NCBI GenBank assembly: GCA_023898465.1
Contig: CP060223.1
Coordinates: 800,001-864,000, forward strand
Direction: 5' to 3'
Length of the DNA: 64,000 nucleotides
Origin: Candidatus Nomurabacteria bacterium
Lineage (GTDB): Bacteria; Patescibacteriota; Patescibacteriia; HK-STAS-PATE-3
Shown here: positions 1 through 64,000 of the stretch, one piece after another
Position numbering within the stretch: position 1 is the first letter of the stretch
Layout: each line of letters starts with the position of its first letter
Program-made: the position numbers and the translations under genes
The notes under the pieces: generated by a model
What the model was told of the DNA's origin: nothing
What the model saw: the letters and a program-made list of their open reading frames with translations, nothing else
Databases searched by the model: none

Positions 1-761
1 CATTCGCCGGACTTGTATGAGCAAAATACTGATTCACAATCATGTCATTTGCCTTCCCTTGCGCAGCCTGTCCTAGGAGGCCATTCACTGCTAAAGGAGC
101 TAAGCCGGCACTCTGACGGGCTTGGTTGGTGAGCGCAACGATATTCTGCACAGTCACGTTTGAGACGTACGAGGTGCCAGGATAAAAAGCCACAATACTC
201 ATCACAAAAAGCTTCACTCCAATAAGGAGCGTTGCATACACTTTGAGGGCTTTTGACCGCAAGGCATGGGGATGATGATTATTCCCCTCATGCGGGATAA
301 AAGCATGTTTTAAGTGGTGATGGAGTGGACGTCCCATATATTCACGCTAGGAAACATGAGAAAATAGCATGGAAAGTGAAAAAAATCAAGTCTAGGTACA
401 AAAAAATCTCTTCAAACAAAGAGACTCGCAATTCCCCCGTGTATTTCTCATAGACTTTACTATTGTAGCAGAATTATCTACTTTTGTCCACTCAATCGAG
501 AAAAAGAAAAGCCACCCGCCCACAACGGAGGGGGGACCACCATGTTTGTTCGTGAAACGAACCCGCAGCATAGTGGCTCCCGTTTGAGGAACGGGTGGCT
601 GAAGAAGTGAGGCGACGAAAAAACGTAGTTGATTGTCTACAAAGCCCAGAAGGGTGTAGGGCTACGTTAGGGACGCACAGATCAGGCTCCCTGGCAGGAT
701 GTCGCCTCAATATCAAAAAACTGCTTTCAACCTAACATGTAGGAAAAAAGATGCAAGCCCT

Positions 762-1127
762 TTATTTCACCTGAGCCAAAGCTTGCTGCAAAGTATCATA
801 AGAAAGCAAGGCACATTTTTGGCGACTAGGAGTGAGTGGACTACCAAAGCGAGCTAACTGCTCCTCCTTAGTGCCTTGCATGACCTCCTTCACTGCTTTG
901 CCTTTTACCGCCTCAGTCAGCATAGAGGCTCCGGCTTTAGCGATTGCACAACTCTCACCACTGAAACGGATATCTTGGATAATGCCATCTAGCACCCTAA
1001 GATCTATGTGCATCTCATCGCCACACATGGGATTACTATTTTTCTGCTGCACATTAGCATCATCCAGTGTGCCGAAATTCTTTGGGCTCCTCGTGTGTTC
1101 GAGTACTTCTTGTCGATAGAGGTCCAT
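762..1127 (-). CDS. sufU: Fe-S cluster assembly scaffold SufU/IscU (NifU-like N-terminal domain)
   Basis: 121 aa. Conserved Cys contexts (NPMCGDEMH, GESCAIAKAG) typical of SufU. Starts 1 nt after the sufS stop, i.e. same operon. Confidence 0.8.
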   Translation of the reverse strand: MDLYRQEVLEHTRSPKNFGTLDDANVQQKNSNPMCGDEMHIDLRVLDGIIQDIRFSGESCAIAKAGASMLTEAVKGKAVKEVMQGTKEEQLARFGSPLTPSRQKCALLSYDTLQQALAQVK

Positions 1128-1128
1128 A

Positions 1129-2361
1129 TTAGGTGAGAATTTTTTTTGCTTCGTGCAATGCTTGCACTAAGCGATCAACTTCCTCTTTGGTGTTATAGAC
1201 ATAGAGGCTAATGCGAGCAGTGGCCACTGCACCAAGCTTACGCACCAAAGGCTGTGCGCAATGATGGCCAGTCCGTAAACACACACCGTAGGTATCACAC
1301 ACTGATGCCAGGTCATGGGAGTGCATCCCTTTCATATTAAAGGAAAGCACGCCGCCTCGCCCCTCAGTATTGAGAGGTCCGTATATTTGAAGATCGGAAA
1401 TCTTCTGTAGCTGTTCAAGCGCATAACCGGTTAATTCCATCTCATGCGCATAGATATTTTCTAACCCTAAATCTTGTAAATAACGCAGGGCGTGCTGCAA
1501 ACCAGTCACCCCTGCAATTTCAGGTGTCCCAGCTTCGAATTTGAATGGTACGGCATTCCACGTCGCCTCGGTGTAGGTCACCTCATTAATCATATGGCCG
1601 CCACCCAGGAAAGGATCAGCCTCTTCCCAGCGTTCCATTTTGCCATACACAAATCCTGAACCAGTTGGCCCAAGCATTTTATGTCCAGTGGCCACATAAA
1701 AGTCACAATCAATTGACTGGACATTTACCTGCATGTGCGGAGCTGCCTGCGCTCCATCAATAATACTGACAATGCCATGTGTCTTTGCCTTTGCAACTAT
1801 TTCTTTTACCGGGTTTATAGTCCCCAAGACATTAGACATATGCGTGACTGAGAGCAGCTTCACCTCAGGGGTCATCAATGCGTCAAGCTGAGAAAGATCG
1901 AGTCGACCTTCATCGGTAATTGGGATGAAGCGTAGCTGCACGCCCTTGTCTTTAGCTAATAGCTGCCAGGGAATTAAATTCGCGTGGTGCTCCATTTCTG
2001 TCAGAAGCACTATATCGCCTGAATGGAGAAACTTCCGTGCCCAAGCATGTGCCAATAAATTAATACCCTCGGTCGCATTGCGAACAAAGACGATATTCTC
2101 AGCCTTAGGCGCGTGAAGAAATTCCGCTGCTGCTTGTCGAGAAGCTTCATAGCCGGCGGTTGCTTCTTCGCTAATGGTATACACTCCGCGATGCACATTT
2201 GCATAGTGAACGCGATAGAGCTGATCAACAGCTTCAATAACCTGTTTCGGTTTTTGGGTAGACGCAGCGTTATCCAAATACGCTAAAGTGTGTCCGTTCA
2301 CCTTCCTCTGAAGTATGGGGAAGTCAGCTCGGATCTTTTCTATGTCTAATGGGGTACTCAT
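1129..2361 (-). CDS. sufS: cysteine desulfurase SufS (class V aminotransferase)
   Basis: 410 aa. PLP-lysine motif region TGHKMLGPTGSGFVYGK. C-terminal RTGHHCAQP active-site Cys loop. Overlaps the Rieske gene by 4 nt. Confidence 0.9.
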   Translation of the reverse strand: MSTPLDIEKIRADFPILQRKVNGHTLAYLDNAASTQKPKQVIEAVDQLYRVHYANVHRGVYTISEEATAGYEASRQAAAEFLHAPKAENIVFVRNATEGINLLAHAWARKFLHSGDIVLLTEMEHHANLIPWQLLAKDKGVQLRFIPITDEGRLDLSQLDALMTPEVKLLSVTHMSNVLGTINPVKEIVAKAKTHGIVSIIDGAQAAPHMQVNVQSIDCDFYVATGHKMLGPTGSGFVYGKMERWEEADPFLGGGHMINEVTYTEATWNAVPFKFEAGTPEIAGVTGLQHALRYLQDLGLENIYAHEMELTGYALEQLQKISDLQIYGPLNTEGRGGVLSFNMKGMHSHDLASVCDTYGVCLRTGHHCAQPLVRKLGAVATARISLYVYNTKEEVDRLVQALHEAKKILT

Positions 2362-2684
2362 ATAGCTTGATGGGAATTTAATGACACGAGTAAAGAAGTA
2401 CCTTCAACTTTTACCGGAAAGACGCGGATCGGCTGAGTAGCCGGTAGGCTTCGTACTGCTCCGGTAGCAATATCAAAGCGCGCGCCATGACGAGGGCATT
2501 CTAAACATCCATCTACTATCTCACCACCGGTCAGAGAAGCTGATTCGTGCGTACAAGTATCCTGCGTGGCAAAGAAGCGCCCGTTCAAATTAATGAGCGT
2601 GATCGCCAACCCGTTTACCACGAATCGACGTTTCTGGCCGGGCTGAATATCCTCAACCCTAGCAACTGGTATGAAATCAGACAT
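2358..2684 (-). CDS. Rieske [2Fe-2S] domain protein
   Basis: 108 aa. CTHESASL...CLECPRHGARF box I/II (CxH...CxxH) motifs. Embedded in the suf operon. Confidence 0.8.
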   Translation of the reverse strand: MSDFIPVARVEDIQPGQKRRFVVNGLAITLINLNGRFFATQDTCTHESASLTGGEIVDGCLECPRHGARFDIATGAVRSLPATQPIRVFPVKVEGTSLLVSLNSHQAI

Positions 2685-3336
2685 TATCAGGGAGTGGGAA
2701 ACGCATCAGATAAGAAGCAATGTGCGAGTATACCTTTTCTTGCTCCGCTACTTCGAGTGCAAGGAAAGGAGCTCGTAAAAACCCCTCTATCAGCATACGC
2801 CCAGCTTCTTGCCTTGGCAATCCTCGACTCAAGGCGTAAAAAAGTTGCTCCTTATGTAGACCGCCGGTCGTTGCGGCATGACTCGCCTTTACGTCCTGCG
2901 CTTCAATTTCTAAGCTCGGCAAAGATTCTGACTGCGCTGCTTCACTCAAGACCATAACTCGCTCTTCTAGAAAGGCATTTGTCTGATTTCCAGTCGGAAG
3001 TATTTTAATCATCCCCTTGAAGTCAGCCTTGGCACGCTCAACTAAAACACCATGCAGTAAGGTACGAGCCTGGCTTCCTTTCCCCTTATGCTCCGTCGTA
3101 ATATCAATGGAAAAAAGGTCATCACCAGCCCCCGCAAAGACACCAATGATTTGTGCATCAGCTCCATCTTCAAGCACAATACGCAATTTACGATGACAAG
3201 TACCGCCTAAGTAGTACGCCACATACGTTAATCGACTATCGCGAGGAACCACTACCTCCTGGGGCGACTCGATCGCTGCAGCAGTATTTGTATCAATAAT
3301 GAATTGATGGGTGTTTTCTTGCATAGCCTTATCCAA
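2677..3336 (-). CDS. sufD: SufD-like Fe-S assembly protein (short form, C-terminal SufBD core only)
   Basis: 219 aa. Operon position between sufB and the Rieske gene. C-terminal similarity pattern to the SufB/SufD fold (…LSRGL…[10 protein letters not shown]). Confidence 0.55.
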
Positions 3337-4729
3337 CCGACCCTTCCATTTCTAAACCAATCAGGCGATTAAGTTCCATCGCATATTCCATAGGCAACTC
3401 CTTCACAATCGGTTCGAGAAATCCATTCACCACCATAGCCGCAGCTTCATCTTCACTTAAGCCCCGACTCATGAGGTAAAAAAGTTGATCTTGTCCGATC
3501 CGGCTAACCGTTGCTTCATGCTCAATCGTAGCTGACTCATGCACATCCATGCGAGGATAGGTATCAGTGCGTGATTCAAGGTCAAGGAGGAGTGCGTCAC
3601 ATTTCACCTTTGACTGCACGTTTTTCGCTCCCGGCTGCACCTGTAACACACCTCGGTAACTTGTCCGACCATTACCCTGCGATACAGATTTGGAGGTAAT
3701 AAGAGAAGAAGTGTTTGGCGCCACATGAATCGCCTTGCCGCCAGCATCTTGATGCTGATTTGAATTCGCATATGCTAGGGAAAGAATTTCTGCCCGAGCC
3801 CCTTCACCCATCAAATACACCGAGGGATATTTCATAGTCACGCAGCTACCGATGTTGCCATCGATCCACTCGACAGTTGCGTTGGCAAAGGCTATCGCGC
3901 GTTTCGTTACTAAGTTGTATACATTCTGCGACCAGTTTTGAATCGTGGTGTAACGAACTCGAGCGCCGGGCTTGGCAATAATTTCTACCACAGCGGAGTG
4001 TAAAGAAGCTTTGGAATAGATTGGCGCCGTACAACCTTCAACATAGTGCACCTCACTTCCTTCATCAGCAATAATGAGCGTGCGTTCAAACTGCCCCATG
4101 GCCTCGGTATTAATCCTGAAGTAGGCCTGTAAAGGAAGATCAACTTTCACACCTTTAGGGACATAGACAAAGCTGCCGCCGCTCCATACTGCGGAGTTTA
4201 GGGCGGCGAATTTATTATCACCCGGCGGTACAACAGTACCAAAATGTTCACGTACTAAATCGGGATAACGACGCAAGCCTTCATCCATACTGAGAAAAAC
4301 CACTCCCAACTTATCCAGCGTCTCACGCACATTATGATAAATCACTTCCGAGTCGTATTGCGCGCCAACTCCAGCGAGATATTTCCGCTCAGCTTCCGGG
4401 ATACCAAGGCGGTCAAAAGTTCGCTTAATGTCATCCGGCACCTCATCCCATTTGTCGGCTGAGGCTTCTGATGGTCGCACGTAATAGGTAATGGCATCAA
4501 AGTCTAAACGTGACAAATCAGCCCCCCACTTCGGCATCGACTTCTTCATAAATTGCTTCAGCGCATGCAGGCGAAAATCCCGCATCCACTCTGGCTCATG
4601 CTTCTGGGCGGAAATATCACGAATTAACTCATCGCTTAGTTTATGCTGAGAACGATACACTGATGAGTCAGGATCATGAAAACCATATTGATACTCATTG
4701 GTCTTTTTTACCTGACTGGCCTGACTCAT
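3329..4729 (-). CDS. sufB: Fe-S cluster assembly protein SufB
   Basis: 466 aa. Highly conserved SufB sequence throughout (…HVAPNTSS…[10 protein letters not shown]…). Confidence 0.92.
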
Positions 4730-5478
4730 ACTTTTGCTTCGCGCAAAATACGATCATAACCCTCTGCCTCTAGCTGATCAGCCAGCGTCTTATCGCCTGA
4801 GCGAATAATTTTACCTTTTGCTAATACGTGCACGTGATCCGGCGTAATATATTTCAGGATGCGCTGGTAATGCGTGATAATAAGCACGCCTAATTGAGGA
4901 CCTAGGAGTTGCTGAACGCCTTCAGATACAATGCGTAAGGCATCGATGTCCAGGCCTGAGTCTGTCTCATCGAGGATGGCAAAGCGAGGTTGTAATACCG
5001 CCATTTGCAATATCTCAACCTTTTTCTTTTCTCCACCGGAAAATCCTTCGTTTACTCCACGCATGAGAAAGTTCGGATCGAGTTTTAGTTGGGCAATCTT
5101 TTCCTCAAGCATTTGTTGAAACGGCAATACACCTAGCTGATCTTTTTCTTCACGCTGGGCGTTATACGCCTGACGAAGAAATTGAGAAAGACTCACGCCG
5201 GGTAACTCGCTCGGGTATTGGAATGCTAAAAAGACGCCAAGTCGTGCTCGTTTATCAGGACTCAGACTAAGAATATCTTCCCCATCAATAGTAACAGTAC
5301 CGCCGGTCACCTCATACTGAGGATGACCCATCAACACTGAAGCGAGTGTACTCTTACCTGAACCGTTGGGGCCCATGATGGCATGAACCTCGCCTTGGCG
5401 AACAACTAAATCAAGCCCTTTGAGTATTTGATTAGCGCCGGCGCTAGCCTGGAGTTGCGAAATACGTAACTCACTCAT
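4726..5478 (-). CDS. sufC: Fe-S cluster assembly ATPase SufC
   Basis: 250 aa. Walker [13 protein letters not shown] signature FSGGEKKK. Walker [11 protein letters not shown]. Confidence 0.92.
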
Positions 5479-5723
5479 ACTTCAGGCCACATTTGTTTGC
5501 CGTCCTGGTCAAAAAGCTTGATAGCATCCACCGGACAAGACTTCGCCGCTTCTAAAATCATCTCTTCTTCATCACCAATGGGATGCTCTTTATCGACAAA
5601 CTCAACTTTACCTTGACCATCGAGTTGGAAGGTCTTAGCCGCTAAAGCCACGCAAGAGGCCGCGCTAATGCAGGTTTCTTGATCTAGCTCAATCTTGCCG
5701 ATTTTTTTGTCCTTGTCTGCCAT
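5475..5723 (-). CDS. small ferredoxin-like protein (single Fe-S cluster, CxxxxxC…CP)
   Basis: 82 aa. CISAASC … CPVDAI motif. First structural gene after the Rrf2 regulator. Confidence 0.5.
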   Translation of the reverse strand: MADKDKKIGKIELDQETCISAASCVALAAKTFQLDGQGKVEFVDKEHPIGDEEEMILEAAKSCPVDAIKLFDQDGKQMWPEV

Positions 5724-5726
5724 AGG

Positions 5727-6137
5727 TTATGAGCTTACCTGAGTATGGAGTAACTTATCAAGTCGCATTTTGCTGAGCTTAGATTCCATTGCTTCTCGCA
5801 CCTGCACCCAAATATCATGCGTGGTACAAAAGTCCTGCCGAGGGCAACCCTGTGCGCTCCGTTCACAAGCCAGCACATCTAATTCATGCACCGCATGCAG
5901 TATTTCACCTACGTTAATTTCCTTGGGTGAACGGGTCAGACGATAGCCTCCCTGACTACCTCGGCTGCTCTCTACTAAACCAGCCTGACGTAAATATACC
6001 ATTAACTGTTCAGCATAGGTGTAAGGCACTCGCTCCTGCTCTGCGAGATTGCGCAAAGAAAGACTGGCTTGACCGTGCTGCCTGGCCAGACCGAGCATGA
6101 GAGCTAAGCCATAGTCACCTTTAGTAGAAAACTTCAT
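5727..6137 (-). CDS. Rrf2-family transcriptional regulator (IscR/SufR-like)
   Basis: 136 aa. N-terminal wHTH (MKFSTKGDYGLALMLGLA…). Three clustered Cys (CERSAQGCPRQDFC) for cluster ligation. Heads the suf operon. Confidence 0.8.
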   Translation of the reverse strand: MKFSTKGDYGLALMLGLARQHGQASLSLRNLAEQERVPYTYAEQLMVYLRQAGLVESSRGSQGGYRLTRSPKEINVGEILHAVHELDVLACERSAQGCPRQDFCTTHDIWVQVREAMESKLSKMRLDKLLHTQVSS

Positions 6138-6148
6138 ATCTGAGTAAA

Positions 6149-6191
6149 ATACTAAGATATAAAAACTCGCCTGTCAACGTCTACTTTGACA
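6149..6191 (-). promoter_or_regulatory. suf operon promoter (TTGACA-17-TAGTAT on minus strand) overlapping a 20-nt palindrome TGTCAACGTCTACTTTGACA (candidate Rrf2 operator)
   Basis: Read on minus strand: TTGACA (6172-6177) spacer 17 TAGTAT (6149-6154), about 11 nt before the Rrf2 ATG. Perfect 6-bp inverted repeat TGTCAA-N8-TTGACA at 6172-6191. Confidence 0.45.
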
Positions 6192-6266
6192 AGCAGTGCC
6201 TGCAAAATCTATGCTACCCCCATACTCGTTCTTTCACACCCGTTCCCATGCAGGAAAGGAATACTC

Positions 6267-6911
6267 ATGGACGCTCTGATGACCAGCCTTGTGCAGGCAC
6301 CAATTCGCAAGAGTCGGCCGACCTGCGCTCGACGTCGATCTCACCGCTTCCAGCAACTACGTCATGGAACCCGACTTCGCCCTCTGGCAATCGCGCTCAA
6401 CCAACTCAACATCAGACCTTTCGTCAAGGCTGATGTGGAGAGATACAAGCGTGCACGTCGCGCTGAGTGCGAACCAACGCTTCGTCGAGATGCGCGCTTC
6501 AGGCGCTTCTTCCACATCAGCGCTAAGGTCGCCGCGATATTCGTGATAGTGTCTGCCATCTACTTGGCGGTACCTGGTCCGGCTCAATTCGCGGCGACTT
6601 GCTCGCTACTTGTTTCGTCGGTCTACCTGACTGCAAACCTCATCCTCGGCTGTCGCCTGCAGTTGCGAACTTACGTCCGCTGGCAGACCTGGAAAATCGA
6701 AACAGAGTGGTGCGCTTACCCAGGCGTACTTCCCGATCCTGTACAGCTACAGATCGCCAGGATCAAGGAGGTAGCACCGGGCGCTCGCTTCGAGGTCGAA
6801 GACCTCCGTTACAATACCGGACGGGTCTATGACCCACTCCTGTACGCGTGTCTGGATGAGGAACGCTTCTGCGTAGCAACTTGGCTAGGCAAGGAATGCC
6901 GAATCGCCTAA
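6267..6911 (+). CDS. hypothetical membrane protein (Arg-rich N-terminus, 2 predicted TM helices); first gene of GC-rich island 1
   Basis: 214 aa from the ATG at 6267, preceded by SD AGGAAAGGA. About 59% GC against a 48% backbone. Hairpin terminator follows. Confidence 0.45.
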   Translation: MDALMTSLVQAPIRKSRPTCARRRSHRFQQLRHGTRLRPLAIALNQLNIRPFVKADVERYKRARRAECEPTLRRDARFRRFFHISAKVAAIFVIVSAIYLAVPGPAQFAATCSLLVSSVYLTANLILGCRLQLRTYVRWQTWKIETEWCAYPGVLPDPVQLQIARIKEVAPGARFEVEDLRYNTGRVYDPLLYACLDEERFCVATWLGKECRIA

Positions 6912-6926
6912 GGCCACATTCGAGAC

Positions 6927-6952
6927 CAGCTTCTCTCTTGAAGCTGGTCTTT
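6927..6952 (+). terminator. rho-independent terminator (gaccagcttc-tctctt-gaagctggtc + T-rich)
   Basis: Perfect 10-bp inverted repeat followed by TTTCCTT. Confidence 0.6.
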
Positions 6953-6962
6953 CCTTATATGC

Positions 6963-7275
6963 TTGACAGTTTTTCTAGACCGTGCTAACTTATCCCGTTG
7001 TTCGTGACCGCATATGTAGTCCCGGACAACGTCAACCACTGGAAATCGGCGCATCATCGCGCCACGTCACAACGAATGGGAGGTATTCCCTCGATGCTGA
7101 CAAAACTCAAGCGTTGCCCGCGTAGGTATGCGAGCCTGGGTCGCCGGTCCCAGTAGCCCTCTCTCGCACGAGAGGAATCCAACTCGTCCTGCGCCGGGGC
7201 CTTCCACCGGCAATTACACCGTCGAAACGGACGAACCCCGGAGCCCGAAGACATCTGTCTGAGGGCTCCTTTTTC
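6963..7275 (+). ncRNA. candidate small non-coding RNA unit: promoter TTGACA-17-TAACTT, about 280 nt ORF-free transcript, terminator ggagccc…gggctcc-TTTTT
   Basis: TTGACA 6963-6968, TAACTT 6986-6991. No plus-strand ORF above 30 codons. Terminator stem 7240-7246/7263-7269 plus T5. Confidence 0.3.
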
Positions 7276-7277
7276 CA

Positions 7278-7306
7278 TTGACACAAAGCGTATCGTCTGC
7301 TATATT
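7278..7306 (+). promoter_or_regulatory. sigma70-like promoter TTGACA-17-TATATT for the small-paralogue operon
   Basis: TTGACA 7278-7283, TATATT 7301-7306. SD GGAGG at 7336-7340 precedes the ATG at 7345. Confidence 0.5.
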
Positions 7307-7344
7307 CCCCGGTCTCACGCACCTGCACAATCAACGGAGGATGA

Positions 7345-7614
7345 ATGCGGAACGAAGACGCTGATGCAATGCACTTCCACTGGGGGATCACGAACTGCGT
7401 TGTCATCGACGTAGAAGAAAGGCCTAGAGCAAGTGCGGTACGCACTTTTGCTCAGGACAACCAAGCTACTTGTTCAGAGGGAAATGAAGTCCTGGTGCGA
7501 TGCACCTGCACTGAAATTCGACCTCAGCTACTTAGTGTGAGGAGGCTCCAGTCCTTTCTCACCGAACATCGTTCTGGTCATCCAATAAACTCGCCCAAAG
7601 AGGAGGGGGAATGA
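7345..7614 (+). CDS. small Cys/His-motif protein, tandem paralogue 1 of 3 (no recognisable family)
   Basis: 89 aa. Shares NCVVI, (V/I)L(V/I)xCxC and FLxxHxxGH with the next two ORFs. Stop overlaps the next start (ATGA). Confidence 0.5.
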   Translation: MRNEDADAMHFHWGITNCVVIDVEERPRASAVRTFAQDNQATCSEGNEVLVRCTCTEIRPQLLSVRRLQSFLTEHRSGHPINSPKEEGE

Positions 7615-7889
7615 AAGCAGTCAACGCTGGTGAACACGGCAACGAGCACGTCCGGGTCTGCGTTGTCATCGAAGGAGATGAGAACCGAGATATTCTGGAA
7701 ATCTACGCTTTCGCTCGCGAGGTTCAGGCCATCGAGCCTGACGAGCCGCAAGACGAGGCTAGCGATGGAGAACGCGTCTTGATTTGTTGCGAATGTCCGG
7801 GCGGAGACAGACCTCGCTTCGCTGACCATGACCAACTGATCGCCTTTCTCCGCGATCACAACTCAGGCCACCACGCTTCGGTGGAATAG
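7611..7889 (+). CDS. small Cys/His-motif protein, tandem paralogue 2 of 3
   Basis: 92 aa. SD GGAGGGGG. Motifs VCVVIEG, YAFARE, VLICCEC, FLRDHNSGH. Confidence 0.5.
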   Translation: MKAVNAGEHGNEHVRVCVVIEGDENRDILEIYAFAREVQAIEPDEPQDEASDGERVLICCECPGGDRPRFADHDQLIAFLRDHNSGHHASVE

Positions 7890-7904
7890 CCGGAAGGAGA
7901 CTAC

Positions 7905-8177
7905 ATGCATACCGTAGCCGCTACGGCACCATCGAAGCAAGTCAAGAACTGCGTCGTAATCCAGCTAGGAGAGCATCCCTCTCTAGAGACGCTCCTTGCC
8001 TTCGCGGCAGAGCATGCGGCCGTCAGAGTTGACGAGCAACCCGACGAACTCAACGACGGTGATCAGGTCCTGGTCACCTGCAATTGTCGGGACGGCTCAG
8101 GGCAGCAAATGCTCCTCACCGTGCCGGAGATTGAGCAGTTTCTCGAAAGTCACGCCTTGGGGCATCCCTCGGGGTAA
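7905..8177 (+). CDS. small Cys/His-motif protein, tandem paralogue 3 of 3
   Basis: 90 aa. SD AAGGAGA. Motifs NCVVIQLGE, LAFAAE, VLVTCNC, FLESHALGH. Confidence 0.5.
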   Translation: MHTVAATAPSKQVKNCVVIQLGEHPSLETLLAFAAEHAAVRVDEQPDELNDGDQVLVTCNCRDGSGQQMLLTVPEIEQFLESHALGHPSG

Positions 8178-8195
8178 ACTATGCACCTTCACCTA

Positions 8196-8233
8196 GAACC
8201 AGCTGACTCCGGTCTCCTGGTTCTTTCTTTTTC
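8196..8233 (+). terminator. rho-independent terminator (gaaccag…ctggttc + TTTCTTTTTC)
   Basis: 7-bp stem, then T-run. Closes island 1. Confidence 0.55.
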
Positions 8234-8273
8234 TGTCACTCTGGACTTGTTCCGAAGTCTCCTAAACTCAAAA

Positions 8274-9110
8274 CTATTTCAATAACTTCGCCTGTTGCTG
8301 CAACTCCTGTATCCGCTTCCGTTCTTGAGTAGTGAAACCGTGCATATCCGTTAAGGTTAACAACTCCTGTATCGTAACCACTCCGATTCGGAAAAGCTTC
8401 GATTTCATACTCGAGTCTAAACTCATGAGAATGGTGATAGGATAGACTTTTGTCTGCTCAATAAGCTTTTGTAAACTTTGATCAGCCGGATGACCCCAGC
8501 TAAGAATGTGCACGTTTGCGCAACGGGCGTATTTCATTGCTTCGGTGGTACATTTCGTATTTGTAACTAGCCAGGCATGCTGGACATGCTTCTTAGGGGC
8601 CAGGCGCTGTTCATCTTCTTTGGCTTGGAAAGCTTTTCCAATGTCATCGAAGCGTGCCTTAATATAGAGCGCCACCTTTACATCAGTCTTCATGCCGCGT
8701 CGATTATGATACTTGCACTCAAAAAGATGCAGCTGACCATTCTTGCGGGCTAAAATATCAACCTCGTGTGAAACACAGAAGCCGCGAACATATTGATCAG
8801 TTTGCACGCTGTACCCTAAGGCACTCAACAAACGCGCGACGTATTGTTCAAAAGGAAACCCGGTCGGACCAAGATTCATTATCGCTCGTTTCAAACCATA
8901 ACGCATGGCCTGCTTGGTATTGAGCTGGGCTAGTCGACTTTTTGCATAGGAAAAAATCGCTTGCGTCGACTTATGGAGTTTTGGCTTTAAACTTATTTCC
9001 TCAGCCAAACCTCGGGCCACTGTACCCGGCACTCCAGAATTTTGTAAAGACTGAATAAACTTCTCTGGCTGAAAAATCTGGTATTCACCGGATGATTTAC
9101 GGATGCGCAT
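8274..9110 (-). CDS. ATP-cone domain fused to Mrr-like (PD-(D/E)xK) restriction endonuclease domain
   Basis: 278 aa. N-terminal ATP-cone-like MRIRKSSGEYQIFQPEKF. Central nuclease motif HEVDILARKNGQLHLFECKYH. TGcTACAAT extended -10 ends 6 nt before the ATG. Confidence 0.6.
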   Translation of the reverse strand: MRIRKSSGEYQIFQPEKFIQSLQNSGVPGTVARGLAEEISLKPKLHKSTQAIFSYAKSRLAQLNTKQAMRYGLKRAIMNLGPTGFPFEQYVARLLSALGYSVQTDQYVRGFCVSHEVDILARKNGQLHLFECKYHNRRGMKTDVKVALYIKARFDDIGKAFQAKEDEQRLAPKKHVQHAWLVTNTKCTTEAMKYARCANVHILSWGHPADQSLQKLIEQTKVYPITILMSLDSSMKSKLFRIGVVTIQELLTLTDMHGFTTQERKRIQELQQQAKLLK

Positions 9111-9225
9111 AGGTATATTGTAGCACGTACTTAGGGTATAGTCTTGACATTTCTATAAAAATCGCTAAGGTCAGACTGCTTTTGGAGCATTGACATCAAC
9201 CGCTAGAACAGAGGAGGAGGAGTAG

Positions 9226-9468
9226 ATGACGCTCGCAGCTACTGAACTTAGGCCTGGGATGACGGTGCGGAATCTGCGGAGCGGTCTCACCGCTACGGTC
9301 ACCGAACCGCTGAGGGTCACGGGCGATCCGCTGCACGTACACGTCAGGAGGACGATGGAGGGAGGCGAGAGCAACGGTAAGACCAAGTTGACCACCTGGA
9401 GTCTCGACAACGTCGAGATCGTGCCGGTGGCTCAGGAGCCTGTCGACAACGATCGGCAGGTCGGCTAG
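9226..9468 (+). CDS. hypothetical small protein (GC-rich islet)
   Basis: 80 aa. Strong SD GGAGGAGGAG. About 62% GC. Followed by a nested hairpin terminator. Confidence 0.4.
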   Translation: MTLAATELRPGMTVRNLRSGLTATVTEPLRVTGDPLHVHVRRTMEGGESNGKTKLTTWSLDNVEIVPVAQEPVDNDRQVG

Positions 9469-9477
9469 CCCTTCGCG

Positions 9478-9531
9478 CCCAATCCAAAAAATCCAGCTGA
9501 GCTGGACTAAGGATTGGGTGCTTTTTTTATT
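9478..9531. terminator. bidirectional nested-hairpin terminator (cccaatcc…ccagctgagctgg…ggattggg + T9)
   Basis: 8-bp outer stem with an inner palindrome. T-run on plus side, A-run on minus side. Sits between convergent genes. Confidence 0.55.
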
Positions 9532-10312
9532 TTGCTGGGGTCACTACCAACATGACCTTTTGCCCATGGTCAACATCCCCGCCATTCCAATCGTGAATGG
9601 CATTCATAAGCACACTCTCTTCATAGACGTAGTCAGCTCCGTTGCGCGTACCAGGATCATTGGTAATAAAATGCCCATCCTTTGTGTAGCCCTTCACTAC
9701 TAAGGCATGATAAATCGGACCTGGTGAAGTGAAGTTTGGATTACCTAACTGGCGACCAGCAGCTAATACAATAATTGGATGGCCTTGTGCAATCTCCTGC
9801 TTAATAGCAAGAGCAGTCACCGCATCGCCGGTACTCACCTCTACTTCATAACCCCATAGGTCGCGAATGAAGCGTGCCGTCTCTTCGCCGGTTGTATCCT
9901 GGTAAAAACCATAGTGCTGCTCCTCAAAATCTACAATCGCTAAAATGGAACGATCAGCGTCTTCTTTCGTAAGCGGCTCATCCTCCCAATAACGTTGTAC
10001 CATAAGCGCAGCAGTTTCTTCACAGGCTTCTTGGTATGGTAAATCCCAATTGGCAAAAGGCGCCTGAGATGAAAAAGGCACGTCTAAATTTATCTCGTCC
10101 GGCAAAGTAACGACTGTGTTTGTAATTGCCGTATTGGTAGTTGTGCTATTACTGTTTTCCACGCTCGTATTCACGACTGCATTTTTCGCAGTAGGCTCTG
10201 GTAACTCAGGTGTAGAGATCGAATCCCAAGTATCACGAATCCAGCCGCGCTGCCAATAGCCAAGCCCGAGTAAAAGCACTAACGCGATAATAATGATGAT
10301 TCCCTTTTTCAT
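9527..10312 (-). CDS. peptidase C39-like (YvpB-like) domain protein, N-terminal membrane anchor
   Basis: 261 aa. TM MKKGIIIIIALVLLLGLG. Conserved QEACEETAALMV Cys region and downstream His/Asp pattern of the Peptidase_C39_2 family. Confidence 0.5.
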   Translation of the reverse strand: MKKGIIIIIALVLLLGLGYWQRGWIRDTWDSISTPELPEPTAKNAVVNTSVENSNSTTTNTAITNTVVTLPDEINLDVPFSSQAPFANWDLPYQEACEETAALMVQRYWEDEPLTKEDADRSILAIVDFEEQHYGFYQDTTGEETARFIRDLWGYEVEVSTGDAVTALAIKQEIAQGHPIIVLAAGRQLGNPNFTSPGPIYHALVVKGYTKDGHFITNDPGTRNGADYVYEESVLMNAIHDWNGGDVDHGQKVMLVVTPAK

Positions 10313-10375
10313 AGACGTGCGAGTATAGCAAGACTATTGTAGCACGTCAATGCCCAATGTCTGCTATTAAGGAGA

Positions 10376-11326
10376 CTAGGCGAGCTGCTTACGGAAGAGT
10401 AGCGCCAGTAGTAAAATTCCTAATGCTCCTCCGCCCAGCCACCAAGCCAATGTAAAATCTTTTGACTGTTCTTCTTCTACATTTGTTTCTGTTGCTGGAT
10501 ATACATCGCTTGTCTGTATAGTATTTTCATCATCACTGCTTAATTCAGGCATATCTAAAGCCTGTCTTATTTCTTCCTTCTTCTCTTGGGATTCTTTTAA
10601 GTCTAGCGAAGTATTCTTTGGTCGCTCAAAAGTAAAACTTGGCCCTTCCACAGCTACAATCAATCGCTCGGCAATTCCAGACCCAGCTGTCGCCTTTTCT
10701 TTTCTTATACCAACCTGTCCAGTAACAGCATAATTTCCATAATCAGTATTAAAAGGTTTTACAACAATTTCATTATCATCCCATGAAAGAATAGTGGCGC
10801 AACCCTGATCAGTGCGATTGATGCTACAGGTACCGAAATAGACTATGCCTCCACTCTGAAGTGTACCGAATCCTTGACCTCGAATATGCACTTCATCATC
10901 GTACCAACCCGTATTCGGCTCTAGACTATCAATTCGTACATATCCCGTATCTTTAGTCGTGAAACTTATTTCATCTGACACAACGCCACTATTCACAAAC
11001 CGAACATAATACTTTTGAGAGGGCTGCAACACTCCCTCCAGAGAACTAATGAGATAATAAAATTTATTATCATCAGCTATAGTATAGGTTCCTCCATCTA
11101 TATTCTGCGTATATTGACCGGACTCAACGCCTAACTCAATCCCTAAATCAACCCAATCAGTTGTATCATCTGACTGTACAGAAAAAACCGCGCTTCTATC
11201 TGAAGTATAAACTACACTTGGATCTGATAATGAATGTGTTTCAGCCTGAGCCGAAGAAGCAAAAAACAGCGCTATAGCCAAGCTCACTATAGCGATCTCA
11301 CTGAAGAACATTATGTTCTTTTTCAT
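10376..11326 (-). CDS. cell-surface protein with signal peptide, IPT/TIG-like domain and C-terminal TM anchor
   Basis: Start taken at MKKNIMFF. Signal peptide …ASSAQA. C-terminal LAWWLGGGALGILLLALLFRKQ. Confidence 0.45.
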   Translation of the reverse strand: MKKNIMFFSEIAIVSLAIALFFASSAQAETHSLSDPSVVYTSDRSAVFSVQSDDTTDWVDLGIELGVESGQYTQNIDGGTYTIADDNKFYYLISSLEGVLQPSQKYYVRFVNSGVVSDEISFTTKDTGYVRIDSLEPNTGWYDDEVHIRGQGFGTLQSGGIVYFGTCSINRTDQGCATILSWDDNEIVVKPFNTDYGNYAVTGQVGIRKEKATAGSGIAERLIVAVEGPSFTFERPKNTSLDLKESQEKKEEIRQALDMPELSSDDENTIQTSDVYPATETNVEEEQSKDFTLAWWLGGGALGILLLALLFRKQLA

Positions 11327-11426
11327 TGTATCCTCCGTATATTTATCTGCCTCATAAGTGTAACACAAATAAAAGTCTAGCCTCGAAGCGAGCCTCCACT
11401 CTTTTATCGATGCTCCTGAATTCCTG

Positions 11427-12875
11427 TTACGAACGCGGCGTGTCGCCAACAATAATCACTGGTGTGCCCACTTCGGCAAACTCGTACATCCACTGTGCAG
11501 CATCAGTTGGTAGATTTGAACAACCATGACTCATAGGATGTCCAAAATTATTGTGCCAATATGCGCTGTGAATACCATAGTCGCCGTTGTAGTACATAAC
11601 CCATTCTACGTTTGGGAGATAGTAACCTGGCCCGCTCATAACCTGACGACGCACCTTGGTGTACACCTTATATTCTCCTGGAATAGTTGGTGTTGCCGGA
11701 CGACCGCTGGAAATTAGTGTGTAGTATTGCAATACACCATCCTGAAAAGCAAACATGGTCTGCTTATCTAAGTCAGTGTAAATAAGCTTACCCTCATTGC
11801 GAGGCGCACTTACCTCTAAATACTCTGTTGACTTTGCGATGGTATGAAAGGGAATGGTGATTTCGTTCTCACCCTGACCGATCCACTGTGCATCTAAGAA
11901 AGTAATGAGTCGATCAATATCTACCTCGCGACCATCCTTCCCCTCACTGATTGGCTTTGTCTCAGCCACTGACTCGTATCGTTTTTCTGACACAGGCTCC
12001 TGACGAAGTGTAGCGAGTCGCGTTGCAAAAAACTTCTTTGCTGTCTCTGAGAGAACAGCGAGGTGCCAACCATCCTCATCTTCACTAACTGTTAGCCAAG
12101 GTAATACATCGTCTTCTGTCATTTCAAATTCCTCGTCCTCGCTCACTAAGCGAAGTGGAGCACTGAGGAGATCGGCTGCCTGCTCAGCTAAGGGCTGCAG
12201 TATAGCAGTGTCCTGCATTGCTTCAGCAGCTACAAAGGCAACGGAAATATCTGTCTCATCTAATCGAATCGCCTGCTGTAAAAGTTGTGCCTTTAACAAA
12301 TCCTGGTCAAGCACATTACCTGTCTTACCACCACGGAATTGTAGATCTCCGCCATGGTGTACCAGAGTTGGTTGTAGCGGCGCCTGATCAAGCTGCTCAG
12401 CCAACCAGGATAGATAGGCATCGAGCTCAGGCTCATGAATCACAACGCTGGCAAGTACTTCATTGTCTGATCCAGCGTGCACTGGTGGCACAAACCATTT
12501 TCCTAACAAGCTTGTACGGCCAGTGTGAAAAGCTTGTGCTACTGTCTGCGTAATATCAACACTTAAACCTAAATCGCTAAAGCGAGGCGTCCAAGCTTCT
12601 TCACCATAGCGGATAGTAATAGGCTGCTGAGCGTAGTCACTTACGTATTGCTCAATTGCTGCCTCCGCCTGTGCGACTGCTAAACCGCCCACATCAACCG
12701 GGCCAATATGAATGCCCGGGTAAATTTTTTGTTGTAGGAGTTGCGCATAGCCAAAAGACAGTACCGCTAACACTGCGACCACGGAGAGCGGCGCGCTTAG
12801 CCATAGAAAAATGCGCGACTGGTGCCAGCGCGAAGTCTGCTCTCGAGATGGAGAATAGCGTACCCCCTTGTGCAT
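11427..12875 (-). CDS. L,D-transpeptidase (YkuD catalytic domain) with N-terminal TM and large extracellular region
   Basis: C-terminal catalytic motif GIHSAYWHNNFGHPMSHGCSNLP. The track ORF starts at a TTG at 12947, but a TTGACT-17-TATACT promoter lies at 12919-12947, so the likely start is the internal MHKG about 12875. Confidence 0.75.
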   Translation of the reverse strand: MHKGVRYSPSREQTSRWHQSRIFLWLSAPLSVVAVLAVLSFGYAQLLQQKIYPGIHIGPVDVGGLAVAQAEAAIEQYVSDYAQQPITIRYGEEAWTPRFSDLGLSVDITQTVAQAFHTGRTSLLGKWFVPPVHAGSDNEVLASVVIHEPELDAYLSWLAEQLDQAPLQPTLVHHGGDLQFRGGKTGNVLDQDLLKAQLLQQAIRLDETDISVAFVAAEAMQDTAILQPLAEQAADLLSAPLRLVSEDEEFEMTEDDVLPWLTVSEDEDGWHLAVLSETAKKFFATRLATLRQEPVSEKRYESVAETKPISEGKDGREVDIDRLITFLDAQWIGQGENEITIPFHTIAKSTEYLEVSAPRNEGKLIYTDLDKQTMFAFQDGVLQYYTLISSGRPATPTIPGEYKVYTKVRRQVMSGPGYYLPNVEWVMYYNGDYGIHSAYWHNNFGHPMSHGCSNLPTDAAQWMYEFAEVGTPVIIVGDTPRS

Positions 12876-12918
12876 TTGTAATGTGAAATTTGTGTTGTTT
12901 TTTGACTTTTCATATATG

Positions 12919-12947
12919 AGTATAGCAAAAAAATCGTCGAAAGTCAA
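12919..12947 (-). promoter_or_regulatory. sigma70-like promoter TTGACT-17-TATACT (minus strand) for the L,D-transpeptidase gene
   Basis: Forward agtcaa 12942-12947 and agtata 12919-12924. Spacer 17 nt. Confidence 0.45.
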
Positions 12948-12956
12948 TATTATCTA

Positions 12957-13090
12957 CCCGCCCTCTCACCCGTCATTGCGAATCCCGATGCATATCGGGA
13001 TGAAGCAATCTCGTTACTCAAACTCACGGGATTGCTTCGTCGTTCGCTGGACTCTCTCCTCGCAATGACGGGAGGAAGCGAGAGGGCGGT
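12957..13090. other. 133-nt complex palindromic element (23-bp interrupted outer stem enclosing two hairpins) between truB and the L,D-transpeptidase promoter
   Basis: ccgccctctc(a)cccgtcattgcga pairs with tcgcaatgacggga(ggaagc)gagagggcgg. Inner hairpins atcccgat-gcat-atcgggat and gaagcaatc…gattgcttc. Confidence 0.4.
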
Positions 13091-13136
13091 TAATAAAAAT
13101 CACGACAAGGCAGAGACGCCTTATCTGTGTGTCTAC

Positions 13137-13820
13137 TTATGCAAAGAAAGTAATAGGCCGAAGATGTTGTGTGAAGTCTGCGCCCTGAAGATCTGACAAG
13201 GTGCTGGCGTCTCGTACATTCCATTTGCCAATTGCCGTACGTCGCAATGCACGTAAGTACGCGCCGCATCCCAAAGCCTCACCAATGTCACGCGCTAAGG
13301 TGCGGATATAGGTACCTGACGAGCACTCTACTTCAAGCTTCAGCTCTGGCCATGCATATGTACGGATACGTATGGCATAAATTTCTACTTCCCGCTCAGG
13401 TAGCTCTACTTCCTCGCCGCGCCGCAAGCGACGATAGGCTGGTACGCCACGGATCTTAATAGCCGAAAGCGCTGGAGGAATCTGTCGAATCGGTCCTTGA
13501 AACTTTTTTACCGCTGGCAGGATATCCTTCTTCCGTAATGGATGCAGATCCTCTGTTTCGGTAATCACTCCATCACAATCATCAGTATCACTTCGAGCAC
13601 CTAAGCGCAGGGTGGCCTCGTAGGTCTTAGTCGTATCTAGGGTAAGTCCACCCAAATGCTTTGTCGCGGCACGTCCCACTCCGACTATAAGCAAGCCAGT
13701 AGCAAAGGGGTCAAGCGTGCCAGCATGCCCCACCCGTTGCACTCCACTGGATCGTCGCACCCGGTTCACCACATCGTGCGAAGTCATACCTGCAGCTTTA
13801 TCGATAAGGAGAAATCCTTC
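13137..13820 (-). CDS. truB: tRNA pseudouridine(55) synthase TruB
   Basis: Motifs GHAGTLDPFATGLL and downstream TruB core. Start taken at MEGFLLIDK. Confidence 0.85.
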   Translation of the reverse strand, partial: EGFLLIDKAAGMTSHDVVNRVRRSSGVQRVGHAGTLDPFATGLLIVGVGRAATKHLGGLTLDTTKTYEATLRLGARSDTDDCDGVITETEDLHPLRKKDILPAVKKFQGPIRQIPPALSAIKIRGVPAYRRLRRGEEVELPEREVEIYAIRIRTYAWPELKLEVECSSGTYIRTLARDIGEALGCGAYLRALRRTAIGKWNVRDASTLSDLQGADFTQHLRPITFFA

Positions 13821-13891
13821 CATACCCATAAGTGTACAGGGGGCACGTAACAAGTGACAACAAGGCATATTTGCTACTTTCCTGTTAGCCC

Positions 13892-13920
13892 TTGACCGCG
13901 CTTGACATCAGGTGTATACT
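13892..13920 (+). promoter_or_regulatory. promoter TTGACC-17-TATACT upstream of uvrA
   Basis: TTGACC 13892-13897, TATACT 13915-13920. No SD before the uvrA ATG. Confidence 0.4.
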
Positions 13921-13947
13921 GCTTGCGAGTTTTTGCCCGTACAAATT

Positions 13948-16839
13948 ATGGAAGATTCAATCCGAGTCAGGGGAGCCCGAGTACACAACCTGAAGAATCT
14001 CAGCGTTGAGATCAAACGTAATCAGCTTGTCGTGATTACCGGTCTTTCTGGTTCCGGCAAATCCTCGCTCGCTTTTGATACACTCTATGCCGAAGGTCAG
14101 CGTCGCTATGTTGAGTCTCTCTCAGCCTACGCTCGACAATTCCTCGGCCTGATGGATAAGCCGGATGTTGATAGCATCGATGGACTATCGCCGGCAATCG
14201 CCATTGACCAAAAATCAACCTCGCATAATCCCCGTTCAACTGTTGGTACAGTCACGGAAATTTATGACTACCTGCGTCTGCTCTATGCACGCATCGGACT
14301 TCCGCACTGTCCAAATTGTGGCAAGCCAATTACCAAGCAAACGATCGATCAAATTGTGAAGCAGGTACTAGCGCTACCAAAGAATACCAAAGTTGCAATT
14401 CTGGCACCGGTCATTCGCGATCAAAAAGGTGAGCACAAAAATGTACTAGCAGAAGCCCGGAAGGCTGGCTATGCCCGCGTCCGCTTCGATGGCACGCTCT
14501 ACTCAATTGAAGAGGCCGAAGACCTAGAAGTAGATAAAAAGAAGAAACACTCGGTTGAAATCACCGTTGATCGTTTGGTCATGGGTGTTGATGATCAGGA
14601 AAAAGGAAAAGCGGAAAAAACTCGCTTATATGATTCACTAGAAACCGCCCTCGACCTTGGTAACGGCATTGTCGTTATCCACGATATGGATAAAGCAGAG
14701 GATCGTCTTTTCAGCGAGCACTTTGCCTGCGCTGATTGTGGCATCAACTTGCCGGAAATTGAACCACGTAACTTCTCTTTTAACTCTCCGCACGGCGCTT
14801 GCCCTGACTGTACCGGACTCGGCACCAAGCTGGAAATTGACCCAGGCCTCGTCATCCCAAACAACCGACTCACCTTAGCGGAGGGAGCAATTCGACCCTG
14901 GTCACGCACCTCAGCCAACCAAACGTGGTACTTCCGAATCTTAGAGGCTGTAGCCAAGGCAAATAATTTCGACACAAATACACCGATTAAGGATTTACCA
15001 AAGAAAGCACTGGATATTGTCCTGTATGGCACGGGCGATAAAATGTTTGACGTCAACAATGCGAACGCTTCAGGCAAAGTTCGAGAATTTATGACCACTT
15101 TTGAAGGAGTGATTCCGAATCTCATGCGTCGCTATAAGGAAACCGAGTCAGAATATATCCGCAGTGAAATTGAACGCTATATGCGCGTTTTTCCTTGTCC
15201 TACCTGTCAGGGCAAGCGCCTCCGACCAGAAGTGCTAGGTATCACCGTGGCGGAAAAAAGCATTGCCGAGATAGTGCAAATGACTATTGAGCAATCAAAA
15301 GAATTTTTCACTGGTATCACAAATAACTCTGGTAAAAAGAAGACCGAGCTCAGCTTAAGCGAACGTGATAAAAAAATTGCCAGCCAGATTCTCAAAGAAA
15401 TTGTGGCACGACTCACCTTCCTCTCTGATGTCGGACTCGACTACCTCACGCTTGATCGCGCCGCCTCTACCCTAGCTGGTGGAGAAGCACAGCGCATCCG
15501 TTTGGCTACCCAAATTGGCTCATCCCTGGTTGGCGTTATTTACATTTTGGATGAACCATCCATTGGTCTGCATCAACGTGATAACGATAAGCTCATTGCC
15601 ACCCTCCAGCGACTCCGTGATCTTGGTAACACTGTTATCGTGGTTGAGCACGATGAAAATACCATCCGCGCGGCTGACGATGTGATTGACATTGGCCCAG
15701 GGGCTGGTGAGCACGGTGGTGCCGTAGTCGCGCAGGGAACAGCCAAGGAAATTGAAAAGGTGAAAGATTCCTTAACCGGACAATACCTCTCTGGCAAAAA
15801 GGCTATCCATATCCCTAAGGAATTTCGTAAAGGAAATGGCAAATCAATTGGTGTAAAAGGTGCCCAGGCTTTTAACTTGAAAAATGTTGACGTCACTATT
15901 CCTTTAGGCAAGTTCGTTTGCATTACTGGCGTGTCTGGATCAGGTAAGTCAACTTTAATGACTGACATCTTGGCCCGCGCGCTCAACCAGCACTTCTACA
16001 AGTCAAAAGATATTCCTGAGAAGCACGACAGCATTGAGGGCTTGGAAAATCTTGATAAAGTCATCACGATTGACCAATCACCGATCGGACGCACCCCTCG
16101 TTCAAATCCGGCAACCTACACCGGCGTCTTTACCTACATTCGCGACCTCTTTGCCCAAGTGCCGGAGGCGAAGATCCGCGGCTACAGCCCTGGTCGCTTC
16201 AGCTTCAACGTAAAAGGTGGGCGCTGTGAAGCCTGTGAGGGCGACGGGCTGACCAAGATCGAAATGCACTTCTTGCCTGACGTCTATGTTGAGTGTGAAG
16301 AATGTAAAGGAAAGCGCTACAACCCGCAGGCGCTGGAAATTCACTACAAAGGCAAAACTATTTCTGATGTGCTAGAAATGACTGTCGAAGAAGCTATGCG
16401 TTTCTTTGCCCACATTCCAGCAATCCATCAGAAGTTAAAAACCCTGCACGATGTCGGTCTGGGCTATGTCCACCTCGGCCAGTCAGCAACTACGCTATCA
16501 GGCGGTGAAGCACAACGTGTGAAACTTGCCACAGAATTATCTCGCCGCGCTACGGGTAAGACACTTTATATTCTCGATGAGCCAACTACTGGCCTCCACT
16601 TCCACGATGTACAATCACTGCTCAACGTTATTAATCAGTTGGTGGATAAGGGAAACAGCGTCCTCGTGATTGAGCATAACCTGGACATGATTAAGTCAGC
16701 TGACTGGATTGTTGATATGGGCCCAGAGGGTGGTGAAAAAGGTGGCACAGTAGTCGCTGAGGGTACTCCACGCGATGTGGCAACGGTAAAAGCCAGTTAC
16801 ACCGGCCAATACCTCAAGGACATGCTGAAGGACGCATAA
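13948..16839 (+). CDS. uvrA: excinuclease ABC subunit A (UvrA)
   Basis: Two ABC ATPase modules ([18 protein letters not shown]; LSGGE signatures) and zinc-finger Cys pairs. Start taken at MEDSIRV. Confidence 0.95.
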
Positions 16840-16864
16840 GAATCCCAGTGGTATACTGGGACTA

Positions 16865-17563
16865 ATGTCCAAGCCACTAATCATTGCCCACCGTGGCGCC
16901 TCAGGCTACGAACCAGAAAATACCCTTCGAGCTTTTCAAAGGGCATTTGCGCTACACGCAGACGGAATCGAGCTTGACGTCCATTGTTGCGGATCTGGGG
17001 AGCTTGTAGTAATCCATGACGCCACACTACAAAGGACTACTGATGGGCACGGCCGGATTGCCAATTGCACGCTCTCAGAGCTGCAAAAACTGGACGCCGG
17101 GGCTAAAGAAAAAATCCCAACTCTCGACAGCGTCTTAAAACACACACCGAGAGGTAGCTTTGTGAATATAGAATTAAAAGGGAAAGGAAGCGGTCGAGCG
17201 CTCGCTCAATTTCTTTTTAAAAAAACAATGCGATCTAAGCTCCTTATTTCTTCTTTTCATTTTTCTGAGCTGAACGACCTACGAGAGCAGGACCCAAAAA
17301 CACCTCTGGGCTTACTATCACTTTCTCCTCTTGGCATTTGGGAAAAAGCAAAGCAGCTCTCGGTAAGCTCAATTAATATCTACCATAGAAATTTAACGCA
17401 TAAAACAGTAGGTCGTGCTCATTCATATGGCTACAAGGTATTTGCCTGGACTGTAAATACACCTCGCGATATTAGAAGGATGCTGCAGCTAAAAGTAGAC
17501 GGGATAATCACAAACTATCCTGATCGCATACAAGAAATAGAAAAACCGCCCGCCTCATCCTGA
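16865..17563 (+). CDS. glycerophosphodiester phosphodiesterase (GDPD family)
   Basis: N-terminal IIAHRGASGYEPENTLRAF motif and E/D metal ligands. TATACT 7 nt upstream of the ATG (leaderless-like). Confidence 0.8.
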   Translation: MSKPLIIAHRGASGYEPENTLRAFQRAFALHADGIELDVHCCGSGELVVIHDATLQRTTDGHGRIANCTLSELQKLDAGAKEKIPTLDSVLKHTPRGSFVNIELKGKGSGRALAQFLFKKTMRSKLLISSFHFSELNDLREQDPKTPLGLLSLSPLGIWEKAKQLSVSSINIYHRNLTHKTVGRAHSYGYKVFAWTVNTPRDIRRMLQLKVDGIITNYPDRIQEIEKPPASS

Positions 17564-17593
17564 TACAAGTTCAGGACAAGACGAGCGGTGATA

Positions 17594-17803
17594 TCAGCGA
17601 CGCGAGATGCGCACGTCGACCTGCTCGATGAGCACACCAATGCAGAAGAGAGCAAACAAGCCGACACAAAGCACGAGAAGGGCGTCGCATCCAGGCTCAG
17701 GTCCACCCATCTCCACCGAGGAGACGTAGACCTGATGGGCCGAGTACACGACGTACCCAAGACCCAGGAGAAGAAAGGTGCGGTACAGAATCTTCTTGAT
17801 CAT
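17594..17803 (-). CDS. hypothetical small 2-TM membrane protein (GC-rich island)
   Basis: 69 aa. SD GGGAGG. About 60% GC. Confidence 0.4.
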   Translation of the reverse strand: MIKKILYRTFLLLGLGYVVYSAHQVYVSSVEMGGPEPGCDALLVLCVGLFALFCIGVLIEQVDVRISRR

Positions 17804-17812
17804 CTCACCTCC

Positions 17813-18190
17813 CTAAGGTGTAGCGGTTCGACGTCGTTGTAGCCACAGGATGGGCTGCATCCACAGCCAGCCGAAGAGGAACCAGCCAACAGCCAACCAG
17901 AAGATGAAGACAGCTGGAGGCCAGAAGTATGGAGCGAATGCGTACGTTAGCATCACGTCATTTGCTGCAGATGGGAATGCTTCCTCACCTACAGCATAGC
18001 GCTCAGCCGCCTCGTCTCCGTAGCGGTCGCGAACCTTGTCCATGACCTCAGCGGAAAACTGCGACGCAGTGAGGCTCGCTGCCTCCTGCACACACTCATG
18101 ATGCACGCGGTACGCATACATCGCGGACGGGATCGCCACCAGAATCGCGGCAATCACGTACCAAACACGCAAAGCAGTCCACTTTCGCAT
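17813..18190 (-). CDS. hypothetical membrane protein (GC-rich island), immediately downstream of 16S rRNA on the same strand
   Basis: About 125 aa from the internal ATG preceded by SD GGGAGG. The track start is TTG. Trp-rich C-terminal TM (WLAVGWFLFGWLWM). Confidence 0.4.
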   Translation of the reverse strand: MRKWTALRVWYVIAAILVAIPSAMYAYRVHHECVQEAASLTASQFSAEVMDKVRDRYGDEAAERYAVGEEAFPSAANDVMLTYAFAPYFWPPAVFIFWLAVGWFLFGWLWMQPILWLQRRRTATP

Positions 18191-18557
18191 CTCGTCCTCC
18201 CATATTGCCAAGGTACAAAACTAACGTAAGAAGGTATCACTTTACGCGACTTTTGTCAATGCAAACACAGCCCGGGAGACATACTCCAAGGCTGTGTTAC
18301 CTGCTAACAGCTCAAACGTGATCAGTACAACGAATCGACTAACTACTTCGTCATAAATGTCCTCTTCTTTGAAGAAGGACGACGAAGGGTAGTTTACTAC
18401 CATCTGATGCTGAGCAACTGCCTATCACTCGGACAATCAATTGATTTGCCCGAATGGGCAGTCGGACAGACATCACGACCTACTAGGTCTCACATACTGC
18501 ACGATAGTGCAAATATATGTAGAGCCATCGTACCTTACGGCACGAAGATTCTCCCTA

Positions 18558-20042
<1,485 letters not shown>

Positions 20043-20341
20043 AAGATTTTTTATTACCGCATCCGAAGATGAGGCACCAGAAAGATCTTCAAAACTGGTA
20101 TGGAATCATTATTGGGATTCATGTGTACCGATCACGCTCGAACTGTCAACGATCTGAACTATTTTTTCTTATCTTTATGGGGCGTCCGAGCGTGAGCGGC
20201 GCATCCCCATCAGAGTGAAGAAAAAACAGTGGAATCCGATTCGAAAATCAGACGCTACTGTTTTTCCTTACACCGTCCTGCTAGTTGTTAGGGCAGAGGG
20301 TATGTGAAGGCTTGTTTCCAGCTAATCGTAAGAGCATGCAC

Positions 20342-20370
20342 ATTGTAATGGTACTCTGAAAACTTGTCAA
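20342..20370 (-). promoter_or_regulatory. candidate 16S rRNA promoter TTGACA-17-TACAAT (minus strand), about 300 nt upstream of the mature 5' end
   Basis: Forward tgtcaa 20365-20370 and attgta 20342-20347. Spacer 17. Confidence 0.4.
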
Positions 20371-20473
20371 GGAGGAAGGCAGATAGTCAAACTTGCTAAA
20401 AAGCCATAAAAAGCTTAGGTTTTAGATAGATCATTTGTAACTACCAATCATCATGAGAGAACGAGGGGGAGAC

Positions 20474-21211
20474 ATGTCCCGAGAAGTAGCCCGTACAGAG
20501 TCGAAAGAATACCCACCAGATCGCAATGGCAACATCATCCGAGAGGAGGTCAGCGAGCTGGCTGGCGGTGCCGTGCATCGTGAAGGCGGCATTGAAGAGG
20601 GTCCAGAAGCTGGACGCCGATGGAGCAAGTGGGATGAGAAGGAAGCGCGTCCGATCCCGGATGCACCAGCTGAGCTTCCGCTCTGGTATACCAGCGACCC
20701 GACGCAAATCAATGAGCTGCGGGCTCGGCGCTACGGCTTCATCACAGAAGCGTCGGAAAACGGTGGAGGTCCGTTAGCCGGCGACGCCTGGCTGCATGCC
20801 GAAGCTGACGTTGAAGTACTGCCAGTAGACCCTTTCTCGGCTGAGGCTCTCGAGCGAATGAGGGAGCTGAGCGCTGAGAAGCCTACACTCGTGATACAGG
20901 ATGCCGACTTCGCAACTACCTACCGTCGGCATGAGCATGAGGGTCAAATCCGAATCGAGATCACTCGAGTTCATGACAACGGCACCAAGTTCACACGCGG
21001 CGAACACATAACTGGAGACCGCAAAGGTTCCGGCTGGATCACGCGTGAAGCCCCAGTCGACACACAGATTGTCGACGGCCTCGAACTTCAAACCGATGAC
21101 GGCAGTCGAATCAATAGCCTCCAGGTCAAGAAATCGACTTTCAACTTCGGTACAGGGTCGCAGAACCGTCTCTACGTGGAATTCGTTGGGCGTCGGGAAA
21201 GCGAAAGCTAG
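20474..21211 (+). CDS. hypothetical protein (GC-rich island)
   Basis: 245 aa from the ATG preceded by SD GAGGGGGAG. About 60% GC. Confidence 0.45.
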   Translation: MSREVARTESKEYPPDRNGNIIREEVSELAGGAVHREGGIEEGPEAGRRWSKWDEKEARPIPDAPAELPLWYTSDPTQINELRARRYGFITEASENGGGPLAGDAWLHAEADVEVLPVDPFSAEALERMRELSAEKPTLVIQDADFATTYRRHEHEGQIRIEITRVHDNGTKFTRGEHITGDRKGSGWITREAPVDTQIVDGLELQTDDGSRINSLQVKKSTFNFGTGSQNRLYVEFVGRRESES

Positions 21212-21233
21212 CCCACGCACCTACGCATGAACA

Positions 21234-21264
21234 AAAGCCCTTGCATCACTGCTGGGGCTTTTCA
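21234..21264. terminator. bidirectional hairpin terminator (aaagccc…gggcttt)
   Basis: 7-bp stem with A-run on the left and T-run on the right. Between convergent genes. Confidence 0.5.
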
Positions 21265-21993
21265 CTTGGCGGGAGAATTCTGTTTTTTGCCCACTAGCCT
21301 ATCCCCCAACTTATCCCAGTTCACCTTGAGCATGAGATAAACTGCCAACACGGAAAGTACAAGAGTGAGGACATTCGAGACAAGATTCGACTGATTTGAC
21401 CCGGCCACGGCTGAGGCTATATTAGTGTACTTACCAAAGGCAGCTAATCCGATAGTAATAACCATTTTACCGAGAGCAACCGGTATAAGCATGCGGATAA
21501 ATCCATAGCGCAAAAAACCAAGCGGCACGATAAAGATGTCGTCTGGAATTGGCGTTGCACCAATCAAGAAAAGTACGATGTAGACATACCAGCGCTTATG
21601 CTCGATCAAGCGCTTCAATACATCCAGATTTTTTTTGTACACATCATTCGTCAACTTCTGACCAAAGTAACCCAGGAAGTAGGAGGAACCTTCTCCTAAA
21701 CCAGCTCCAACCCCGGCAATAATTCCAAGGAGGAGAGGATTAATATCAGCCGCCGCAATTAGCACGATAACCACCGTATATGGTATCGGCACCACAATGG
21801 AGAAATTAGCTAAGAACGAAATGAGAAAGCCGCCTATGTAGCCCTGCGTTGCGCTAAGCGAAATCAACCAATCCCAAAAACGATTAAGTCCGTCACGGAC
21901 TGCTGGCACTCCGGTTACTAACCAAATGTAGGCGGCAATAACCAGCAGGGTGATAACGAGGAAGCGTTCTTCTTTACCAAATCGTACTCTCAT
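21262..21993 (-). CDS. DedA/TVP38-family (SNARE-associated) membrane protein
   Basis: Multi-TM. Motifs …GYIGGFLISFLANFSIVVPIPY… and …ATPIPDDIFIVPLG… typical of DedA. Confidence 0.55.
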   Translation of the reverse strand: MRVRFGKEERFLVITLLVIAAYIWLVTGVPAVRDGLNRFWDWLISLSATQGYIGGFLISFLANFSIVVPIPYTVVIVLIAAADINPLLLGIIAGVGAGLGEGSSYFLGYFGQKLTNDVYKKNLDVLKRLIEHKRWYVYIVLFLIGATPIPDDIFIVPLGFLRYGFIRMLIPVALGKMVITIGLAAFGKYTNIASAVAGSNQSNLVSNVLTLVLSVLAVYLMLKVNWDKLGDRLVGKKQNSPAK

Positions 21994-22664
21994 ATGCTTG
22001 AGGGATGTTTCCGATACTGCTTTTTTCGCCAAGCCGCAATATCAGCATGGTTTCCGGTGAGTAATTCTTTTGGCACGCGCTTGCCTTTATACACTTCCGG
22101 TCGAGTATACTGCGGGTACTCAATCTGATCTGGACTATGAGAAAAAGTTTCATCAACTGAGGAGGCGTCATCACCTAAAACACCAGGGAGAAGTCGAGTG
22201 ACCGCATCAATAACCACCATTGCCCCAAGCTCTCCTCCGGTTAAGACGTAGGGCCCGATAGAAATTTGCTGATTTACTAGGCTACGAATTCGCTCATCAA
22301 AACCTTCGTAACGACCAGAGACAAGTATGAGCTGATCCAGTTGTGCGAGCTCTCGCGCTTTTGCCTGGGTGAGAAATTGCCCTTGAGGTGAAAGCAGGAT
22401 CACCTGCTTCTTCTTTGTACGAGGAGGAAGTGTCCGCCCGGCCACTTTGCGAAGCGCCCGATCAATCGGCTCTACCTTCATGAGCATACCAGGGCCACCG
22501 CCATAGGGCTTATCATCCGTAGTGTGGTGCTTATCTGTTGCGTAGTCGCGGATGTTATGCACGCGAAGATCCAGCAGTTTTTTCTGCTGCGCCCGCTTCA
22601 ATATGCTTTCGTTACAATAATCCGACACCATGTTCGGAAAAATCGTCAGTACATCAATACGCAT
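21990..22664 (-). CDS. trmD: tRNA (guanine37-N1)-methyltransferase TrmD
   Basis: MRIDVLTIFP… N-terminus, SPOUT knot motifs, C-terminal HHADIAAWRKKQ-like tail. TACAAT 6 nt before the ATG. Confidence 0.9.
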   Translation of the reverse strand: MRIDVLTIFPNMVSDYCNESILKRAQQKKLLDLRVHNIRDYATDKHHTTDDKPYGGGPGMLMKVEPIDRALRKVAGRTLPPRTKKKQVILLSPQGQFLTQAKARELAQLDQLILVSGRYEGFDERIRSLVNQQISIGPYVLTGGELGAMVVIDAVTRLLPGVLGDDASSVDETFSHSPDQIEYPQYTRPEVYKGKRVPKELLTGNHADIAAWRKKQYRKHPSSI

Positions 22665-22736
22665 GGGCCTATTGTAGCGCGAAGTGGCCTATCCTTCCAG
22701 TTGACATAAAGGCAATTCTCCAGTACCTCTAGAATT

Positions 22737-23090
22737 ATGTCACAACGATTCTTTCGCACCCTAATACTCAGTCTAGCCGGTCTAGCCCTGCCCAGCCTCG
22801 TCTTTGCTCAGGACTTCCCTGATATCGGCTCGCAAATTGGTTTAGGTGGTGCCGACCCACAAACTGTTATCGTAAATATCATCCAAACCCTCCTTGGCTT
22901 TGCTAGCCTGGTGGCACTGGTCTTTGTTATCTTAGGTGGTTTCCAATGGATGTTGTCTGCCGGGAATGATGAAAAAATTGCCCGGGCAAAGAAAACCATT
23001 AGCGCGGCAATTATCGGAATTATTATTGTGCTGATCTCTTGGGCAATAGTGCAGTTTGTCATCAACACTGTTCTAGAGGTAACGCAATAG
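22737..23090 (+). CDS. TrbC/VirB2-like pilin family protein (signal peptide + two hydrophobic helices)
   Basis: 117 aa. Signal …LVFAQD. TM1 LLGFASLVALVFVILGG. TM2 AIIGIIIVLISWAIV. Sits between KH and trmD, where rimM normally lies. Confidence 0.5.
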   Translation: MSQRFFRTLILSLAGLALPSLVFAQDFPDIGSQIGLGGADPQTVIVNIIQTLLGFASLVALVFVILGGFQWMLSAGNDEKIARAKKTISAAIIGIIIVLISWAIVQFVINTVLEVTQ

Positions 23091-23179
23091 CCAATAAGTA
23101 GCAAGGAGCAAGGATTGCTTCTAAAAAACTCATAACAAAAACCCCAGGTCATGACACGCTGGAGTTTTTGTTTTGTTGA

Positions 23180-23533
23180 CTAGAGTTTCAGGTCGTCAAC
23201 CGCACTGGTGTCTTCCGCCATCGGTGCGCTGTCCTCTTCATGTGAAGGGGCCTGACGCATACGATCGCTCTTTCGGAAGCCTTCTGGCTCGAAAATCTTC
23301 AGGTTGACCCGGGCGTGATTCTTTGCCCCGACAACGCGAAGTAGCGTGCGGACTGATTTTGCGGTCTGACCGTTGCGGCCAATTACTTGGCCAAGGTCCT
23401 GAGGATTTACCTTGAGCGTAATCAAAACACCCATCTCATCGACGGTACGCTCAGTGGTAACGTCCTCTGGACGATCCACAATCGATTTGACCACGAACTC
23501 GACAAACTCCTGATCGCTGTGCTGTTCTGCCAT
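23180..23533 (-). CDS. KH-domain RNA-binding protein (YlqC/UPF0109-like)
   Basis: GxxG loop VIGRNGQTAKSVRTL. Conserved rpsP–KH–trmD neighbourhood. Confidence 0.75.
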   Translation of the reverse strand: MAEQHSDQEFVEFVVKSIVDRPEDVTTERTVDEMGVLITLKVNPQDLGQVIGRNGQTAKSVRTLLRVVGAKNHARVNLKIFEPEGFRKSDRMRQAPSHEEDSAPMAEDTSAVDDLKL

Positions 23534-23686
23534 AGATACAGTCCTGTGGTTACTACAGATGCCAGCGGTCGACCTTTCCGTCCGCCCTCACCCTCTAGGA
23601 ACGAGCAGAGGAATCCAGGCTGGCGTGTTCGAGTGTACAAAAAATAGCCCGGTGCTGTCAATACGTCCCAAGCATTTTTTAACTAC

Positions 23687-24118
23687 TTATTCGGCTTTTG
23701 GCTCTGCCTCAGCTGGCGCTTCTTCCTTTGTTTCAGCTGCCTCTGGCTTGGCTGCTTCCTCGGCTGGAGCTTCTGTAGCTTCCTTTGGAGCTTCGGCTGG
23801 GGTCTCGGCTGGCTTTTCGCTAGCTGCTTCAGCCTCGGCGCCCTTCTTCTTGATTGCGCCCTTGCGTCGCTTCTCGCCCTTAATCACGCCTTGATTTATC
23901 AAGAGGTTATGGACGGTATTTGAGCACTGGGCACCCTGGGAAATCCAATATTGGACCCGTTCGGTATTTACCTGAACGGTTGAGGGCTCGGTATGAGGGT
24001 TATAATTGCCCAAAAGCTCTAAATAACGGGCTTTTGGATCGCGCGCCTTTTCGGAAATAACAATCCGATAGGTTGGTTTCTTGCGCTTTCCGAATCTGGA
24101 TAGTCGAATCATTAACAT
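23687..24118 (-). CDS. rpsP: 30S ribosomal protein S16 with about 65-aa Ala/Glu/Lys/Pro-rich C-terminal extension
   Basis: MLMIRLSRFGKRKKPTYRIV… S16 core. Low-complexity tail AEAEAASEKPAETPAEAPKE…. Confidence 0.85.
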   Translation of the reverse strand: MLMIRLSRFGKRKKPTYRIVISEKARDPKARYLELLGNYNPHTEPSTVQVNTERVQYWISQGAQCSNTVHNLLINQGVIKGEKRRKGAIKKKGAEAEAASEKPAETPAEAPKEATEAPAEEAAKPEAAETKEEAPAEAEPKAE

Positions 24119-24365
24119 ACCAGCATATAGTACGGAAATCTCGGAAAGTGTCAAGTGGGTGGCTAAATACTAAGCACAAAATACGAAATACTAAACAAGC
24201 ACGAAATGCAAATTGATACATACTGGGAAATATTTAGAAATAAGGAAGCTTCAATTTGTTTCGAACTTCGTACTTCGGATTTCTAATTTTCTAAATGAAA
24301 TGCTACACTATTCCTTGTCCCATCCTTATTATTAGCGCTGCTACGCGACTAGACTCCGAAACGTC

Positions 24366-27062
24366 ATGTACCTCCAGAAGCTCGAGATCCAAGGCTTTAA
24401 GTCATTCGCAAAAAAAGTAGACTTCGACTTCACTCGGGGGATCGCCGCAATTGTCGGACCAAACGGTTCAGGCAAATCAAATGTGGCTGATGCCGTGCGT
24501 TGGGTGATGGGCGAACAGAGCATGAAAGTGCTACGCGGCAAACGGGCCGACGACGTTATTTTCTCTGGATCGGACAAGAAAGGCCGCCTCGGTATGGCCG
24601 AGGTAAGCCTGGTTTTTAATAACGAAGATGGAACCATGCCCATCGACTTCGCTGAAGTCGCTATCACCCGCCGTGTCTATCGTAACGGCGAAGGTGAGTA
24701 TTTTGTAAATAAACAACCTGCTCGACTGGCTGACATTATACTCATGTTGGCAAAATCTAATGTGGGACAAAAAGCCTACTCCGTCATTGGTCAGGGCATG
24801 ATCGACCAAGTGCTCATTGCTACACCACAGGAACGTAAAACCTTCTTTGACGAAGCTGCCGGCGTCCGACAATTTCAAATCAAGCGAGAGCAGGCTGAGA
24901 ATAAACTAAAGGCAACGCGATCAAACCTCGCCCAAGCCGAGCTCCTCATGCAGGAGGTTGAGCCGCGTTTGCGCACTCTGACCCGCCAAGTCCGCCGACT
25001 GGAGCGCCGACAAGAGGTAGAACAGGAACTGCGCGCCCTGCAGGAAGCCTACTATAGCCAGGTCTGGGCCGATTTGAGTGAACGACATGCGACGGAAAAG
25101 AAACACTATGATGAGTTAGAGGCTGAGCAGCATAAAGCCGCCAAAGAACTGGAACACATCCAGCGAGAACTCGAAGCGATTGAGCAAGAGCGCGGCCAAG
25201 ACGATGCCTTCCGAGAACTGCAACAGCAATACAGTCGCCTCTTGGATGAAAAAAACGCGCTAATGAAGGAACAGGCCGTCCTGCGTGGCCGCCAAGAACT
25301 CGAAGCGAGTCAACAGGGCCAATACGATGTTGTCTGGTTGAAGAATAGAAAAGAGGAATTAGAGCGTACGATCAAGGAAATTGATGAAGAGTTAGAACAA
25401 CTCAGTACGCAGCTCGCTAAAGAACAAGCGCATTTTGAACAGCAATCGCTTGAGCGGGATAAAGTCGTGCAAGAGTTTGAAAGCATCGAGGCAAAGCTTG
25501 TTCAGGCCTCGAGCGAACTGCGCAATGAAAAATCCTTTGATGCTGGCAAGTTTCAAAAAACCCTCTCGACAACCAAGGCTGCCTACGAGGAGCTCCTTAG
25601 CGCACTCAACAGCCTAGAATCCTTAGAGCAACTGCCGAAGTTAAAGAGTCAGGCAGCAAAAATTGATGCGGATCTGGCTGAAATGCTCGATAGTATCAAC
25701 CAAGAAGAGAAAGCTGATCACTCTCAAATCGTGCTTGAGCTGCAGGCTAAGCTCACTCAGTTCATGAAGACAAAAGACAGTCTGGTCAATGAGCTGCACG
25801 CGTTGGAGAATAAAACGAACCAGCTGAAGGAGAAACACGCAGCGCTCAAGCACTATCGCGATCGCCTCCAAGGTGAGTTGGACAAAGTGCTGCGCGAACT
25901 CACTCGCGCCAACATCAAGCCAGAAGACAAAGGTAAGGCTGATTCGCTTTTCCGCAAAGAAGACGCTGAACTAGAAAAGAAAGTGAACGAACTTGATGAG
26001 CGACTGAAGGCGCTCGCCCACGACATCCAGGGCTTTAATAAAAAGGCGCAAGACAAGCGTGAACGGCTCTTCAGCCTACAAAAATCTTTCCGTGAAAGCC
26101 AACAACGACTCAATGCTGAAAATGCAAAGTTAAATGCGATTCAAGTCGAGCTGGCTAAACTCGAAACTCGTCGGAATGACCTGGAGCAAGAGTTTACTGC
26201 TGAGGTGGAAAGCGCGCTCGCCGAAAAGATCAAAAAGGCGACAAGCGAAAAAATCGCTGAGGTAAAGCCGGTCGAATACTATCAAGAAGAAATCCGTCGC
26301 TGCAAGCACTCACTCGAGCTGATTGGCGGTATTGATGAGGCTATTACTCAAGAGTACGAAACTACGAATGAGCGTTTTGAATTCCTGAAGAAACAGTCCG
26401 ATGATTTGCAGGAAGCTATGACGCATTTAGAGCAGGTAATAAGTGAGCTCGATGCGACAATTAAGAAGCAGTTTGATCAATCCTTCGAAAAAATCAATCG
26501 GGAATTCCAACACTACTTCCGAGTCCTTTTTCAGGGCGGTAAAGCTAGTCTCGTACTACGCAAAGAAGAAGTGCTCAAGAAGCTCGACGATGACGAAGAG
26601 GATGAAGATGACGACGACTTTGACGAAGATGAGGATGATGAAGAGGAGGAGCAAGCTCCAAAAATACAACCGAAAGGCGAGCTTGTTATTACAGGTATTG
26701 ATATCAATGCAACCCCTCCTGGCAAAAAACTGCAAAACATTACCATGCTTTCTGGCGGCGAGCGCGCTCTGACCTCGATCGCACTTATTTGCGCCATCAT
26801 GGCTAATAATCCCTCACCATTTGTCTTCCTCGATGAAGTGGATGCTGCCCTAGATGAAGCAAACTCTCAACGTTTTGCAAACATCATTGCCGAACTCAGC
26901 AATAAGACACAGTTTATCGTTGTCTCGCACAACCGCGCTACCATGGAAAAAGCCGCGCTTCTCTACGGTGTCACCATGGGTGACGACGGTATTTCAAAAG
27001 TCCTCTCCGTCAAGATGGAGGAGGCTGAAAAGGTTATCCAGCAACACGGCAACCGTCAATAA
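24366..27062 (+). CDS. smc: chromosome segregation ATPase SMC (short form, 898 aa) with acidic D/E insert
   Basis: Walker [10 protein letters not shown]. Long coiled coils. Signature LSGGERALT. Walker B VFLDEVDAALD. 32-aa tract DDDEEDEDDDDFDEDEDDEEEE before the C-terminal head. Confidence 0.88.
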   Translation: MYLQKLEIQGFKSFAKKVDFDFTRGIAAIVGPNGSGKSNVADAVRWVMGEQSMKVLRGKRADDVIFSGSDKKGRLGMAEVSLVFNNEDGTMPIDFAEVAITRRVYRNGEGEYFVNKQPARLADIILMLAKSNVGQKAYSVIGQGMIDQVLIATPQERKTFFDEAAGVRQFQIKREQAENKLKATRSNLAQAELLMQEVEPRLRTLTRQVRRLERRQEVEQELRALQEAYYSQVWADLSERHATEKKHYDELEAEQHKAAKELEHIQRELEAIEQERGQDDAFRELQQQYSRLLDEKNALMKEQAVLRGRQELEASQQGQYDVVWLKNRKEELERTIKEIDEELEQLSTQLAKEQAHFEQQSLERDKVVQEFESIEAKLVQASSELRNEKSFDAGKFQKTLSTTKAAYEELLSALNSLESLEQLPKLKSQAAKIDADLAEMLDSINQEEKADHSQIVLELQAKLTQFMKTKDSLVNELHALENKTNQLKEKHAALKHYRDRLQGELDKVLRELTRANIKPEDKGKADSLFRKEDAELEKKVNELDERLKALAHDIQGFNKKAQDKRERLFSLQKSFRESQQRLNAENAKLNAIQVELAKLETRRNDLEQEFTAEVESALAEKIKKATSEKIAEVKPVEYYQEEIRRCKHSLELIGGIDEAITQEYETTNERFEFLKKQSDDLQEAMTHLEQVISELDATIKKQFDQSFEKINREFQHYFRVLFQGGKASLVLRKEEVLKKLDDDEEDEDDDDFDEDEDDEEEEQAPKIQPKGELVITGIDINATPPGKKLQNITMLSGGERALTSIALICAIMANNPSPFVFLDEVDAALDEANSQRFANIIAELSNKTQFIVVSHNRATMEKAALLYGVTMGDDGISKVLSVKMEEAEKVIQQHGNRQ

Positions 27063-27136
27063 GTTGACGTTTTAACTTGAGCCTGGTATAGCAATGACAA
27101 GGTTCTTTTTTGTACCCTCAAGGTAAGGAGTTCACC

Positions 27137-27511
27137 TTGATCACTCAAGTGCAAGAACAGATTGACTCCCTGAGTTCAGCTCTAGGGGTCGCGGATGAAG
27201 AGCAGCGTCAAAAGGTGGCGTCGATCGTACGCACCTGCAACGAATGGATGGACCTCATCGAGAGTGGAACCACCAAGGAGAGAGGAGATTCCATCGAGAT
27301 CAGTCTCCAGGGCCTAACCGAGGCCATCACTTGTCTCCGCGCCAGAATCCCGGAACTGGCAAAGAGGTCGAATCGCCGTCCCAGAGCGGTCCGGCTATCT
27401 CGCTTTCTGCGCCTCCGTACTACGAACGGCCAACTGATCGAAGCAATGTACAACGATGTGGCCTGTCTGATCAGACAAGCCAATCTGCCGAGTGCTTCTC
27501 TGGCCGCCTGA
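27137..27511 (+). CDS. hypothetical protein (GC-rich island)
   Basis: Probable TTG start after AAGGTAAGGAG. An alternative ATG at 27110 lacks an SD. About 58% GC. Confidence 0.35.
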   Translation: MITQVQEQIDSLSSALGVADEEQRQKVASIVRTCNEWMDLIESGTTKERGDSIEISLQGLTEAITCLRARIPELAKRSNRRPRAVRLSRFLRLRTTNGQLIEAMYNDVACLIRQANLPSASLAA

Positions 27512-27559
27512 AGCATAGCGGACATCAGCCATCCTGGTGTCCGCTTTTCTATCCGAAAG

Positions 27560-27591
27560 AAATGCCACCGCACGAGACGATGGCATTTTTG
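27560..27591 (+). terminator. hairpin terminator aaatgcca…tggcattt + TT
   Basis: 8-bp stem. Confidence 0.4.
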
Positions 27592-27908
27592 GGAAACGTA
27601 GACCCGTCCTTGTCTAGGCCCTGACCTGATCGATCAGCCGATGGTAGCTGAGCAACCTCCTGTGAAATCCGCGATCACCTCGCGAAGCTTCCCAGGTGAG
27701 ACCCCTCACAACCTTGTCGTTGCGATCCAGAATGGATCGCGTCCTCCCCGGCGTCATCCCTGACTTTGCCTTGGGCCTAGCGCTATTGGACTTGTTGGGC
27801 ATAGTCCCCAACCCCCATATGCTACCCATCAACCCTATTGTTGATGTTAGTATTAAAATAAACCAATCTTAGGAATTGGTAAAGTATTCACTTCCCACAG
27901 GAAAACGC

Positions 27909-30512
27909 TTAGGGATCGACTCGAATCAACTCAGAGAAATAACTGCCCGGCACAATGCTCCGCTCGTTGTTATTTGCGCTTAGCTGGAAAAGAATTTCAT
28001 AGACCTGGCGCTCATCTGGTGCATCCATACGGAAAGTGAAGCTGGCCACCTGACCTGGAGCAACCCTTGCCTCATTCATAGGAATACCACCGGTCTGTCG
28101 TGCCCATGACGTATCACGAAATTCCGGGCGACGGAAAAGCGCTCCATACACATTTAAACGCGTACCGCTGTCCCAGGTTTTTGTACCCGTGTTGCGATAT
28201 CGCACAGTCACAGGGATTCGCCATGGCACGCGAATAGCTGGCGGAATCGTCTCACTTACTTTTTCAGCATGATATTCCCCTGGGTTCAATGGAGTATTAG
28301 CTGCATCAACTCGAATCAATGGATCGAAGATCGGATGTTGAATCGTATCAGCGCCACCATCAATATCAATTAACTGCATGTTTTGCACATAGACCCGTGG
28401 CACAACCGGCGCTCGCATGTAAAATCGATATGTGGCTGTTTCACCTGGACGAACCTGACTCTCCTGCATACGAATTTCACCAACCGCACCTGGCCAGCTG
28501 CCATCATAAAACGAGCTGGGGCCGTGATCATCATTCATTACCTTTAAGACAATCGAGCGATCCCAGGTTGTTACGCCAGTATTCTCAAATTTCACCGTGA
28601 CAGGGATGCGCCAAGTATTTAACATTGCTACCGGGATTGTCTGACTCACCAATGCGGCCTGACTAGGTGAATCAACTCGCGAATGCACAACCACTTTACT
28701 TCCCGCTACTTCTTGTCCATTACGCAATAGGACAATCTCTTGCGTATAACGACCGATGGTATTTGGACTGCGAAGGCTAATGGTAAAGTTACCAGATTGA
28801 CCCGGCTGAATAGGACCGTTATCTAAAGGAATGACGTTTTCGCCTGACGCGCTGTGTACGTCATACACACTATCACCACCGCCTGGATCACGTACGACGA
28901 GTGAGAATTCATTGCGCTGCCAAGCTGCTCGGCCGGCGTTTGCGTACTTCATAGTTACCGTGGCGGTGTCACTCTGCAGCATTGCTTCTGGGAAGCCATT
29001 CTCCTGCAAATGAGCAGCGTAGGGACTGCTGGTAATCGTGAAATTAATTGTTGCGCTTGTACCACTTAATTGCTGCCCATCATGAAACAAGGCAAATTTT
29101 GCTTGTAGGGCTGAGTGTCCAGTTGGTGCGGTAACTGTGAAATGATAGCGCACCGTTTGACCAGGATGAATTGGCGAATCCTCAATTACACCAGCAATAT
29201 CTCCATCCCAATTTGATGCACGGAGTAAGTGAGCTGCATCATTTGCTGGCTTGAGTTCAGGTGCGGTACCGAAGCGCGTCCAGTCACTCGTACCATCATT
29301 GCGCATATCTACCCAAAGCTCGAGACTCACTCCCTCTCCAGTAGCTACCGTGTTATCACTCTGCCCACGCAAACTAGCTCGGGGCGCCCCATTCGGATCT
29401 GGTAGGGTATTGTACTCAGCTCGGGCTGCCGATCGAATGTCAGCAAACTGACTTGTATAGCGAGCCCCAGGGCAGGTTGTACAATCAACATCTCCGTGGC
29501 CAAAAATAGTTGGCAAAGTACGATCCATGAAAAAAACATCGCTGTTAGGTACAATACCTAAGGCTCGCCCTTTCACTGCGATGAAGTGACTAATTGCTGC
29601 TTTTGCTTGTGCAGAAACGTAATCTACGTTTTCGTAATTCCCGAGTAAGGCAACCCCGATGCTCCCACGGTTATAGCTTTGCTCAGCGCCCTTGCTTGTA
29701 CACTCTGCGCCGCGATACGTATGCGCCCCGACCACACCGTCGCCTCCATAACGACCTTCAAAAATATGTCCTGTAGTATCGACGAGATAATTGTAGCCAA
29801 TGTCGCCCCAACCTCGAATAACAGTATGGTAATAGTAAATACTGCGAATCACTGCTTTCGCTTGCTCTAAATCAGGCTGACCGTTTGAGCCTGCGGTGTG
29901 ATGGAGAATAAACGCCTTTGGTGCCTCGTATTCTGGTGGCCATTCCTCTTGTCCATTATTGAAACGTAGTGATTCATCAGCTCCCCATTCGCTACGACTG
30001 ATTACATCGAGGTCCTGAGCCTCAGTGTGAGGTACCAGCCATTGAAAAAGCGATTCATACCAGCTTGGTTCCTGTATCGTATCAATGAAGAAAAACTGCA
30101 CCGAGCTTGGCAGGGCTTGCGTAGTGTTTACCGTATACTGCACTCGATCAGCCGGAAGAACATCAAGTAAATTGGAATAGTGCCGAGCGTCTCCATTAAG
30201 CTTCGCTCCCGCATCTTCATCACTTGTAATGGGTATCCAATCACTCCATTGGCCATGACTACGGAAGCGTACCTTAAGCTCACTCTCCTCTGTGCCTGAC
30301 CAGGTTGCCGCGATAGCATTGAAAGTAACGCCCGGATTAACAACAGGAGACGTAAAGCCAGCTTGCACCTGCACATCCAGTGTGCGTGAAGTAATTGCTA
30401 CAGCGCTCTGCTCAGCCCGACCTATCATTGGCATGACAATAGCAAAGACACCTAGCAAGGATGCTAAGCTAAGACTCAAAATGCCAATACGGCGGAAATA
30501 CTTTTTTGTCAT
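27909..30512 (-). CDS. large secreted N-acetylmuramoyl-L-alanine amidase (Amidase_2/PGRP) domain protein with repeated Ig-like modules
   Basis: Signal/TM at N-terminus. Amidase_2 motifs FILHHTAGS…, GWGDIGYNYLVD…, GHGDVDCTTCPG. About 550 aa of repeated beta-rich modules. Start taken at ATG (MTKKYF). The track uses an upstream TTG. Confidence 0.7.
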   Translation of the reverse strand: MTKKYFRRIGILSLSLASLLGVFAIVMPMIGRAEQSAVAITSRTLDVQVQAGFTSPVVNPGVTFNAIAATWSGTEESELKVRFRSHGQWSDWIPITSDEDAGAKLNGDARHYSNLLDVLPADRVQYTVNTTQALPSSVQFFFIDTIQEPSWYESLFQWLVPHTEAQDLDVISRSEWGADESLRFNNGQEEWPPEYEAPKAFILHHTAGSNGQPDLEQAKAVIRSIYYYHTVIRGWGDIGYNYLVDTTGHIFEGRYGGDGVVGAHTYRGAECTSKGAEQSYNRGSIGVALLGNYENVDYVSAQAKAAISHFIAVKGRALGIVPNSDVFFMDRTLPTIFGHGDVDCTTCPGARYTSQFADIRSAARAEYNTLPDPNGAPRASLRGQSDNTVATGEGVSLELWVDMRNDGTSDWTRFGTAPELKPANDAAHLLRASNWDGDIAGVIEDSPIHPGQTVRYHFTVTAPTGHSALQAKFALFHDGQQLSGTSATINFTITSSPYAAHLQENGFPEAMLQSDTATVTMKYANAGRAAWQRNEFSLVVRDPGGGDSVYDVHSASGENVIPLDNGPIQPGQSGNFTISLRSPNTIGRYTQEIVLLRNGQEVAGSKVVVHSRVDSPSQAALVSQTIPVAMLNTWRIPVTVKFENTGVTTWDRSIVLKVMNDDHGPSSFYDGSWPGAVGEIRMQESQVRPGETATYRFYMRAPVVPRVYVQNMQLIDIDGGADTIQHPIFDPLIRVDAANTPLNPGEYHAEKVSETIPPAIRVPWRIPVTVRYRNTGTKTWDSGTRLNVYGALFRRPEFRDTSWARQTGGIPMNEARVAPGQVASFTFRMDAPDERQVYEILFQLSANNNERSIVPGSYFSELIRVDP

Positions 30513-30529
30513 GTATGTTTGTTTTGGGA

Positions 30530-30557
30530 ACAAAAAACCTCAGTAGCAAACTGAGGA
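30530..30557 (-). terminator. rho-independent terminator (cctcag…ctgagg + T6 on minus strand)
   Basis: Forward A6-cctcag-tagcaaa-ctgagg. Terminates gene 30671-31489. Confidence 0.5.
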
Positions 30558-30670
30558 GTAGAGTCAGTGAGAACCTCACTTACCTACATAGTATAACGTA
30601 TTTTAACGATTTTGTCCAGAGTAAGCAGAGTGAGGAGGCAGTCATAGTTTTTGATCGCCCCCTCTTAGAA

Positions 30671-31489
30671 TCAGCGGACAATAGTTATTTTTTGCTTTCT
30701 GGTAGCATCGCCTGCTCTCAAAGAAACAAAGTAGATGCCAGAGGGAAGATTGGAGGTATAGAAGCTATATTGATGTCCACCAACACCCTGGGGGCCTAAG
30801 CGCCTTTGTTCTACAACCCTCCCTAAGACGGTCACGAGACTGAGCTCAACTTCTTGAGATTCGGAAAGCGAATACTCTATCGCTATTACTCTATCGATCG
30901 GATTCTCCTTCACTTGTAGCTCGGATCCAATAGAACTAAAATCCGGAAGTTCTTGTACCCCGGAAATCACTCCAAGGGAGTAGTAATATACTCCAACAGG
31001 ATTTGCAGTAGACGTTGTGCTGATCACTGGAATATCCAACACACCGTCCATATTAACATCTGCGATGAGATCTGCTCTTGAGCCATACGAGAAATCTGAA
31101 TCGGATGGATAAAAGGAGGCTTCGAGAATCCCACTAGGAAACTCAACCACTTCAACCCCTGTATAACCACCTCCCGCATCCGTAGCAATAACACCGACCA
31201 AAAACTCTACTTCTTGATCAGTGTCGAAGTTGCTAATTCCGTAACAGACGAATATTTCTCCCGACGAGCTATCATAGGAGAAAATCGGAGTCGAATTACC
31301 CGGTTTGTATACCTGCAAGATATCTCTGGCGAGTATAAACTCCGGGCCAAATTCTAGATCTACATAAGCAATAGACCAATACCGTGATGCAGGATCAGGC
31401 AATTCCCAAACTAGCGTCTGACCAAAAGCCGACATTGTAGAGGTGATAACCATTGTCAAAAGAGCGATCACGTACGAAAGGCAACGCAT
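30671..31489 (-). CDS. secreted protein with T9SS-type (Por_Secre_tail-like) C-terminal sorting domain
   Basis: N-terminal signal peptide. C-terminus …LSLVTVLGRVVEQRRL…YSFYTSNLPSGIYFVSLRAGDATRKQKITIVR matches the T9SS type-A CTD pattern. Confidence 0.5.
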   Translation of the reverse strand: MRCLSYVIALLTMVITSTMSAFGQTLVWELPDPASRYWSIAYVDLEFGPEFILARDILQVYKPGNSTPIFSYDSSSGEIFVCYGISNFDTDQEVEFLVGVIATDAGGGYTGVEVVEFPSGILEASFYPSDSDFSYGSRADLIADVNMDGVLDIPVISTTSTANPVGVYYYSLGVISGVQELPDFSSIGSELQVKENPIDRVIAIEYSLSESQEVELSLVTVLGRVVEQRRLGPQGVGGHQYSFYTSNLPSGIYFVSLRAGDATRKQKITIVR

Positions 31490-31556
31490 GATAAGCCTCC
31501 TATGTTTTGCTGCCCACTGTATGATTACTAATTATCGAACTTTTTGTCCAGTCGCC

Positions 31557-34115
31557 TTACTCTTCACGCACATAGCGCAGGACTAAACGAGAAAGTCCAA
31601 TCGCGCTGATGTACCCGATACTCACCCCAGCGATCAATACTAACCATGGGGTAAATCCTAGCGCAACGAGATGGAAGGCGTCTCGAAGAGGTGTGTAAAT
31701 GAGTAGTAACTGGAGAAGCACTGAAGCACCGAGTGCCAATACTAACCAAGGATTTGAAAACCAACCTAATTTTTCCTGTGAGCGGATCGTCCCAATCCGA
31801 ACAAACTCATAGAGCACGAAGCCGGTAAAGAGAGTGGTGCGAGCGGTGTCAAAACCAAGCGGCAAAGTGATTAGGAATGTTGCGAGTAAAATAATCGTTT
31901 TCTTAGTTCCTATCACTGCCACTAACCACCACAGCTGACGGGTGAGAATTGAGGAAGCACGGCGAGGCGGATCTTTCATAATATCGCTGCGGGCAGGATC
32001 GACGCCCAGCGCAATCGCCGGTAAGCCATCGGTGAGCAAATTAATCCAGAGAATGTGCACTGGTAGAAGAATCGGCTCAGAAAAAGGCAAAGCAACTGCA
32101 GCGATAAAGAGTACGGCGATCTCTGCCACGTTTGAGGTAAGGAGATAATTAATAAACTTCTGGATGTTTTCAAAAATGCGGCGACCTTCTCGTACGGCTG
32201 ATTGAATCGTAACAAAGTTGTCATCTAGTAATATAATATCGCTTGCCTCACGTGCCACTGCAGTTCCGCTTTTACCCATTGCAATACCTACGTCAGCTCT
32301 TTTCAACGCCAGGGCATCATTTACTCCATCGCCAGTCATGGCCACATTGCCATCCTTTTGAAGCGCTTCCATAATGCGAATTTTTTGCAACGGCGAGGTA
32401 CGGGCAAAAATGTTTACCCCACCTTGCAGTGCCCTACGAAGCTGAGCATCGGACATGCTGTCCAGTTGCGCACCCTCAATAGCTCCATTACTAGTGAGTT
32501 GTACTCTCTGGGCAATTGCCTGAGCAGTCAAGGCGCTATCTCCGGTAATCATCACCACGCGAATTCCCGCCTGTCTACATTGTGCAACTGCATCCTTCAC
32601 CTCTTCTCGCGGAGGATCAATGACCGCCACTAGTCCCACCCAAGTCATATTCTTCTCTTCAGCTTTGTTCGCATCCTTTGCACTAGCTCGCGCAAAGCCC
32701 AACATGCGTAAACCTTGACTGGAAAGTTGCGTAATCTGCTGGGTAATTATTTTACGCTGGGCAGCGCTAATTTTTTGCACTTTATCTCCAAGCAAAACTT
32801 GAGTGCAGCGCTGTAAGATTTGTTCGGGAGCGCCTTTGGTATATACGAGAAGCTGCTTATCTTGCTTCGCGCGCGCAATAATACTCATCATCATTCGATC
32901 TGAGGTGAAAGGAATCTCATGTACTCGCTTCAAGGATTTTTGAATGCGCTCGCGAGATGCCGGAAAACGCTCAGCGAATTTGAGTAGCGCTATTTCAATT
33001 TGATCACCGAGGTAAGCTTCTTGACCGTCTCGATTCTTCCCTTTTCGTGCGTTGTTATTTATCAGCATGCCAGTAAGTAGCTCGGGAATATTTTTTTGAT
33101 CTGCTGCGTCGGCATCAAAAATTCCATGCACCGTTGCAAGCGCAGTTACTGACATTTCATTCTTTGTCAGTGTGCCTGTTTTATCCGTACCTATGACCGA
33201 AACAGCCCCAATTGATTCAACAGCTGATAAACGACGAATGAGCGCCTTATGCTGTGCCATATCACGAGCACCCATAGTCATCACTAAGGTGAGCACTGCG
33301 GGTAAACCCTCCGGTATTGCCGCTACTGCTAAGGAGATAGCAATGAAGATAGCATCAAGTACGTCATATTTTAATAAGCTTATGAGTGCAAAAAGCACTA
33401 GGAGGATAAGCACGAAGCGGACGGCCCGTCGGGAGAATTGATCAATCTCTTGATGGAAAGGTGAATTACCATCCTCCAGCACATTCAATCGCTCAGCAAT
33501 TTCACCCATCCGAGTTTTCATACCAATTCGCTCTACTCGACCAATAGCGTTACCAGATGTCACAAAAGTACCCATAGCGACTTCATGCTGCTGATAACGA
33601 GCCACTGCGGCCGATTCGCCGGTCAGCATGGATTCATTTACCATGAGCTCCTGACTTTTTAGCAGCGTCATGTCAGCCGGAACATTATCACCCTCCTGGA
33701 GTACCACGATATCGCCGGGCACGATTCGATCTGCGCTAATAACTCGCTCCACTCCATCTCGGATAACGCGAGCCTCAGGTGCGGCAATTTTTCGTAGCGC
33801 TTGAACTGATTGCTCTGACTTATACTCCTGAATAAAACCAGCCACGCCGGAAATAATTACGATAATAACGATGAGAATAGCATCAAGTCGTATATCGCTA
33901 TGACCAGGAGAGAAAGATAGGGCCCCTGAAATAAGTGCAGCAATCAAAAGCACGACCACCAGTGGTGAAGTAAACTGGCGGAAAAAAATTTGCACAGGGC
34001 TCACCCGTTTACCGACTGCCAGCGTATTCTCACCATAACGAGCACGCTGCGCCCGAACTTGCTGTGAACTCAGGCCTTTTGTTTCGTCTATTTTGTCTTG
34101 AGTTGATTTCGCCAT
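31557..34115 (-). CDS. P-type ATPase, cation-translocating (type IIA Ca2+/Mg2+-like)
   Basis: DKTGTLT phosphorylation motif. TGDGVNDALALKRADVGIAMG hinge. TGES dephosphorylation loop. 10 TM. Confidence 0.9.
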   Translation of the reverse strand: MAKSTQDKIDETKGLSSQQVRAQRARYGENTLAVGKRVSPVQIFFRQFTSPLVVVLLIAALISGALSFSPGHSDIRLDAILIVIIVIISGVAGFIQEYKSEQSVQALRKIAAPEARVIRDGVERVISADRIVPGDIVVLQEGDNVPADMTLLKSQELMVNESMLTGESAAVARYQQHEVAMGTFVTSGNAIGRVERIGMKTRMGEIAERLNVLEDGNSPFHQEIDQFSRRAVRFVLILLVLFALISLLKYDVLDAIFIAISLAVAAIPEGLPAVLTLVMTMGARDMAQHKALIRRLSAVESIGAVSVIGTDKTGTLTKNEMSVTALATVHGIFDADAADQKNIPELLTGMLINNNARKGKNRDGQEAYLGDQIEIALLKFAERFPASRERIQKSLKRVHEIPFTSDRMMMSIIARAKQDKQLLVYTKGAPEQILQRCTQVLLGDKVQKISAAQRKIITQQITQLSSQGLRMLGFARASAKDANKAEEKNMTWVGLVAVIDPPREEVKDAVAQCRQAGIRVVMITGDSALTAQAIAQRVQLTSNGAIEGAQLDSMSDAQLRRALQGGVNIFARTSPLQKIRIMEALQKDGNVAMTGDGVNDALALKRADVGIAMGKSGTAVAREASDIILLDDNFVTIQSAVREGRRIFENIQKFINYLLTSNVAEIAVLFIAAVALPFSEPILLPVHILWINLLTDGLPAIALGVDPARSDIMKDPPRRASSILTRQLWWLVAVIGTKKTIILLATFLITLPLGFDTARTTLFTGFVLYEFVRIGTIRSQEKLGWFSNPWLVLALGASVLLQLLLIYTPLRDAFHLVALGFTPWLVLIAGVSIGYISAIGLSRLVLRYVREE

Positions 34116-35254
34116 CGTGCAGAAAGCTGCGCAAAAAGAAATGGAATAAGCAAAGTGAAACAAATAGTCGAAGCTATAATCACCGAATAAAGTCCAACAT
34201 CAATCAGGCCGTTATCAAAGAGTAGCTTCACAATAATAATGCTGGTGCTGAAACGAACAGATAGTCCTATACCGAGTAAAATAGCCCCCCGTCCACCAAA
34301 CTCCTTCTTGCCCATAACAATACTCGCCAGGAGCTTAGCCAGACCAGCCACTACTATAAGCGCAGCAATTTGCCAGAGATGTCCACCAACGTATTGCAAA
34401 TCTAGAGATGCGCCAACCCACACAAAAAAGATTGGAGCAAAGAAGCCATAGGCGATGGTGCGCAAATCAGTTTCAATAAACTTCAAGCGTGCAGTTGGGA
34501 TAAAATTACGTAGGGCCACACCGGCCAGCAAAGCACCTAGCGCAGTCGCCTCGGCAAAAGAACCAACTGCCAAGAAAAGGAAAAGACCAAACATGGTCAT
34601 GAGAAAAAGGGTTTCCACCTGAGAAAACGCGAACCGCTGGCGCTCTGCTCGCAAGTAAGAAAAAAGTGCGGTCAATCCAAATAAACCTAGGAGACCAAGG
34701 AAAACAACAGCAACGTGGACGGAGATATTTACCGCACTCGTACCAAGTAATAAAGATACGAAAATGAGACTGATAATTTCAACGATGTCATCTAGGGTTC
34801 CTATACCAATAATCGCCTGCCCGACTGGCGTACGAATAAGCTTAGAGGCATCAAGTATTGGCACTAGGATTGCCTCGCCGACTGTGGCAAAAGACAGACC
34901 AACCAAGATAGCGATATCCCATGAAACCTGAAAAAGGGTATGCACTAATATGCTGCCCAATAATGCCTCAAAGAGAATAATGACAAAAGCCGAGCTTGCT
35001 AAAAACGCTCCTTTCTTCCGCATGTCTTGTACATCCACCTCAAAACCAATGATGAAGAGTAGGAGGTACATACCTAATTGAGCCAGGAAGGAAAAAGTTT
35101 CTCCGTTGGTAATAGTGGAAAAAGGATTTCCTATGGCGAGTATTGTTCCAAGTATCAGCGCGGCAAAGACCCACGGCACTTTCACTCGCTCAATCAACCT
35201 CCCTACCAGGAGAGTGAACAAAAAGACGACGCTTAAAAAGAGATAAATACTCAT
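34088..35254 (-). CDS. monovalent cation:proton antiporter (CPA2/Kef-type)
   Basis: 388 aa. 11-12 TM. Na_H_exchanger-like pattern. Confidence 0.75.
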   Translation of the reverse strand: MSIYLFLSVVFLFTLLVGRLIERVKVPWVFAALILGTILAIGNPFSTITNGETFSFLAQLGMYLLLFIIGFEVDVQDMRKKGAFLASSAFVIILFEALLGSILVHTLFQVSWDIAILVGLSFATVGEAILVPILDASKLIRTPVGQAIIGIGTLDDIVEIISLIFVSLLLGTSAVNISVHVAVVFLGLLGLFGLTALFSYLRAERQRFAFSQVETLFLMTMFGLFLFLAVGSFAEATALGALLAGVALRNFIPTARLKFIETDLRTIAYGFFAPIFFVWVGASLDLQYVGGHLWQIAALIVVAGLAKLLASIVMGKKEFGGRGAILLGIGLSVRFSTSIIIVKLLFDNGLIDVGLYSVIIASTICFTLLIPFLFAQLSARWRNQLKTK

Positions 35255-35370
35255 TACTCTGTAGTATTGCGCGATTTATGCTTCAACGCAAACGGTATCT
35301 AGTCTCTTTACAAATTTTCCAGACTAGGTTACGATGCGATGCCGTTCTTTCCACCAAAGAGGAGATTCGC

Positions 35371-35613
35371 ATGATTATCAATGCACCGCTCCGCAACAAG
35401 ATTGGCCATGATGTGGCCAGACGAGCTGAGGATCGCTTCGAGGATCCTGCATGCCACGTGCACAAGGATCGCTGTCCTGACTGCGACGAAAACACCTTGG
35501 AGCTGCATCGACTCGACAAGGGCGACATCGTTGCCCACTGCCCTTGCGGTTTCCGCGAGCAAGGCACCTGGTCACGCCGCTCCGCAACCCAAAGCACCCC
35601 CAAATCTCCCTAG
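35371..35613 (+). CDS. hypothetical small zinc-ribbon-like protein (GC-rich islet)
   Basis: About 80 aa from the ATG after SD AGAGGAG. Motif CHVHKDRCPDC…HCPCG. Hairpin terminator caccccc…gggggtg + T6 at 35595-35627. Confidence 0.35.
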   Translation: MIINAPLRNKIGHDVARRAEDRFEDPACHVHKDRCPDCDENTLELHRLDKGDIVAHCPCGFREQGTWSRRSATQSTPKSP

Positions 35614-35636
35614 GGGGTGTTTTTTCTTTCCTCGAA

Positions 35637-36920
35637 CTACTGTGGGGCTCTTTTTATATAGCAATATTCACCAAACACTAATAATGTCCAAAATAAAATG
35701 GCCAAATCGTTTTTAAAATACGGCACATCAACCAGGCCATGACCTAGTAAAGCAGTCATGGCAAGAAGCAAGGCAAGGGCAAAAGCTTTTTCCTGACCCT
35801 GGGCAACGCGATAGGCAGTAATGACATTGCGATAGTAGCGAAGGATGAGAAGAAGAAAAAGCAACAAACCAAGCGCGCCCATTTCAGACCAGAAGTTCAA
35901 CACCACATTATGCGGATACTGCAGCAACTCCACGTGTGCAGCGTCCCGATACACATCGTAGAGAGCCGGGAATCCAGCCATGCCTGCACCGGTAATTGGA
36001 TTTGCCCGGAGCATGTCCCAAGTGCCTTGCCATAAACGCAAACGCACATCGTCTGAGGTATCACTAAAGGTTAAACGGCTTATGGCGTAATCGCGGGTTT
36101 GCGGTATCGCAAAGATGAGGGCGAGGAGAATCAGGCCAACAGCTACCCACTTCTTCCTCTGCTTGCTCAAGAGGGCCCATAAGACCAGCGCCATGGCAAT
36201 TCCCAACAAGGCACCTTCGGATACTGCTAATGTAATAGCGATGAGTCCGAAAAAAAGTACGGCCCAACGGAAATAGCGTTCATGGCGCGCTAGACTGCCG
36301 AGCTGGGCAAGTAAACCAAAGTACAGGGCAACGATCGGAGCGACAAGTAAACCAACCGCATTTGGGAAATCAAATACTGATGAGAAACGCGGCGGGATTT
36401 CTTGACTCCAGGGCAATGGGGAAGGAATAAGTGTGGCGAGTTGAAAGATACTTACCAGACCAATAAGTATTACACCAATACCAAGCACGCGAATTGACCA
36501 GAGCTTCAAGCCCGGTTCCTGACCTAGAGTAAAGTAAAAAACAATCGCAAAAAGCACTGGCTCAAGAATATATGCGCGCCATAACCCTAAACCGGCAATT
36601 GAATCGGCTGACCAAAACGTGGCAAGGAGGCCGGCAATTATCCAAAAAAGCGCCAAGCCAAAAAAATTACCAGGTAGGCCTTTTCGTATCGCTCTATAGA
36701 CTTTCCATATGCTTCGTTCCCGTCGTAACATTTCCCAGCCCCAGGCAATGAAGAGGATGACGAGGAAAAATTCTAACAAGGTAGTTGGTACGCCCACCAG
36801 CGAAAAACGAATAAGGTAAGACGGCAGAAACATCAGAATGAAAATAACCCCCCAGGAGCGTTTGTAAAATACTGCAGTGGTATAGAGGATTAAACTTGTC
36901 GCAACAAGGACGGGGGTCAT
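35637..36920 (-). CDS. O-antigen ligase/polymerase-like membrane protein (Wzy_C domain)
   Basis: 427 aa. Multi-TM. Periplasmic loop with conserved His/Arg (RDAAHVELLQYPHNVVLNFWSEMGALG). Confidence 0.6.
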   Translation of the reverse strand: MTPVLVATSLILYTTAVFYKRSWGVIFILMFLPSYLIRFSLVGVPTTLLEFFLVILFIAWGWEMLRRERSIWKVYRAIRKGLPGNFFGLALFWIIAGLLATFWSADSIAGLGLWRAYILEPVLFAIVFYFTLGQEPGLKLWSIRVLGIGVILIGLVSIFQLATLIPSPLPWSQEIPPRFSSVFDFPNAVGLLVAPIVALYFGLLAQLGSLARHERYFRWAVLFFGLIAITLAVSEGALLGIAMALVLWALLSKQRKKWVAVGLILLALIFAIPQTRDYAISRLTFSDTSDDVRLRLWQGTWDMLRANPITGAGMAGFPALYDVYRDAAHVELLQYPHNVVLNFWSEMGALGLLLFLLLILRYYRNVITAYRVAQGQEKAFALALLLAMTALLGHGLVDVPYFKNDLAILFWTLLVFGEYCYIKRAPQ

Positions 36921-38335
36921 GACTGTTTTTGTAGGCTAATATTCTGCACCGCTACCATCAAACCAAAGAGGAACCAGATATGCATGATGAAGAGAATGGA
37001 GAAAGTGTTGTACTGAATAAGTATACCAATAAAAGCAAGAAGGAGAGCAAACATCACCGCACGCAGATATGGATCGCGACTATATCGAATCGCTTTGATT
37101 GATCGCCAGAACAGCACAACCAACAAGGAGAGATAGGCAAAGAAGCCAAGGAGGCCCGTCTCAGCCAAAAGCTCCAGAAACTCATTATTCACAATCAACC
37201 AACCATTGGGCGGCTGGACCAGTGCAATATCAGCCACAGCTGGGCCAAAGTTACCAACTCCTACGCCAAGATAAGGATGGGCCTGGAACAAATCCCACGC
37301 TTGGGTAAAGGTCTCGGCACGATCAAAGTAAGAAGCGCCACTAAAAATATCCGTCGCCTGTTTAGTAAAGGTATCAACCGACTCCTGAGTATCACCGCTG
37401 AGACCGAGGAACTGCACTGCTCCCCATCCAACAATCAAAGCAACAACTACCCCGAGCACAATCCAATGCGGAGTAAATACCTTTTTCCAATACACTAAAG
37501 CTAAAATCATGAGCATGACCGCAAAGGAGATGTAGGCGCCACGAGAAAGAGTCAGCACAAAGTTCACACCCAGTAACAGTATAAAGGCGACCAGGAAGAG
37601 ACGCGATTGCTTGCCCTTACCTGAAAGCACAAAAACTAGCGCAAGACTCAATGGGATCAACAAAAAGTTTGCGTAGTAAAGTGGCTCGAGAAAAGTCGAT
37701 TGAATGCGTGGGAAACCAAATACGTCGCTGGTGTAGAGATCACGTAAGCCGGTCAGAGAAGGAGGTAGGCCAACTAAATCTCCCATGAACTGATAAAGCC
37801 CAAATACACCGATGATGCTAGTGCTCACGAAAAGGATAGTAATGAGCTTATCCAAATCATTGCGTCCCCGGATAAGCTGCGGTACTAACCAACTCACAAT
37901 AACAGTAAAGGCAACAAAGACCCAAACCGTTGTTGCTCGGAAAGCATTCTCTGCCTGACTAATCGACACCAGCGCAATGAGTAAGAAGAGGACTCCTAAC
38001 CAAAAAGTTGGATTAGGTCGGAAACTCCATCGCTTACGTGTAAGAAGGAGGAGCAACCAAGCTACTAAAGTTAGCCCTCCAAATACCTGACTGGAACGTA
38101 GGGTAAATCCAGCAATATCAACTGACCCTACCCGCTCAAAAGGCAGGAGAAAAACCACCGCCAACAAACCAAAGCGCGGTGAACGCACCGTTAGGTACAC
38201 TAGCACTAAAAAGATACATAAGCCGATAATGCTGCTAAAGCCGAGTATGCCAAATTTTGCGACAGCAGCAGCGCCAAATAGGGTCAGAATACTACCGAGC
38301 AGCCAACTAGGCCATGTGGTGGGGAGGATTTTCAT
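36917..38335 (-). CDS. O-antigen ligase/polymerase-like membrane protein (Wzy_C domain), paralogue
   Basis: 472 aa. Multi-TM. NNEFLELLAETGLLG motif. Confidence 0.55.
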   Translation of the reverse strand: MKILPTTWPSWLLGSILTLFGAAAVAKFGILGFSSIIGLCIFLVLVYLTVRSPRFGLLAVVFLLPFERVGSVDIAGFTLRSSQVFGGLTLVAWLLLLLTRKRWSFRPNPTFWLGVLFLLIALVSISQAENAFRATTVWVFVAFTVIVSWLVPQLIRGRNDLDKLITILFVSTSIIGVFGLYQFMGDLVGLPPSLTGLRDLYTSDVFGFPRIQSTFLEPLYYANFLLIPLSLALVFVLSGKGKQSRLFLVAFILLLGVNFVLTLSRGAYISFAVMLMILALVYWKKVFTPHWIVLGVVVALIVGWGAVQFLGLSGDTQESVDTFTKQATDIFSGASYFDRAETFTQAWDLFQAHPYLGVGVGNFGPAVADIALVQPPNGWLIVNNEFLELLAETGLLGFFAYLSLLVVLFWRSIKAIRYSRDPYLRAVMFALLLAFIGILIQYNTFSILFIMHIWFLFGLMVAVQNISLQKQS

Positions 38336-39227
38336 GCTTATGCTTTAGCATACCATATCGACGGAGGCCAGCCCGAAATCCCCAATACGGCGTCAGTAAC
38401 CAGTCAGGATGCCCTTTTCCATAGTAAAACATGCAAGAAAGGATTGCCCGTAGCTTACGCAAGAAAAAATGTGGGAGCTGCCAGCGAGAAAAATGCTTCA
38501 GCATGAAATAAAATTCGTTGGCAAAAAAATCTTCATACCATTGTCGGCGCTGGGCATTGCGACTGCCACCACTATGATAGGCCAGGTGCACCACAGTCAC
38601 GGTCGGATCAAAGACAAGCTTCCAGCCAGCCTTCACCACGCGGAGAGAAAAATCCGTCTCTTCCCGCATTGCATTCCCTACAAACTGCGTATCAAAACCA
38701 CCGGCCTGATGTACCGCCTCAGCCCGAAAAGACATGTGCCCACCACGAGGCGCGTTAATTTCCACCCGTTCATGTCCTGTTGCATTTGCGTATACCCGAC
38801 CGGTCTCATCGACCCAACACGCTCGACCGCTTTGCTCTTTATTCAGCTGAGTATTTCTATCTTCGACTCGACCGCCAACTCCACCTATCTCTGGATCAGC
38901 ATAATTTACCACGTGCTTCTGGAGCAGGAGCGGGTCACGAACCTCAGTATCATCATCGAGGAAAAGAAAAATCGAACCGTTTGCATGCTCTACTCCAACA
39001 TTCCGTGAGTGACAAGTCCCTTTTGCTTCAACGTGATGATACTGTACTTTCTTTGGATGTTCAGCCACCATCGACTGTAGGGCTGTATTTACCACTGCGC
39101 TTGAATCAACTACCACAATTTCATAATCCGGATAATCCTCTTGTAAGAGATCCTTTACCAAGGCAAGGACGATTTCTGGACGATTCAAGGTTGGAATGAT
39201 AACTGAGACCTTTGGCGTGTTAGACAT
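38307..39227 (-). CDS. glycosyltransferase family 2
   Basis: VSVIIPTLNRPE…VVVDSS…FLDDD GT2 DXD motifs. Confidence 0.85.
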   Translation of the reverse strand: MSNTPKVSVIIPTLNRPEIVLALVKDLLQEDYPDYEIVVVDSSAVVNTALQSMVAEHPKKVQYHHVEAKGTCHSRNVGVEHANGSIFLFLDDDTEVRDPLLLQKHVVNYADPEIGGVGGRVEDRNTQLNKEQSGRACWVDETGRVYANATGHERVEINAPRGGHMSFRAEAVHQAGGFDTQFVGNAMREETDFSLRVVKAGWKLVFDPTVTVVHLAYHSGGSRNAQRRQWYEDFFANEFYFMLKHFSRWQLPHFFLRKLRAILSCMFYYGKGHPDWLLTPYWGFRAGLRRYGMLKHKHENPPHHMA

Positions 39228-40671
39228 CGGGCCCTCCACTCTCTGATCCACCGAAGCGACTAGGCAGTAACTCGCGAATCAATTGCGCATCAAAGCCCTT
39301 CACTAAATAGAGGGCTGCGGCGTACACACCAAACGCAAAAGCCACCTGCACCAAAACGTGCATGCTCGAAGTTAACCAAATCACTGCGGCCATAGGTATA
39401 CTCGCCGCCAGGGCACGTAACGCGTACTTGAAATGAAGCTGGAAACCAACTCGACGACGAATCAACCAGTAACCAACAAACATGATAGTGAATTCGGTTA
39501 ACACGGTTCCCACTGCCGCACCATAATATGAAAAAGGAGGAATGAGCACAACGTAACTGATTAGCCCAAGGGCTGCCACCACGAGATACGCCCAAACCAT
39601 TTTACGCTGGGCATTAATTGCCACGATAGTGTGTCCAGATAAACTACCAAGGAAGAGGAAACCAACAGCAAAAATAAGCACCTGGAAGATTGGGCCGGCC
39701 GCGGCGTACTCCTCACTGCCACTGATGAAAGCAATGAGAGGCCCGGCAATTAAAAAGCCGCCGATGATTAGAGGAATCGTTGCCATGAGTAGTGCATCAA
39801 AAGAACGCTGGAACACATGAATGAAGCGTTCGCGTTGCACAAAAGCTGTCGCAGTTAACACTGGTAGGAGTAAGCCAACAAACATGTTGGGGAAGGTGAT
39901 GAGAATTTCCAGCACCTTATAGGCTGCTCCGTATAAGCCCACATCTTCAGCCGGCTTCATGAGCGAAAGGAAAATGGTATCGAGCCGGAAGTATAAAAGG
40001 TTTAATACTACCGAGAGTGCTAAGGGAGCCGTCTCTTTCAATATGTAGCCCCAGTACGGCCAATCAAAACGGAGTCGAATTGGCTCATACTTTAATGCTG
40101 CGGCAAAAGAGATAAAGAAATTTGTGGCACTACCCAATACCACCGCAGCAATGATGGCCAACAGACCCATCTGCAATGCAATGACTCCCATAACTCCACC
40201 CAGTAATACGACGCGGCCGGCCACCTCCCCTAAGACCACCCAGCGCATGGCCAGATGCTTTTGAAAAATGCCAACCAGCAACTGATTCATGGCAATGAAG
40301 AAAAAGGAAAATACTCCGACCACCATACCTTGGCGAACCAGTGGACCATAAGGAAGGAGGAAGGCGATAAGTAGGCCAATGCCTAACAAAAGCACTGCTG
40401 CAAAAATTCGGACACCGAGAATATTCCCTATCGCGTGCTCAGCATTTGCCTCTGGCTTAGAAATCTCTCTCACCAAAATTAAGTACAAGCCAAGGTCCGC
40501 TACAACGGAGAAAAAGCCAAGATAGGCAATTACTGTCGTGTAATATCCATACTCACCAGGACTGAGGTAACGCAGCATAAGAACCACGGTAATGAAACCG
40601 AGGGCAGTGCCAATCACCTTGCCAATAAACTGCAAAATCGTATTGCGTCCAACTTGTCCAGCTAAACTCAT
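39220..40671 (-). CDS. polysaccharide biosynthesis flippase (Wzx/PST family, MOP superfamily)
   Basis: 483 aa. 12-14 TM. Typical Wzx N-terminus. Confidence 0.75.
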   Translation of the reverse strand: MSLAGQVGRNTILQFIGKVIGTALGFITVVLMLRYLSPGEYGYYTTVIAYLGFFSVVADLGLYLILVREISKPEANAEHAIGNILGVRIFAAVLLLGIGLLIAFLLPYGPLVRQGMVVGVFSFFFIAMNQLLVGIFQKHLAMRWVVLGEVAGRVVLLGGVMGVIALQMGLLAIIAAVVLGSATNFFISFAAALKYEPIRLRFDWPYWGYILKETAPLALSVVLNLLYFRLDTIFLSLMKPAEDVGLYGAAYKVLEILITFPNMFVGLLLPVLTATAFVQRERFIHVFQRSFDALLMATIPLIIGGFLIAGPLIAFISGSEEYAAAGPIFQVLIFAVGFLFLGSLSGHTIVAINAQRKMVWAYLVVAALGLISYVVLIPPFSYYGAAVGTVLTEFTIMFVGYWLIRRRVGFQLHFKYALRALAASIPMAAVIWLTSSMHVLVQVAFAFGVYAAALYLVKGFDAQLIRELLPSRFGGSESGGPDV

Positions 40672-40811
40672 AGGCGCTCCTTATGCGTACTCAGGGTATC
40701 TGGAAATAGCCTTCTGGTCAATTATTCCAATACATAATTGACTTTCAGCGCACGTGTGGTAAAACAAAATCCCCTTTGCTCTTTTCTATCCCGCCTCTCG
40801 AAGGAGTCACT

Positions 40812-41585
40812 ATGGCACGCACGTCCTTTGCTGCTGGTACCATGCCTTCCCTGAAGGGCGAAGAAGAGTACTTCGGTACACAAGATCGGCTTTCAGCGAT
40901 TCTCAACTCACATGGACAAACCCAGGTCCCTGGAGGACCGGAGCTATACCTGCCCCGCTCAGTTGCGGAAGATCGGCAAGTGCCTGTCCGCGGAAATCCA
41001 CCGAATCTGCCACGCGAGCTGGATCACGTCAAAGGCATCATGCCGATTCCGGAAGATGTCCCGGCTGGCGCATATCAGATCTACCTGGTCTATGTCGATC
41101 CCGGATATAGCTACCAGGCAATACAGCGAGTTCTCGCTAGAGACACCGTCCGGCATCCGGCCTTGGTCATTGCCTGCAATGAACTTGATATCCTGGTAGC
41201 GTCGGACGAGCTGTCTCCGTACTGGATCTGGCTTGCCTTTGGCACCACGTCTGCGGGAGTGAGTCCGGCCGACGTTCTGCACACGCTACCACGGGGCGCT
41301 GTTCCTCTCACGATTGTGGAGTGCATGCATCTCCTGGTCCAATACGATTGTCGTGAACTTCTTTCAGACGGCGCTATTCTCTGCGCCGGATCGAGAAGTA
41401 CCAACGGCACACTACCGCTACTGCACTTCCACTCCGCCTTTCCGTTCCGATGGGTGCGCCGTGATCAACCGATCAAGCATCATCCAAACTCGACGCTTCG
41501 GGCAACTACCCTCAACTTCTTCACGCCTTTCCGTCTTCCCCTCAATGACTACAAAGGGAAGCCGGGTAGCGCCGCGAATAACTGA
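40812..41585 (+). CDS. hypothetical protein (GC-rich island interrupting glycan cluster)
   Basis: SD GAAGGAG before the ATG at 40812. About 60% GC. Terminator 41590-41630. Confidence 0.4.
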   Translation: MARTSFAAGTMPSLKGEEEYFGTQDRLSAILNSHGQTQVPGGPELYLPRSVAEDRQVPVRGNPPNLPRELDHVKGIMPIPEDVPAGAYQIYLVYVDPGYSYQAIQRVLARDTVRHPALVIACNELDILVASDELSPYWIWLAFGTTSAGVSPADVLHTLPRGAVPLTIVECMHLLVQYDCRELLSDGAILCAGSRSTNGTLPLLHFHSAFPFRWVRRDQPIKHHPNSTLRATTLNFFTPFRLPLNDYKGKPGSAANN

Positions 41586-41701
41586 GCTCCAACGCCTGAT
41601 ACTTACTAGTGTCAGGCGTTTTCCTTTTTCATAAGATTGCCAGTGTCTAGCGAAGGACAGGGTTGACAAAAAGGCCTCTTTCATGTATGCTCGTCTGTTT
41701 T

Positions 41702-43249
41702 ATGGAAACCATATTTCCTCGTCTACAACACTGGATCAATACCCAACCCAAGACGCTTTTTATCAGCATCGCCACGCTTGGTGGATTGGGCATACTCCTG
41801 AGCGCTGCCAGCGCAAACGGACTGGCCTTTGCTTTGCTGCTTGGTGGCATTGCTTTCTGGCTTGCCTTATTCCGACCACATTGGCTGGTCTTTCTTTTAG
41901 CTGCCTATATTCCTTTTGAACCTTTTGTACTCAAGTACGTTTCTGATGACCTGTATGTGTACATCCGGTACGCATCCGAATTACTCATCTACCTCCTGGT
42001 TTTTGCCGCGCTTGTCTATCGTCTGCGCTCCCGTACTCACTTCTCGCTAGGTCCAAACTCTTGGTGGCTAGTCTTTTTCTTCGGCAGCATCATCATAAGT
42101 ATTTTTATGAACTCCGTTCCTGTAGCCACGGCTATTTTAGGAACCCGTCAGATTATCCGCTTCATGCTACTTGGCTTAGCTGTAGTGAATCTACCTCTTT
42201 CCAAGCGCTTTGCAAAAACTATTCTCTGGATGATAATCGGTATCGCCGCACTGCAATCACTTATTGGATTAGGTCAATCACTCATCGGCGCCCCAGCTGA
42301 TAATATACTTATCCCAAGCGAAGAACGACTCTTTGGCTCAATTTTACTTACCCCAGGAACTGATCAATATTGGGAAGGTGGACAGCGTATTACTGCCACC
42401 ATGGGACGCTATGACCAACTAGGCACTTTTCTCTCTTTTGTACTCCTCTTAGTAGTTGGCTTATTGTACGAGCATCCCAAACTGCAAACTAAGCGTAAGT
42501 TGTTAGCCATACTCATGCTTGGAATTGCCGCACTCGCCTTAACATATTCACGTGCCTCCTGGTTTGGTTTTGCTCTGGGTTTTGGGGTGATAAGTGTCTT
42601 TTTGAAACGCGACAAACGAGTCATGATTGCGGGATTTTTACTCATCGCTTTTGTTGCACTCTACCCATTCTTTACCTCGCTAGTTGTTGACGACCTAATT
42701 GACCAACCGAACATGCCGATTGTTGATCGCTTGTATGAGGCTTTTTCCTATGAACGCTGGCGCAGTGAATACTATGGTCAGGGACGCGTCTTCTTTATTA
42801 TTGAAACTGCTACAAAGGTGTTCCCAGCTGCCCCGGTCTTTGGCTTTGGGCCTGGTCAATACGGAGGTGGAGCGGCTGCTGCACTTGCTAACACTACCGT
42901 CTACGATCAACTAGGTATCCCTTTTGGTATCTATGGCTATACCGGACAAATTGATAACAACTGGCTGGCCTTACTCGGTGAAACAGGCGCAGTCGGCGTC
43001 CTCCTTTATATGGCGCTCTTCCTCAGCATCATTCGCTATTCCTGGCGCGTCTATCGACAAAGTGAAGATAAGATGATTGCCGGATTTGCGCTTGGCTTGA
43101 TTGGTGCAATCTTGGCTGCTGCTTTTGAGGGCGCACTTGGTACTCACTTTGAAGTACGTACCCTGGGTGTCTATCTCTGGCTTTTCCCGGCTTTGCTTTT
43201 TGTCCTGCACGAAAAAACCTCCGACTATGAAAATCGTCCAAGTCAATAA
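41702..43249 (+). CDS. O-antigen ligase/polymerase-like membrane protein (Wzy_C), third paralogue
   Basis: Multi-TM. TYSRASWFGFALGFG motif. Confidence 0.6.
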   Translation: METIFPRLQHWINTQPKTLFISIATLGGLGILLSAASANGLAFALLLGGIAFWLALFRPHWLVFLLAAYIPFEPFVLKYVSDDLYVYIRYASELLIYLLVFAALVYRLRSRTHFSLGPNSWWLVFFFGSIIISIFMNSVPVATAILGTRQIIRFMLLGLAVVNLPLSKRFAKTILWMIIGIAALQSLIGLGQSLIGAPADNILIPSEERLFGSILLTPGTDQYWEGGQRITATMGRYDQLGTFLSFVLLLVVGLLYEHPKLQTKRKLLAILMLGIAALALTYSRASWFGFALGFGVISVFLKRDKRVMIAGFLLIAFVALYPFFTSLVVDDLIDQPNMPIVDRLYEAFSYERWRSEYYGQGRVFFIIETATKVFPAAPVFGFGPGQYGGGAAAALANTTVYDQLGIPFGIYGYTGQIDNNWLALLGETGAVGVLLYMALFLSIIRYSWRVYRQSEDKMIAGFALGLIGAILAAAFEGALGTHFEVRTLGVYLWLFPALLFVLHEKTSDYENRPSQ

Positions 43250-44468
43250 ATTCGCTTATCCCCGCGGTGGGGCTGAGCGACATATGCTCGACCTGATTAA
43301 AGTGCTGCAAGCCCATGGCCATGAGGTGTCGGTCTTTGCTATGCGTCATCCTGAGAATCTGCTCTGGCCTGATAGCGACCTCTTTGTCTCACAGGTCAAC
43401 TTTGAGCATCCACGTAGCTTTAGTGAAAAGTTGCGAGCTGCCGGACGAATGTTGTGGTCATTTGAGGCAGCGCGTAAATTCGGTGAACTGCTTGATCGAC
43501 GTCAACCTGATCTTGTGCACGTACACAATATCTATCATCAAATCTCGCCTTCAATATTACGTGAAGCAAAGAAGCGCGGCATACCGGTCGTCATGACTTT
43601 GCATGACTTCAAATTCATTGCGCCAAACTACTTACTATATGCCGATGGTAAAGTGAGTGAAGCTACTAAACCGAATAAATATTGGAAGCTCATCCCACAT
43701 CGGGAAATTAAACACTCCTTTGCTGCCTCATTACTTTGCGCTTTAGAAATGTATCTCCACAAAACGCTGCGGGTGTATGAAAAGTATGTTGATGTGTTTA
43801 TCGCACCAAGCCAATTCATGGCTGACAAAGTGCGTGAGTATGGCGTGCAAGCTAAAAGAGTTGAAGTGCTAGCAAACTTTATGCCTCAGCGCGACTTGCC
43901 AAGCTCGCAAGAGAAAGGCTATGCGCTTTTCTTCGGCCGCTTAGCAAAAGAAAAAGGTGTAGATGTGCTCATCGACGCCTGGCGCGAACTCAAAGACATC
44001 CCCCTGAAGATTGCCGGTACCGGACCGGAGGAATTAAAGCTGCGCCAACAAGCTGCTAGTGTTGCTGGTCATCAGATTAGCTTTGTTGGACATCAGAATG
44101 GTAAAGCTCTAGACAAATTAATTGCCGGCGCCCGTCTCATTGTGTTCCCTTCTCGTTGGTATGAAAACCAGCCCATGAGTTTAATTGAAGCATTTCGATT
44201 TCAGAAGCCGGTCATTGCCTCACGCCTAGGCGCCATCCCTGAACTCGTGCATAAAAACGACGGTGGGCGCTTAGTACCACCGAATGATTCCGGCTCTATT
44301 ACCGAAGCAGTCCGCGAGCTTTGGAATAATGCCGAGCTTCAACGCATGGGTGAATACAATTACCAGCGTAGTTTACTTTTTTCCAGCGAAGGGTATTATG
44401 AAAAATACCTATCGCTCTTTGATGAGATTAGTGACAAGTCTCAGTCTCGCACTGAAACTGCTCAGTAG
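43227..44468 (+). CDS. glycosyltransferase family 4
   Basis: Start taken at MKIVQVNKFAYPRGGAERH. C-terminal …FPSRWYENQPMSLIEAFRFQKPVIAS… GT4 E-x7-E region. Confidence 0.85.
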   Translation: MKIVQVNKFAYPRGGAERHMLDLIKVLQAHGHEVSVFAMRHPENLLWPDSDLFVSQVNFEHPRSFSEKLRAAGRMLWSFEAARKFGELLDRRQPDLVHVHNIYHQISPSILREAKKRGIPVVMTLHDFKFIAPNYLLYADGKVSEATKPNKYWKLIPHREIKHSFAASLLCALEMYLHKTLRVYEKYVDVFIAPSQFMADKVREYGVQAKRVEVLANFMPQRDLPSSQEKGYALFFGRLAKEKGVDVLIDAWRELKDIPLKIAGTGPEELKLRQQAASVAGHQISFVGHQNGKALDKLIAGARLIVFPSRWYENQPMSLIEAFRFQKPVIASRLGAIPELVHKNDGGRLVPPNDSGSITEAVRELWNNAELQRMGEYNYQRSLLFSSEGYYEKYLSLFDEISDKSQSRTETAQ

Positions 44469-44513
44469 TCTTGTCTTTCCGCACCTTACAGCACTCGCAA
44501 CCTTGGAGGGAGT

Positions 44514-44909
44514 ATGCGACGTTTCTTTTTGGCACTAGGCTTTTTGAGTGGCTTGGGACTCGTGCTCGGCGCTTTCTGTTTCTTCGTCCACATTACCGTG
44601 GACTGGCATGAGAGTCGAAATGAGGTACATCGCATCGGCAACATCGCCAGTCATATCATCAAAGTGAAGGAGGCAACGGGCGAATGGCCGAGCAGGATCG
44701 AAGGCGATGAAACCGACTTCTGGGGCCAACACTATCAAGTGATTCGCGAAACAGCAAGCGTCTGCGCCCTTGTCTCAAAAGGGCCAAACGAACGACTGGA
44801 CACAAACGGTCGCTCGCTGATCAACAGGAAGAAAAATGGAGATGACATCGTCATCTTGATCGAGTCTCAAACGGAGGGACAGGGATTTGTCCAACAAGTG
44901 CTACGCTAG
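44514..44909 (+). CDS. hypothetical membrane-anchored protein (GC-rich island)
   Basis: SD GGAGGGAG. N-terminal TM. Confidence 0.4.
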   Translation: MRRFFLALGFLSGLGLVLGAFCFFVHITVDWHESRNEVHRIGNIASHIIKVKEATGEWPSRIEGDETDFWGQHYQVIRETASVCALVSKGPNERLDTNGRSLINRKKNGDDIVILIESQTEGQGFVQQVLR

Positions 44910-44942
44910 GAGATGAGGCAGTATTGTAGGGATACAGTACTG

Positions 44943-45041
44943 CTTTTTCTTTTACCACGGCGAGGCAGAGAAGTCCCACCTATGTGTTTATTATTACCCA
45001 ATAGCCAAGGCGTCCCGGCCTTGGCAGTTTTTTTCTTTTAC
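44943..45041. repeat. REP-like palindromic element copy 1 (core gccaaggcgtcccggccttggc) with 13-nt flanking direct repeat tttttcttttacc
   Basis: About 85 nt shared with copies at 45881 and 48593. Internal inverted repeat gccaaggc/gccttggc. The same 13-mer occurs at 44945-44957 and 45028-45040. Confidence 0.5.
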
Positions 45042-45167
45042 CTTACGCATTGACAATTTTCGTATTTTAGGGTAGAATGCTCAGTCATAATCTGACACCG
45101 TTTTTTGACACCGTTGACGGAAAGTCGTCAACAAGAACTCACGCAACCCTATCAGAGGAGGGGCGTC

Positions 45168-45803
45168 ATGTGCGACTTGATCCGGGTATACTTCGACTGT
45201 ATGCGACACGGGGAGAGGGAGGGAGATCAACTCACCGCCCTCGGAACCAGGCAGGTCTCTGCCTCGGCTGAGGCCAACCTGGCTGGAACGCGCTATCTCT
45301 TGGCCTTCCACACAGGGATGACCCGCACTTACCAGACCGCCGAGACTATCCTTTCTACCCTGGAGGGGGCCGGCTCCTTGACCCCTCGAGCAGAAGAGGG
45401 CTTCGGCGTGGTTTGGGCACTGAATCAAAAGTGGCCTATCCAGACCGCCCAAGACCAGATCAAGAGTCTCGTAGCCAGCGGCGCTGCTGAGACTGCCGCT
45501 CTTTGGACCTCCTCCTGGCCACCCGCCCTCGCCATCCTTGGACGCTTCCTTGGCACGCTGGAGAAGTGGACAACCTATGCAGCCATGCGTGCTGCTGAAG
45601 ACGGATCACCGGTCGGTGATGGAGTCCGGTTCTTAGTGGCCAGCCACAGCCCCTGCGCTGAACTCGCCGCCCTCGATCCTTCCGCCACTCCGCGTCTCGG
45701 CCCGGCTGACGGTATCACCTACGAAATCGAGGTGGACATCAGAAACCTCGGGATAGTGATCACCTCCTCCGAGGTCTGGCGCTGCCCCGAAGGAGTCGAG
45801 TAG
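45168..45803 (+). CDS. histidine phosphatase superfamily (phosphoglycerate-mutase-like) protein
   Basis: RHGE catalytic motif in DCMRHGEREGDQLTALGTRQ. SD GAGGAGGGG. Flanked on both sides by REP-like copies. Confidence 0.55.
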   Translation: MCDLIRVYFDCMRHGEREGDQLTALGTRQVSASAEANLAGTRYLLAFHTGMTRTYQTAETILSTLEGAGSLTPRAEEGFGVVWALNQKWPIQTAQDQIKSLVASGAAETAALWTSSWPPALAILGRFLGTLEKWTTYAAMRAAEDGSPVGDGVRFLVASHSPCAELAALDPSATPRLGPADGITYEIEVDIRNLGIVITSSEVWRCPEGVE

Positions 45804-45880
45804 CTTTCCCGCTCTTTCGCCCTGAGACGCTCAGCGTCTTCACCCGGGCACCCGAAGCCGTAGACTTCTCCAGTCTGCGG

Positions 45881-45965
45881 CTTTTTTCTTTTACCACGGC
45901 GGGACAGAGACGCCCCTCCTATGTGCTTATTATTACCCCATAGCCAAGGCGTCTCGGCCTTGGCG
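45881..45965. repeat. REP-like palindromic element copy 2
   Basis: cttttttcttttaccacggcgggacagagacgcccctcctatgtgcttattattaccccatagccaaggcgtctcggccttggcgg. Confidence 0.5.
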
Positions 45966-46058
45966 GAGCTTATGAAGACTTGAAAAAAACACATGTTCGT
46001 GTATGATGGCCTCGATCACATAATGTACCTTGCAGATAACAAGTAGGAGGTATCAGAC

Positions 46059-46391
46059 ATGTCTGGCTTCGGAATTTCCCTCACTGAATATGAGATAGGA
46101 TTCAGCTCTCAGGATCCTTGGAGTTTTACTGACAGACTCTCCCGATTGGGAGTCATGACCACCCATGGCCTGATCGTCGGGGAACTGTCATCAGGACAGG
46201 GTGACGCGATTCTCTGGATCGATGAAGCATCTCTCTCATCAGTCCCGATCCAATGGGTCGTTCCAAAATCAGCCCACACACTTCATGGAGTCACCACACA
46301 CATTGTGGAAATTCCTGAAGATGAAATCATTTGCTTCGCCGATCCTCCCAAGCCGATCCGTGCCTATGGCATAGACCCCGGACTTCTATGA
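46059..46391 (+). CDS. hypothetical protein (GC-rich island)
   Basis: SD AGGAGG. 110 aa. Confidence 0.4.
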   Translation: MSGFGISLTEYEIGFSSQDPWSFTDRLSRLGVMTTHGLIVGELSSGQGDAILWIDEASLSSVPIQWVVPKSAHTLHGVTTHIVEIPEDEIICFADPPKPIRAYGIDPGLL

Positions 46392-46539
46392 CTGTCCACT
46401 ACGACACCCATCACTTCCTGATAGGGTGTCTTTCTTTTACATTGACCCAATACCTCATTCTTGCTAATCTGGGCCCGCTACTGCTAGCACTTGAGAGTCT
46501 AGCTCATTGGAAATTGAATCCAACCAGTGAGGGAAACAC

Positions 46540-47028
46540 ATGCGACTCCAAATCACCGTGACGAATGATGTCGACGTCGACGTCATTCATCGAGTTCTCA
46601 AATCCCCTGCGTTCGCCAACAAGCTCTTCCATGAGATCGTCGGCACGCTCTTTCCTGAACAGACGGTGGGGCCAGCCGAGTTCATGATCGAGGAGCCGGT
46701 ACGAGCACTGGGCTGTGTCCCTGAGACGCCTCTCGGGATCCGACTCACCCTACTCGAAGTAAGGCAGGATAGGATCCCGGTCAAGACCTTCCACCAACTG
46801 GTGGCAAAGATGACTGAGCTACTCGGAACCGCCTTGACTGCCTACCTTGGACCCAGGGCGGGTCATGTTCAGACCTGCAGCTTCCTGATGCTCGACCGCG
46901 CCATCGAAACGACGCCTGGTAGCGGGATACTGAGCACGGTCATCAACTCGGAACCTCGCTGGGTCGACCTGAGGACCTACCCCGGAGTCACCGAGTCCGC
47001 TACGACGCCGGTCGGAGCCTGCGGCTAG
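46540..47028 (+). CDS. hypothetical protein (GC-rich island)
   Basis: SD GAGGGAAA. 162 aa. Bidirectional terminator acacccgatt…aatcgggtgt at 47042-47080. Confidence 0.4.
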   Translation: MRLQITVTNDVDVDVIHRVLKSPAFANKLFHEIVGTLFPEQTVGPAEFMIEEPVRALGCVPETPLGIRLTLLEVRQDRIPVKTFHQLVAKMTELLGTALTAYLGPRAGHVQTCSFLMLDRAIETTPGSGILSTVINSEPRWVDLRTYPGVTESATTPVGACG

Positions 47029-47080
47029 CCGCGACCACAAAACACCCGATTGCTTTACGTAATCGGGTGTCTTCCTTTTC

Positions 47081-48037
47081 TTAAGATCCAAATACATTCT
47101 CAAATAAAACGCCAAGCGGATTACTGAGAATCCAAAGTAAGTACGCGTAGCCAAATAATTGTAGCGCCACAAGCACCAACACAAGTGACCAAATACTCGC
47201 CGCAATCCATAGCTCAACCTTCCCCATCTTCCAGCGCTCACGTTTCAAAATGTGTCCCATAACTAACTGAACACCCCAGATCAATATAGTAATAACGATA
47301 CCAACCACGGTAATACCGCTACCAACTTTGGCAACTAAGAGTATGTTCTTAAACTGTTGGAATTTTTTTGCTGCTAAGGCCCCAACTGCAGCTGCATCAG
47401 CAGCGCCTCGGACACCTTCTCCTCGTAGGAGAGCCTCGGCACCACTGGCCACTCCACGGGCTCGGGCTTGACCGAGCCCACGCTTCAAGGCTCTTTGTTC
47501 TGCTACCTTACCTAAGCGAGTGGTTGGTTGGGAAGCCTTTTCCTGTTGGGTAATTTCATCGCCTAGTTTACCTCCAACTTTATCTACTAGTCTCTGGCCT
47601 ATAGAAGGATCTTTTGTCGTTGTTCTAGGCTGCGCTGCTTTATTCGCGACCTCTCCGTTCCTTGCTCGTTTTAGTGCCGCCTGATTATATTGCTGAGGCC
47701 TCTGTTTACTTGAAACAGAATTGGCAGGCTGCGCACTAGTTTGTGTTGCATCTTGCCCTGCAAAAGCTTGAGAGGGTGAGTTTACTTGTGCCTCGTCTTG
47801 TGATTCCTGTACATCAGCCTGAGCATGACCAAGACTATCTGCAGCAATCGCTGTGCCTAGATTAGCCGCATCATTAAAAGGCGTCCCGGTTGCTAAAATA
47901 GGTCGTATGTTTTGCGGATTGGCTTTTTTTTGACGCGCCCGACGTCGTAAACGACTCAACAAACGTTGCTGCACCTCTGGATTTCGAGGCTCAGTCGCTT
48001 GTGTGCCAGTCCCTCGCGATTGTGTTTGTTGCTCCAT
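47081..48037 (-). CDS. hypothetical membrane protein, Gln/Ala-rich low-complexity N-terminus and C-terminal TM helices
   Basis: About 318 aa from the ATG. Low-complexity N-terminus. C-terminal TMs ILLVAKVGSGITVVGIVITILIWGV and IAASIWSLVLVLVALQLFGYAYLLWIL. Confidence 0.4.
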   Translation of the reverse strand: MEQQTQSRGTGTQATEPRNPEVQQRLLSRLRRRARQKKANPQNIRPILATGTPFNDAANLGTAIAADSLGHAQADVQESQDEAQVNSPSQAFAGQDATQTSAQPANSVSSKQRPQQYNQAALKRARNGEVANKAAQPRTTTKDPSIGQRLVDKVGGKLGDEITQQEKASQPTTRLGKVAEQRALKRGLGQARARGVASGAEALLRGEGVRGAADAAAVGALAAKKFQQFKNILLVAKVGSGITVVGIVITILIWGVQLVMGHILKRERWKMGKVELWIAASIWSLVLVLVALQLFGYAYLLWILSNPLGVLFENVFGS

Positions 48038-48173
48038 GCTCACTAAACTGTACGAAAAAAAAGACTTTCGAGCAAGTTCAAGATAAAATCACTTGCTGAT
48101 CAAATAAACATAGAGTAGTATGCATTTGTCGGGGTTCTACCGACTTTGCACCTTCGCATCGAAGGAGGTCTCC

Positions 48174-48380
48174 ATGCATTCATTGCTCACTTTCAGCGTT
48201 TCAGTCGCTGCATACATCGTCTTTGTGATCCTATCGGCCCGCTTCTGTGGAATGAACGATCGGGCTATGCGGCTCGCCGGTTTGATTGATCGGGTTTCTT
48301 ACCCGTCCAAGATCGAGCCCGAAGACAAATCGGCGTGGCCCCGCGCTCGCACCAAGGAGGAAGTGCCATTAGCGAGTTGA
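48174..48380 (+). CDS. hypothetical small membrane protein
   Basis: SD AAGGAGG. TM SVSVAAYIVFVILSA. Terminator gacgccg…cggcgtc at 48396-48430. Confidence 0.35.
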   Translation: MHSLLTFSVSVAAYIVFVILSARFCGMNDRAMRLAGLIDRVSYPSKIEPEDKSAWPRARTKEEVPLAS

Positions 48381-48427
48381 TCTCAGAACCGGTCTGACGC
48401 CGTACCTAGCAAGGTGCGGCGTCTTCT

Positions 48428-48994
48428 TTATGTAAAACCTTTTTCCTCATATGCGTGATAAGAAGACCAATTCCAATCCTTTGGATCTTTTACCAAGCTA
48501 GCACGTACTGGATTGTAGTGGATATAATGAATGAGATGGTGGAGATATTGGTCAGTATCTACTACGCGGTCATAAAAAGAATCTTGCCATATCTTTTTCA
48601 TGCGACGGCGGGACAGAGACGCCCCGCCTATATGTTTATTATTACCCATAGCCAAGGCGTCTCGGCCTTGGCGGGGTATATCGGCGTCTCGGCCTTGGCG
48701 AGACTTATACATTTGTTGAGTCGTATAACTTTTAATACTATGCATCACCTCCGACACATTCTTCTTCCCTATTATCTCAAACAACACATGGATGTGATCT
48801 GGCATCACCACGTAGGCTAGCAGCCGTATCCAATGTTTCTTATGCAAGAAGAACAGAGTCTCAACGACAATCCTGGAGAGTTCTTTATTCAAGAATAGCT
48901 TTTTCCGTCGGTGGGTATTTGCGGTGACAAAATACACCCTTGTTTCAGCGTTGTAGGTACGACGAAGACGAGACATGAGGACACCTCGTGCCAC
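48428..48994 (-). mobile_element. REP-associated tyrosine transposase (RAYT; IS200/IS605-like Y1 HUH) with in-frame REP-like insertion between HUH and Tyr motifs
   Basis: HUH motif MPDHIHVLF. Catalytic Tyr motif HYIHYNPV. REP copy 3 (48593-48700) lies in-frame inside the ORF and encodes …RQGRDADIPRQGRDALAMGNNKHIGGASLSRR…. Confidence 0.65.
48593..48700. repeat. REP-like palindromic element copy 3 (with tandem duplication of ggcgtctcggccttggcg) embedded in the RAYT ORF
   Basis: Sequence shared with copies 1 and 2. The duplicated 18-mer lies at 48656-48673 and 48683-48700. Confidence 0.5.
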
Positions 48995-49039
48995 CGTTTG
49001 TCTATCTTCACACTAAACTAATCCTTTTACCTTGGCAAA

Positions 49040-49624
49040 CTACCCATACTTCGCCAGAAGTAATCGGGCTGCCTCGCGAATATCTTCCACCCGGTAAAAG
49101 ATAAACTTACCTTGCGTGCTAATGCCCCATTCTAGTATTAATCCCTTCTTCGGCATACGGCACGCCAAGAGAATACGTTGTTTTTCAGCAGGGCTAAGAA
49201 ATTTTTTTAACCCAATGCTTTGGGTGAGTTTACCTTTTTGATAGGTGTAACTAGCTGTCACTTTCCCATAGCGCATGAGGTTCACAATTGGGCCACGAGT
49301 TGCTTCAATAACTACGCGATCACGCTCCAGTAAAATTGTGCCGCCTTTTTTCCATTTCCATGAAGGGTAGACAACAAACAAGGCGCGATGAGGGTGCTCG
49401 CGCTGCAGACGATCAACAGTGGCGGCAACTTTACTTGGTGCCACCCAATTCGCATACAAGTTTTTCCACGGACCACCGCGTACTTCCACAGTGCGAATTG
49501 TCCAGCCACGATATGCATCAATGTTTTGAATACCACGCAGCTCTTTTGAAGAACGCACAAATTGCCACTCAGGATGAGGTAGACCAGCTGCGTCTATTTT
49601 CTTTAGCCCTTGTAGGATGGTCAT
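49040..49624 (-). CDS. mini ATP-grasp protein resembling the N-terminal nucleotide-binding domain of PEP synthase/PPDK (PPDK_N-like fragment)
   Basis: 194 aa. KIDAAGLPHPEWQFV resembles the GLPVPPGFV loop. FVVYPSWKWKKGGTILLERDRVVIEATRG resembles the Mg/ATP-binding strand. 4-nt overlap with the upstream paralogue. Confidence 0.4.
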   Translation of the reverse strand: MTILQGLKKIDAAGLPHPEWQFVRSSKELRGIQNIDAYRGWTIRTVEVRGGPWKNLYANWVAPSKVAATVDRLQREHPHRALFVVYPSWKWKKGGTILLERDRVVIEATRGPIVNLMRYGKVTASYTYQKGKLTQSIGLKKFLSPAEKQRILLACRMPKKGLILEWGISTQGKFIFYRVEDIREAARLLLAKYG

Positions 49625-51231
49625 AACTTACGGACAATTCCTTTCGTTGCATCGACCTCCACTTGGTCACCGTCTTTCAATACTTTGGTAGCAATCTTTG
49701 TGCCAATGACGCAGGGGATTTTTAGCTCCCGAGAAACAATGGCTGCATGCGAAGTTACGCCACCCTGCTCGGTCACAATCGCTGCAGCTTTTTTCATCGC
49801 TGCTACAATGTCCGGGTCAGTAGCAATCGAAACAAGAATATCACCGCGTTGCATTTTTGCCATATCCTTTGGACGAATAATAATCTTAACTCGTCCAGTC
49901 GCTTTTCCTACACAACCTGTCTGACCATGAAGCTCTTCACTTGATTCGTGCTTCATAGACTGCAACTGCTTCTTCATTCTCTTTGCTGCAGCGCCTACGA
50001 GAATAGTATCCCTATTCTTTTCACTGATGTAGACGCATTCTTTCACTCGTTGTTTCAGCATCGATCGAGATAAATGACCACGAGTTAAGGCGGCATGAAC
50101 TTCTTTAGGCAACATGAAGCGCATTTCTTTGAGTGAAATGTGGAGACGCCGGGCAATTTCTTTTTGCAAAAATTCCATTTTATAAAGTGCATATATCTGC
50201 GCAAAGCGACGATAAATTTTTGTTACCATGAAATCACCAAAGGCTAAGAAAAGCGTTTTCCATTTTCCGCTAATTCGGTATTGTCGCAGGTAGCGTTCAC
50301 GCAAACTATTTGCAGTCTGTAATTTCTTCTTTTCCTCTTTGAGCAACGCGGCGATGTCAGACTTCTGACCAATAAGTTTCACCAGCTCTTTTAGGTAGTA
50401 CGTAAAATGCGCAGTTTCACCAATCCACATCCTCGGTACATAGAAGTAGCTCGCATAATGCTTTTGTATACGTTTCAGTATTTCCGGACTTATCGCATCT
50501 ATCAATTGGTCAGCTCGCTGCTCTAGACCATGCTCAAATTCTTCGGTATGCGTTTGCCAGCCATAGGGTCCTGCTTCTTTATTTAAGAAAGTAGAATATA
50601 TATCAGCGAATAATTTTTTCTGTTTGGCATTTTTTTGTATGGCAAAAGCAATGTGCAAAAAATCTTCACGTTCTTTCTGAATCAGTGAAATGCTTCGTGG
50701 ATGAGTGAGCGCGACAAACACCTCATTTACTTTTGCTTCAGGTACTCCTTGCGTTGCTAAATACTGCTTCATCCGATCAGTGAGGTTGTTGTGAAACATA
50801 TCTGCAGCAACCGGTATCCAACACCACTGATAGTACTCCGTGTGCAAACGATCATGCTCAGTATATAATTGCCACAACTTAGTATTACTCTGCTTCTCTA
50901 AGCCCGTCTCGGGTAGCTTTTCAGTAAAGCGTCGTAAGCGATCTGCTTGATGCAGTATCTCTTTATTTACTTGTGTGGCAAAGGCAGGCTCTTGAATAAA
51001 ACGATTAACAATGTGATCGCCCTCGGTCTTCGCATCATCGTGATCATAATAAAACCAGAGATGGTAGCCCTGGTAATAAGTAGCCACTCGTTGATACGCT
51101 CGTCCATTCGGTTTTGCAAACTCATTAGTAAAACATGACAACCAGATTTGCGAAAAAGCAAAATCAATATCTGGAATATCCTCAGCTAGCATCCAATTGA
51201 TACTTTGCTTTTGTATTTTAGGAGAGCTCAT
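49621..51231 (-). CDS. PEP-utilising-enzyme mobile (phosphohistidine swivel) domain protein, paralogue 1
   Basis: 536 aa. C-terminus GGVTSHAAIVSRELKIPCVIGTKIATKVLKDGDQVEVDATKGIV. N-terminal 430 aa of unknown fold. Confidence 0.6.
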   Translation of the reverse strand: MSSPKIQKQSINWMLAEDIPDIDFAFSQIWLSCFTNEFAKPNGRAYQRVATYYQGYHLWFYYDHDDAKTEGDHIVNRFIQEPAFATQVNKEILHQADRLRRFTEKLPETGLEKQSNTKLWQLYTEHDRLHTEYYQWCWIPVAADMFHNNLTDRMKQYLATQGVPEAKVNEVFVALTHPRSISLIQKEREDFLHIAFAIQKNAKQKKLFADIYSTFLNKEAGPYGWQTHTEEFEHGLEQRADQLIDAISPEILKRIQKHYASYFYVPRMWIGETAHFTYYLKELVKLIGQKSDIAALLKEEKKKLQTANSLRERYLRQYRISGKWKTLFLAFGDFMVTKIYRRFAQIYALYKMEFLQKEIARRLHISLKEMRFMLPKEVHAALTRGHLSRSMLKQRVKECVYISEKNRDTILVGAAAKRMKKQLQSMKHESSEELHGQTGCVGKATGRVKIIIRPKDMAKMQRGDILVSIATDPDIVAAMKKAAAIVTEQGGVTSHAAIVSRELKIPCVIGTKIATKVLKDGDQVEVDATKGIVRKL

Positions 51232-52331
51232 GCTCCTAATCTTCGCACAATTCCCTGGTTCGCGTCTACTTCTACGAGATCGCCGCTTTGTAGACTACTG
51301 GTAGCAAATTTTGTACCAATAACGCAAGGAACTTTCAACTCCCGGGCTACGATTGAAGCGTGACTAGTCACTCCACCTTCATCAGTAACAATCGCCCCAG
51401 CTCGCTTCATGGCTGGTATATAACGCGGATCAGTCATTGAGGTTACTAAAATTTCGCCCTGGCGTAGTTTTGTAGCATCGGCGATTTTTTGAATTAAACG
51501 CACTTTGCCTTTTACCTTGCCAGGGAAAGCCACGTTGCCCTTGAGTAGCCCCTTCGTTGCTTTCGGTAATGACAAACCAAAGCGTTTCAATGCGCTAGCT
51601 GAATTTGAGTACGCATATACGTTTTTGCCTTGCTTCAACACAAAACGTTTTCTTCGATTACGTAGCCTTTTTATCGACGGGAGTTTTCCAGAATTTAAGT
51701 ACTCAGTAAATTCACTAAGTAGCAAATACTCCAAAACCTCTATTGCGAGCTTTTCAGACTTTTCAATTTGACGCAGTAATCTTTTCTGCAAATCAATACC
51801 TACCCGGTAAAAGTCAGCTCCTTGTGCACGGCCTTGTAAGAAGAGTTTCAGGACTGCGGGAGTAACTTGATCTGAAACAAACTCTGGCACTTCGATACAA
51901 GCAACTAAGAACGGTAGAGCATCGTGAAAATATTCATGCAATTGAAGTATCGCCGCTTTCGGATCAGCGTGCTCCTGTTGTACAAATATATTATACGAGC
52001 GAAGTAAGGCATCGTGCTGCTTTTTTTGCTGCTTCAGTTTTGCCAGCGTACCATGTGTTTTTACCCAACCTTGCGCTGCGCCTTGTAAATCTTCATCCGC
52101 CATAAAGTGCCATAAAACACCATTCTCAACATACACATGGATTGGGCGAATCTGATGCGAAAAAAAATCTCGTGAAGCTTTATTAAGAAATGCTTCAATA
52201 ACTACTGAGGTTGCTAATACAGTATAATCTCTTTGATGTGGGGTATAGTGAAGCTTCATAGCTTTTACTCTAGCACATAATTCAGCACTCTTATCAAGAA
52301 AGAGGCGGCAGTTCATATTGACTGCCGCCAT
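51228..52331 (-). CDS. PEP-utilising-enzyme mobile domain protein, paralogue 2 (shorter N-terminal region)
   Basis: 367 aa. C-terminus GGVTSHASIVARELKVPCVIGTKFATSSLQSGDLVEVDANQGIV. Confidence 0.6.
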   Translation of the reverse strand: MAAVNMNCRLFLDKSAELCARVKAMKLHYTPHQRDYTVLATSVVIEAFLNKASRDFFSHQIRPIHVYVENGVLWHFMADEDLQGAAQGWVKTHGTLAKLKQQKKQHDALLRSYNIFVQQEHADPKAAILQLHEYFHDALPFLVACIEVPEFVSDQVTPAVLKLFLQGRAQGADFYRVGIDLQKRLLRQIEKSEKLAIEVLEYLLLSEFTEYLNSGKLPSIKRLRNRRKRFVLKQGKNVYAYSNSASALKRFGLSLPKATKGLLKGNVAFPGKVKGKVRLIQKIADATKLRQGEILVTSMTDPRYIPAMKRAGAIVTDEGGVTSHASIVARELKVPCVIGTKFATSSLQSGDLVEVDANQGIVRRLGA

Positions 52332-52661
52332 GTAGACGCGAGCCCCACAGAGCTCTTTCCCTAGGTCTGTCTACCTGACCGAGTTCGCCCAAAGACGATC
52401 TCCTGCTGTTTACCTCTTTCGAGGTGGCTTGGACTTGCTCCGCATGAGGGGACAGCAGTTATTCCTCGCAACGGGGTCCCACACCCGAGACTTCCGGTTG
52501 GCCGTATCCGTTGCAGCTTCTTGAAGAACAATGCGGAGTCACCGCGAAGTCTCGATTAGGACAATGCCACCCGCTTCTTCATGAGAGAAACCTCCCTTCC
52601 ATCAAAAAGCCATGGCATTAAAAATAATACCACGCTGTACTTATACTGGCGAGCAATTTTT
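52332..52661. ncRNA. 330-nt ORF-free, GC-rich, highly structured spacer (candidate structured RNA of unknown class)
   Basis: Several nested helices: ctgctgt…acagcag, gcaacgg…ccgttgc, cgagacttc…gaagtctcg (pseudoknot-compatible). No ORF on either strand. Confidence 0.25.
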
Positions 52662-54227
52662 TTACAACTTTCTGACTAAACCCTTGGTAGCATCCACTTC
52701 CACCTTGTCACCATCCTTCAAAATCTTATTCGCTACCTTCGTCCCTACTACGCAGGGCACACCAAGCTCGCGCGAGACAATAGCCGCATGTGAAGTCAAA
52801 CCTCCGGCGTTGGTCACGATTGCAGCGGCTAGCTTCATTGCTGGTACCAGACTGGGATAGGTTGTCTCAGAAACCAAAATATCACCTTTTTTCATTTTTG
52901 GAATATCCGCCGGCACCTCAATAATTTTTACCGTACCAGAAGCAGCTCCCGGAGAAGCGCATGAACCCGTTAGCTCACTTGCCTCGGTGGTAATCAAGGT
53001 ATCCTCTTTAGGAATTTCTTTCATGAACTTCTTTGCCTTCTGACCAGTCAAAACGATATATTGCTTCTTATCGCAATACGCCACTGTCTCCCGAGTTCGC
53101 GCCAGCAGCTCTTTCATAGTCGGGATCGACTTCCCTTGGAGCAAATCCTCAATCTCCCATGAGTTCAGGGCTCGCACAGTTTCCAAAGTCAGCTTATGTC
53201 GCTGAGCAATTTCACGGAAGAATGGTTCATAGCAGTACATACCATGATAGAGTGCGCCTTTTCGAAATTCCTTTATGTACACTATTTCTTGTCCCATGCG
53301 GATGAGCTGCCATATATTGCCTTGGAGGTGTAGAGATTTTTTTAATCGAGCCTGTTTTTGCTTCAGGAGCCTTTCCTTCACCTTCATATCAGCCAAAATC
53401 TGTTTGGGTGACTCACCGCTCTTTAGTAATTCCCTCCAACGAGTGAGGAAGTAGCGAAAGGAATAAGCTGGCCCCTTATACGCGTAGGGAATCCATCGCC
53501 ATTTCTCATAGTGCGCTCGCAGTAAAGCAGCTACTTTTTGATCCACTTCTGCTAATCCCTTTTCGGCCTTTGCGATGGGCGAACGAAGTAGGTGATTTCG
53601 CACCTTAGCAGAGCGCCGAAGCTGATCAGTAATCTGCAAAAACTCTCTTTCCTCCTGCGCAGCAAAACTCAAGCGGGGTGGGCTAGTAAGTAAACTAAAT
53701 ATTTCCGGCAAGGTTGCTGAGTCACCATAACAATCAATTTGTTTCTTGAGCGCTGCTTCTATACCTGTTGACACGCGGGCCTGATCAGCATCAGCCAACC
53801 AAGTGACCGCCGCACCGACCCCGTGGGAAAGTACATGCCAGCGTAAGACCTTACGAAACTCTCGAAGTAACTGTACATCAGTCATCTCACGGATTGGCAG
53901 TGCATATAAATTCCGAGAAGCCTGCATGAAGTTGATTGACCAATCCTCAACCTGCTTCAAGGTCTTTAATCCCCATTGTGGCTTTTGCAACATCTTCTGC
54001 GATAAGCCATCGGCCTGGGTATCAAATTCAGATCGCCGAAACCACATCTGAGAAAAGTCACCTTTGTAGTAGGTAAAGTACTCACTCAGGTGTCCGCCGA
54101 GTCCCATTCGCTTCCATTCCAAAAGAAAAAAGCGAATCGGCGTCCCCATCATAAAAATAGTATTTTCAGTTATTTCAGCTGGGACAAACCACTTGTCACT
54201 TTGCTTTTTTATGGCCTTTTTACCCAT
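52662..54227 (-). CDS. PEP-utilising-enzyme mobile domain protein, paralogue 3
   Basis: 521 aa. C-terminus GGLTSHAAIVSRELGVPCVVGTKVANKILKDGDKVEVDATKGLV. N-terminal region collinear with paralogue 1. Confidence 0.6.
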   Translation of the reverse strand: MGKKAIKKQSDKWFVPAEITENTIFMMGTPIRFFLLEWKRMGLGGHLSEYFTYYKGDFSQMWFRRSEFDTQADGLSQKMLQKPQWGLKTLKQVEDWSINFMQASRNLYALPIREMTDVQLLREFRKVLRWHVLSHGVGAAVTWLADADQARVSTGIEAALKKQIDCYGDSATLPEIFSLLTSPPRLSFAAQEEREFLQITDQLRRSAKVRNHLLRSPIAKAEKGLAEVDQKVAALLRAHYEKWRWIPYAYKGPAYSFRYFLTRWRELLKSGESPKQILADMKVKERLLKQKQARLKKSLHLQGNIWQLIRMGQEIVYIKEFRKGALYHGMYCYEPFFREIAQRHKLTLETVRALNSWEIEDLLQGKSIPTMKELLARTRETVAYCDKKQYIVLTGQKAKKFMKEIPKEDTLITTEASELTGSCASPGAASGTVKIIEVPADIPKMKKGDILVSETTYPSLVPAMKLAAAIVTNAGGLTSHAAIVSRELGVPCVVGTKVANKILKDGDKVEVDATKGLVRKL

Positions 54228-54640
54228 ATATATGCATTATACCATTGACAAAAAGCTCTACCTATGCTATCCTCTCGCGTAGTTTGCAGAGCAGTTGTTC
54301 TTTCGCAAACTCAAAAGAGTCGAACGCTTGGGCCCGTCAGGGTTAAGCGTGAGACTCAGAGGGACATCCTTTCGAAAGCCGAAGTGGACTGGTGAATACC
54401 AGAACACGTAGGCAGGAGAAAGAGATGGCCCGAGAAGATGAGGCGTTTGACTCGTTTACCGAATTGAGGACGCTTTCCGCCCACGGGCGGATAAGTGAAC
54501 GAGAAGCCAAGTAGCGTAACCGGCATCAGTAGTGTTTTTGTAGAATTACCGGACAACGTACTTGCGACCCAAAAGGAATATGGGTCACCAAACGCCTCCC
54601 AACAGATGGGAGTTCTTTTCATCTAAGGGAGGAAAAAGAG

Positions 54641-55321
54641 ATGGCGAATATCGTCGTCTTTGATCCGATCCGTGAACATTTCAGTGACTACATGATTGGG
54701 CTAGCCAGTCATCAGGTTATCGTGAGAAATACGGTCGAGGACGTCAATGGGACGCTCCGATCCTTCTCACCCGACCTGATCCTGGTAGCTGAATCAGAGC
54801 AGTCAGCTGCCGTGATCGCGGCCGTGCAACGGAGTGATCGACGCATACAAGCGCCAACACTCCTTATCCCTGCATCACTCGAAGGACCTGATGACCAGCG
54901 ATGGCAACAGAGCCGTCAGCTCGGCGTCGCGGGATGGATCCCTCGACCTCAGCAACGAGGCTTCAAGTCACTCCTGGCTGAAGACTGGCGACGTAATATC
55001 GTCAGTCTCATGCTCTGGCTATGCAATCAGTTGCACCGAGAGCAACCACTGAGTGTGTGGTTCCGAGAACATCAAAGCGTCGTGGCTATGGTGGGCCAAG
55101 AAACCTATCATCGCCTCATCACCGGCTCATCCATCCAGTATGCACCCGAAGAATATCGTCGACTCCAGAGGACACTGGCAATCTGGGGAGTACGCTATCC
55201 GCTGGATCGCTATCTCCAGGCTGTCGCTCTTGCAGGACGCAAGGCAGAGGCACAGAGACTCTCAGATCGCGTGCTTACAAACATGGCGAGGCGCATGCTT
55301 TCGTCTGAAGCACAAGGCTGA
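54641..55321 (+). CDS. pseudo-receiver (REC-like) domain protein, paralogue A (GC-rich island)
   Basis: SD AAGGGAGG. IVVFDP…PDLILVAESEQ…TLLIPAS…GWIPRP follows CheY topology, but the phospho-acceptor position is Ala and the conserved Lys is Arg. Confidence 0.4.
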   Translation: MANIVVFDPIREHFSDYMIGLASHQVIVRNTVEDVNGTLRSFSPDLILVAESEQSAAVIAAVQRSDRRIQAPTLLIPASLEGPDDQRWQQSRQLGVAGWIPRPQQRGFKSLLAEDWRRNIVSLMLWLCNQLHREQPLSVWFREHQSVVAMVGQETYHRLITGSSIQYAPEEYRRLQRTLAIWGVRYPLDRYLQAVALAGRKAEAQRLSDRVLTNMARRMLSSEAQG

Positions 55322-55352
55322 CTTCTACCATTCCTGCAAGGGAGGTTCTGAA

Positions 55353-56072
55353 ATGTCGCACATCGTGATCCTCGACCAAGACCCGATCCGACAGCTGTGG
55401 TATCAATCCGCGCTGCCGGGTCACGTCATCTCCTTCGTGGAGACCGCCCTCGGAGCGATTCGATTGGTGCAGCAGGTTCCCACCGCTGCCATCATTGCCG
55501 AGTACTTCGATGGGTCTGGCACTCGGCTCCTGGAGGAGCTCGATCGCCTGGTCCGGAACTGTCGCTTCGCCGCCCCGCCAGTCTACCTGACCGGCACCAT
55601 CACTATGCTGGACAACACGATGGAGAAGGCCGTGCAGCTCGCGCAGAATCGTGGAGCTCAGGACTTCATCCCGCATCCGATCAGTCGTGAGCGCTTCCGG
55701 GAACGGCTGGCCGACGTGCTCGAACAAGACAGAGGAGGTCGTGTCGTCGGACACATCACCTTTTGTGAGGCACCGCCGGTCACGACCTCGGAACTCGTCG
55801 ACCTGACCTATGAAATCCCGGAGGCGCGCGACCTGATCAACGCAACGATCGGGATGCGCACCTTCTCCAGCATGCTGAATCGAGCTCTGGCTGTGGAAGG
55901 ACACGGACCCGCCCAGATCGTCTGTGCGGAAATCGGTGTCTGGGCTACGGAAGGAATTCCCACGCTCACCGCTGCTGAGTTCTCGGCTGAGCTCGGCGAT
56001 AAGGAGAGAACGGCCTGTCAGGATATTCTCTTCGAGATCGCCCACTCCCTGCTCTTTGACCGCGCTGCCTAG
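55353..56072 (+). CDS. pseudo-receiver (REC-like) domain protein, paralogue B
   Basis: SD AAGGGAGG. IVILDQDP…PTAAIIAEYFDGSGTRLLEEL…VYLTGT…GAQDFIPHPISRERFRERLADVL follows REC topology. Acceptor position is Ala. Terminator 56083-56118. Confidence 0.4.
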   Translation: MSHIVILDQDPIRQLWYQSALPGHVISFVETALGAIRLVQQVPTAAIIAEYFDGSGTRLLEELDRLVRNCRFAAPPVYLTGTITMLDNTMEKAVQLAQNRGAQDFIPHPISRERFRERLADVLEQDRGGRVVGHITFCEAPPVTTSELVDLTYEIPEARDLINATIGMRTFSSMLNRALAVEGHGPAQIVCAEIGVWATEGIPTLTAAEFSAELGDKERTACQDILFEIAHSLLFDRAA

Positions 56073-56183
56073 CGCAACCCGAGGCGTCTACTTTCCCCAA
56101 GTAGGCGCCTTTCTTCTTGACTTTTTTATCTAAGTGGATAAACATGCCCACGGACACTGTTCGACAAACCATAGGAGGCGCAC

Positions 56184-56432
56184 ATGCCGGAAATCGCACT
56201 GGAACAGAAGTTCATCGACATCGTAGCTGAGCAACTTGGCGTCGACAAGAGACGGGTCACCCCTAACCAGAGCGCCAAGGGCGACCTCGGTGCGGACTCG
56301 CTCGATCTCGTCGAGCTCATCATGGCCCTGGAAGAGGGTTACGAAATCAAGATCGACGACGGAGAGCCGGACAACCTGGAAAACCTGGGTGAACTCCAGG
56401 CGCTCATTCTGTCCAAGGTCGCCGCCAAGTAG
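56184..56432 (+). CDS. acyl carrier protein (phosphopantetheine attachment site DSL)
   Basis: 82 aa. DLGADSLDLVELIMALEE motif. Own SD AGGAGG. Terminator 56464-56498. Confidence 0.8.
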   Translation: MPEIALEQKFIDIVAEQLGVDKRRVTPNQSAKGDLGADSLDLVELIMALEEGYEIKIDDGEPDNLENLGELQALILSKVAAK

Positions 56433-56542
56433 TCCAAGACAACCCGTTCCTTCCCTAGCAACCAAAAAGCAGTTCCTGCACGGAGCTGCTTTTTCTCTTG
56501 ACGATAATGTAAAAATTAGTTAGAGTCCTAACGTTTTACCGG

Positions 56543-56619
56543 GCCGCCATCGTCTAGTCTGGTCAGGACGCCAGGTTTTCATCCTGGTAACAGGGGTTCG
56601 AATCCCCTTGGCGGTACCA
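56543..56619 (+). tRNA. tRNA-Glu (anticodon UUC), CCA encoded
   Basis: Acceptor gccgcca/tggcggt. Anticodon stem ccagg/cctgg with loop ttTTCat. T-arm agggg-ttcgaat-cccct. 3' ACCA. Confidence 0.85.
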
Positions 56620-56695
56620 ACGATTCCTAAACATGCAGCTTCTGAAGAAGCTGTTGTTTCGCAATTAATACCCTGGGTATGTACTAGCTTATATA

Positions 56696-57496
56696 CTACC
56701 TCTTCAAGAGCAATAAGCGTACAACGAAAAAACTTAATGCGCCCACGAGAACAATGGTAGCCCCAGAAGGTAAATCCAGAACATAAGATAATATAAGGCC
56801 AACCACAACAATCAAAACACTCGCAACAATCGAAATCCATTGAAATGCAATAAAGGACTTAGCGAAACTTTTACTTATCGCACTCGGAATAACTAAAAGC
56901 GCGCTTACTAATACAATACCAACTACTTTAATACTCAATACAACAGTCAGGGCGGTTAATATATAAAGCAGAAGCTCAAAAAAATTACGATTCACTCCGG
57001 CTAATTGCGCCCCTTCAGCGTCCACCGTAATAAAGGTTAGCTGTTTCCGATATACAAAAAGTAAAGCACCAATGCAAGCACCTAAGATTAAAACAATACT
57101 AAGATCAATAGTACGAATAGCGAGAATATTGCCAAATAAAAAGCTGATTAGCTCCGGAACATAGCCTTGATGAAATTGAAGCAATATTATTCCTAGAGCC
57201 ATGCCGACCACGAAAAGAATACCAATGGCCGTATCCCGAGAAATATTTGTCTTCTTCTCCATTAAGAACAAAATCACCGCCAAAACAATACTAAATACCA
57301 GCGCAACAGGGAGAGGCGCCCAACCAAGTAAGACGGCTACGGCAATAGCTGCTAAAGATGCGTGCGCAATTCCATCACCAATAAAACTTAAATGACGACT
57401 AATCACATACACGCCCATCCATCCCAATAGCGCAGCTGAGGTAACCCCAACCACAAGGGCGCGTTGCATAAATGGAAAAGTGAATATTTCAAACAT
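56696..57496 (-). CDS. znuB: metal (Zn/Mn) ABC transporter permease (ABC-3 family)
   Basis: 266 aa. 8 TM. Typical ABC-3 N-terminus. Sits in the zur-znuACB operon. Confidence 0.8.
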   Translation of the reverse strand: MFEIFTFPFMQRALVVGVTSAALLGWMGVYVISRHLSFIGDGIAHASLAAIAVAVLLGWAPLPVALVFSIVLAVILFLMEKKTNISRDTAIGILFVVGMALGIILLQFHQGYVPELISFLFGNILAIRTIDLSIVLILGACIGALLFVYRKQLTFITVDAEGAQLAGVNRNFFELLLYILTALTVVLSIKVVGIVLVSALLVIPSAISKSFAKSFIAFQWISIVASVLIVVVGLILSYVLDLPSGATIVLVGALSFFVVRLLLLKR

Positions 57497-57498
57497 AT

Positions 57499-58254
57499 CT
57501 AGTTGGCGAACTTTGCGGCTTCATGAATAACGTGTTGACCATATAAACGTTGCAATACATCTGAAGAAAGAGCCTCACGAGGAGGTGCAAAACAAATCAT
57601 TTTCCGATCGAGGCATAAAACTTTACTAGAGAAACGTAACACAAAATCGAGTTCGTGCGAGATAACAATAATTGTCGCCTTTCTTTCTTGATTAATCTTT
57701 TTCAGCATTAGAAAAAGAGCTTCTTGGCCTTGTACATCAATACTACTCGAAGGCTCATCAAGAATAAGAATATCTCGTTCATGAAGCAAAGCTCGAGCAA
57801 TCAGAACTCGTTGCAGTTGACCGCCAGATAACTGGCCAAGAATTTTCTTCCGCTGCTCGTGCATACCTACCTCTTGCAAGATATCGTGTATCCGGACTGA
57901 TTCTTGATGAGGTGGAACGTCGCACGGAACTAAGGCGAGAAATTCTTCCACAGTTATTGGTAAGCTCCGGTCAAGCGCAAAATATTGTGGCACAAAACCA
58001 ATTCGTTTTACTGCCTGCTTTGGCGTCTTTCCTTCAATCCGAATCTTTCCTTGGGTCGCCTCATCAAGTCCAATAAGGATCCGAGCCAGAGTTGATTTCC
58101 CCGACCCGTTCGGCCCAATAATCGCGAGCATCTCACCTTTTTCAACCTCAAAGCTAACTTGATCTAAGGCGACAAAATCACCAAACTTCTTTTGTAGCGA
58201 TTCAACTTGTAAGAGAGGATGCCCAGTCATACCGATCAGAAGTATAGCACGCAA
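57499..58254 (-). CDS. znuC: metal ABC transporter ATP-binding protein
   Basis: Walker [10 protein letters not shown]. Signature LSGGQLQRV. Walker B ILILDEPSSSID. Confidence 0.85.
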   Translation of the reverse strand: MRAILLIGMTGHPLLQVESLQKKFGDFVALDQVSFEVEKGEMLAIIGPNGSGKSTLARILIGLDEATQGKIRIEGKTPKQAVKRIGFVPQYFALDRSLPITVEEFLALVPCDVPPHQESVRIHDILQEVGMHEQRKKILGQLSGGQLQRVLIARALLHERDILILDEPSSSIDVQGQEALFLMLKKINQERKATIIVISHELDFVLRFSSKVLCLDRKMICFAPPREALSSDVLQRLYGQHVIHEAAKFAN

Positions 58255-59214
58255 CTACTCGGACTGCAGCGTCTCAAGAATGCTTTGGATATTAAAGGTA
58301 ATCAGATCGCTATAGCTTTGGCGCCCGGCAACACCGCCCAGTGGATCAAGTACTCCGACGTGAATCCCGGTATCATCAGCAAAAGATCGAATCCCTTCGG
58401 TATTCAATTGCGGTTCTAGAAAAACTGCGCCAACGCCCTCTTCCTCAATCTCGGACTGGAGGTCAGCCAAATACTGTGGGGTTGGCTCCTGACCAGGAAA
58501 AGGCTCAATACTCCCAGCGACTTGCAAACCAAAGTGATCTGCAAAATATCCAAAGGCGTCGTGCAGGGTGATAAAGGGAATATCCCGAACTACTGCTAAC
58601 TGCTCTTGCCATAAGACATCTTGAGATACGAGAGATGATTGAAACAAGGCGGCCCGTGCTTGATAGTCTTCACTGTGTTCTGGATCGATTTCAGATAAAT
58701 GCATAGCTACTGTTTGCGCAATCTGTGCAGCATTATTCGGATCAAGCCAATAGTGTGGATCAAACGCGCCGTGGTCGTGATCATGACCCTCTTCTTCATG
58801 CTCGTGCTCTTCATGGGCCTCATCTTCATGCTCGTGCTCTTCTGTTTCTTGTAATGTAATGCTTTCAGTTACTTCGACAACAGCAGCCTGTCCAGCAGCA
58901 TCAGCAATGTCTTCAACCCATTCATCCAAACCCGCTCCAATAGCAAACACTATTTCTGTTTTTGCTAAACGTTCCATAACTGAAGGACTGGGCTCATAGG
59001 TATGGACGCTGGCGCCTGGTGAAACAATGCTAAACACGACAATGTCATCTCCCGCTACGCTCTGAACAATATCGTAAAGCGGGTAGATAGTTGCGCCAAC
59101 TTGGAGACCGGTTTCTTCACTATCTGAATTTGTATTTGTATACCATGCTGCGGCCCCGATGCCGAGAATCGCAACACTAACAATCGTGATAAGAACTTTC
59201 ATACGTTTCCTCAT
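58255..59214 (-). CDS. znuA: metal ABC transporter substrate-binding protein with His/Glu-rich loop (ZnuA-like)
   Basis: Cluster-9 SBP fold pattern. Loop EEHEHEDEAHEEHEHEEEGHDHDHG. Confidence 0.85.
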   Translation of the reverse strand: MRKRMKVLITIVSVAILGIGAAAWYTNTNSDSEETGLQVGATIYPLYDIVQSVAGDDIVVFSIVSPGASVHTYEPSPSVMERLAKTEIVFAIGAGLDEWVEDIADAAGQAAVVEVTESITLQETEEHEHEDEAHEEHEHEEEGHDHDHGAFDPHYWLDPNNAAQIAQTVAMHLSEIDPEHSEDYQARAALFQSSLVSQDVLWQEQLAVVRDIPFITLHDAFGYFADHFGLQVAGSIEPFPGQEPTPQYLADLQSEIEEEGVGAVFLEPQLNTEGIRSFADDTGIHVGVLDPLGGVAGRQSYSDLITFNIQSILETLQSE

Positions 59215-59217
59215 TAA

Positions 59218-59631
59218 TTACTTACATTTTGCGCACAACCCAAAAAATTCTAAACTGTGTTGTTGAATATGAATACGATGTTTCTTTGCTAAGCGCTCTT
59301 CTTCTTTGTGCAGGTCTACTTTTGGCAGCACATCAATTACCTTACCGCACTGCGTGCAAATGAAATGATGATGATGTTCTTGCTTTAACTCATAGCGCTT
59401 TTGATCTTCGCCAAACTGCAACTCAAGCACCAAATCATTTTTCTTATACACCTCGAGCTCTCGATAAATGGTAGTTTTATTTACTGGCAAGTCCTTTTTT
59501 GCAAATACCTGAAGTAATTCAGGGACTGATAAAGGCTGCTTTGCCTGCTCTAAGACGGCATGGAGAGCATGACGCACCCGAGTACGCCGTAATCCCTGCT
59601 GGCTGAGTTTTTCACATATATCGCTACTCAT
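59218..59631 (-). CDS. zur: Fur-family metalloregulator (probable Zur)
   Basis: HTH region. HHHHFICTQCG and CAKCK metal sites. Heads the znu operon. Confidence 0.75.
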   Translation of the reverse strand: MSSDICEKLSQQGLRRTRVRHALHAVLEQAKQPLSVPELLQVFAKKDLPVNKTTIYRELEVYKKNDLVLELQFGEDQKRYELKQEHHHHFICTQCGKVIDVLPKVDLHKEEERLAKKHRIHIQQHSLEFFGLCAKCK

Positions 59632-59705
59632 ACGAACATAATAACGCAACTGAGTTGCATGTGTCAAGTCCTCTCTATTCTCGGGAAAATGAAAGGCGCT
59701 CTAGA

Positions 59706-60113
59706 CTAGCTAGAGCGACCTTTTTTGAGTAAGAGCTTGAGCAGCTCTCTACCGTCCTTGCCAGAAGCGATGATAGTGCACGAATGTCGATCCCGCGACA
59801 CCACATAATAGCAAGCACCAGGATCGCGATCATGGGGTGGCTCACCGTCCAGCACAGCCTCCTCACCACCAAAAGCGTTTTGGAATTGTCTCCCCATCTG
59901 GGTAGTCGTGTGCGGATAGAGCCCTTCATTCTCACGAGCAAATGTACCTGCCCACGTGGCGACCATCTGCGCAGTCTGTATTGTTGCAGCCTCCTTCTTC
60001 CTCACGTCATTTGGGATATACGCTATGGCGCAAATGATCGCAAAAACTCCAACAAGACCGAGTACCAGCAAGGCTTCGCTAAGCACACTTGATTTCGGTT
60101 TTTGTTCCGGCAT
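59706..60113 (-). CDS. pilin-like protein (N-terminal hydrophobic helix with Glu at +5-like position; C-terminal Cys pair)
   Basis: Start taken at MPEQKPK after SD GGGGGAGGG. Promoter TTGACA-17-TATTTT at about 60160-60190 (minus). SVLSEALLVLGLVGVFAIICAIAY. C-terminal GACYYVVSRDRHSC. Confidence 0.3.
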   Translation of the reverse strand: MPEQKPKSSVLSEALLVLGLVGVFAIICAIAYIPNDVRKKEAATIQTAQMVATWAGTFARENEGLYPHTTTQMGRQFQNAFGGEEAVLDGEPPHDRDPGACYYVVSRDRHSCTIIASGKDGRELLKLLLKKGRSS

Positions 60114-60241
60114 CCTGCCCTCCCCCGGCGCTACCTTCACAAGCGAATTCCAATGAACAACGATACTAAAAATATCGCGGGTACTATTCTGTGTCAATAC
60201 AAAACGACTTCATTTTTCAGAAGCCGCTTTGTATTTTTTTA

Positions 60242-63200
60242 CTAGACGAGTTCAGTTGCTTTTGGCTTTGGTTCTCGCTTGAATACTCGATAGAGTACTG
60301 GAATCACTATCAAGGTTCCAATAGTCGAGAAAATCAATCCGGAAATAATAGCCGTCCCTAAGCCTTGCCAGAAAGGATCAACCAAAGTTAATGGAATGAT
60401 ACCACCAATAGTCGTAATTGAGGTGGAGAAAATCGGCTTGAAACGACTATAGCCAGTGTGCACCAATACATCCACCCAAGTCGCTTCCGGCATAGCTTTC
60501 CGATGTCGATTCATAGCGTCGATAAATACAATTGCATCATTCACCACCACACCCACTAAAGCGATAACACCGAGTCCAGAAATCATATTCAAGCTACTTC
60601 CAACAATATGCAATCCAGGGAAAACACCAATCATGGCTAAAGGCACGGTGAAGAGAATAAGCAATGGCTGCATAAAGGAGTTAAACTGATTCACCAATAC
60701 GAGATAGACAAAGATCATCGCTAGGATAAATACAATCTGAAGATTTGAGTAGTCTTCTTGGAAGGTAGCGAGAGCGCCACCATAGATAACCCCATCAGAA
60801 GCTAGACCTAGTTCATCAAGCTTTTCAGTTGAAAGGTAATCCTTTACAGCTTGATCAAGTTCAGCTTGTGCCGTGTCCGGAGCATCCTCAGTTAATTTTA
60901 CGTTAATGGTTGCGACTCGCTCACCGTCTACTCGGGAGATCTGTACGGGTGCAGTAACCTCTTCAATGGTCGCCACATCTTGGAGTTGAACGATCCGTCC
61001 GCTCAGGGTAGGAAGAGCTAAGGCTTTCAAGTCATCAACTGAATCAGTGGAGGCATCAGAGAAGCGAAGATATAAATCATCAGACACGCCATCATTTCGA
61101 ACCACAAAGCTTCCAATCTTCTGCTCAGTAAACACTGCGTTAATTGCGCCAGCTGCCACCAAAGGATTTACACCTTGGGCTTGCAGCCTATTTTCATCGA
61201 GCGCCACGCGGACTGATGGCTGCGATAACTCTTCAAGTCCATTTTCTACTTCGGCGACATGCTCTTGATCTTGAATAAACCCAACAAGATCATTCGCTGC
61301 GTTGGTTAGTACTCCTGAATCAGTACTTAATAATTCAACAACCAAATCAAAGGTTGGCTCTGGAGGTCCATACGAAGCGTCATTCGCTTCAATTTGAATT
61401 TCCGGATCGATTTCAGCTCGAACTGCATCCAATCGTTCGTTATAAACATCAACAATTTCGTGAATAGTCATCCCGTCAGTCCGATCAACCGGTTCGGTAA
61501 AGGTCATGTATAAGGTTGTGCCAAAACTGTAGAAGTTTTCGAAGTAGGGCAGCTCAATTGCAACATCTTGTGATCGAACAATCACGTCCTTTTGTTCTTC
61601 AAAAGGCGTTCCGGTTGGGAATTCAAACTCAGTCAAAATCACATTCCCGTCATTTGATGGGAATTGCTCAAACTTCAACATTGGTGCAAAAACACCAAAG
61701 CTAACAACGAGTAATACTGTGGTGACGCCAATCACTGCCCATCGCTTCCATGTGCTTGGTAACACCGCGCGCATAAAGTTCGCGTACTTGGCCCGAATCA
61801 AATCAAGGAAACGCTGGCCGTAAAATACAACCGCTGGGAACACTGTTGCCTTTTCCCACGACTTCAACTTTCGGCCCATTTTTTCTTCTTTGGTTTCCTT
61901 TTTCAAGAAAGCCCGGCCGAGTACTGGAGTGACTGAAATGGCCAGCAAGTAAGAAACGAGCAGAGTGATAATGATCGTGAACGGGATAAACTTCAGGAAT
62001 GCACCAATAATTCCGCCAAGCATAGCAAAAGGAATAAACACAATAACTGTAGTGATTGTGGCTGCAGTGACTGCTGGACCAAATTTGTGGATAGCAGTGA
62101 GCGCAGCTTCCCCTTTACTCGCGCCGTGATCAATTTCGTGCACAATCCCTTCAGCAATCACAATCGCGTTATCAACCAAAATACCGAGAGTCAAAATCAA
62201 CGCGAACAGCGTCAGAATATTGAAGCTGAAGCCGATCATGTTCAAGATAAAGAAGGTGGTCAAGAAGGCCAGCGGAATAATTAAAGCGACGACAAAAGCA
62301 GTCCGGAGGTTGATAAAGAAAAGCAGCACTAAGAGAATAAGCACTAAACCAAGGTAGCCATTATTCACTAAGCTCGAAATCTGATCTTCAATAAATGGAG
62401 CAGTATCATAGAGCGTGACTACTTCAACACCTTCCGGCAAAACTTGATCATTCTTGATTTCCTGAATTGCTGCGGAGGTCGCATCTTTAATTCGAATAAT
62501 ATCGCCGTCAGCTTTTTTGTAGACTAATAAGTAGACCGACTCCCGGGAGTAGGCTTGGCCATCCTTTTTATATCCGCCAAAGTGAATTGATTCATTATCT
62601 TTTGGTTGGCGAGTAATTTCAGCAATATCACCAAGACTGACTCGGCCAAATGAAATTTTAGCCAAGGCATCTAAAGAAGTGACTGGTGCGACTACATTAA
62701 TTGCTTGTCGTCGACCATCCTCAGTTTCAACTCGTCCACCAGGGAGCGAGGTAATAAATGCCTGGACAGTTTGTTGAATTTGATCTGCGCTTAATCCAGC
62801 AGCGGCTACTGCTGAACCGTCTAAGGTAATTTGAACTTGATATTCATTCTCCGGAACAACATCGATTCGATCAATTTCGCTACTGGCATTTTCTAAGCGA
62901 GGCTGTACTGTATCAACAAAAGCAAGCAAGTCGTTGGTTGATTCACCATTACTCCCAACAATACCATAGGCAATTGCCGGCCCAGTCACATCAAGCATCT
63001 CTGTATTTACTTCCACATTCTCCGGTAGGCTCAGGCTATTTAATTCTTCGTTGATTGTAGCTGCAGCTGCCTCGGTCTTTGGAACCGACTCCATCTCGAT
63101 TGTCAGAAAGCCAAAGTTGTTTGAAGCATTCGATCGAATACTTCCGACGCCATCAACTTGTTCAACAACTTGTTCAATTGGGATAACTACTTCGCGCTCA

Positions 63201-63397
63201 ACATCGGCCGAAGAAGCACCAGGATATACCGCTTGTACAAAAATATAATTCGTTGGGATTTGCGGGAAATCCTGACGTTGGTTATTGCTCAATCCCCAAA
63301 AACCACCTAAGAGGATGGCAATTAAAAGAAGGATGGTCACCCGATAGCGGGTCAGGAAGAAATTTGACCACCGAACAAGAAAAGATTGTTTATCCAT
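60242..63397 (-). CDS. RND-family efflux transporter permease (AcrB/HAE1-like)
   Basis: 1051 aa. 12 TM in a 1+5/1+5 arrangement with two large periplasmic loops. Confidence 0.85.
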   Translation of the reverse strand: MDKQSFLVRWSNFFLTRYRVTILLLIAILLGGFWGLSNNQRQDFPQIPTNYIFVQAVYPGASSADVEREVVIPIEQVVEQVDGVGSIRSNASNNFGFLTIEMESVPKTEAAAATINEELNSLSLPENVEVNTEMLDVTGPAIAYGIVGSNGESTNDLLAFVDTVQPRLENASSEIDRIDVVPENEYQVQITLDGSAVAAAGLSADQIQQTVQAFITSLPGGRVETEDGRRQAINVVAPVTSLDALAKISFGRVSLGDIAEITRQPKDNESIHFGGYKKDGQAYSRESVYLLVYKKADGDIIRIKDATSAAIQEIKNDQVLPEGVEVVTLYDTAPFIEDQISSLVNNGYLGLVLILLVLLFFINLRTAFVVALIIPLAFLTTFFILNMIGFSFNILTLFALILTLGILVDNAIVIAEGIVHEIDHGASKGEAALTAIHKFGPAVTAATITTVIVFIPFAMLGGIIGAFLKFIPFTIIITLLVSYLLAISVTPVLGRAFLKKETKEEKMGRKLKSWEKATVFPAVVFYGQRFLDLIRAKYANFMRAVLPSTWKRWAVIGVTTVLLVVSFGVFAPMLKFEQFPSNDGNVILTEFEFPTGTPFEEQKDVIVRSQDVAIELPYFENFYSFGTTLYMTFTEPVDRTDGMTIHEIVDVYNERLDAVRAEIDPEIQIEANDASYGPPEPTFDLVVELLSTDSGVLTNAANDLVGFIQDQEHVAEVENGLEELSQPSVRVALDENRLQAQGVNPLVAAGAINAVFTEQKIGSFVVRNDGVSDDLYLRFSDASTDSVDDLKALALPTLSGRIVQLQDVATIEEVTAPVQISRVDGERVATINVKLTEDAPDTAQAELDQAVKDYLSTEKLDELGLASDGVIYGGALATFQEDYSNLQIVFILAMIFVYLVLVNQFNSFMQPLLILFTVPLAMIGVFPGLHIVGSSLNMISGLGVIALVGVVVNDAIVFIDAMNRHRKAMPEATWVDVLVHTGYSRFKPIFSTSITTIGGIIPLTLVDPFWQGLGTAIISGLIFSTIGTLIVIPVLYRVFKREPKPKATELV

Positions 63398-63482
63398 TTT
63401 TTCTTAAAAACCTTTGTTTAAAATTGAAAATCCCTAAATAGGGCCGGCTACAGTATGCGCTAAGCCAGTATTTTTGTAAAGA

Positions 63483-63516
63483 AAAAGCCCGCCTCTGTAT
63501 ACCACAGGGCGGGCCA
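63483..63516 (-). terminator. rho-independent terminator (gcccgcc…ggcgggc; T-run on minus strand)
   Basis: 7-bp GC stem flanked by AAAAA (forward). Confidence 0.5.
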
Positions 63517-63547
63517 TATATGACTTTCTTTGTACATCTCCCTCCAC

Positions 63548-63979
63548 TTAGCTAGCGGACTGCTCAATTGGCAGACTGAGCAACAGTCTCCCCTCAGCAA
63601 CCGTCACCCGCACTCCAGACTCCTCCAGGGTCCCCAGGGCGGCGTGCAACTCCCGCATATCAGCCAAGGACAAGGCTGCATCACCGTTGCTTACCCTGAG
63701 TCCTAGCGCCTCGACTTTTGCCACCGCATCAATTGCTTCGCGCAATTTCTCCGGCCCAGTCCCGTTTCCAAGAATGTGCGCGTGTATGCGGACAATTTCT
63801 ACTGCGTTGGAGAATGTAGTAGCAGGCAAGGTAGGTTCGAGAACCTTCTTCAATGATGTGGCTACCTCATTCCCAGGCACTACCTCGGCAGCGGTCGAAC
63901 TTGTTGCGTCGTCTTCCTCCACCTCAGGCGTATCCTTGTCATCACCCAGTGGAGGAACAGGATCGGTCGCTTCTCCCAC
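63548..63979 (-). CDS. hypothetical protein, GC-rich, C-terminal part (gene runs off the window edge)
   Basis: ORF open to the window boundary. About 62% GC. No recognisable motif. Confidence 0.3.
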   Translation of the reverse strand: MGEATDPVPPLGDDKDTPEVEEDDATSSTAAEVVPGNEVATSLKKVLEPTLPATTFSNAVEIVRIHAHILGNGTGPEKLREAIDAVAKVEALGLRVSNGDAALSLADMRELHAALGTLEESGVRVTVAEGRLLLSLPIEQSAS

Positions 63980-64000
63980 TTCTGCTGTTGGAGAAACATC

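Follow-up and report, generated by a model that had tools for sequence, protein, structure and literature searches.

The transposase gene and its surroundings

The window (the whole 64-kb stretch of DNA analysed here) carries on its minus strand a gene for a REP-associated tyrosine transposase (RAYT, or TnpAREP; 48428-48976), which encodes 182 aa from the ATG at 48976, the mechanical open reading frame extending to a GTG at 48994. Its product bears the HUH motif PDHIH, a WQ motif, the tyrosine motif YIHYNP and a WSSY tail. The HUH and Tyr assignment made in the earlier note is upheld by the NCBIfam model REP_Tyr_transpos (NF047646; 124 bits, cutoff 80), by Pfam Y1_Tnp (PF01797) and by alignment, to either side of an insert, with 4ER8, the structure of TnpAREP from E. 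coli. The AlphaFold model of the protein (pLDDT 86) finds its best structural match in 4er8_A (E = 1.2e-9, TM 0.69/0.76). Three independent Logan assemblies, where the 182-aa gene is also called and the arrangement of the window is unchanged, reproduce the region at 99.98-100% identity, which rules out a sequencing error as the source of the open frame. Sequence and predicted fold indicate that the gene is a genuine, domesticated REP-associated tyrosine transposase.

Three copies of a 70-71-nt element lie on the plus strand of the window: copies 1 (44957-45027) and 2 (45896-45966) are intergenic, and copy 3 (48605-48674) sits in frame in the RAYT coding sequence, where it separates the HUH motif from the Tyr motif, as first proposed. 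The copies are real: in the 64 kb, both the hairpin core, GCCAAGGCGTCTCGGCCTTGGC, and the motif of the spacer, CCTATGTGYTTATTATTACCC, are found at three places, always on the plus strand, with none expected from 100 shuffles, and a repeat search of the window recovers the identical family. Identity is 94% between copies 2 and 3, and 88% between copy 1 and either of them. The length given here is that of the core common to all three, the earlier figure of about 85 nt corresponding to this core plus the 13-mer TTTTTCTTTTACC. Each copy is a doublet of REP-like palindromes, in which an (A/G)TAG tag accompanies a G+C-rich stem of 7-8 bp closed by a 6-nt GTCTCK loop, and the two REPs are inverted so that their tags face each other across about 16 AT-rich bases. 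REP-a is intact in copy 1 (45004-45025) and in copy 2 (45943-45964); REP-b is degenerate in the former (5/8 Watson-Crick pairs) and retains 6/8 pairs in the latter.

Copies 1 and 2 do bracket an open reading frame (45168-45803, plus strand, 211 aa) as described before; it has an RHG motif, although its His_Phos_1 match (16.8 bits) falls below the Pfam cutoff of 21.7. Homologues of this His-phosphatase-like protein adjoin the RAYT gene at loci L008 (47% identity) and L016 (52%), where a REP separates the pair. In the window, a sigma-70-like promoter (45050-45078, plus strand; TTGACA, 17 nt, TAGAAT; 11/12) follows copy 1 and precedes the His-phosphatase-like gene, and a second one (45980-46007; 10/12) follows copy 2. 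The order REP, TTGACA promoter, gene recurs in L008 and L016.

The 13-mer TTTTTCTTTTACC was previously read as a target-site duplication around copy 1, a reading that finds no support. It precedes both intergenic copies and follows only copy 1 (45030-45042), and comparable T-tails follow terminators devoid of REPs, at 46429-46440 and in L008. IS200/IS605-type Y1/HUH transposases are not known to generate target duplications. The 13-mer is better read as the T-tail of an upstream intrinsic terminator: directly left of copy 1 (44944-44956, plus strand) it is the tail of the terminator hairpin at 44915-44946, and left of copy 2 (45883-45895) it is the tail of the terminator at 45854-45884.

The in-frame doublet and its conservation

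Within copy 3, REP-b occupies 48607-48628 (minus strand, ATAG-GCGGGGC-GTCTCT-GTCCCGC) and REP-a 48651-48672 (plus strand, ATAG-CCAAGGC-GTCTCG-GCCTTGG), separated by the AT-rich spacer. The encoded peptide includes PRQGRDALAMGNNKHIGGASLSRR. Copy 3 is followed on the same strand by GGCGTCTCGGCCTTGGCG (48683-48700), a partial duplicate of the REP-a loop and 3' arm, which encodes an extra RQGRDA and is also found in orthologues P0001 and P0121. The insert region counts 57 residues in the RAYT and 23 in 4ER8, hence about 34 extra residues, close to the 33 or so estimated earlier. In the AlphaFold model they fall between helix alphaC (residues 74-97) and strand beta4 (135-139), where residues 98-134 have a pLDDT of about 50. 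This low-confidence loop bears out the suggestion of a tolerated loop insertion.

The doublet recurs at matching codons in P0001 (66% identity), P0121 (53%) and P0002 (49%), and RAYT orthologues at 48-66% identity carry it there. In relatives at a greater distance (37-47% identity), two or three hairpins occupy the equivalent position; in P0122, P0123, P0126, P0127 and P0129 these lie at +276 to +370 from the ATG, the three hairpins of P0127 reaching +461. Their stems are lineage-specific yet pairing, and the GTCTCK loop is conserved from the window through P0127. Although the peptide QGRDALAMG is shared by four orthologues, the encoded insert peptides are unrelated between lineages. The insert has been lost in no lineage of the clade. 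Because orthologues keep the doublet at matching codons and distant relatives keep equivalent hairpins, the insertion is ancient and has been maintained. Arrays of PEP-utilizers genes accompany the RAYT gene in conserved synteny in the window and in L004, L014, L015 and L016, and from these comparisons the gene appears to be vertically inherited.

In the orthologue alignment, third-codon-position identity is 0.76 within the element vs 0.38 in the remaining gene, and 0.81 vs 0.45 when restricted to codons with an invariant amino acid. When all 163 contiguous 21-codon blocks are ranked, those that cover the element take the first five places (permutation test, p < 5e-5). In a set of 19 hairpins, pairing is Watson-Crick at 142 of the 152 stem positions, and each position shows several pair types; sliding the partner arm as a control gives 23-42%. 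Codon-shuffled genes yield a mean of 0.03-0.12 perfect hairpins per gene vs 2-6 observed. These patterns indicate that the doublet is kept at fixed codons over deep divergence and is under constraint at the nucleic-acid level.

REPs outside the transposase gene

In L008, L001 and L016 the RAYT gene is preceded by a REP located between -107 and -66 relative to its ATG. In a pattern of concerted evolution, REPs outside the gene match their own genome's in-gene REP in L008 and in L016, the latter with an added compensatory pair change, but not in L001, whose upstream stem differs from the in-gene stem and has only tag and loop in common with it. One or two potential donor copies are visible within 10 kb on either side, and a complete scan of the L008 MAG returned one exact match to the REP-a pattern. 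A high-copy REP family was not found in public genome and metagenome collections, where the element occurs almost only within RAYT genes. With three copies in 64 kb and a single exact REP-a match in the L008 MAG, the spread of REPs that classically marks an active RAYT is not apparent here. In both intergenic copies of the window the second hairpin is decaying, which speaks against strong selection acting on complete extragenic doublets.

A short scaffold from ENA, L018, connects the sequence left of copy 3 with that right of copy 2 via one doublet; it could be a recombination product or an assembly chimera over the 71-nt repeat.

A probable REPtron-type locus and its alternatives

The locus is probably a REPtron-type chromosomal locus of an uncultured bacterium, comprising a single-copy, vertically inherited RAYT with its cognate REPs, one inverted doublet of which lies in frame within the gene. 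TnpAREP proteins belong to the HUH/Y1 class of single-strand DNA endonucleases, and their biochemistry has been described in relatives (PMC8266576, PMC3479197). By analogy with the E. coli, Stenotrophomonas and Marinomonas enzymes, the RAYT would bind these tagged hairpins in single-stranded DNA, then cut and rejoin the strand beside them. The protein likely tolerates the insert owing to its position in a surface loop, and the hairpins may be maintained as cis sites of the enzyme, either by direct selection or because sequence is repeatedly exchanged with flanking REPs, through the RAYT or by recombination. Both intergenic doublets would come from the same pool, having landed where terminator T-tails end and promoters soon follow, and seem now to be decaying in one arm.

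Conservation of the in-gene hairpins could also mean an RNA-level role or gene conversion without benefit. The most serious competitor, though clearly the lesser prospect, is an old doublet persisting as a neutral passenger in a permissive loop, of no use to RAYT or host, its likeness to other REPs owed solely to gene conversion, or to template switching, involving neighbouring copies. Exchange is indeed indicated by flanks shared between gene and intergenic copies, namely 8 nt in L008 and the AGCTTAT to the right of copy 2, which resembles the RAYT coding flank (KL codons of orthologues). The predicted disorder of the insert, its lineage-dependent length and repeat number (partial duplicates; three hairpins in P0127) and the small effect on the protein that Quentin et al. 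suggest for such inserts (PMC6006769) point the same way. Nevertheless, few donors are seen, compensatory changes keep the stems pairing in every lineage with a loop conserved to P0127, and the insert is kept throughout the clade.

REPs of other bacteria have been reported as terminators or 3'-end stabilisers. An unlikely reading is that the hairpins function in the transcript, influencing for instance the stability or translation of the RAYT mRNA, the intergenic copies being terminators or 3'-end stabilisers. An intrinsic terminator on one side and a promoter on the other frame copies 1 and 2 exactly, the REP-a of copy 1 and the T-run after it resemble, and score as, a terminator, and one in-gene stem has a sense-strand G-T pair that would be a legal G-U in RNA. 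However, an Rfam search gave zero family matches, fold z-scores are modest (-1.3 to -2.5) and wobble pairs are not consistently on a single strand; moreover, the upstream REPs are non-coding and oriented as the in-gene REP-b, and a tag with a conserved loop is the architecture that TnpAREP recognises on DNA.

It is still less probable that the element is a conserved protein loop, with the intergenic copies as dispersed RAYT coding fragments (pseudogene debris) rather than REPs. Those copies do hold a few adjacent coding bases (TCCATCCA in L008; AAGCTC, or KL, beside copy 2) and the QGRDALAMG peptide is conserved, but so are synonymous sites; distant lineages keep the hairpin geometry with unrelated peptides in a loop predicted to be disordered, the boundaries of the three independent copies match those of the hairpin doublet, and compensatory changes preserve pairing in intergenic copies. 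Finally, the proposal that a REP was caught while entering its own transposase gene, as a sign of recent REP/RAYT activity in the island, is very improbable despite the 94% identity of copies 2 and 3 and the possibly recombinant L018, itself perhaps a chimera, given the matching insert in deeply diverged orthologues and syntenic loci and the identical arrangement in three independent assemblies.

Among the nearest known systems, in-frame REPs within tnpAREP genes have been described as a hallmark of subclass 2.4 (Bertels RAYT group 4; Quentin et al., 2018, PMC6006769), which resembles the present case in having them between the HuH and Tyr motifs, about 88 aa apart, in an insert of variable length and sequence with short repeats, modelled as a peripheral extension; its "long" REPs (tag and 8-bp stem with a three-G-C-pair foot) are also of low copy number per genome. 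It differs in its motifs (NH[IFV]H, WQ and YIxNNP without a tail domain, against PDHIH, WQ and YIHYNP with WSSY), in its GT[AG]G tag, against an ATAG that here replaces the canonical GTAG in most lineages, and in the reported site of insertion, the beta3:alphaC loop. The present RAYT thus lacks the subclass 2.4 motifs, and its insert is placed by the model in a different loop, alphaC:beta4.

E. coli TnpAREP (4ER8; PMC3479197; PMC8266576) shares the fold, the HUH and Y...NP catalytic motifs, the single-copy gene, tagged hairpin substrates and BIME-like pairs of REP and inverted REP with a linker; its REPs, unlike the coding doublet with perfect stems and few visible copies described here, are extragenic, gene-flanking, bulged and number in the hundreds. 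In the Pseudomonas REPIN-RAYT system (Bertels and Rainey, 2011, PMC3116915), the unit is likewise two inverted REPs with a spacer, and a single-copy, vertically inherited RAYT co-evolves with its REPs; there, however, populations of tens to hundreds flank the RAYT, whereas here the best-preserved copy is in the gene. Intragenic GTAG/CGTC REPs and the palindromic elements of Rickettsia (Di Nocera et al., 2013, PMC3733652, citing Ogata et al.) are also palindromic repeats tolerated in frame in functional genes, often as dimers coding 20-30 amino acids, but in unrelated host genes at varying sites, in contrast to a site fixed across a clade in the gene of the enzyme that would recognise the repeat. 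IS200/IS605 elements (IS608, ISDra2) likewise have a Y1 HUH enzyme that recognises single-stranded DNA hairpins, a guide tetranucleotide 5' of the hairpin, and insertion beside a short specific sequence without target duplication; these insertion sequences, however, are autonomous, occur in multiple copies and carry hairpins at either end, as opposed to a syntenic single-copy gene with hairpins upstream and inside.

Synonymous-site constraint, a fixed insert position and cross-lineage compensatory stem changes are not reported in PMC6006769. In-frame REPs in tnpAREP genes have been known since 2018, so the locus is a good new example of the phenomenon rather than a new one.

Anatomy and setting of the repeat element

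Both the hairpin core and the spacer motif of the repeat element occur three times in the 64-kb window, always on the + strand, where dinucleotide-preserving shuffles predict none, and a repeat search assigns the copies to one family. Alignment and BLAST delimit cores of 70-71 nt at 44957-45027 (copy 1, +), 45896-45966 (copy 2, +) and 48605-48674 (copy 3, +), the last lying inside the gene of a REP-associated tyrosine transposase (RAYT, or TnpAREP). These three doublets share 88-94% identity, copies 2 and 3 being the closest (94%) and copy 1 equally distant from either (88%, BLAST). Each half of the element is a REP with its tag: REP-a reads ATAG-CCAAGGC-GTCTCG-GCCTTGG on the + strand, and REP-b reads ATAG-GCGGGGC-GTCTCT-GTCCCGC on the - strand. 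Their (A/G)TAG tag, 7-8-bp stem and 6-nt loop agree with the definition of REPs as 20-50-nt palindromes that follow a tetranucleotide, usually GTAG. In all three copies the tags face each other over ~16 AT-rich bases, the layout of a REPIN. Such an inverted pair of REPs is a doublet of the BIME/REPIN type (PMC8266576, PMC3733652). The tagged-hairpin pattern has 5 matches in the window for 0.6 expected from shuffles, and (A/G)TAG hairpins of this architecture were also found at the compared loci L004, L008, L001, L014 and L015; most lineages have ATAG as the tag, and the homologous RAYT genes P0123 and P0127 have GTAG. An 18-nt partial duplicate follows copy 3 (48683-48700).

Rfam returned nothing relevant for 44000-49500 at E <= 1 (two weak chance matches) or for the whole window at gathering scores, where the matches were 16S rRNA, a tRNA and a borderline weev_FSE. 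The latter, a viral frameshift element matched at 56083-56109 (-) with 40.1 bits for a gathering score of 40, is probably spurious, the host being a bacterial chromosome; chromosomal markers in the window include 16S rRNA, UvrA, SMC and SufBS. Nearly every 1-kb bin of 1-64000 has a negative GC skew, making the + strand C-rich throughout, and all three doublets have the same orientation on it.

Copies 1 and 2 each have an intrinsic terminator on one side and a sigma-70-like promoter on the other, and lie exactly between the two. A 13-mer, TTTTTCTTTTACC, directly precedes both and recurs after copy 1, which the earlier note took for a target-site duplication. A genuine duplication at copy 1 is possible but not the best reading of this repeat: the 13-mer is the T-tail of the terminators upstream of copies 1 and 2, it precedes both intergenic copies and follows copy 1 only, and similar tails occur on terminators unaccompanied by a REP, at 46429-46440 as well as downstream of the gene in L008. 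Transposition of the IS200/IS605 HUH/Y1 type, moreover, leaves no duplication. The simplest reading has the doublets occupying, or having been directed to, the point where terminator tails end in ...CTTTTACC. The terminators of this island end nearly alike, in T(T/C)TT(T/C)CTTTTAC(C), on unrelated hairpins (44944-44956, 45883-45895 and 46429-46440; about 1000-1015 in L008). In the island at 44.5-48.4 kb, a search for a defence or phage context with PADLOC and PHROGs gave no match, and its small ORFs matched nothing in Pfam or NCBIfam.

The transposase and the position of its insert

The RAYT gene (48428-48976, - strand) encodes 182 aa from its ATG. The product scores 124 bits against NCBIfam REP_Tyr_transpos (cutoff 80) and matches Pfam Y1_Tnp with E = 1.3e-11. 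With the HUH motif PDHIH, a catalytic Tyr in YIHYNP and an IS200-like fold, it has the features that define class 2 TnpAY1 enzymes (HUH and a Tyr in Y---NP). Its alignment with the E. coli TnpAREP (4ER8) falls into two blocks separated by 57 residues, vs 23 in the E. coli enzyme, i.e. ~34 extra. An AlphaFold model built from 96 homologues (mean pLDDT 86) places beta3, which bears the HUH motif, at residues 61-68, alphaC at 74-97, beta4 at 135-139 and the Tyr helix at 142-158. The structure closest to the model is 4er8_A (E = 1.2e-9, TM 0.69/0.76). The insert, residues 98-134, is modeled at low confidence (pLDDT about 50), and therefore apparently forms a disordered loop between alphaC and beta4. 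Three independent Logan assemblies agree with the region at 99.98-100% identity, so the reading frame that stays open through copy 3 is no sequencing artefact. Sequence data containing the organism are SRR12358675, SRR23493594, SRR14234116 and SAMN08389219.

The window contains one RAYT copy, and its synteny with arrays of PEP-utilizers genes is found in five lineages; the RAYT may be a vertically inherited single-copy gene and not a multi-copy insertion sequence. These neighbors, two to five paralogous genes of ~480-540 aa that possess the PEP-utilizers mobile domain only (49621-54227 in the window; also L014, L015 and L016), are conserved across related loci. As in a REPtron, REPs lie within about 1 kb of the gene, namely the in-gene doublet and, in L008, L001 and L016, upstream REPs; the two other copies of the window are 2.5 and 3.4 kb from the RAYT.

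REPs inside a RAYT gene, the core of what the earlier note presented as a surprise, have already been published for the TnpAREP subclass 2.4, and the present case is a variant of that phenomenon. It resembles subclass 2.4 in harboring in-frame REPs within the tnpAREP gene, and in REPs that are long and tagged, with an 8-bp stem whose foot consists of three G-C pairs and a 5-6-nt loop; a subclass 2.4 example is GTAG-GGACAGAC-TTTAT-GTCTGTCC (PMC6006769, Table S1). The two differ in the HuH motif (DHIH here, NH[IFV]H in subclass 2.4), in the Tyr motif (YIHYNP as opposed to YIxNNP, WQ being common to both) and in the C-terminal tail, where the W-x-W-SS-Y (WSSY) motif of the window RAYT has no counterpart in subclass 2.4 (PMC6006769). 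Finally, the insert is placed by the model in the alphaC:beta4 loop, whereas the variable insertion of subclass 2.4 lies in the beta3:alphaC loop, a peripheral extension suggested to have little impact on the protein (Quentin et al., 2018; PMC6006769). Judged by the published motif table, the protein does not fit subclass 2.4 and is a doubtful member of it; it is classed here as a RAYT that has REPs within its gene and works in the manner of that subclass.

Among the 173 retrieved homologues with identifiable motifs, the first HuH residue is D in 162 and N in 11, and YIHYNP is the commonest Tyr motif. The HuH-Tyr distance reaches at least 80 aa in 21 of them, and all 20 of these long homologues with a locatable W have their extra length after alphaC, several with tandem peptide repeats. 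The 2018 observation of intragenic REPs is hereby extended to another motif signature and another loop, with added evidence that constraint on the insert acts at the nucleic-acid level, beyond mere tolerance.

Age and constraint of the in-gene doublet

The nearest relatives of the window RAYT are P0001, P0121 (from L008) and P0002, with 66, 53 and 49% identity, respectively. All three genes, as well as the related but degraded P0033, share the doublet, positioned at the same codons as in the window. When the four intact genes are compared, identity at third codon positions reaches 0.76 within the element vs 0.38 outside it, and 0.81 vs 0.45 when codons for invariant amino acids are considered. 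Of 163 contiguous 21-codon blocks, those that cover the element come out on top (permutation test, p < 5e-5).

A profile search retrieved more distant relatives of 37-47% identity (P0122-P0129, P0131, P0134 and P0180), all of whose proteins have the insert at the same place, with unrelated peptide sequences. DNA was compared for five of them, P0122, P0123, P0126, P0127 and P0129. In each gene, G+C-rich hairpins (stems of 8-9 bp, loops of 4-6 nt) occur as a pair between +276 and +370 from the ATG; P0127 (L024, 1187-1861) has three REP hairpins in the loop region. Of the 152 stem positions in 19 hairpins, 142 form Watson-Crick pairs, vs 23-42% once the partner arm is slid as a control, and most positions display two to four pair types; codon shuffling of the genes yields hardly any such perfect hairpins. 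The loop sequence GTCTCK is kept from the window to P0127. In the more distant RAYTs P0003 and P0004, a loop of similar length is encoded by DNA that lacks the hairpin pair, an observation that is neutral on common origin. Tandem peptide repeats occupy the loop of P0176 (HRAGNSSPSHKPNT, ~2.5 copies) and P0184 (three ATRVME-like units), which, together with P0127, suggests in-frame expansion of REP arrays.

Taken together, the shared codons, third-position constraint, stem pairing and conserved GTCTCK loop point to a single ancient insertion, or an origin in situ, most likely followed by compensatory evolution of the nucleic-acid structure, rather than to a recent event. The proposal that a REP had been caught mid-insertion into its own transposase can thus be abandoned, given that close relatives carry the same doublet at the same codons and distant ones carry hairpins.

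REPs outside the gene and the likely role of the in-gene pair

L008, L001 and L016 each have a single upstream REP, 66-107 nt from the RAYT start and in the orientation of the in-gene REP-b. Its stem equals the in-gene stem of the same genome in L008 and in L016, where a compensatory G-C to C-G change distinguishes the two copies. In L001, where the stem reads GGCGAGGC upstream and ACGGGGC within the gene, only tag and loop are common to both copies. The intergenic copy of L008 is a full doublet, and its match to the gene extends over eight more bases, TCCATCCA, of the coding flank; likewise, AGCTTAT to the right of copy 2 is similar to the flanking coding sequence of the orthologues (KL codons). 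This sharing of stems and flanks indicates concerted evolution, with sequence passing between the gene and the intergenic copies of each lineage. In copies 1 and 2, REP-a is intact while REP-b, which retains 5-6 of its 8 pairs, is decaying. An intergenic stretch of L001 (5709-5770) contains tandem hairpins, GTAG-GGCAGGA-CTTGAG-TCCTGCC and GTAG-GGCCAGG-CTTGAG-CCTGGCC, whose common CTTGAG loop may define a second REP family of that MAG.

In L008 and L016, the REP sits between the RAYT and a divergently transcribed homologue (47 and 52% identity) of the histidine-phosphatase-like gene of the window, just upstream of a TTGACA promoter, and copy 1 has the same position relative to the window gene (45168-45803). 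The latter, whose Pfam His_Phos_1 score is under the cutoff, is bracketed by copies 1 and 2 at 2.6 kb from the RAYT, which it directly adjoins in L008 and L016. Its G+C content is markedly higher than that of the surroundings in the window (61.6 vs 48.3%), in L008 (1078-1689, 65.4 vs 55.7%) and in L016 (9119-9763, 62.3 vs 57.1%).

The high copy number and mostly extragenic placement usual for REPs were not encountered, nor was classical REP proliferation seen in the genome and metagenome scans, the related loci or the 64-kb window with its three doublets. The degenerate 22-base pattern ATAGCCAAGGCGTCNNNGCCTTGGC was scanned once against 185,579 species genomes and once against 241 million metagenome records; the scans returned the L008 RAYT locus, the P0001 gene and a chance match to a Paenibacillus terminator (L007), and nothing else. 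The REP-a pattern is present once in the L008 MAG, since the sole L008 match is the RAYT gene. At most one to two extra copies occur within 10 kb on either side of related RAYTs, and short-word BLAST of the element against the compared loci found in-gene and RAYT-adjacent copies only.

A rearrangement may be recorded in L018 (ENA ERZ28655229 scaffold_176834, 838 nt), from a strain 99% identical to the window. It joins window positions 48250-48674 to 45967-46379 through a single hybrid doublet, fusing the left flank of copy 3 to the right flank of copy 2 with the crossover in REP-a. A circle or a tandem duplication formed between copies 2 and 3 would yield such a junction; an assembly chimera across the 71-nt repeat would explain it equally well.

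By extension from the biochemistry of the E. coli, Stenotrophomonas and Marinomonas TnpAREP proteins, including a cleavage and strand-transfer assay on single-stranded REP DNA (PMC8266576), the RAYT would bind REP hairpins in single-stranded DNA and cut and rejoin beside them, and the in-gene pair would persist as a cis site of the enzyme. Tentatively, and at long odds, the doublet could be a selected cis element: a RAYT clade, second to and independent of subclass 2.4 and using another loop, would keep its own substrate, a 'master' REP pair, within its coding sequence, paired with the upstream REP, and the enzyme would work chiefly at its own locus instead of spreading REPs throughout the genome. 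Such action might amount to autoregulation, or to a site-specific switch for splitting and rejoining the gene or for shifting neighboring cassettes, the switch being considered on account of the L018 junction. We know of no established benefit of RAYTs to their hosts, nor of any case in which REP movement by a RAYT was watched in a cell.

A neutral passenger doublet homogenised by conversion is likewise a possible but improbable explanation; the stem and flank sharing between copies is what homogenisation would leave, and the constraint on third positions and stem pairs stands against mere tolerance. A role of the in-gene hairpins at the RNA level seems unlikely; their conservation could reflect one, and the upstream REPs outside the coding region speak against it.

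With regard to annotation, Arg/Gly/Ala-rich, low-confidence loops of RAYTs can be translated REPs and call for caution. The clade offers a compact, testable system in which enzyme and probable substrate reside in one gene and few other copies are visible. Its hairpins occupy a fixed in-gene place, kept by compensatory changes and synonymous-site constraint, and peptide and DNA structure are separable by synonymous recoding.

Follow-up and report, generated by a model that had tools for sequence, protein, structure and literature searches.

Gene organization at the locus

The window (the whole stretch of DNA analysed, 64,000 nucleotides of contig CP060223.1 from a Candidatus Nomurabacteria bacterium) contains, according to its ORF list, four minus-strand open reading frames between positions 49040 and 54227, here called A, B, C and D (Table 1). 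An earlier note on this DNA described the 194-aa gene (D) as translationally coupled by ATGA overlaps. Such overlaps are present at B/C and at C/D; the description does not extend to A, which is separated from B by a 330-nt gap with a terminator-like hairpin 3′ of A. A is not coupled to B, C and D, and the spacer probably separates two transcription units. Its GC content is 52%, versus 42–47% in the genes, and its RNA fold z-score is a modest −2.6. As an RNA element it has no match in Rfam, and as a repeat it falls into no repeat family, blastn and blastx against the window and the loci giving no match.

Table 1. Genes, domains and sites at the locus (coordinates are positions in the window)
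Feature	Position	Strand	Size or residues	Description
Gene A	52662-54227	-	521 aa	Diverged helical N-domain and C-terminal swivel domain
A N-domain	52983-54227	-	residues 1-415	
A swivel domain	52665-52982	-		
A catalytic His	52788-52790	-	H480	
Terminator-like hairpin	52634-52611			3′ of A, inside the A-to-B spacer
A-to-B spacer	52332-52661		330 nt	
A-to-B spacer if B starts at M25	52260-52661		402 nt	
Gene B, ORF as listed	51228-52331	-	367 aa	
Gene B from M25	51228-52259	-	343 aa	Short paralogue; most likely form
B swivel domain	51231-51545	-		
B catalytic His	51360-51362	-	H324	
Gene C	49621-51231	-	536 aa	Overlaps both B and D by ATGA
C helical domain	49957-51231	-		RPH rifampin-binding-domain-like
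C swivel domain	49624-49956	-		
C catalytic His	49747-49749	-	H495	
Gene D	49040-49624	-	194 aa	Stand-alone minimal ATP-grasp, putative ATP-binding subunit

Two gene starts need comment. The length of 367 aa given for B earlier is right for the ORF but not for the protein, which most likely starts at M25, because about 40 orthologues are 339–350 aa long and span 92–93% of the ORF. The length of these orthologues (about 343 aa) also led us to reject the idea that a degraded ATP-grasp or a gene fragment lies upstream of B. The NCBI model of C (392 aa) starts too late, because homologues at 52–60% identity (more than 100 among the matches listed) span all 536 aa. A RAYT transposase gene adjoins D. 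An anti-phage defence role was rejected, as no PADLOC model matched any of the four proteins at E ≤ 0.01. A neighbourhood of SecE-NusG-L11-L1 or dNTP genes, present at other loci (L002, L024, L027), was also set aside: its synteny is absent from the window.

Conserved swivel domains and diverged N-terminal domains

All three larger proteins end in a swivel domain of the PF00391 (PEP-utilizers) family, as had been read earlier from its GG.TSHA motif: Pfam E-values are about 1e-25 (A 1.2e-25, B 4.8e-26, C 3.9e-26), and the proteins stop 5–7 residues past the domain. A, B and C each have the catalytic His within a TxxGG(L/V)TSHAA motif, and each of the 46 unique paralogues examined retains GG..[SC]H, so the His on which the phosphotransfer reading depended is kept. 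Pfam gives PF00391 alone in A, B and C; an ATP-grasp, which the earlier note had called missing, is indeed found neither there nor in the model of C, and no DNA-binding extension is seen in either.

The N-terminal domains are far more variable. A and C are paralogous across the whole N-domain at about 20% identity (431 aligned residues, BLASTP E 2e-13), which agrees with their earlier description as related but diverged; A has orthologues in L004 (E 1e-115) and L009 (E 1e-97). In an hhalign comparison of the B and C families, B 160-343 pairs with C 354-536 (probability 100%, E 1e-56): after about 160 residues, B consists of the last helices of the RPH-like domain followed by the swivel domain, while BLAST and hhalign find no homology of its residues 1-160 to A or C. 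Between paralogues, N-domains are 20–28% identical or undetectably related, versus about 50% identity for swivel domains. The AF2 model of C predicts a beta-hairpin, an all-helical domain and the swivel domain. It corresponds to RPH in its rifampin-binding and His domains (16% identity), and no other solved structure covers C from end to end. Both AF2 models are confident. Orthologues of C occur at 52–60% identity across Patescibacteria and DPANN archaea, and in DPANN some members are extended at the N-terminus by HTH_3/XRE, winged-helix or ribbon-helix-like regions (P0105, P0089, P0101).

D as a putative minimal ATP-grasp

The homology of D to PPDK_N is visible only by profile-profile comparison and structure. 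D has no Pfam match at E ≤ 1 (the gathering threshold of PF01326, PPDK_N, is not reached), and neither the single sequence nor a 39-sequence profile found anything significant in Pfam, NCBIfam or PDB sequences. Against one PPDK_N domain, BLASTP gave an insignificant E of 34, and hhalign with a narrow D alignment gave a probability of only 6% against one PPDK_N sequence. A broad profile of 127 D sequences aligns residues 36-185 to PPDK_N 106-314 at 81% (hhalign), pairing GWTIRT with VAVRSS, IEA with IEA and LEW with IEW, and matches canonical PPDK_N domains at E 1.9e-8 and 1.4e-4. In structure, 175 of the 194 residues superpose on HpeI. D therefore does resemble an ATP-grasp, as had been proposed, but the proposal that it keeps only one loop and one strand was too narrow.

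The most conserved residues of D are R44, E107 and E165 (96–98% across the 127 family members). We take R44 and E165 to correspond to R117 and E297 of RPH and to R92 and E323 of PPDK, as ATP/Mg ligands. At K8, the equivalent of the N-terminal lysine, the broad family shows no conservation, and residues 178 and 180 are variable. Homologues of D form 43 clusters at 45–66% identity; in one MAG (L016) the gene is split by a frameshift. Sequence profiles and structural models together point to D as a putative stand-alone ATP-grasp of the PPDK_N lineage.

Arrays in other genomes

Seven genomes have D homologues within arrays of 3, 3, 6, 6, 7, 9 and 12 swivel paralogues, whose genes mostly overlap or are less than 25 nt apart. 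Translational coupling of D to swivel genes is seen in the window and six other genomes, and natural fusions of a D-like protein to a swivel domain exist (P0195, P0206, P0269), as does a fusion of a C-like protein to a full PPDK_N (P0085). In arrays L024, L025 and L026, one stand-alone PPDK_N of 314–320 aa stands in D's place. L008 and L011 have D arrays and, about 10 kb off, a canonical PPDK_N gene that could serve the paralogues instead. D is also found with no swivel gene within 10 kb: at L007, L010, L019 and L020, and in one lineage (L002, L013, L014) where it sits between DHFR and Tmk in a dUTPase-ThyA-DHFR-D-Tmk cluster. C orthologues far outnumber D homologues (more than 100 among the matches listed versus 43 clusters), and D cannot be the general partner of the C family. 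HAD and RHG-type (SixA-like) phosphatase-like genes recur in related arrays, which suggests that the phosphate may be removed again later. As a guide to substrate, the HAD subfamily gave only generic HAD-IA matches below cut-off.

Comparison with known phosphotransferases

Split two-component dikinases that act in trans have already been described: PpsAB (phenylphosphate synthase), CreHI and HpeHI have dikinase activity via phosphohistidine (ATP → AMP + Pi + phospho-substrate), and both components are required (PMC12167813). The split architecture is thus known, contrary to what the earlier note supposed; the part of that claim that stands concerns the miniature ATP-grasp and the one-to-many arrays, which look undescribed. 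Like those systems, the cluster encodes its ATP-grasp as a subunit of its own (D), a homologue of the RPH ATP-binding domain or PPDK_N. Its acceptors join an RPH rifampin-binding-domain-like helical domain to a swivel at the C-terminal end, and a catalytic His lies in a T/SxxGGxxxH motif near the C-terminus (A, B, C). It differs in several respects. HpeI is about 340 aa, whereas D is 194 aa and, by hhalign, lacks the N-terminal ~105 residues of PPDK_N and several loops. The known systems are 1:1 pairs, in contrast to one ATP-grasp gene per 3–12 acceptor paralogues here. HpeH, CreH and PpsA are about 45% identical pairwise, whereas the cluster proteins have very low identity to these phenolic kinases and their N-domains are not detectably related to them by sequence; the PRK08296 models of phenolic kinases match only the swivel region (90–101 bits versus cut-offs of 578–730). 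No carboxylase or aromatic-catabolism genes lie nearby, and the hosts of the D system are Patescibacteria and DPANN with genomes of roughly 1 Mb. The Hpe pathway also includes a NagD-like phosphatase.

RPH (PDB 5hv1, 5fbs) is one polypeptide of about 865 aa, whereas here its modules are separate genes, with the ATP-grasp miniaturised and A, B and C (343–536 aa) having none. Identity to the cluster proteins is 13–16%, and the RPH models NF041857 and NF000283 score 65–66 bits versus 999 and 47–49 bits versus 1700. PEP synthase and PPDK share the homologous PF00391 swivel and an ATP-grasp of the PPDK_N lineage, and the best partial NCBIfam matches are to the central region of PEP synthase (E ~1e-37). 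Unlike these enzymes, the cluster proteins have no PEP/pyruvate-binding TIM-barrel after the swivel (Pfam gives only PF00391), and their substrate domain is helical, RPH-like and N-terminal to it. PigC and RedH belong to the same ATP-grasp plus swivel superfamily, in which an oxygen of a small molecule is activated; they give partial NCBIfam matches across the swivel region (E 1e-18 to 1e-25), but are single condensing polypeptides of about 880 aa, and scores here reach 64–89 bits versus cut-offs of at least 1300.

A proposed shared ATP-loading subunit and its alternatives

The cluster is probably a multi-component small-molecule dikinase of the RPH/HpeHI type. Linkage, the fusion proteins and analogy with the known split systems suggest that D would be the ATP donor in trans, shared by A, B and C. 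In the proposed mechanism, D would bind Mg-ATP and the swivel domain of A, B or C would dock on it, its catalytic His attacking the beta-phosphate; the gamma-phosphate would leave as Pi, giving phospho-histidine and AMP. The swivel would then swing back to its own N-terminal domain and phosphorylate a hydroxyl of the small molecule bound there. We infer that the proteins are catalytically active and that each paralogue has one substrate: since N-domains are strongly diverged and swivel domains conserved, a different substrate per paralogue is expected, with the same ATP-loading subunit. Judging from characterised relatives, the substrates would probably be hydroxylated or phenolic small molecules, whether metabolites or xenobiotics.

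It is also conceivable that D does not serve A, B and C but acts by itself or pairs with some other protein, perhaps as a nucleotide-related kinase or ligase, while the swivel proteins are charged by a canonical PPDK_N encoded elsewhere. Self-contained kinases and ligases are common among ATP-grasp enzymes, a canonical PPDK_N lies near two of the D arrays, and D is found away from swivel genes at four loci and in the ThyA-cluster lineage, whose three members count as one observation because they are close relatives (their DHFR is very similar by eye). This role for D is nevertheless unlikely: fusions of D to swivel domains exist, the genes are coupled in the window and six genomes, D fills the PPDK_N slot of arrays L024-L026, and at 194 aa it has no extra substrate-binding domain. 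There is distinctly less to be said for the swivel proteins being regulatory phospho-carriers or sensors, passing phosphoryl groups to proteins or controlling transcription rather than acting as metabolite kinases. The swivel domain is a protein phospho-carrier in PTS Enzyme I, SixA-like/RHG phosphatase-like genes recur in the arrays, the D::swivel fusions have no substrate domain, and DPANN members carry the N-terminal extensions noted above. The window proteins have no DNA-binding extension, however, no HPr-like or receiver partner was seen, C's N-domain can be overlaid on the RPH domain that binds the small molecule, and arrays of as many as 12 paralogues whose N-domains are hypervariable agree better with substrate diversification.

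The earlier note had named a resistance system as one possibility. That A, B, C and D are split rifampin phosphotransferases conferring antibiotic resistance is very improbable, and nothing points to rifamycin in particular. RPH is the one solved structure that C matches full-length, RIF_Ptrans_rph models in NCBIfam match partially, and CPR genomes yielded rph-like hits in one survey (PMC8651080); yet those models score far below their cut-off (65–66 bits versus 999), C is only 16% identical to RPH, its conservation at 52–60% across Patescibacteria and DPANN is easier to reconcile with a core role than with an accessory resistance gene, and characterised relatives also use phenol, cresol and hydroxyphenylethanones. 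Finally, the missing ATP-grasp of A, B and C, the small size of D, the adjoining transposase gene and the frameshift in L016 could suggest functionless, decaying remnants of a full-length PEP-synthase or RPH-like gene. All four ORFs are intact, though, the catalytic motifs do not vary, confidence is high in both AF2 models, and homologues of D (43 clusters, 45–66%), C (more than 100 among the matches listed, 52–60%) and B (about 40) are numerous, so that decay is effectively refuted by conservation.

Implications

The new parts of the system look to be the 194-aa ATP-grasp family and the arrays of one ATP-grasp to many acceptors in Patescibacteria and DPANN archaea. A literature search turned up no account of these arrays; the one related find was a brief reference to rph-like hits from CPR genomes (PMC8651080). 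The present assignment corrects such resistance calls, and blanket labels like ‘PEP-utilizing enzyme’ or ‘PEP synthase’. Reading the cluster as an RPH/HpeHI-type dikinase makes for testable chemistry (ATP → AMP + Pi + phospho-metabolite), and with the unannotated 194-aa protein as ATP-binding subunit, D plus one acceptor would be a minimal system to reconstitute. D would be among the smallest ATP-grasps of this fold aimed at a swivel His, and useful for understanding and engineering modular kinases.

Patescibacteria and DPANN genomes are very small, yet some give 5–18 kb to these arrays, and the conservation of C-type orthologues at 52–60% across both groups implies an important, so far unassigned function. 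A broader and more tentative possibility is that ultra-small episymbionts, namely Patescibacteria and probably DPANN archaea, maintain a combinatorial dikinase battery: one ATP-loading subunit (canonical PPDK_N or the 194-aa ATP-grasp) might charge up to a dozen interchangeable acceptors, whose hypervariable RPH-like domains would each capture a different small molecule from the host, with co-encoded HAD/RHG-type phosphatases completing a trap-and-release or detoxification cycle. If true, this would be a general, undescribed strategy of metabolite scavenging or neutralisation, occupying up to ~2% of a 1-Mb genome.

Gene layout and gene models

The MAG from which the window was taken belongs to Candidatus Nomurabacteria (Patescibacteria) and has a 1.08-Mb contig; exact protein matches are tagged H6760_04220 to 04230. 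The earlier note had proposed that the genes are translationally coupled by ATGA overlaps, which holds at the B/C and C/D junctions and fails for A: 330 nt separate A from B, opening with a terminator-like hairpin. The spacer, which begins directly after A with that hairpin, is richer in GC than the genes (52% vs 42-47%) and gives a more stable predicted fold than its shuffled versions (z -2.6). Searches of it for Rfam families, repeats and coding similarity were all negative.

Public gene models of the MAG, including that of C, appear mis-started. Because more than 100 homologues span its full length, C is predicted to be 536 aa rather than the 392 aa of the NCBI model. The 367 aa given earlier for B is correct for the open reading frame; B itself probably starts at M25 (52259), since its orthologues (339-350 aa) span 92-93% of the ORF, and they back a protein of 343 aa, equal to the public annotation.

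Coordinates of the cluster and of other features (L numbers are loci or contigs from other genomes)
Feature	Location	Strand	Size or content
A, swivel protein (ORF listing)	window 52662-54227	-	521 aa
B, swivel protein (ORF listing)	window 51228-52331	-	367-aa ORF
C, swivel protein (ORF listing)	window 49621-51231	-	536 aa
D, mini ATP-grasp (ORF listing)	window 49040-49624	-	194 aa
A-B spacer	window 52260-52661		
RAYT	window 48428-48994	-	
RAYT	L001 7419-7982 / L008 9419-9982		
RHGE-motif ORF	window 45105-45803		232 aa
16S rRNA gene	window 18559-20042	-	complete, bacterial
tRNA	window 56543-56616	+	one
weev_FSE match	window 56083-56109	-	27 nt
Broken D homologue	L016 10001-10587		ORFs of 83 and 114 aa
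RHG-motif protein	L004 2231-3115; L024 13966-14841; L025 12429-13355		
dUTPase-ThyA-DHFR-D-(NDT-like or HAM1)-Tmk cluster	L002 6003-9692; L013 7294-11722; L014 373-4191		
Swivel array among dNTP genes	L027 3870-16544		five paralogues

Also in the window are a 16S rRNA gene, a tRNA and a match to the viral frameshift element weev_FSE that is probably spurious (score 40.1 vs a gathering threshold of 40).

Swivel proteins A, B and C

As the earlier note had read them, A, B and C each end in a phosphohistidine swivel domain (PF00391, PEP-utilizers mobile domain; E ~1e-25) that keeps the catalytic GG(L/V)TSHA motif (histidines A 480, B 324 and C 495), and none contains an ATP-grasp: PF00391 is the sole Pfam match. 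In NCBIfam they give partial, far sub-threshold matches to the PEP synthase central region, PRK08296 'hypothetical' models, PigC/RedH and rifampin phosphotransferase (RPH). A and C are indeed the diverged paralogues that had been proposed, homologous across the whole N-domain (the RPH-like region before the swivel) at ~20% identity (E 2e-13). B and C have only the last helices and the swivel domain in common (hhalign B 160-343 to C 354-536, E 1e-56), and the N-terminal ~160 residues are unique to B.

Paralogues are ~50% identical in their swivel domains and 20-28% identical or undetectably related in their N-domains, and the catalytic histidine motif is kept in 46 of 46 unique paralogues. A and C both have clear orthologues elsewhere among the arrays (E 1e-97 to 1e-153). 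Orthologues of C stay at 52-60% identity in both Patescibacteria and DPANN archaea (Nanoarchaeota, Woesearchaeota). Several C-family orthologues, mostly from DPANN, carry N-terminal DNA-binding-type extensions of the HTH_3/XRE, winged-helix or DUF2683-like ribbon-helix type (P0105, P0131, P0136, P0141, P0089, P0101 and P0056), and the C orthologue of L022 has a MazE/AbrB-like gene in front of it.

D is a minimal ATP-grasp

D has no sequence match in Pfam, NCBIfam or PDB. Its homologues form 43 clusters of ~195-aa proteins (45-66% identity; all named sources are Patescibacteria), and when 1.84 billion representative proteins were searched with a profile, only 111 relatives emerged, nearly all stand-alone and 185-210 aa long. 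The earlier suggestion that it is ATP-grasp-like is borne out by structure and by profile comparison. AlphaFold models D with very high confidence (pLDDT 93.4), and the top 50 Foldseek hits are all ATP-grasp enzymes, with RPH not ranked first. [quoted passage not shown] Conservation within the family is 96-98% at R44, E107 and E165, and R44 and E165 correspond to the ATP-phosphate and Mg ligands R117 and E297 of RPH (R92 and E323 of PPDK). Together, these alignments, matches, models and residues place D in the PPDK_N lineage: it is an ATP-grasp without the N-terminal ~105 residues and several loops of PPDK_N (194 aa vs 314-340 aa). One homologue, in L016, is broken into two overlapping ORFs, which reflects a frameshift or pseudogene or else an error of assembly; L015, a contig of the same MAG, holds a second partial copy.

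Linkage of D to swivel genes

Loci of D homologues (15 genome-collection matches plus contig look-ups) were mapped with HMM and phmmer scans of our own. In 7 genomes D falls within an array of swivel paralogues, numbering 3 in the window and in L012, 6 in L004/L011 and in L006, 7 in L016, 9 in L009 and 12 in L001/L008; neighbouring array genes usually overlap or are less than 25 nt apart, and the C/D overlap in the window is evidence of translational coupling. Fusions occur as well: in three proteins (P0195, P0206 and P0269) a D-like domain is joined directly to PF00391, and in P0085 a C orthologue is joined to a full PPDK_N. The three D::swivel fusions are 321-347 aa long, without a substrate-binding domain, and P0255 (403 aa) is a tandem D-D; these forms may be self-charging phospho-carriers.

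In the window, D is followed after 45 nt by a same-strand RAYT (REP-associated tyrosine transposase; NF047646, E 4e-36). Another RAYT, only distantly related to the first (phmmer E 4e-12), precedes the D homologue of L001/L008 by 19 nt. The repeated adjacency may be tied to array rearrangement or expansion.

Mechanism and alternatives

Among characterised systems, the nearest are HpeHI, CreHI and PpsAB, two-component dikinases in which the ATP-grasp subunit presents ATP, the swivel histidine of the acceptor takes the beta-phosphate, probably through a pyrophosphoryl intermediate, and the histidine in turn phosphorylates a phenolic substrate on the RPH-like domain; activity is lost on histidine mutation, and subunit contact is only transient (PMC12167813). 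Beside the observed folds, motifs, linkage and fusions, we infer catalytic activity, substrates and the sharing of D among A, B and C. In an HpeHI-type cycle, which we regard as likely here, D would present ATP and serve all three proteins, and the swivel histidine of each would take the beta-phosphate and then phosphorylate a substrate on the N-domain.

In the Hpe pathway the phosphate is later taken off by a NagD-like phosphatase. Arrays repeatedly include phosphatase genes (generic HAD-IA hydrolases and, in archaeal contexts, LMWPc and Metallophos genes), as well as a ~290-308-aa protein with an RHG(E/D) motif (mutual phmmer E ~1e-19) that has no Pfam match and may be a divergent member of the histidine-phosphatase superfamily. 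No phosphatase gene adjoins the window cluster; an RHGE-motif ORF with a weak His_Phos_1 match (E 0.0055) lies ~3.2 kb away.

The main alternative is that D acts independently and that A, B and C use a canonical PPDK_N encoded elsewhere. In its favour, the D homologues of L002, L013 and L014 (one Uhrbacteria-like lineage) have no swivel genes nearby and sit in a cluster of dUTPase, ThyA, DHFR, an NDT-like or HAM1 gene and Tmk, several further D loci are likewise without swivel genes nearby, and a PPDK_N gene lies ~10 kb from the D arrays of L008 and L011. Set beside the arrays and fusions, we think this improbable. Gene decay is an unlikely explanation for proteins that keep their histidine motif throughout, and neither specific rifamycin resistance, for which the matches to RPH are sub-threshold, nor a regulatory phospho-relay is a likely function. 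The recurrent pyrimidine dNTP-gene neighbourhood may itself be meaningful, because the swivel array of L027 is embedded among such genes (between dCMP deaminase / AAA_18 kinase and Macro / FBPase / dUTPase / ThyX).

Novelty and generality

The earlier note had suggested that the arrangement would be undescribed. Since split RPH-like dikinases are already published (PMC12167813), the architecture is not categorically new; full-text literature searches found no description of the 194-aa ATP-grasp family, of arrays in which 3-12 acceptor paralogues share one ATP-grasp, or of the prevalence of such arrays in Patescibacteria and DPANN, and these parts look undescribed. Other Patescibacteria arrays have a single stand-alone canonical PPDK_N gene in the place of D (6 paralogues with a 314-aa PPDK_N in L024, 6 with PPDK_N in L025 and 2 with a 320-aa PPDK_N in L026), a substitution that further ties D to the swivel proteins. 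Thus the layout of one ATP-grasp to many acceptors is general, with D taking the place of PPDK_N in miniaturised form in a subset of lineages.

Follow-up and report, generated by a model that had tools for sequence, protein, structure and literature searches.

The region analyzed here is a 64,000-nt stretch of the genome of a Candidatus Nomurabacteria bacterium (contig CP060223.1, assembly GCA_023898465.1, positions 800,001 to 864,000), which is referred to as the window and whose numbering is used throughout. The spacer under study is flanked by the co-directional minus-strand genes p1, p2, and p3, all of which encode proteins with the PEP-utilizers swivel domain (PF00391) as their C-terminal domain. 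The upstream paralogue p1 (52662-54227, minus strand, 521 aa) was recognized by Pfam with E=1.2e-25, and p3 (49621-51231, minus strand, 536 aa) carries PF00391 as well. Between them lies p2, a short-form paralogue, for which the listed open reading frame (51228-52331) has 367 codons. The product of p2 is 100% identical to an NCBI hypothetical protein of 343 aa from Candidatus Nomurabacteria bacterium (H6760_04230; P0001 in the family alignment), and the alignment showed that 11 other members of the family (333-358 aa, 38-44% identical) start at, or close to, the alignment column of M25, where the N-terminal consensus reads MKL.Y.KHQRDYT. Because of this agreement the p2 start was placed at 52259, so that the corrected gene covers 51228-52259 on the minus strand and the first 24 listed codons are a spurious N-terminal extension. 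The non-coding gap between p1 and p2 therefore runs from 52260 to 52661 and measures 402 nt, not 330 nt. Thus, the gap that had been described between the paralogues is real and lies, like the flanking genes, on the minus strand, and it is larger than originally given. Judged from the family alignment, p2 is no truncated paralogue but belongs, at full length, to a short-form family of ~342 aa. Its closest homologue among 5.8 billion proteins showed 45% identity, and the source species has no close sequenced relative.

The window also contains a bacterial 16S rRNA gene and a tRNA-Glu gene, which, together with a hairpin at 56083-56109, were all the matches of an Rfam scan of the whole window at gathering scores; ARAGORN reported the tRNA-Glu only. 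A REP-associated tyrosine transposase (RAYT) gene follows p4 at 48428-48976 (NF047646.1, 124 bits, compared with a cut-off of 80). The original prediction had set the spacer against a genome in which most genes overlap or lie less than 60 nt apart, which proved too strong, as ~20 stretches longer than 150 nt that contain no ORF of 110 aa or more were counted in the 64 kb. At present, the main value of the analysis is a correction of the annotation, comprising the p2 start, the 402-nt non-coding gap, and two terminators.

The coding potential of the spacer was then considered together with its composition. It had been claimed that no ORF above 40 codons exists on either strand; a 56-codon ORF with a TTG start is present at 52361-52531 on the minus strand, but all six frames scored as non-coding, with codon scores of -0.29 to -0.47 compared with +0.27±0.11 for real genes read in frame. 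A Pfam search of the open frames of the spacer gave no match. Recoding of UGA as a sense codon was rejected, since the spacer has stops of all three kinds and the genome uses all three. The spacer is non-coding. Its GC content, previously put at about 55%, is 52% over 52332-52661 and reaches 55.5-57% solely in 200-nt windows of the core. The flanking paralogues have 36-47% GC, the mean of the 64-kb window is 48.3% (sd 4.7), and ~20 other stretches of the window exceed 54% GC.

Frame translation also gave a possible leaderless ORF of 20 codons (MPWLFDGREVSLMKKRVALS) at 52556-52618 on the minus strand, which we regard as speculative. Within it, GGGAGG is followed after 8 nt by an ATG at 52582 that opens the last 8 codons. 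A survey of the window showed that 12 of the 28 GGAGG+ATG sites open short ORFs only, so that this arrangement argues only weakly for the 20-codon ORF.

Terminator-like and promoter-like signals

The terminator scan detected two hairpins of interest on the minus strand. The weak terminator-like hairpin T1 (52601-52634, with the hairpin itself at 52634-52611) stands directly after p1 and has the form CGTGGTATTA-TTTT-TAATGCCATG followed by GCTTTTTGAT, with 10 pairs, 3 of them G-C, and the tail GCUUUUUGAU. The second hairpin, T2 (52295-52329, hairpin 52329-52304), is a strong intrinsic-terminator-like structure composed of GGCGGCAGT-CAATATGA-ACTGCCGCC and then TCTTTCTTG, with nine perfect pairs (7 G-C), the tail UCUUUCUUG, and a pair probability of 0.90. 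T2 ranked third in a listing of 32 terminator-like sites across 20 kb around it. Of the eight sites at the top of this listing, five lie at most 50 nt behind an ORF on the same strand, suggesting that sites of this kind resemble real terminators. T2 is located inside the spurious N-terminal extension of p2, 36 nt ahead of the p2 start, and with the corrected start it falls in non-coding DNA; the 330 nt upstream of it are without coding sequence.

In the promoter scan, a candidate promoter of the insert was found at 52624-52652 on the minus strand (TCGCCA-17-TGGTATTAT, with a TG-extended TATTAT and 9/12 consensus matches), which is followed after 5 nt by the ATG of the 20-codon ORF. The -10 element TATTAT is looser than the strict motif at validated starts. 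It falls within T1, partly in its loop and partly in its stem, and a transcript begun near 52618 would therefore be without the 5' arm of T1. Just past T2, a candidate leaderless promoter of p2 was read from the sequence at 52267-52297 on the minus strand, namely TTGATA-19-TGCTAGAGT-7-ATG (TG-C-TAGAGT), with the ATG at 52259. The same -10 element, TAGAGT, is also predicted ahead of tRNA-Glu, and p1 has a promoter of the leaderless type (TGGTATAAT-8-ATG). An extended -10 motif stands 5-9 nt before the ATG in 4 of 43 long ORFs compared with 0.7% of all ATGs, and 16 strict extended -10 motifs were observed while ~6 were expected. The occurrence of extended -10 promoters so close to the ATG indicates that leaderless mRNAs are used in this genome. 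At the level of consensus, both elements of an independent sRNA gene, an own promoter and a Rho-independent terminator on one strand of non-coding DNA, are present in the spacer.

Helices and predicted fold

The four helices of the original prediction were all recovered from the inverted-repeat list at the places where they had been described. The CTGCTGT/ACAGCAG helix (52403-52409 with 52452-52458, minus strand; inverted repeat I17) has a pair probability of 0.71, and its arms are separated by 42 nt, not 45. It encloses, between 52403 and 52458, a CCUC-GAAA-GAGG tetraloop hairpin at 52412-52425 (pair probability 0.47) and the string GGAGCAAGUCCAAG at 52428-52441, which is similar to the CR-III region of RNase P RNA. 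The other three are GCAACGG/CCGTTGC (52468-52474 with 52508-52514), CGAGACTTC/GAAGTCTCG (52486-52494 with 52546-52554; I5), and GTAGAC/GTCTAC (52332-52337 with 52372-52377; I12). In the minus-strand RNA, a GUAGAC/GUCUAC helix around a GAGCUC-UGUG-GGGCUC hairpin is predicted at 52332-52374 with a pair probability of ~0.5. As to the pseudoknot that had been suggested, CGAGACTTC/GAAGTCTCG indeed crosses GCAACGG/CCGTTGC and the structure is sterically possible, but complementarity is its sole support.

Only four elements of the minus-strand fold were well determined in the partition function, namely the hairpin 52610-52573, the domain 52562-52476, the hairpin 52402-52381, and T2. The first of these, H1 (52573-52610), consists in the MFE structure of GCUUUUU...AAGAAGC with inner AUGG/UCAU and AGGGA/UCUCU, with pair probabilities of 0.99, 0.80, and 0.66, respectively. 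The second is a long hairpin domain of 87 nt (52476-52562) formed by GUCCUA/UGGGAC, UCGAGACUUC/GAAGUCUCGG, and CGGU/ACCG (pair probabilities 0.89, 0.96, and 0.89), the middle one corresponding to the 9-bp helix noticed earlier. This domain is the best-determined part of the fold and closes a loop of ~42 nt. The third is a small stable hairpin, GAG-UCGUC...GGCGA-CUC (52381-52402), with a pair probability of 0.99-1.00. An alternative minus-strand helix, UGCAACGG/CCGUUGCG (52467-52515; inverted repeat I18 and stem list), crosses the 10-bp helix with the topology of an H-type pseudoknot.

Perfect inverted repeats with arms of 7 nt or more were modestly enriched in the spacer. Six were found in 52332-52661 compared with 2.3±1.5 in shuffled sequences (2% of which reach 6), and eight in 52296-52617 compared with 2.55±1.6 (0.5% reach 8), while genomic 330-nt windows contain 3.0±1.75 with a maximum of 9. 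The MFE z-score was -2.6 for the minus strand (repeat runs gave -1.9 to -2.4) and -1.9 for the plus strand, and the minus-strand fold was 19 kcal/mol more stable than that of the plus strand. In 48 windows of the same genome the background z-score had a mean of -1.22, an sd of 1.63, and a 10th percentile of -3.8. With z-scores of -1.9 to -2.6 the spacer is therefore ordinary for this genome, and the description "highly structured" does not set it apart.

Three alternative pairings were also noted: 52451-52459 (ACUGCUGUC) with the 5' arm of T2 over 9 bp (found in 5% of shuffles), the 5' end of the putative RNA (CAUGGCUUUU) with the opening 10 nt of the p2 message (AAAAGCUAUG), and the 3' arm of T1 with 52562-52570. 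All of them were picked post hoc, and each has a frequency of ~5% in random sequences (p about 0.05).

Searches for homologues and known RNAs

Copies of the spacer were found in two Logan assemblies (L001-L003), where they are 100% identical in the spacer and show 3 differences over 11.4 kb around it; being near-identical, these copies are uninformative on constraint. The organism occurs in the metagenomes SRR12358675 and SRR23493594. In five GTDB genomes that contain p1 at 41-51% identity (L004-L008), neither blastn nor nhmmer detected any similarity to the spacer. In one of these (L004) the p1 homologue is followed after a 12-nt gap by a p2-like gene of 345 aa, and in two others (L007 and L008) it directly adjoins the p3 homologue, so the spacer is best seen as a lineage-specific insertion on this comparison of gene orders. 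The p2 homologues of three other genomes (P0005, P0006, and P0013) lie 0-73 nt behind the preceding gene. In L010, a PPDK_N gene stands immediately upstream of the p2 homologue, and the cluster of L011 contains PPDK_N as well as a PhdYeFM/ParE pair. The original prediction had named a lack of conservation in relatives, together with a lack of transcription, as evidence against its own reading, and no conservation was found in the relatives checked. The spacer is at present a single-species element.

Wider searches led to the same picture. By blastn, the phage and plasmid collections gave no spacer match, and a scan of viral contigs with 14-mers of the spacer gave chance matches only. A degenerate six-peptide scan of JGI metagenomes, in which the longest open frame of the spacer served as a DNA proxy, yielded one hit among the matches listed (L133), in an unrelated gene. 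A covariance model (R1) built on the 87-nt hairpin domain was run over the window and eight related loci (L004-L011, 143 kb in total) and recovered only the domain itself, and blastn of the spacer against the 64-kb window likewise returned only the spacer.

The Rfam/Infernal scan that had been proposed as a check gave no family at gathering score. With Rfam 15 (4227 models) at E≤10, applied to 601 nt and 336 nt, the only matches were potC, sau-5971, ToxI, and EF3314, at E 1.4-6 and all far under their own cut-offs, and a scan of the whole window at E≤5 placed nothing in the spacer. An earlier comparison by eye had found no resemblance to tmRNA, RNase P RNA, or SRP RNA; our own by-eye comparison agrees for tmRNA and SRP RNA, and ARAGORN found no tmRNA. 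6S RNA, T-box, group I intron (P3/P7 topology), group II domain V, CsrB-like GGA sponge, and GNRA tetraloop-receptor were compared by eye as well and rejected for want of fit.

Possible origin and role of the spacer

The reading we tentatively prefer, with a probability of roughly 0.4, is that the spacer gives rise to an orphan RNA of ~320 nt or to a long structured 3' tail of p1; we infer its transcription, start site, and any activity from the arrangement of signals in the DNA. The ~390-nt lineage-specific non-coding insertion between two co-directional paralogues would then be a small minus-strand transcription unit. The p1 transcript would end at the weak T1, and the extended -10 promoter buried in T1 would start a transcript near 52618, producing a G+C-enriched RNA of ~320 nt with a few stable hairpins that would end at T2 (52329-52304 plus the U-tract). 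Transcription of p2-p3-p4 would restart from the leaderless promoter between T2 and the ATG at 52259. Since read-through from p1 past the weak T1 would stop at T2, the same RNA could also be made as a long 3' tail of p1. The most economical role of such a unit would be to uncouple the transcription of p1 from that of p2-p4. A small regulatory RNA is possible too, as the 5' end of the RNA, CAUGGCUUUU, is complementary to the start of the leaderless p2 message, AAAAGCUAUG.

Several observations were counted for an own transcription unit. The strong T2 has no gene to terminate, a TG-extended -10 site lies on the same strand, and the extended -10 class is clearly in use in this genome for leaderless genes, including p1 and the corrected p2, which favors the proposed layout. 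The core GC of 55.5-57% compared with 36-47% in the flanks, the inverted repeats, and the stability of the minus strand were counted for an RNA unit, whereas the lack of a homologue in our searches, the ordinary fold z-score, the non-strict 9/12 promoter, and the chance level of the alternative pairings taken one by one (p about 0.05) were counted against it. The structured non-coding RNA that had been considered originally thus gains from promoter- and terminator-like signals on the right strand, but not from its thermodynamic signal, which does not rise above the genome background. Like orphan intergenic sRNA genes, the spacer has a same-strand promoter-like site and a strong terminator hairpin plus U-tract with no coding sequence ahead of it, measures a few hundred nt, exceeds its neighbors in G+C, and has a narrow phylogenetic distribution. 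Unlike them, it has no homologues, is known here from sequence alone, may include a 20-codon ORF, and at ~320 nt would be longer than most base-pairing sRNAs. If transcribed and functional, the RNA would join a very small number of candidate regulatory RNAs reported from CPR/Patescibacteria, and the locus would be an example of how tandem paralogues are insulated or regulated in reduced genomes that, as here, seem to depend heavily on leaderless mRNAs.

Nearly as likely as the orphan-RNA reading is that the spacer is an inert relic, that is, an old insertion (a lost small gene or mobile element) which has decayed beyond recognition in a paralogue cluster that is a hot spot of insertion, with T2 left behind as the terminator of the vanished gene and chance accounting for the remaining hairpins. 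Absence of the spacer from the relatives checked and from all homologue searches, a fold z-score within the genome background, and a GC content unlike that of the neighboring genes are consistent with a relic, and related clusters do take up foreign genes, as seen from PhdYeFM/ParE in L011 and from the RAYT gene after p4 here. However, no frame has a residual coding signal and no protein similarity was detected in the spacer, its inverted repeats exceed those of shuffled sequences, and the insert promoter, the terminator, and the p2 promoter are coherently ordered on one strand. A genome of ~1.08 Mb would also be unlikely to retain 400 nt of junk for long.

It appears unlikely that the spacer is a cis-acting, riboswitch-like leader or attenuator of p2-p4, which would start inside T1 and use T2 as a regulated terminator. 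In such a leader, 52451-52459 would pair either with 52403-52409 or, as an antiterminator, with the 5' arm of T2, and the short ORF could couple translation to this choice. The position of T2 36 nt ahead of the p2 ATG, the 9-bp complementarity of 52451-52459 to the 5' arm of T2 (5% of shuffles), and the strong SD-like GGGAGG 8 nt before an ATG agree with this, and attenuation leaders and riboswitches likewise combine a structured stretch with an intrinsic terminator near the start codon and a possible pairing to the terminator 5' arm. In contrast to them, the spacer matches no curated class (no riboswitch, T-box, or leader family at E≤10) and is not conserved upstream of homologues, for the p2 homologues elsewhere lack a leader, with gaps of 0-73 nt and of 12 nt in L004. 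The antiterminator would also need to span a loop of 121 nt and would face competition from a local G+C hairpin of 9 bp, and the short ORF carries little weight when 12/28 GGAGG+ATG sites open short ORFs only. Furthermore, the p2 promoter-like site lies downstream of T2; if p2 uses this promoter of its own, its mRNA does not include T2, a point against a riboswitch or leader. The suggestion of a riboswitch or leader for the downstream paralogue is accordingly disfavored by the negative Rfam scan, the short gaps at p2 homologues, and the promoter-like site of p2 itself.

Somewhat more doubtful still is a more ambitious version of the RNA reading, in which the spacer would encode an undescribed, lineage-restricted structured RNA of ~300 nt that contains the long hairpin domain, perhaps along with an H-type pseudoknot, regulates the adjacent leaderless PEP-utilizer operon, and may have a dual function together with the 20-codon leaderless ORF.

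A decayed fourth PEP-utilizer paralogue, as had been suggested, or a decayed PPDK_N partner gene is very improbable. The spacer and p2 together (1434 nt) come near the length of a full paralogue, and PPDK_N is found beside the p2 homologue in L010 and in the cluster in L011. But p2 is complete within its ~342-aa family, the codon score is non-coding, the Pfam search was empty, and tblastn of the paralogue proteins, the check that had been asked for, gave scattered noise on both strands. When 125 PEP-utilizer proteins were compared with a 416-nt database, the best E was 0.003, with inconsistent positions on both strands, and two PPDK_N proteins and a 567-aa HTH/PEP-utilizer protein from related loci produced noise too. 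On these comparisons the pseudogene reading appears largely refuted.

We consider it just as improbable that the spacer is a known essential RNA in very divergent form, with RNase P RNA as the most plausible candidate. In CPR bacteria, RNase P RNA is divergent and often missed at default Rfam thresholds; according to Lui et al. 2021 (PMC8172020), a threshold of ~5 bits was needed in 10 of 35 complete CPR genomes, and P12-P14, P18, and the UGG motif are missing from some of the RNAs. The spacer resembles these divergent RNAs (PMC8172020) in host group, in a compatible size of ~300 nt, in being invisible at default Rfam thresholds, and in two strings that by eye resemble the consensus, GGAGCAAGUCCAAG for CR-III and CCUAG-GGAAAG for J18/2. 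The Rfam scan found no RNase P RNA elsewhere in the 64-kb window, but the window is ~6% of the genome, and the absence of rnpB there means little. No RNase P class was detected at E≤10 on 336 nt, and in nhmmer searches with the RF00010 consensus and E. coli rnpB the CR-III-like 20-mer reached E=45 in the window, like unrelated sites, so the similarity amounts to noise. A class A RNase P RNA was taken to have its conserved regions in the order CR-I, CR-II, CR-III, CR-IV, CR-V, and a P4 in which CR-I (GAGGAAAGUCCGGGC), immediately 5' of P5, pairs with CR-V (ACAGAACCCGGCUUA) close to the 3' end. Unlike in the known RNAs, manual threading on the RF00010 consensus and structure could place no P4 with this CR-I/CR-V core beside P5, and the CR-I-like string AGGGAAAGAGCUCUGUGGGGC comes after the CR-III-like string on its 3' side, which is the wrong order. 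The sole P5/P7-like pairing (52531-52538 with 52438-52445) has no complementary P4 partner adjoining it, and an alternative P4 (52565-52572 with 52303-52310) would stand 26 nt from P5 and consume the 3' arm of T2. A circularly permuted RNase P RNA was rejected, as no P4 could be placed in it either.

Least probable of all is a cluster of REP/BIME palindromes mobilized by the RAYT 3.3 kb away, for although the spacer shares with REPs the G+C-rich intergenic palindromes near a RAYT gene, and an 80-nt palindrome-bearing repeat family lies nearby, REPs are repeated, whereas no part of the spacer recurs within the 64 kb (of ~1.08 Mb), its hairpins are unlike the GCCAAGGCGTCYCGGCCTTGGC repeat of the family flanking the RAYT gene and unlike one another, and 17 strong hairpins of the window have no sequence in common with T2. 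A similarity of 27 nt between the first bases of the spacer and 15361-15387 lies within a 975-aa ORF (13912-16839) and was set aside as a chance match.

Strongly folding windows and a repeat family near the RAYT gene

When 330-nt windows of the same 64 kb were folded as background for the spacer, the non-coding gap (52260-52661) between the PEP-utiliser paralogues p1 and p2, several of them, at about 6701-7030, 9301-9630, 27501-27830 and 45701-46030, folded much more stably than the spacer, with z-scores of -3.8 to -4.8. ORF-poor stretches of 400-1260 nt were located at 7446-8273, 9111-9526, 27512-27908, 34164-35277 and 43250-44513. Small genes or structured RNAs may lie in these well-folding windows and ORF-poor gaps, which may be worthier of study than the spacer.

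The next gene after p4 in the minus-strand series was a RAYT, or REP-associated tyrosine transposase (48428-48976, minus strand; NF047646.1 at 124 bits, cut-off 80). A repeat of about 80 nt ending in the palindrome GCCAAGGCGTCYCGGCCTTGGC was found near it. Two copies were intergenic (44944-45025 and 45883-45964), each immediately preceded by a terminator hairpin, and a third, with a 27-nt tandem, was inside the RAYT ORF (48592-48708; amino acids ~89-128). Together, the repeat and the transposase gene would give this CPR genome a REP/MITE-like family along with the RAYT that belongs to it.

Gene starts and PEP-utiliser clusters

The true start of p2 was placed at 52259; the mechanical ORF (51228-52331) was 24 codons too long, and the Logan gene calls for p2 (367 aa) carried the identical over-extension. 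Across the window, the extended -10 motif TGnTAnnnT was present 5-9 nt upstream of the ATG in 4 of 43 long ORFs, compared with 0.7% of all ATGs, and a Shine-Dalgarno-like 4-mer was seen at only 10 of 38 long ORFs. Motif sites were recorded at 54244, 16849, 10330, 9125, 12927 and 52275. Judged from these sequence signals, many mRNAs in this Nomurabacteria genome seem to be leaderless. At 12927 on the minus strand, a near-perfect predicted promoter lay 5 nt ahead of a 38-codon ORF.

In related genomes, PEP-utiliser swivel-domain paralogues stood in tandem clusters of 3-6, and a separate PPDK_N (ATP-grasp) gene was often present alongside. The loci noted were in L006, L010 (1892-2839) and L011 (5285-5785 and 7410-8399); in L011 a PhdYeFM/ParE toxin-antitoxin pair was inserted into the cluster. 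These clusters form expanded, split 'PEP synthase-like' sets in CPR.

The tRNA-Glu boundary, a high-GC gene pair and 16S rRNA

L001, the Logan contig from this strain, matched the window only up to 56611, an endpoint within tRNA-Glu. Past this gene the two assemblies diverged (window from 56543-56619 onwards; L001 1-733), which points to a variable region, or an island, at the tRNA gene. Two plus-strand genes of 226 and 239 aa (54641-56072) had a GC content of about 56-64%, against 48% for the genome, and showed no match in Pfam, NCBIfam and PADLOC searches; the pair was followed by a terminator hairpin (56083-56109), which Rfam mislabelled as weev_FSE.

Mismatches in the 515F primer region are known from CPR 16S rRNAs. 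The minus-strand 16S gene (18559-20042; Rfam bacterial 16S) carried CAGCAGCAGCGGUAAUAC in place of the Rfam bacterial consensus CAGCAGCCGCGGUAAUAC, at a site that is this primer region.

Follow-up and report, generated by a model that had tools for sequence, protein, structure and literature searches.

A candidate class II c-di-GMP riboswitch upstream of a family of degenerate receiver proteins in Nomurabacteria

The locus and its leader RNA

The locus belongs to a member of the Nomurabacteria, an ultra-small bacterium, and was analyzed within a 64-kb stretch of its DNA (the window). The plus strand carries gene A (54641-55321, 226 aa), gene B (55353-56072, 239 aa), a gene for an acyl carrier protein (ACP; 56184-56432, 82 aa) and tRNA-Glu(UUC) (56543-56619), the last with its own promoter-like site at 56498-56526. 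The GGGAGG SD sequence and the start codon (ATG) of gene A lie within 54626-54643, and the transcription unit formed by genes A and B ends at a 13-bp terminator hairpin (56081-56111, plus strand). A match of the Rfam family 'weev_FSE' to 56083-56109 is due to chance, this region being the plain terminator hairpin after gene B. The 400-nt "intergenic" stretch upstream of gene A is filled by a leader of approximately 370 nt comprising a promoter, an aptamer and a terminator; this c-di-GMP-II riboswitch leader is the main feature of the locus and was missed by the initial annotation.

The leader promoter is of the sigma-70 type (54245-54273, plus strand), with TTGACA and TATCCT separated by 17 nt, a TG before the -10 element and 10 of 12 matches. 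A 25-nt block of the promoter region is identical in locus L001, whose B orthologue is 90% identical, and this block is conserved in locus L002. Compared with L002, the window leader is 87-95% identical and carries indels of 11, 4 and 1 nt, which argues that the leader is non-coding; it is also better conserved than gene B (82-84%). Two potential reading frames in this region were rejected. A leader peptide (ATG at 54425, 29 codons) meets a stop after 12 codons in L002, its apparent conservation being explained by the aptamer, and a minus-strand frame (54356-54622) is broken by indels in L002.

The c-di-GMP-II aptamer (RF01786) occupies 54427-54539 of the plus strand and was recognized both by Rfam and by model R1, which was trained without the window and without L002. 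This riboswitch class was reportedly first described by Lee et al. in Science in 2010. The window shares with it the consensus structure of P1, P2 and P3, the conserved junction nucleotides, the conserved GAGGC, UGA and AGU-G-G-AACCGGC blocks, the pseudoknot between loop and 3' tail, and the placement in a 5' leader with an intrinsic terminator after the aptamer. P3 is formed by 54451-54459 and 54495-54503, and its loop contains an additional hairpin (54477-54490), an insertion by which most family leaders differ from the class. The pseudoknot strands are GGACGCT (54468-54474) and AGCGTAACC (54513-54521), which can pair as GGACGCU with AGCGU-AA-CC; they stay in register with the Rfam consensus (GGGCAC/GUGCAACC) while both strands are changed, a comparison made against that consensus because the pseudoknot bases were fixed by the search pattern in the sequence set assembled for the analysis. 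At least 120 genome contigs, for the most part from Clostridia and CPR, carry the GGACGCTT/AGTAGCGTAACC version of the pseudoknot.

The Rfam alignment of the window aptamer spans the whole model (positions 1-84 of 84) but scores 23.7 bits, below the gathering score of 53.5 bits, because the P3 loop contains a 29-nt insertion; the leader of L001, in which the insertion is absent, reaches 64 bits. Model R1 gives 45.7 bits (E 1.6e-13) for the window, its sole match in the 64 kb. On these sequence matches, the leader very probably holds a class II c-di-GMP riboswitch as part of a riboswitch-gated operon, ligand binding being predicted and the identity of the ligand as c-di-GMP being assumed from class membership.

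The aptamer is present upstream and on the same strand in all 13 of the family loci examined, and a c-di-GMP-II leader is the one feature common to them. When the predicted linkage was tested on four loci fetched by protein alone, each proved to have the aptamer, with R1 scores of 46.5, 46.4, 36.6 and 21.9 bits; two of the four also score 42.1 and 35.5 bits with Rfam. The hairpin inserted in the P3 loop of most family leaders measures 15-40 nt. In other CPR genomes, this riboswitch also precedes single-domain proteins that are related to the family's REC domain and have Glu at the acceptor position.

Between promoter and aptamer, the leader contains a covarying interrupted hairpin followed by AGAGGGACA (54314-54371, plus strand), the 5' part of a module of approximately 120 nt that reaches about 54430. 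Model R2, which had the window copy among its training sequences, scores this hairpin at 81.8 bits. Across six copies, 96.9% of cells are paired and seven pairs are changed on both sides. A search of Rfam with the module gave no match, and RNase P, tmRNA, 6S, glycine, SAM-I, ydaO and ykkC were not reported at E values up to 10. A T-box, considered on account of GGTGGTACCGCGG in L147, was likewise rejected: there was no Rfam T-box match, and the stretch represents part of a tRNA copied in antisense orientation.

A family of degenerate receiver proteins

Gene B represents a rare and previously undescribed family, comprising about 15 clusters, in which a REC domain makes up the N-terminal half. 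Aligned with REC domains, the family profile reaches an hhalign probability of 98.6% (E 1e-15, B residues 3-125), and its positions 1-126 match solved REC domains in the PDB with E values down to 1e-8. The Pfam Response_reg model matches 7 of 16 family members below its threshold and matches neither A nor B when each is searched alone. Pfam and NCBIfam matches of A or B to KDGP aldolase and KDO transferase are due to chance. Gene A is a divergent member that aligns with the family profile over residues 1-222 (hhalign 97.2%, E 3e-11; HMMER E 7.5e-14). No pairwise similarity to B is found by BLASTP (E 67), and an hhalign comparison of A with the three close B sequences was likewise negative; the paralogy became visible after an exhaustive HMMER search had brought in distant family members. 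The initial annotation, which described both proteins as paralogous REC-fold pseudo-receivers and proposed a profile comparison, is therefore borne out at the profile level. Judged by the members recovered, A and B belong to a small, Patescibacteria-specific family.

The active site of these receivers is degenerate. In B, REC-like residues 1-125 carry D8 followed by Q (without the second acid), E50 at the acceptor position, G/T, and H108 in place of the conserved Lys. In A, the corresponding positions are D8 followed by P, A50, A/S and R102, the acceptor column being Ala50, or Glu51 where beta-3 is taken one residue longer. Replacement of the acceptor Asp by Ala, claimed earlier for both proteins, holds for A if Ala50 is the acceptor and is incorrect for B (Glu50); the claimed replacement of Lys by His or Arg agrees with both. 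Lys, Thr/Ser and the second acidic residue have been lost across the family, in which four of the five catalytic positions are degenerate. A typical phosphorylatable receiver has all five residues (DD, D, T/S and K; PMC12632262), a set found in neither A nor B; both instead combine REC homology with a missing acceptor Asp. By the definitions of the same work, a pseudo-receiver is a REC homologue that lacks one or more catalytic residues, and an aspartate-less receiver (ALR) is one that lacks the acceptor Asp, so that both proteins fall into these classes. Glu replaces the acceptor Asp in 26% of ALRs (Bourret et al. 2025, PMC12632262; Maule et al. 2015, PMC4395418). The family differs from these proteins (PMC12632262; PMC4395418) in its four degenerate positions, in being fused to a domain not represented in Pfam, NCBIfam or PDB sequences, and in its strict riboswitch coupling. 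It is inferred from these residues that A and B cannot be phosphorylated in the classical way. Eight family members retain the acceptor Asp, and some of them may still be phosphorylated.

The receiver domains are followed by a probably helical domain of approximately 100 residues, basic in A (pI 10.2) and acidic in B, for which sequence searches of Pfam, NCBIfam and PDB sequences found no relatives. The C-terminal halves had been described as different; the family profile reveals them to be homologous. AlphaFold models of A and B, built from shallow alignments, have pLDDT values of 48 and 42 and place strands and helices in the right order, the models themselves being unreliable. With Glu or Ala at the acceptor position and no Lys, Thr/Ser or second acidic residue, A and B most likely have their activity set by the amount of protein made, and hence by the c-di-GMP level, rather than by a kinase. 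Both proteins most likely act through protein-protein contacts.

Expression platform and switch polarity

The platform downstream of the aptamer contains an intrinsic terminator (54596-54619, plus strand) with a CTCCCA/TGGGAG stem followed by TTCTTTT. At its foot lies a hub segment, CAAACGCCTC (54589-54598, plus strand), that is complementary to the aptamer 5' strand GAGGCGTTTG (54440-54449, plus strand; junction and P2), which would form the 5' half of an anti-terminator as read from the sequence and MFE folds. The CCTCC core of the hub can also pair with the 3' arm of the terminator or with the GGGAGG SD of gene A. Folded by itself, the window platform forms the terminator hairpin, as does every platform, and full-length MFE folds form the long-range helix. 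Hairpins with T-runs equivalent to this terminator are present in all related leaders. Every leader examined has the alternative pairing, with covariation, and compensatory changes preserve the anti-terminator in L001, L003, L006, L007, L008, L066, L113 and L157-L160.

In the proposed mechanism, the promoter at 54245 would drive the approximately 370-nt leader with its aptamer and intrinsic terminator. Without ligand, the aptamer 5' strand GAGGCGUUUG would pair with CAAACGCCUC, breaking the terminator stem and freeing the SD, such that A and B are made. With c-di-GMP bound, the 5' strand would be locked in the aptamer and the CCUCC hub would be available to make the terminator or to mask the SD, turning expression off. 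The combination of a distal terminator with a 5'-strand complement at its foot and opposite the SD points to an OFF design, and the riboswitch is accordingly modeled from folding and covariation as an OFF switch.

This prediction runs counter to precedent, as the characterized class II riboswitches of C. difficile all turn transcription ON (PMC11477304; PMC12548384). Were the same true here, A and B would be made at high c-di-GMP. The window itself provides some room for such a polarity: the anti-terminator and the terminator stem overlap by just 3 nt, and the MFE fold retains a 5-bp hairpin there; a shortened terminator hairpin can exist in this fold alongside the long-range helix. In typical Firmicutes members (alignment A5), however, the 3' strand of the aptamer doubles as the 5' arm of the terminator (AACCGGCC...GGCCGGTTTT), which is the ON design. 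The family leaders lack that overlap; in them, the complement of the aptamer 5' strand sits instead at the base of a distal terminator and opposite the SD. An ON switch is consequently considered unlikely, and the platform, with its distal terminator and 5'-strand anti-terminator, is predicted to differ from the Firmicutes ON arrangement by acting as an OFF switch.

By analogy, the closest precedent for the locus is the cmrRST operon of C. difficile, which is controlled by a class II c-di-GMP riboswitch (PMC12548384). As in the window, the riboswitch lies 5' of an operon with two co-regulated receiver proteins (PMC12548384; PMC11477304). One of these, CmrT, is an Asp-less receiver with Glu53 at the acceptor position, where gene B also has Glu; constitutive activity and control by the level of expression are inferred for CmrT (PMC12548384). 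CmrR and CmrT are DNA-binding regulators of the OmpR family, and the kinase CmrS and an invertible switch are also part of the operon. In contrast, the window locus has no kinase and no DNA-binding domain, its output is a helical module, both of its proteins lack the Asp, Lys, Thr/Ser and second acidic residue, and its predicted polarity is OFF.

The neighboring acyl carrier protein gene and the meaning of the locus

The ACP is, by its sequence, a genuine AcpP-type carrier protein. It matches PF00550 (E 1.9e-11), exceeds the NF002148 cutoff (77.2 versus 71), narrowly passes the TIGR00517 equivalog cutoff (71.2 versus 70.45 bits), and shares with AcpP of type II FAS its length and the DSL phosphopantetheine site, with Ser at residue 39. 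It is approximately 50-56% identical to ordinary bacterial AcpP and has only two close homologues (73% and 62% identity). The gene is a separate, adjacent transcription unit beyond the 13-bp terminator. A promoter-like site (56118-56145, plus strand; TTGACT, 16 nt, TAAACA) was read from the sequence and unflagged by the promoter scan, and TTGACA, 16 nt, TAAACT stands at the same position relative to the ACP gene in L131; a hairpin with a T-run follows at approximately 56469-56494 (plus strand). The DSL site, the gene's own SD and terminator, and the neighboring tRNA-Glu had been recognized correctly in the initial annotation. The gene differs from its AcpP counterparts in having no fab or pls genes as neighbors, and it occurs in a lineage described as lacking ACP-dependent machinery: surveys report CPR genomes without the enzymes that make or use ACP (bioRxiv 10.1101/465690), which makes its presence here unusual. 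The 64-kb window contains no PPTase, Fab, acyl-ACP synthetase or acyltransferase gene, and no diguanylate cyclase or phosphodiesterase gene was found in it either. In L001, a PlsC-type acyltransferase gene is located upstream of the B leader.

The base composition of the locus is unusual. GC content is 0.59 at 55001-56000 compared with 0.48 for the window, and GC3 is 0.73 in B, 0.77 in the ACP gene and 0.55 in A, with 0.36-0.53 in other genes. The contrast shown by the family-gene/ACP pair is repeated in L002 and L131. Other GC-rich parts of the window (45105-47028 and 6186-6911) hold genes unrelated to the family and without a riboswitch. High expression was rejected as the cause of high GC3, the gene for ribosomal protein S16 having a GC3 of 0.47. 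Family genes are also GC-richer than their hosts in unrelated contexts (L004, 0.53 versus 0.44; L008, 0.61 versus 0.49), which indicates that composition goes with the gene family and not with insertion at this site. An ACP gene lies 3' of a family gene in only three related genomes (the window, L002 and L131), and joint lateral acquisition of the two genes is possible, given that the pair is syntenic and GC3-rich in these genomes.

These features had been interpreted as a GC-rich island at tRNA-Glu, in which the ACP would serve a non-FAS acyl-transfer pathway regulated by the pseudo-receivers. The GC3 contrast and its recurrence, the order of family gene and ACP gene in three genomes, the PlsC-type gene in L001 and the unusual occurrence of an ACP in this lineage all speak for such an island, as does a dS of 0.59 for B between the window and L002, roughly threefold the value for the flanking PEP-utiliser gene (0.21). 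The unusual composition stands, but integration directed by the tRNA is not supported: a search with the last 27 nt of the tRNA, allowing up to three mismatches, found no copy of its 3' end in the window, which also yielded no relevant direct repeats and no integrase among its annotated ORFs. Adjacency of ACP and tRNA is absent in L131; in L004, tRNA-Glu lies 3.3 kb from the family gene with other genes between, and the L002 contig ends at 2310, approximately 60 bp beyond its ACP gene (1997-2248) and too early to show a following tRNA. Phage or plasmid origin was rejected, as no phage or plasmid relatives were found. A functional tie between ACP and receivers is not supported, given the position of the ACP gene outside the unit that runs from riboswitch to terminator, with its own promoter-like site, and the 9 of 13 family loci that have no ACP downstream (L004, L007, L008 and L023 by ORF inspection, L157-L160, and L001 as far as its contig runs). 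Together with the GC-richness of family genes elsewhere and the lack of ACP-dependent enzymes in the window, this renders the acyl-transfer island quite improbable. The A-B locus is very likely a riboswitch-gated regulatory operon instead.

It is very unlikely that A and B are decaying or functionless response-regulator remnants beneath a relic RNA: gene A found only itself as a homologue among 5.8 billion clustered proteins and is missing from the otherwise collinear L002, and active-site residues have been lost, but B is under purifying selection (dN/dS 0.15-0.21), A has an intact ORF with an SD and aligns with the family profile from one end to the other, conservation is higher in the leader than in the coding sequence, and even in distant Patescibacteria the family has kept its full length, its two domains and the riboswitch.

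A broader reading of the riboswitch-gated operon, offered as speculation and probably too ambitious, would join the REC-like family and the single-domain Glu-acceptor relatives into a dedicated c-di-GMP output module of Patescibacteria. Its receivers would have given up phosphorylation entirely, with their dosage set by a class II riboswitch working as an OFF switch, and would act via a new helical interaction domain on a target such as pili or host attachment; the hairpin module at 54314 to about 54430 would then be a new structured RNA adding a second input to the leader, rather than a repeated intergenic element.

A literature search found no paper that describes riboswitches for c-di-GMP, or what they control, in Patescibacteria (CPR). 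In annotation terms, what was a 400-nt "intergenic" stretch with two "hypothetical proteins" turns into a single regulatory unit, and the idea of an ACP island at tRNA-Glu loses support. The locus would be a natural second example, after CmrT of C. difficile, of a receiver whose activity is governed by riboswitch-controlled dosage rather than by a kinase, and, if the predicted polarity is true, a class II c-di-GMP riboswitch working as an OFF switch. The coupling of a known riboswitch class, in 13 of 13 loci examined, to a small family of apparently phosphorylation-dead receivers offers a way into second-messenger control in ultra-small episymbionts.

Two degenerate receivers in one transcription unit

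Genes A (54641-55321, plus strand, 226 aa) and B (55353-56072, plus strand, 239 aa) come from a Candidatus Nomurabacteria MAG and encode proteins 100% identical to H6760_04240 and H6760_04245 of a 1.08-Mb contig. They are followed by an acyl carrier protein (ACP) ORF (56184-56432, plus strand, 82 aa) and tRNA-Glu(UUC) (56543-56619, plus strand). The 31-nt spacer between A and B holds a Shine-Dalgarno (SD) sequence and lacks a terminator, and a 13-bp terminator hairpin with a T-rich tail lies 3' of B (56081-56111, plus strand). The ACP gene has its own SD and terminator and a promoter-like site (TTGACT, 16 nt, TAAACA; 56118-56145, plus strand) that the promoter scan did not flag; the related locus L131 carries TTGACA, 16 nt, TAAACT at the equivalent position. 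Another promoter-like site serves tRNA-Glu (56498-56526, plus strand). Given the uninterrupted A-B spacer, the hairpin after B and the separate signals of the ACP and tRNA genes, the transcription unit is predicted to be leader-A-B, with the ACP and the tRNA as separate units.

Neither A nor B taken singly matched Pfam Response_reg, the two showed no pairwise similarity, and a word-indexed protein search returned only two close homologues of B and none of A. When 1.84 billion representative proteins were searched exhaustively with a B profile in HMMER (E up to 0.001), 15 matched, about a dozen of them relatives of full length (227-244 aa). The 16-sequence family alignment matched a reference REC alignment (CheY, Spo0F, PhoB, OmpR, NtrC, NarL and two consensus-like sequences) in hhalign with 98.6% probability (E 1e-15, B residues 3-125). 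Independently of that reference, its profile matched the PDB receiver domains of CheY, LuxO, YycF, PhoB and NtrC to E 1e-8 over profile positions 1-126. Sub-threshold Response_reg matches occurred in 7 of the 16 members (best E 2.5e-5), and A matched the family profile over residues 1-222 (97.2%, E 3e-11; HMMER E 7.5e-14). The REC homology and this end-to-end match bear out the initial annotation, which had seen paralogous pseudo-receivers; its view that their C-terminal halves differ was mistaken, because these halves are homologous.

The first acidic residue, D8, is retained in A and B, whereas the second is Q or P. The acceptor Asp had been read as Ala in both, which fails for B, where the column holds Glu50 (IIAEYF, against LADWF in the family and ISDWN in CheY); in A it is Ala50, unless strand beta-3 extends by one more residue, as LAESDES of the family member at L023 suggests, which would make it Glu51. 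The Thr/Ser position is not conserved in the family. Replacement of the pocket Lys, also part of that reading, holds as His in B and Arg in A, and Lys is found in none of the two-domain members. Bourret et al. (PMC12632262) give definitions under which every family member counts, on sequence, as a pseudo-receiver, and A and B as aspartate-less receivers.

The C-terminal domain of ~100 residues is helical in predicted models of low confidence and has no sequence relatives in Pfam, NCBIfam or PDB. It is acidic across the family (pI 4.3-5.4), basic in A (10.2), and present twice in the 392-aa L023 member. Gene B has a dN/dS of 0.15-0.21, indicating purifying selection. Between the window and the related contig L002, the dS of B (55353-56072) is 0.59, about three times the 0.21 of the adjacent PEP-utiliser gene (53656-54227), and the leader core between them is ~95% identical. 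The contrast points to recombination having replaced the allele, or to substitutions accumulating faster locally in the GC-rich gene.

A c-di-GMP-II riboswitch upstream of the family

The non-coding gap upstream of A spans 413 bases from the end of the divergent PEP-utiliser gene (54227). The leader is 87-95% identical to that of L002, with indels of 11, 4 and 1 nt, against 82-84% for gene B DNA, a pattern characteristic of functional non-coding sequence. It begins with a promoter (TTGACA, 17 nt, TATCCT, with TG before the -10; 54245-54273, plus strand) and ends in a hairpin with a T-run (54596-54619, plus strand). Its sole Rfam match is c-di-GMP-II (RF01786; 54430-54534, plus strand), which covers 84 of 84 model positions at a weak 23.7 bits, below the gathering score of 53.5; the aptamer carries a 29-nt insertion where the model expects 9 nt. 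The leader of L001, whose B orthologue is 90% identical, lacks the insertion and reaches 64 bits, and that of L008 reaches 42.8 bits. A covariance model (R1) built from 39 aptamers, with the window and L002 left out, scored the window aptamer at 45.7 bits (E ~1.6e-13) and had no second match over the 64 kb. Furthermore, the pseudoknot strands GGACGCU / AGCGU-AA-CC sit in the same register as the Rfam consensus GGGCAC / GUGCAACC and differ from it on both strands. Together, the relatives' scores, the R1 score and this register show that the weak match is genuine. The pseudoknot variant is common: a pattern search found it in at least 120 genome contigs, mostly from Clostridia, Saccharibacteria and other Patescibacteria. 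The leader RNA belongs to a known riboswitch class and is structurally a sub-variant of it, differing in its platform and in having a P3-loop hairpin.

Every family gene placed on DNA (window, L001-L004, L006-L008, L023) has a 300-800-nt upstream gap with an aptamer. As a prediction test, four further members retrieved by protein only (L157-L160) all had a same-strand aptamer 120-250 nt upstream (46.5, 46.4, 36.6 and 21.9 bits with R1; two of them also matched Rfam, at 42.1 and 35.5 bits), bringing the association to 13 of 13 loci. Several matches found by RNA pattern only lie upstream of single-domain REC proteins with a Glu acceptor (L019, L030, L066, L081, L113). The family HMM outscored a generic REC HMM at L113 (68.6 vs 32.6 bits), L066 (63.2 vs 20.5) and L081 (43.3 vs 27.3) but not at L019 and L030. 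Two c-di-GMP-II aptamers in a row precede the receiver genes at L019 (1016-1239; Komeilibacteria MAG) and L081 (5459-5637; MAG labelled Gammaproteobacteria).

Predicted switching and the hairpin module

The aptamer 5' strand GAGGCGUUUG (54440-54449) is fully complementary to CAAACGCCUC (54589-54598), a hub segment that overlaps the terminator 5' arm CUCCCA (54596-54601) by only 3 nt in the window and whose CCUCC core could pair with the GGGAGG SD of gene A. This three-way pairing recurs with compensatory changes in L001, L003, L006, L007, L008, L066, L113 and L157-L160, for example GAGGCA/UGCCUC in L001, GAGGUGUUGAU/AUCAACGCCUC in L006 and AGGCAU/AUGCCU in L008. Folded by itself, each platform gives the terminator hairpin; folded with the aptamer region and no ligand, the long-range helix is favoured by 10-17 kcal/mol in five of seven leaders, with margins of only 0.6 (L066) and 4.6 kcal/mol (L113). 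In the ligand-free state the aptamer 5' strand would pair with the hub as a long-range helix, and these folding preferences suggest that ligand binding would free the hub, so that the terminator forms or the SD is masked. Among working-switch scenarios, OFF polarity is somewhat favoured. The characterised class II switches of C. difficile are ON (PMC11477304), and the typical Firmicutes aptamers aligned for R1 have an ON design, in which the aptamer supplies its 3' strand as the terminator 5' arm (AACCGGCC...GGCCGGUUUU); against these, the predicted polarity is unusual.

Between promoter and aptamer lies a ~120-nt module (54314-54430, plus strand), in whose first 57 nt an interrupted hairpin of 16 bp is followed by AGAGGGACA (54314-54371). 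Over six copies, 96.9% of cells are paired and seven pairs are changed on both sides, against at most one in slid controls. A covariance model (R2) recovers eight copies, six used in training (one from the window, two from L002, two from L004, one from L147) and two new (L004 11663-11718 and L147 1425-1485). Outside the window they lie at L002 714-771 and 1039-1096, L004 7020-7076, 7138-7194 and 11663-11718 (minus strand), and L147 1425-1485 and 1501-1557. Copies occur in tandem, on either strand and twice beside tRNA sequences; one in L002 follows the riboswitch terminator, and the L001 leader has none. The module has no Rfam match, its second domain (GAAGUG...ACACGUA...AUGGCCCG) is less well aligned, and G-U pairs in the module identify the modelled strand as that of the RNA. 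The module may serve as a second sensor or be an intergenic repeat element.

A 20-nt direct repeat, 90% identical, links 54410-54429 with 54626-54645: the module 3' end AGGCAGGAGAAAGAGATGGC resembles the SD and start codon of gene A AGGGAGGAAAAAGAGATGGC, and ATGGCCCGA of the module would read M-A-R, the usual family N-terminus. It may be a fossil gene start or chance. A partial copy (1683-1745) of the 3' half of a neighbouring tRNA (1841-1912, minus strand) comes directly after the two L147 modules, at ~100 nt from the intact gene. A longer insert takes the place of its T-loop, and the copy resembles a scar left when a small element inserted at a tRNA gene.

Genomic setting and nearest precedent

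GC is 0.59 at 55001-56000 against 0.48 for the whole window, the excess lying in third codon positions (GC3 0.73 in B, 0.77 in the ACP and 0.55 in A, vs 0.36-0.53 in 20 other genes). The initial annotation placed the receivers and the ACP in a GC-rich island, hinted at integration at tRNA-Glu and suggested that the ACP was acquired together with the receivers. In favour of this, an ACP also follows a family gene in L002 and L131 (73% and 62% ACP identity), where both genes are GC3-rich, and the pair may share a lateral origin within this Nomurabacteria clade. Most family loci have no ACP downstream. Against integration at the tRNA, the att-like repeat it called for was not found (0 copies of the tRNA 3' end in the window), and relevant direct repeats and an integrase are absent. 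L002 is collinear and simply lacks gene A, with a hairpin module copy in its place; L004 has three other genes between family gene and tRNA-Glu; and the GC of family genes also exceeds that of their hosts where the context is unrelated (L004, L008). Nor is high GC3 an expression signature, because that of ribosomal protein S16 is 0.47.

The ACP is AcpP-type (PF00550, E 1.9e-11; TIGR00517, 71.2 bits, cutoff 70.45; NF002148, 77.2, cutoff 71), and its description as stand-alone, with its own SD and terminator, stands. No Fab, PPTase, acyltransferase, GGDEF, EAL or PilZ gene was found in the 64-kb window, which encodes a glycerophosphodiester phosphodiesterase at 16865-17563. CPR surveys report no enzymes making or using ACP (bioRxiv 10.1101/465690), which makes this ACP a small puzzle of its own.

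Three more GC-rich ORFs (45105-45803, 46540-47028 and 6186-6911; GC 0.56-0.61, GC3 0.60-0.72), none of them matching Pfam or related to the receiver family, give the window several compositionally foreign patches. REP-like palindromes CCAAGGCGTCNCGGCCTTGG within a longer repeated block occur at ~45010-45050, ~45940-45975 and 48656-48700; they flank the first two of these ORFs, both orphans, and two more copies are within or adjoin an IS200-like gene for a Y1 transposase (Y1_Tnp, 48428-48994, minus strand), possibly a RAYT accompanied by its REPs. In L001 and L004 the same Y1_Tnp gene comes immediately after the family gene. Three tandem minus-strand paralogues (49621-51231, 51228-52331, 52662-54227) match only the C-terminal PEP-utilising 'mobile' domain PF00391, their N-terminal regions being unassigned; the array recurs in L004 and L131, and L001 shows 79% conservation of the 330-nt gap that separates two of the genes (52332-52661). 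The window also contains a complete 16S rRNA gene (18559-20042, minus strand, 1452 bits), with no 23S rRNA beside it there.

As a system, the locus has its closest precedent in C. difficile cmrRST, in which a class II c-di-GMP riboswitch lies upstream of two co-regulated response regulators. The acceptor position of one of these, CmrT, is Glu53, and CmrT is inferred to act constitutively, with its expression as the means of control (PMC12548384). Unlike cmrRST, the window locus has neither a kinase nor a DNA-binding output domain, the pocket of its receivers is far more degenerate, and its predicted polarity is the opposite, OFF rather than ON.
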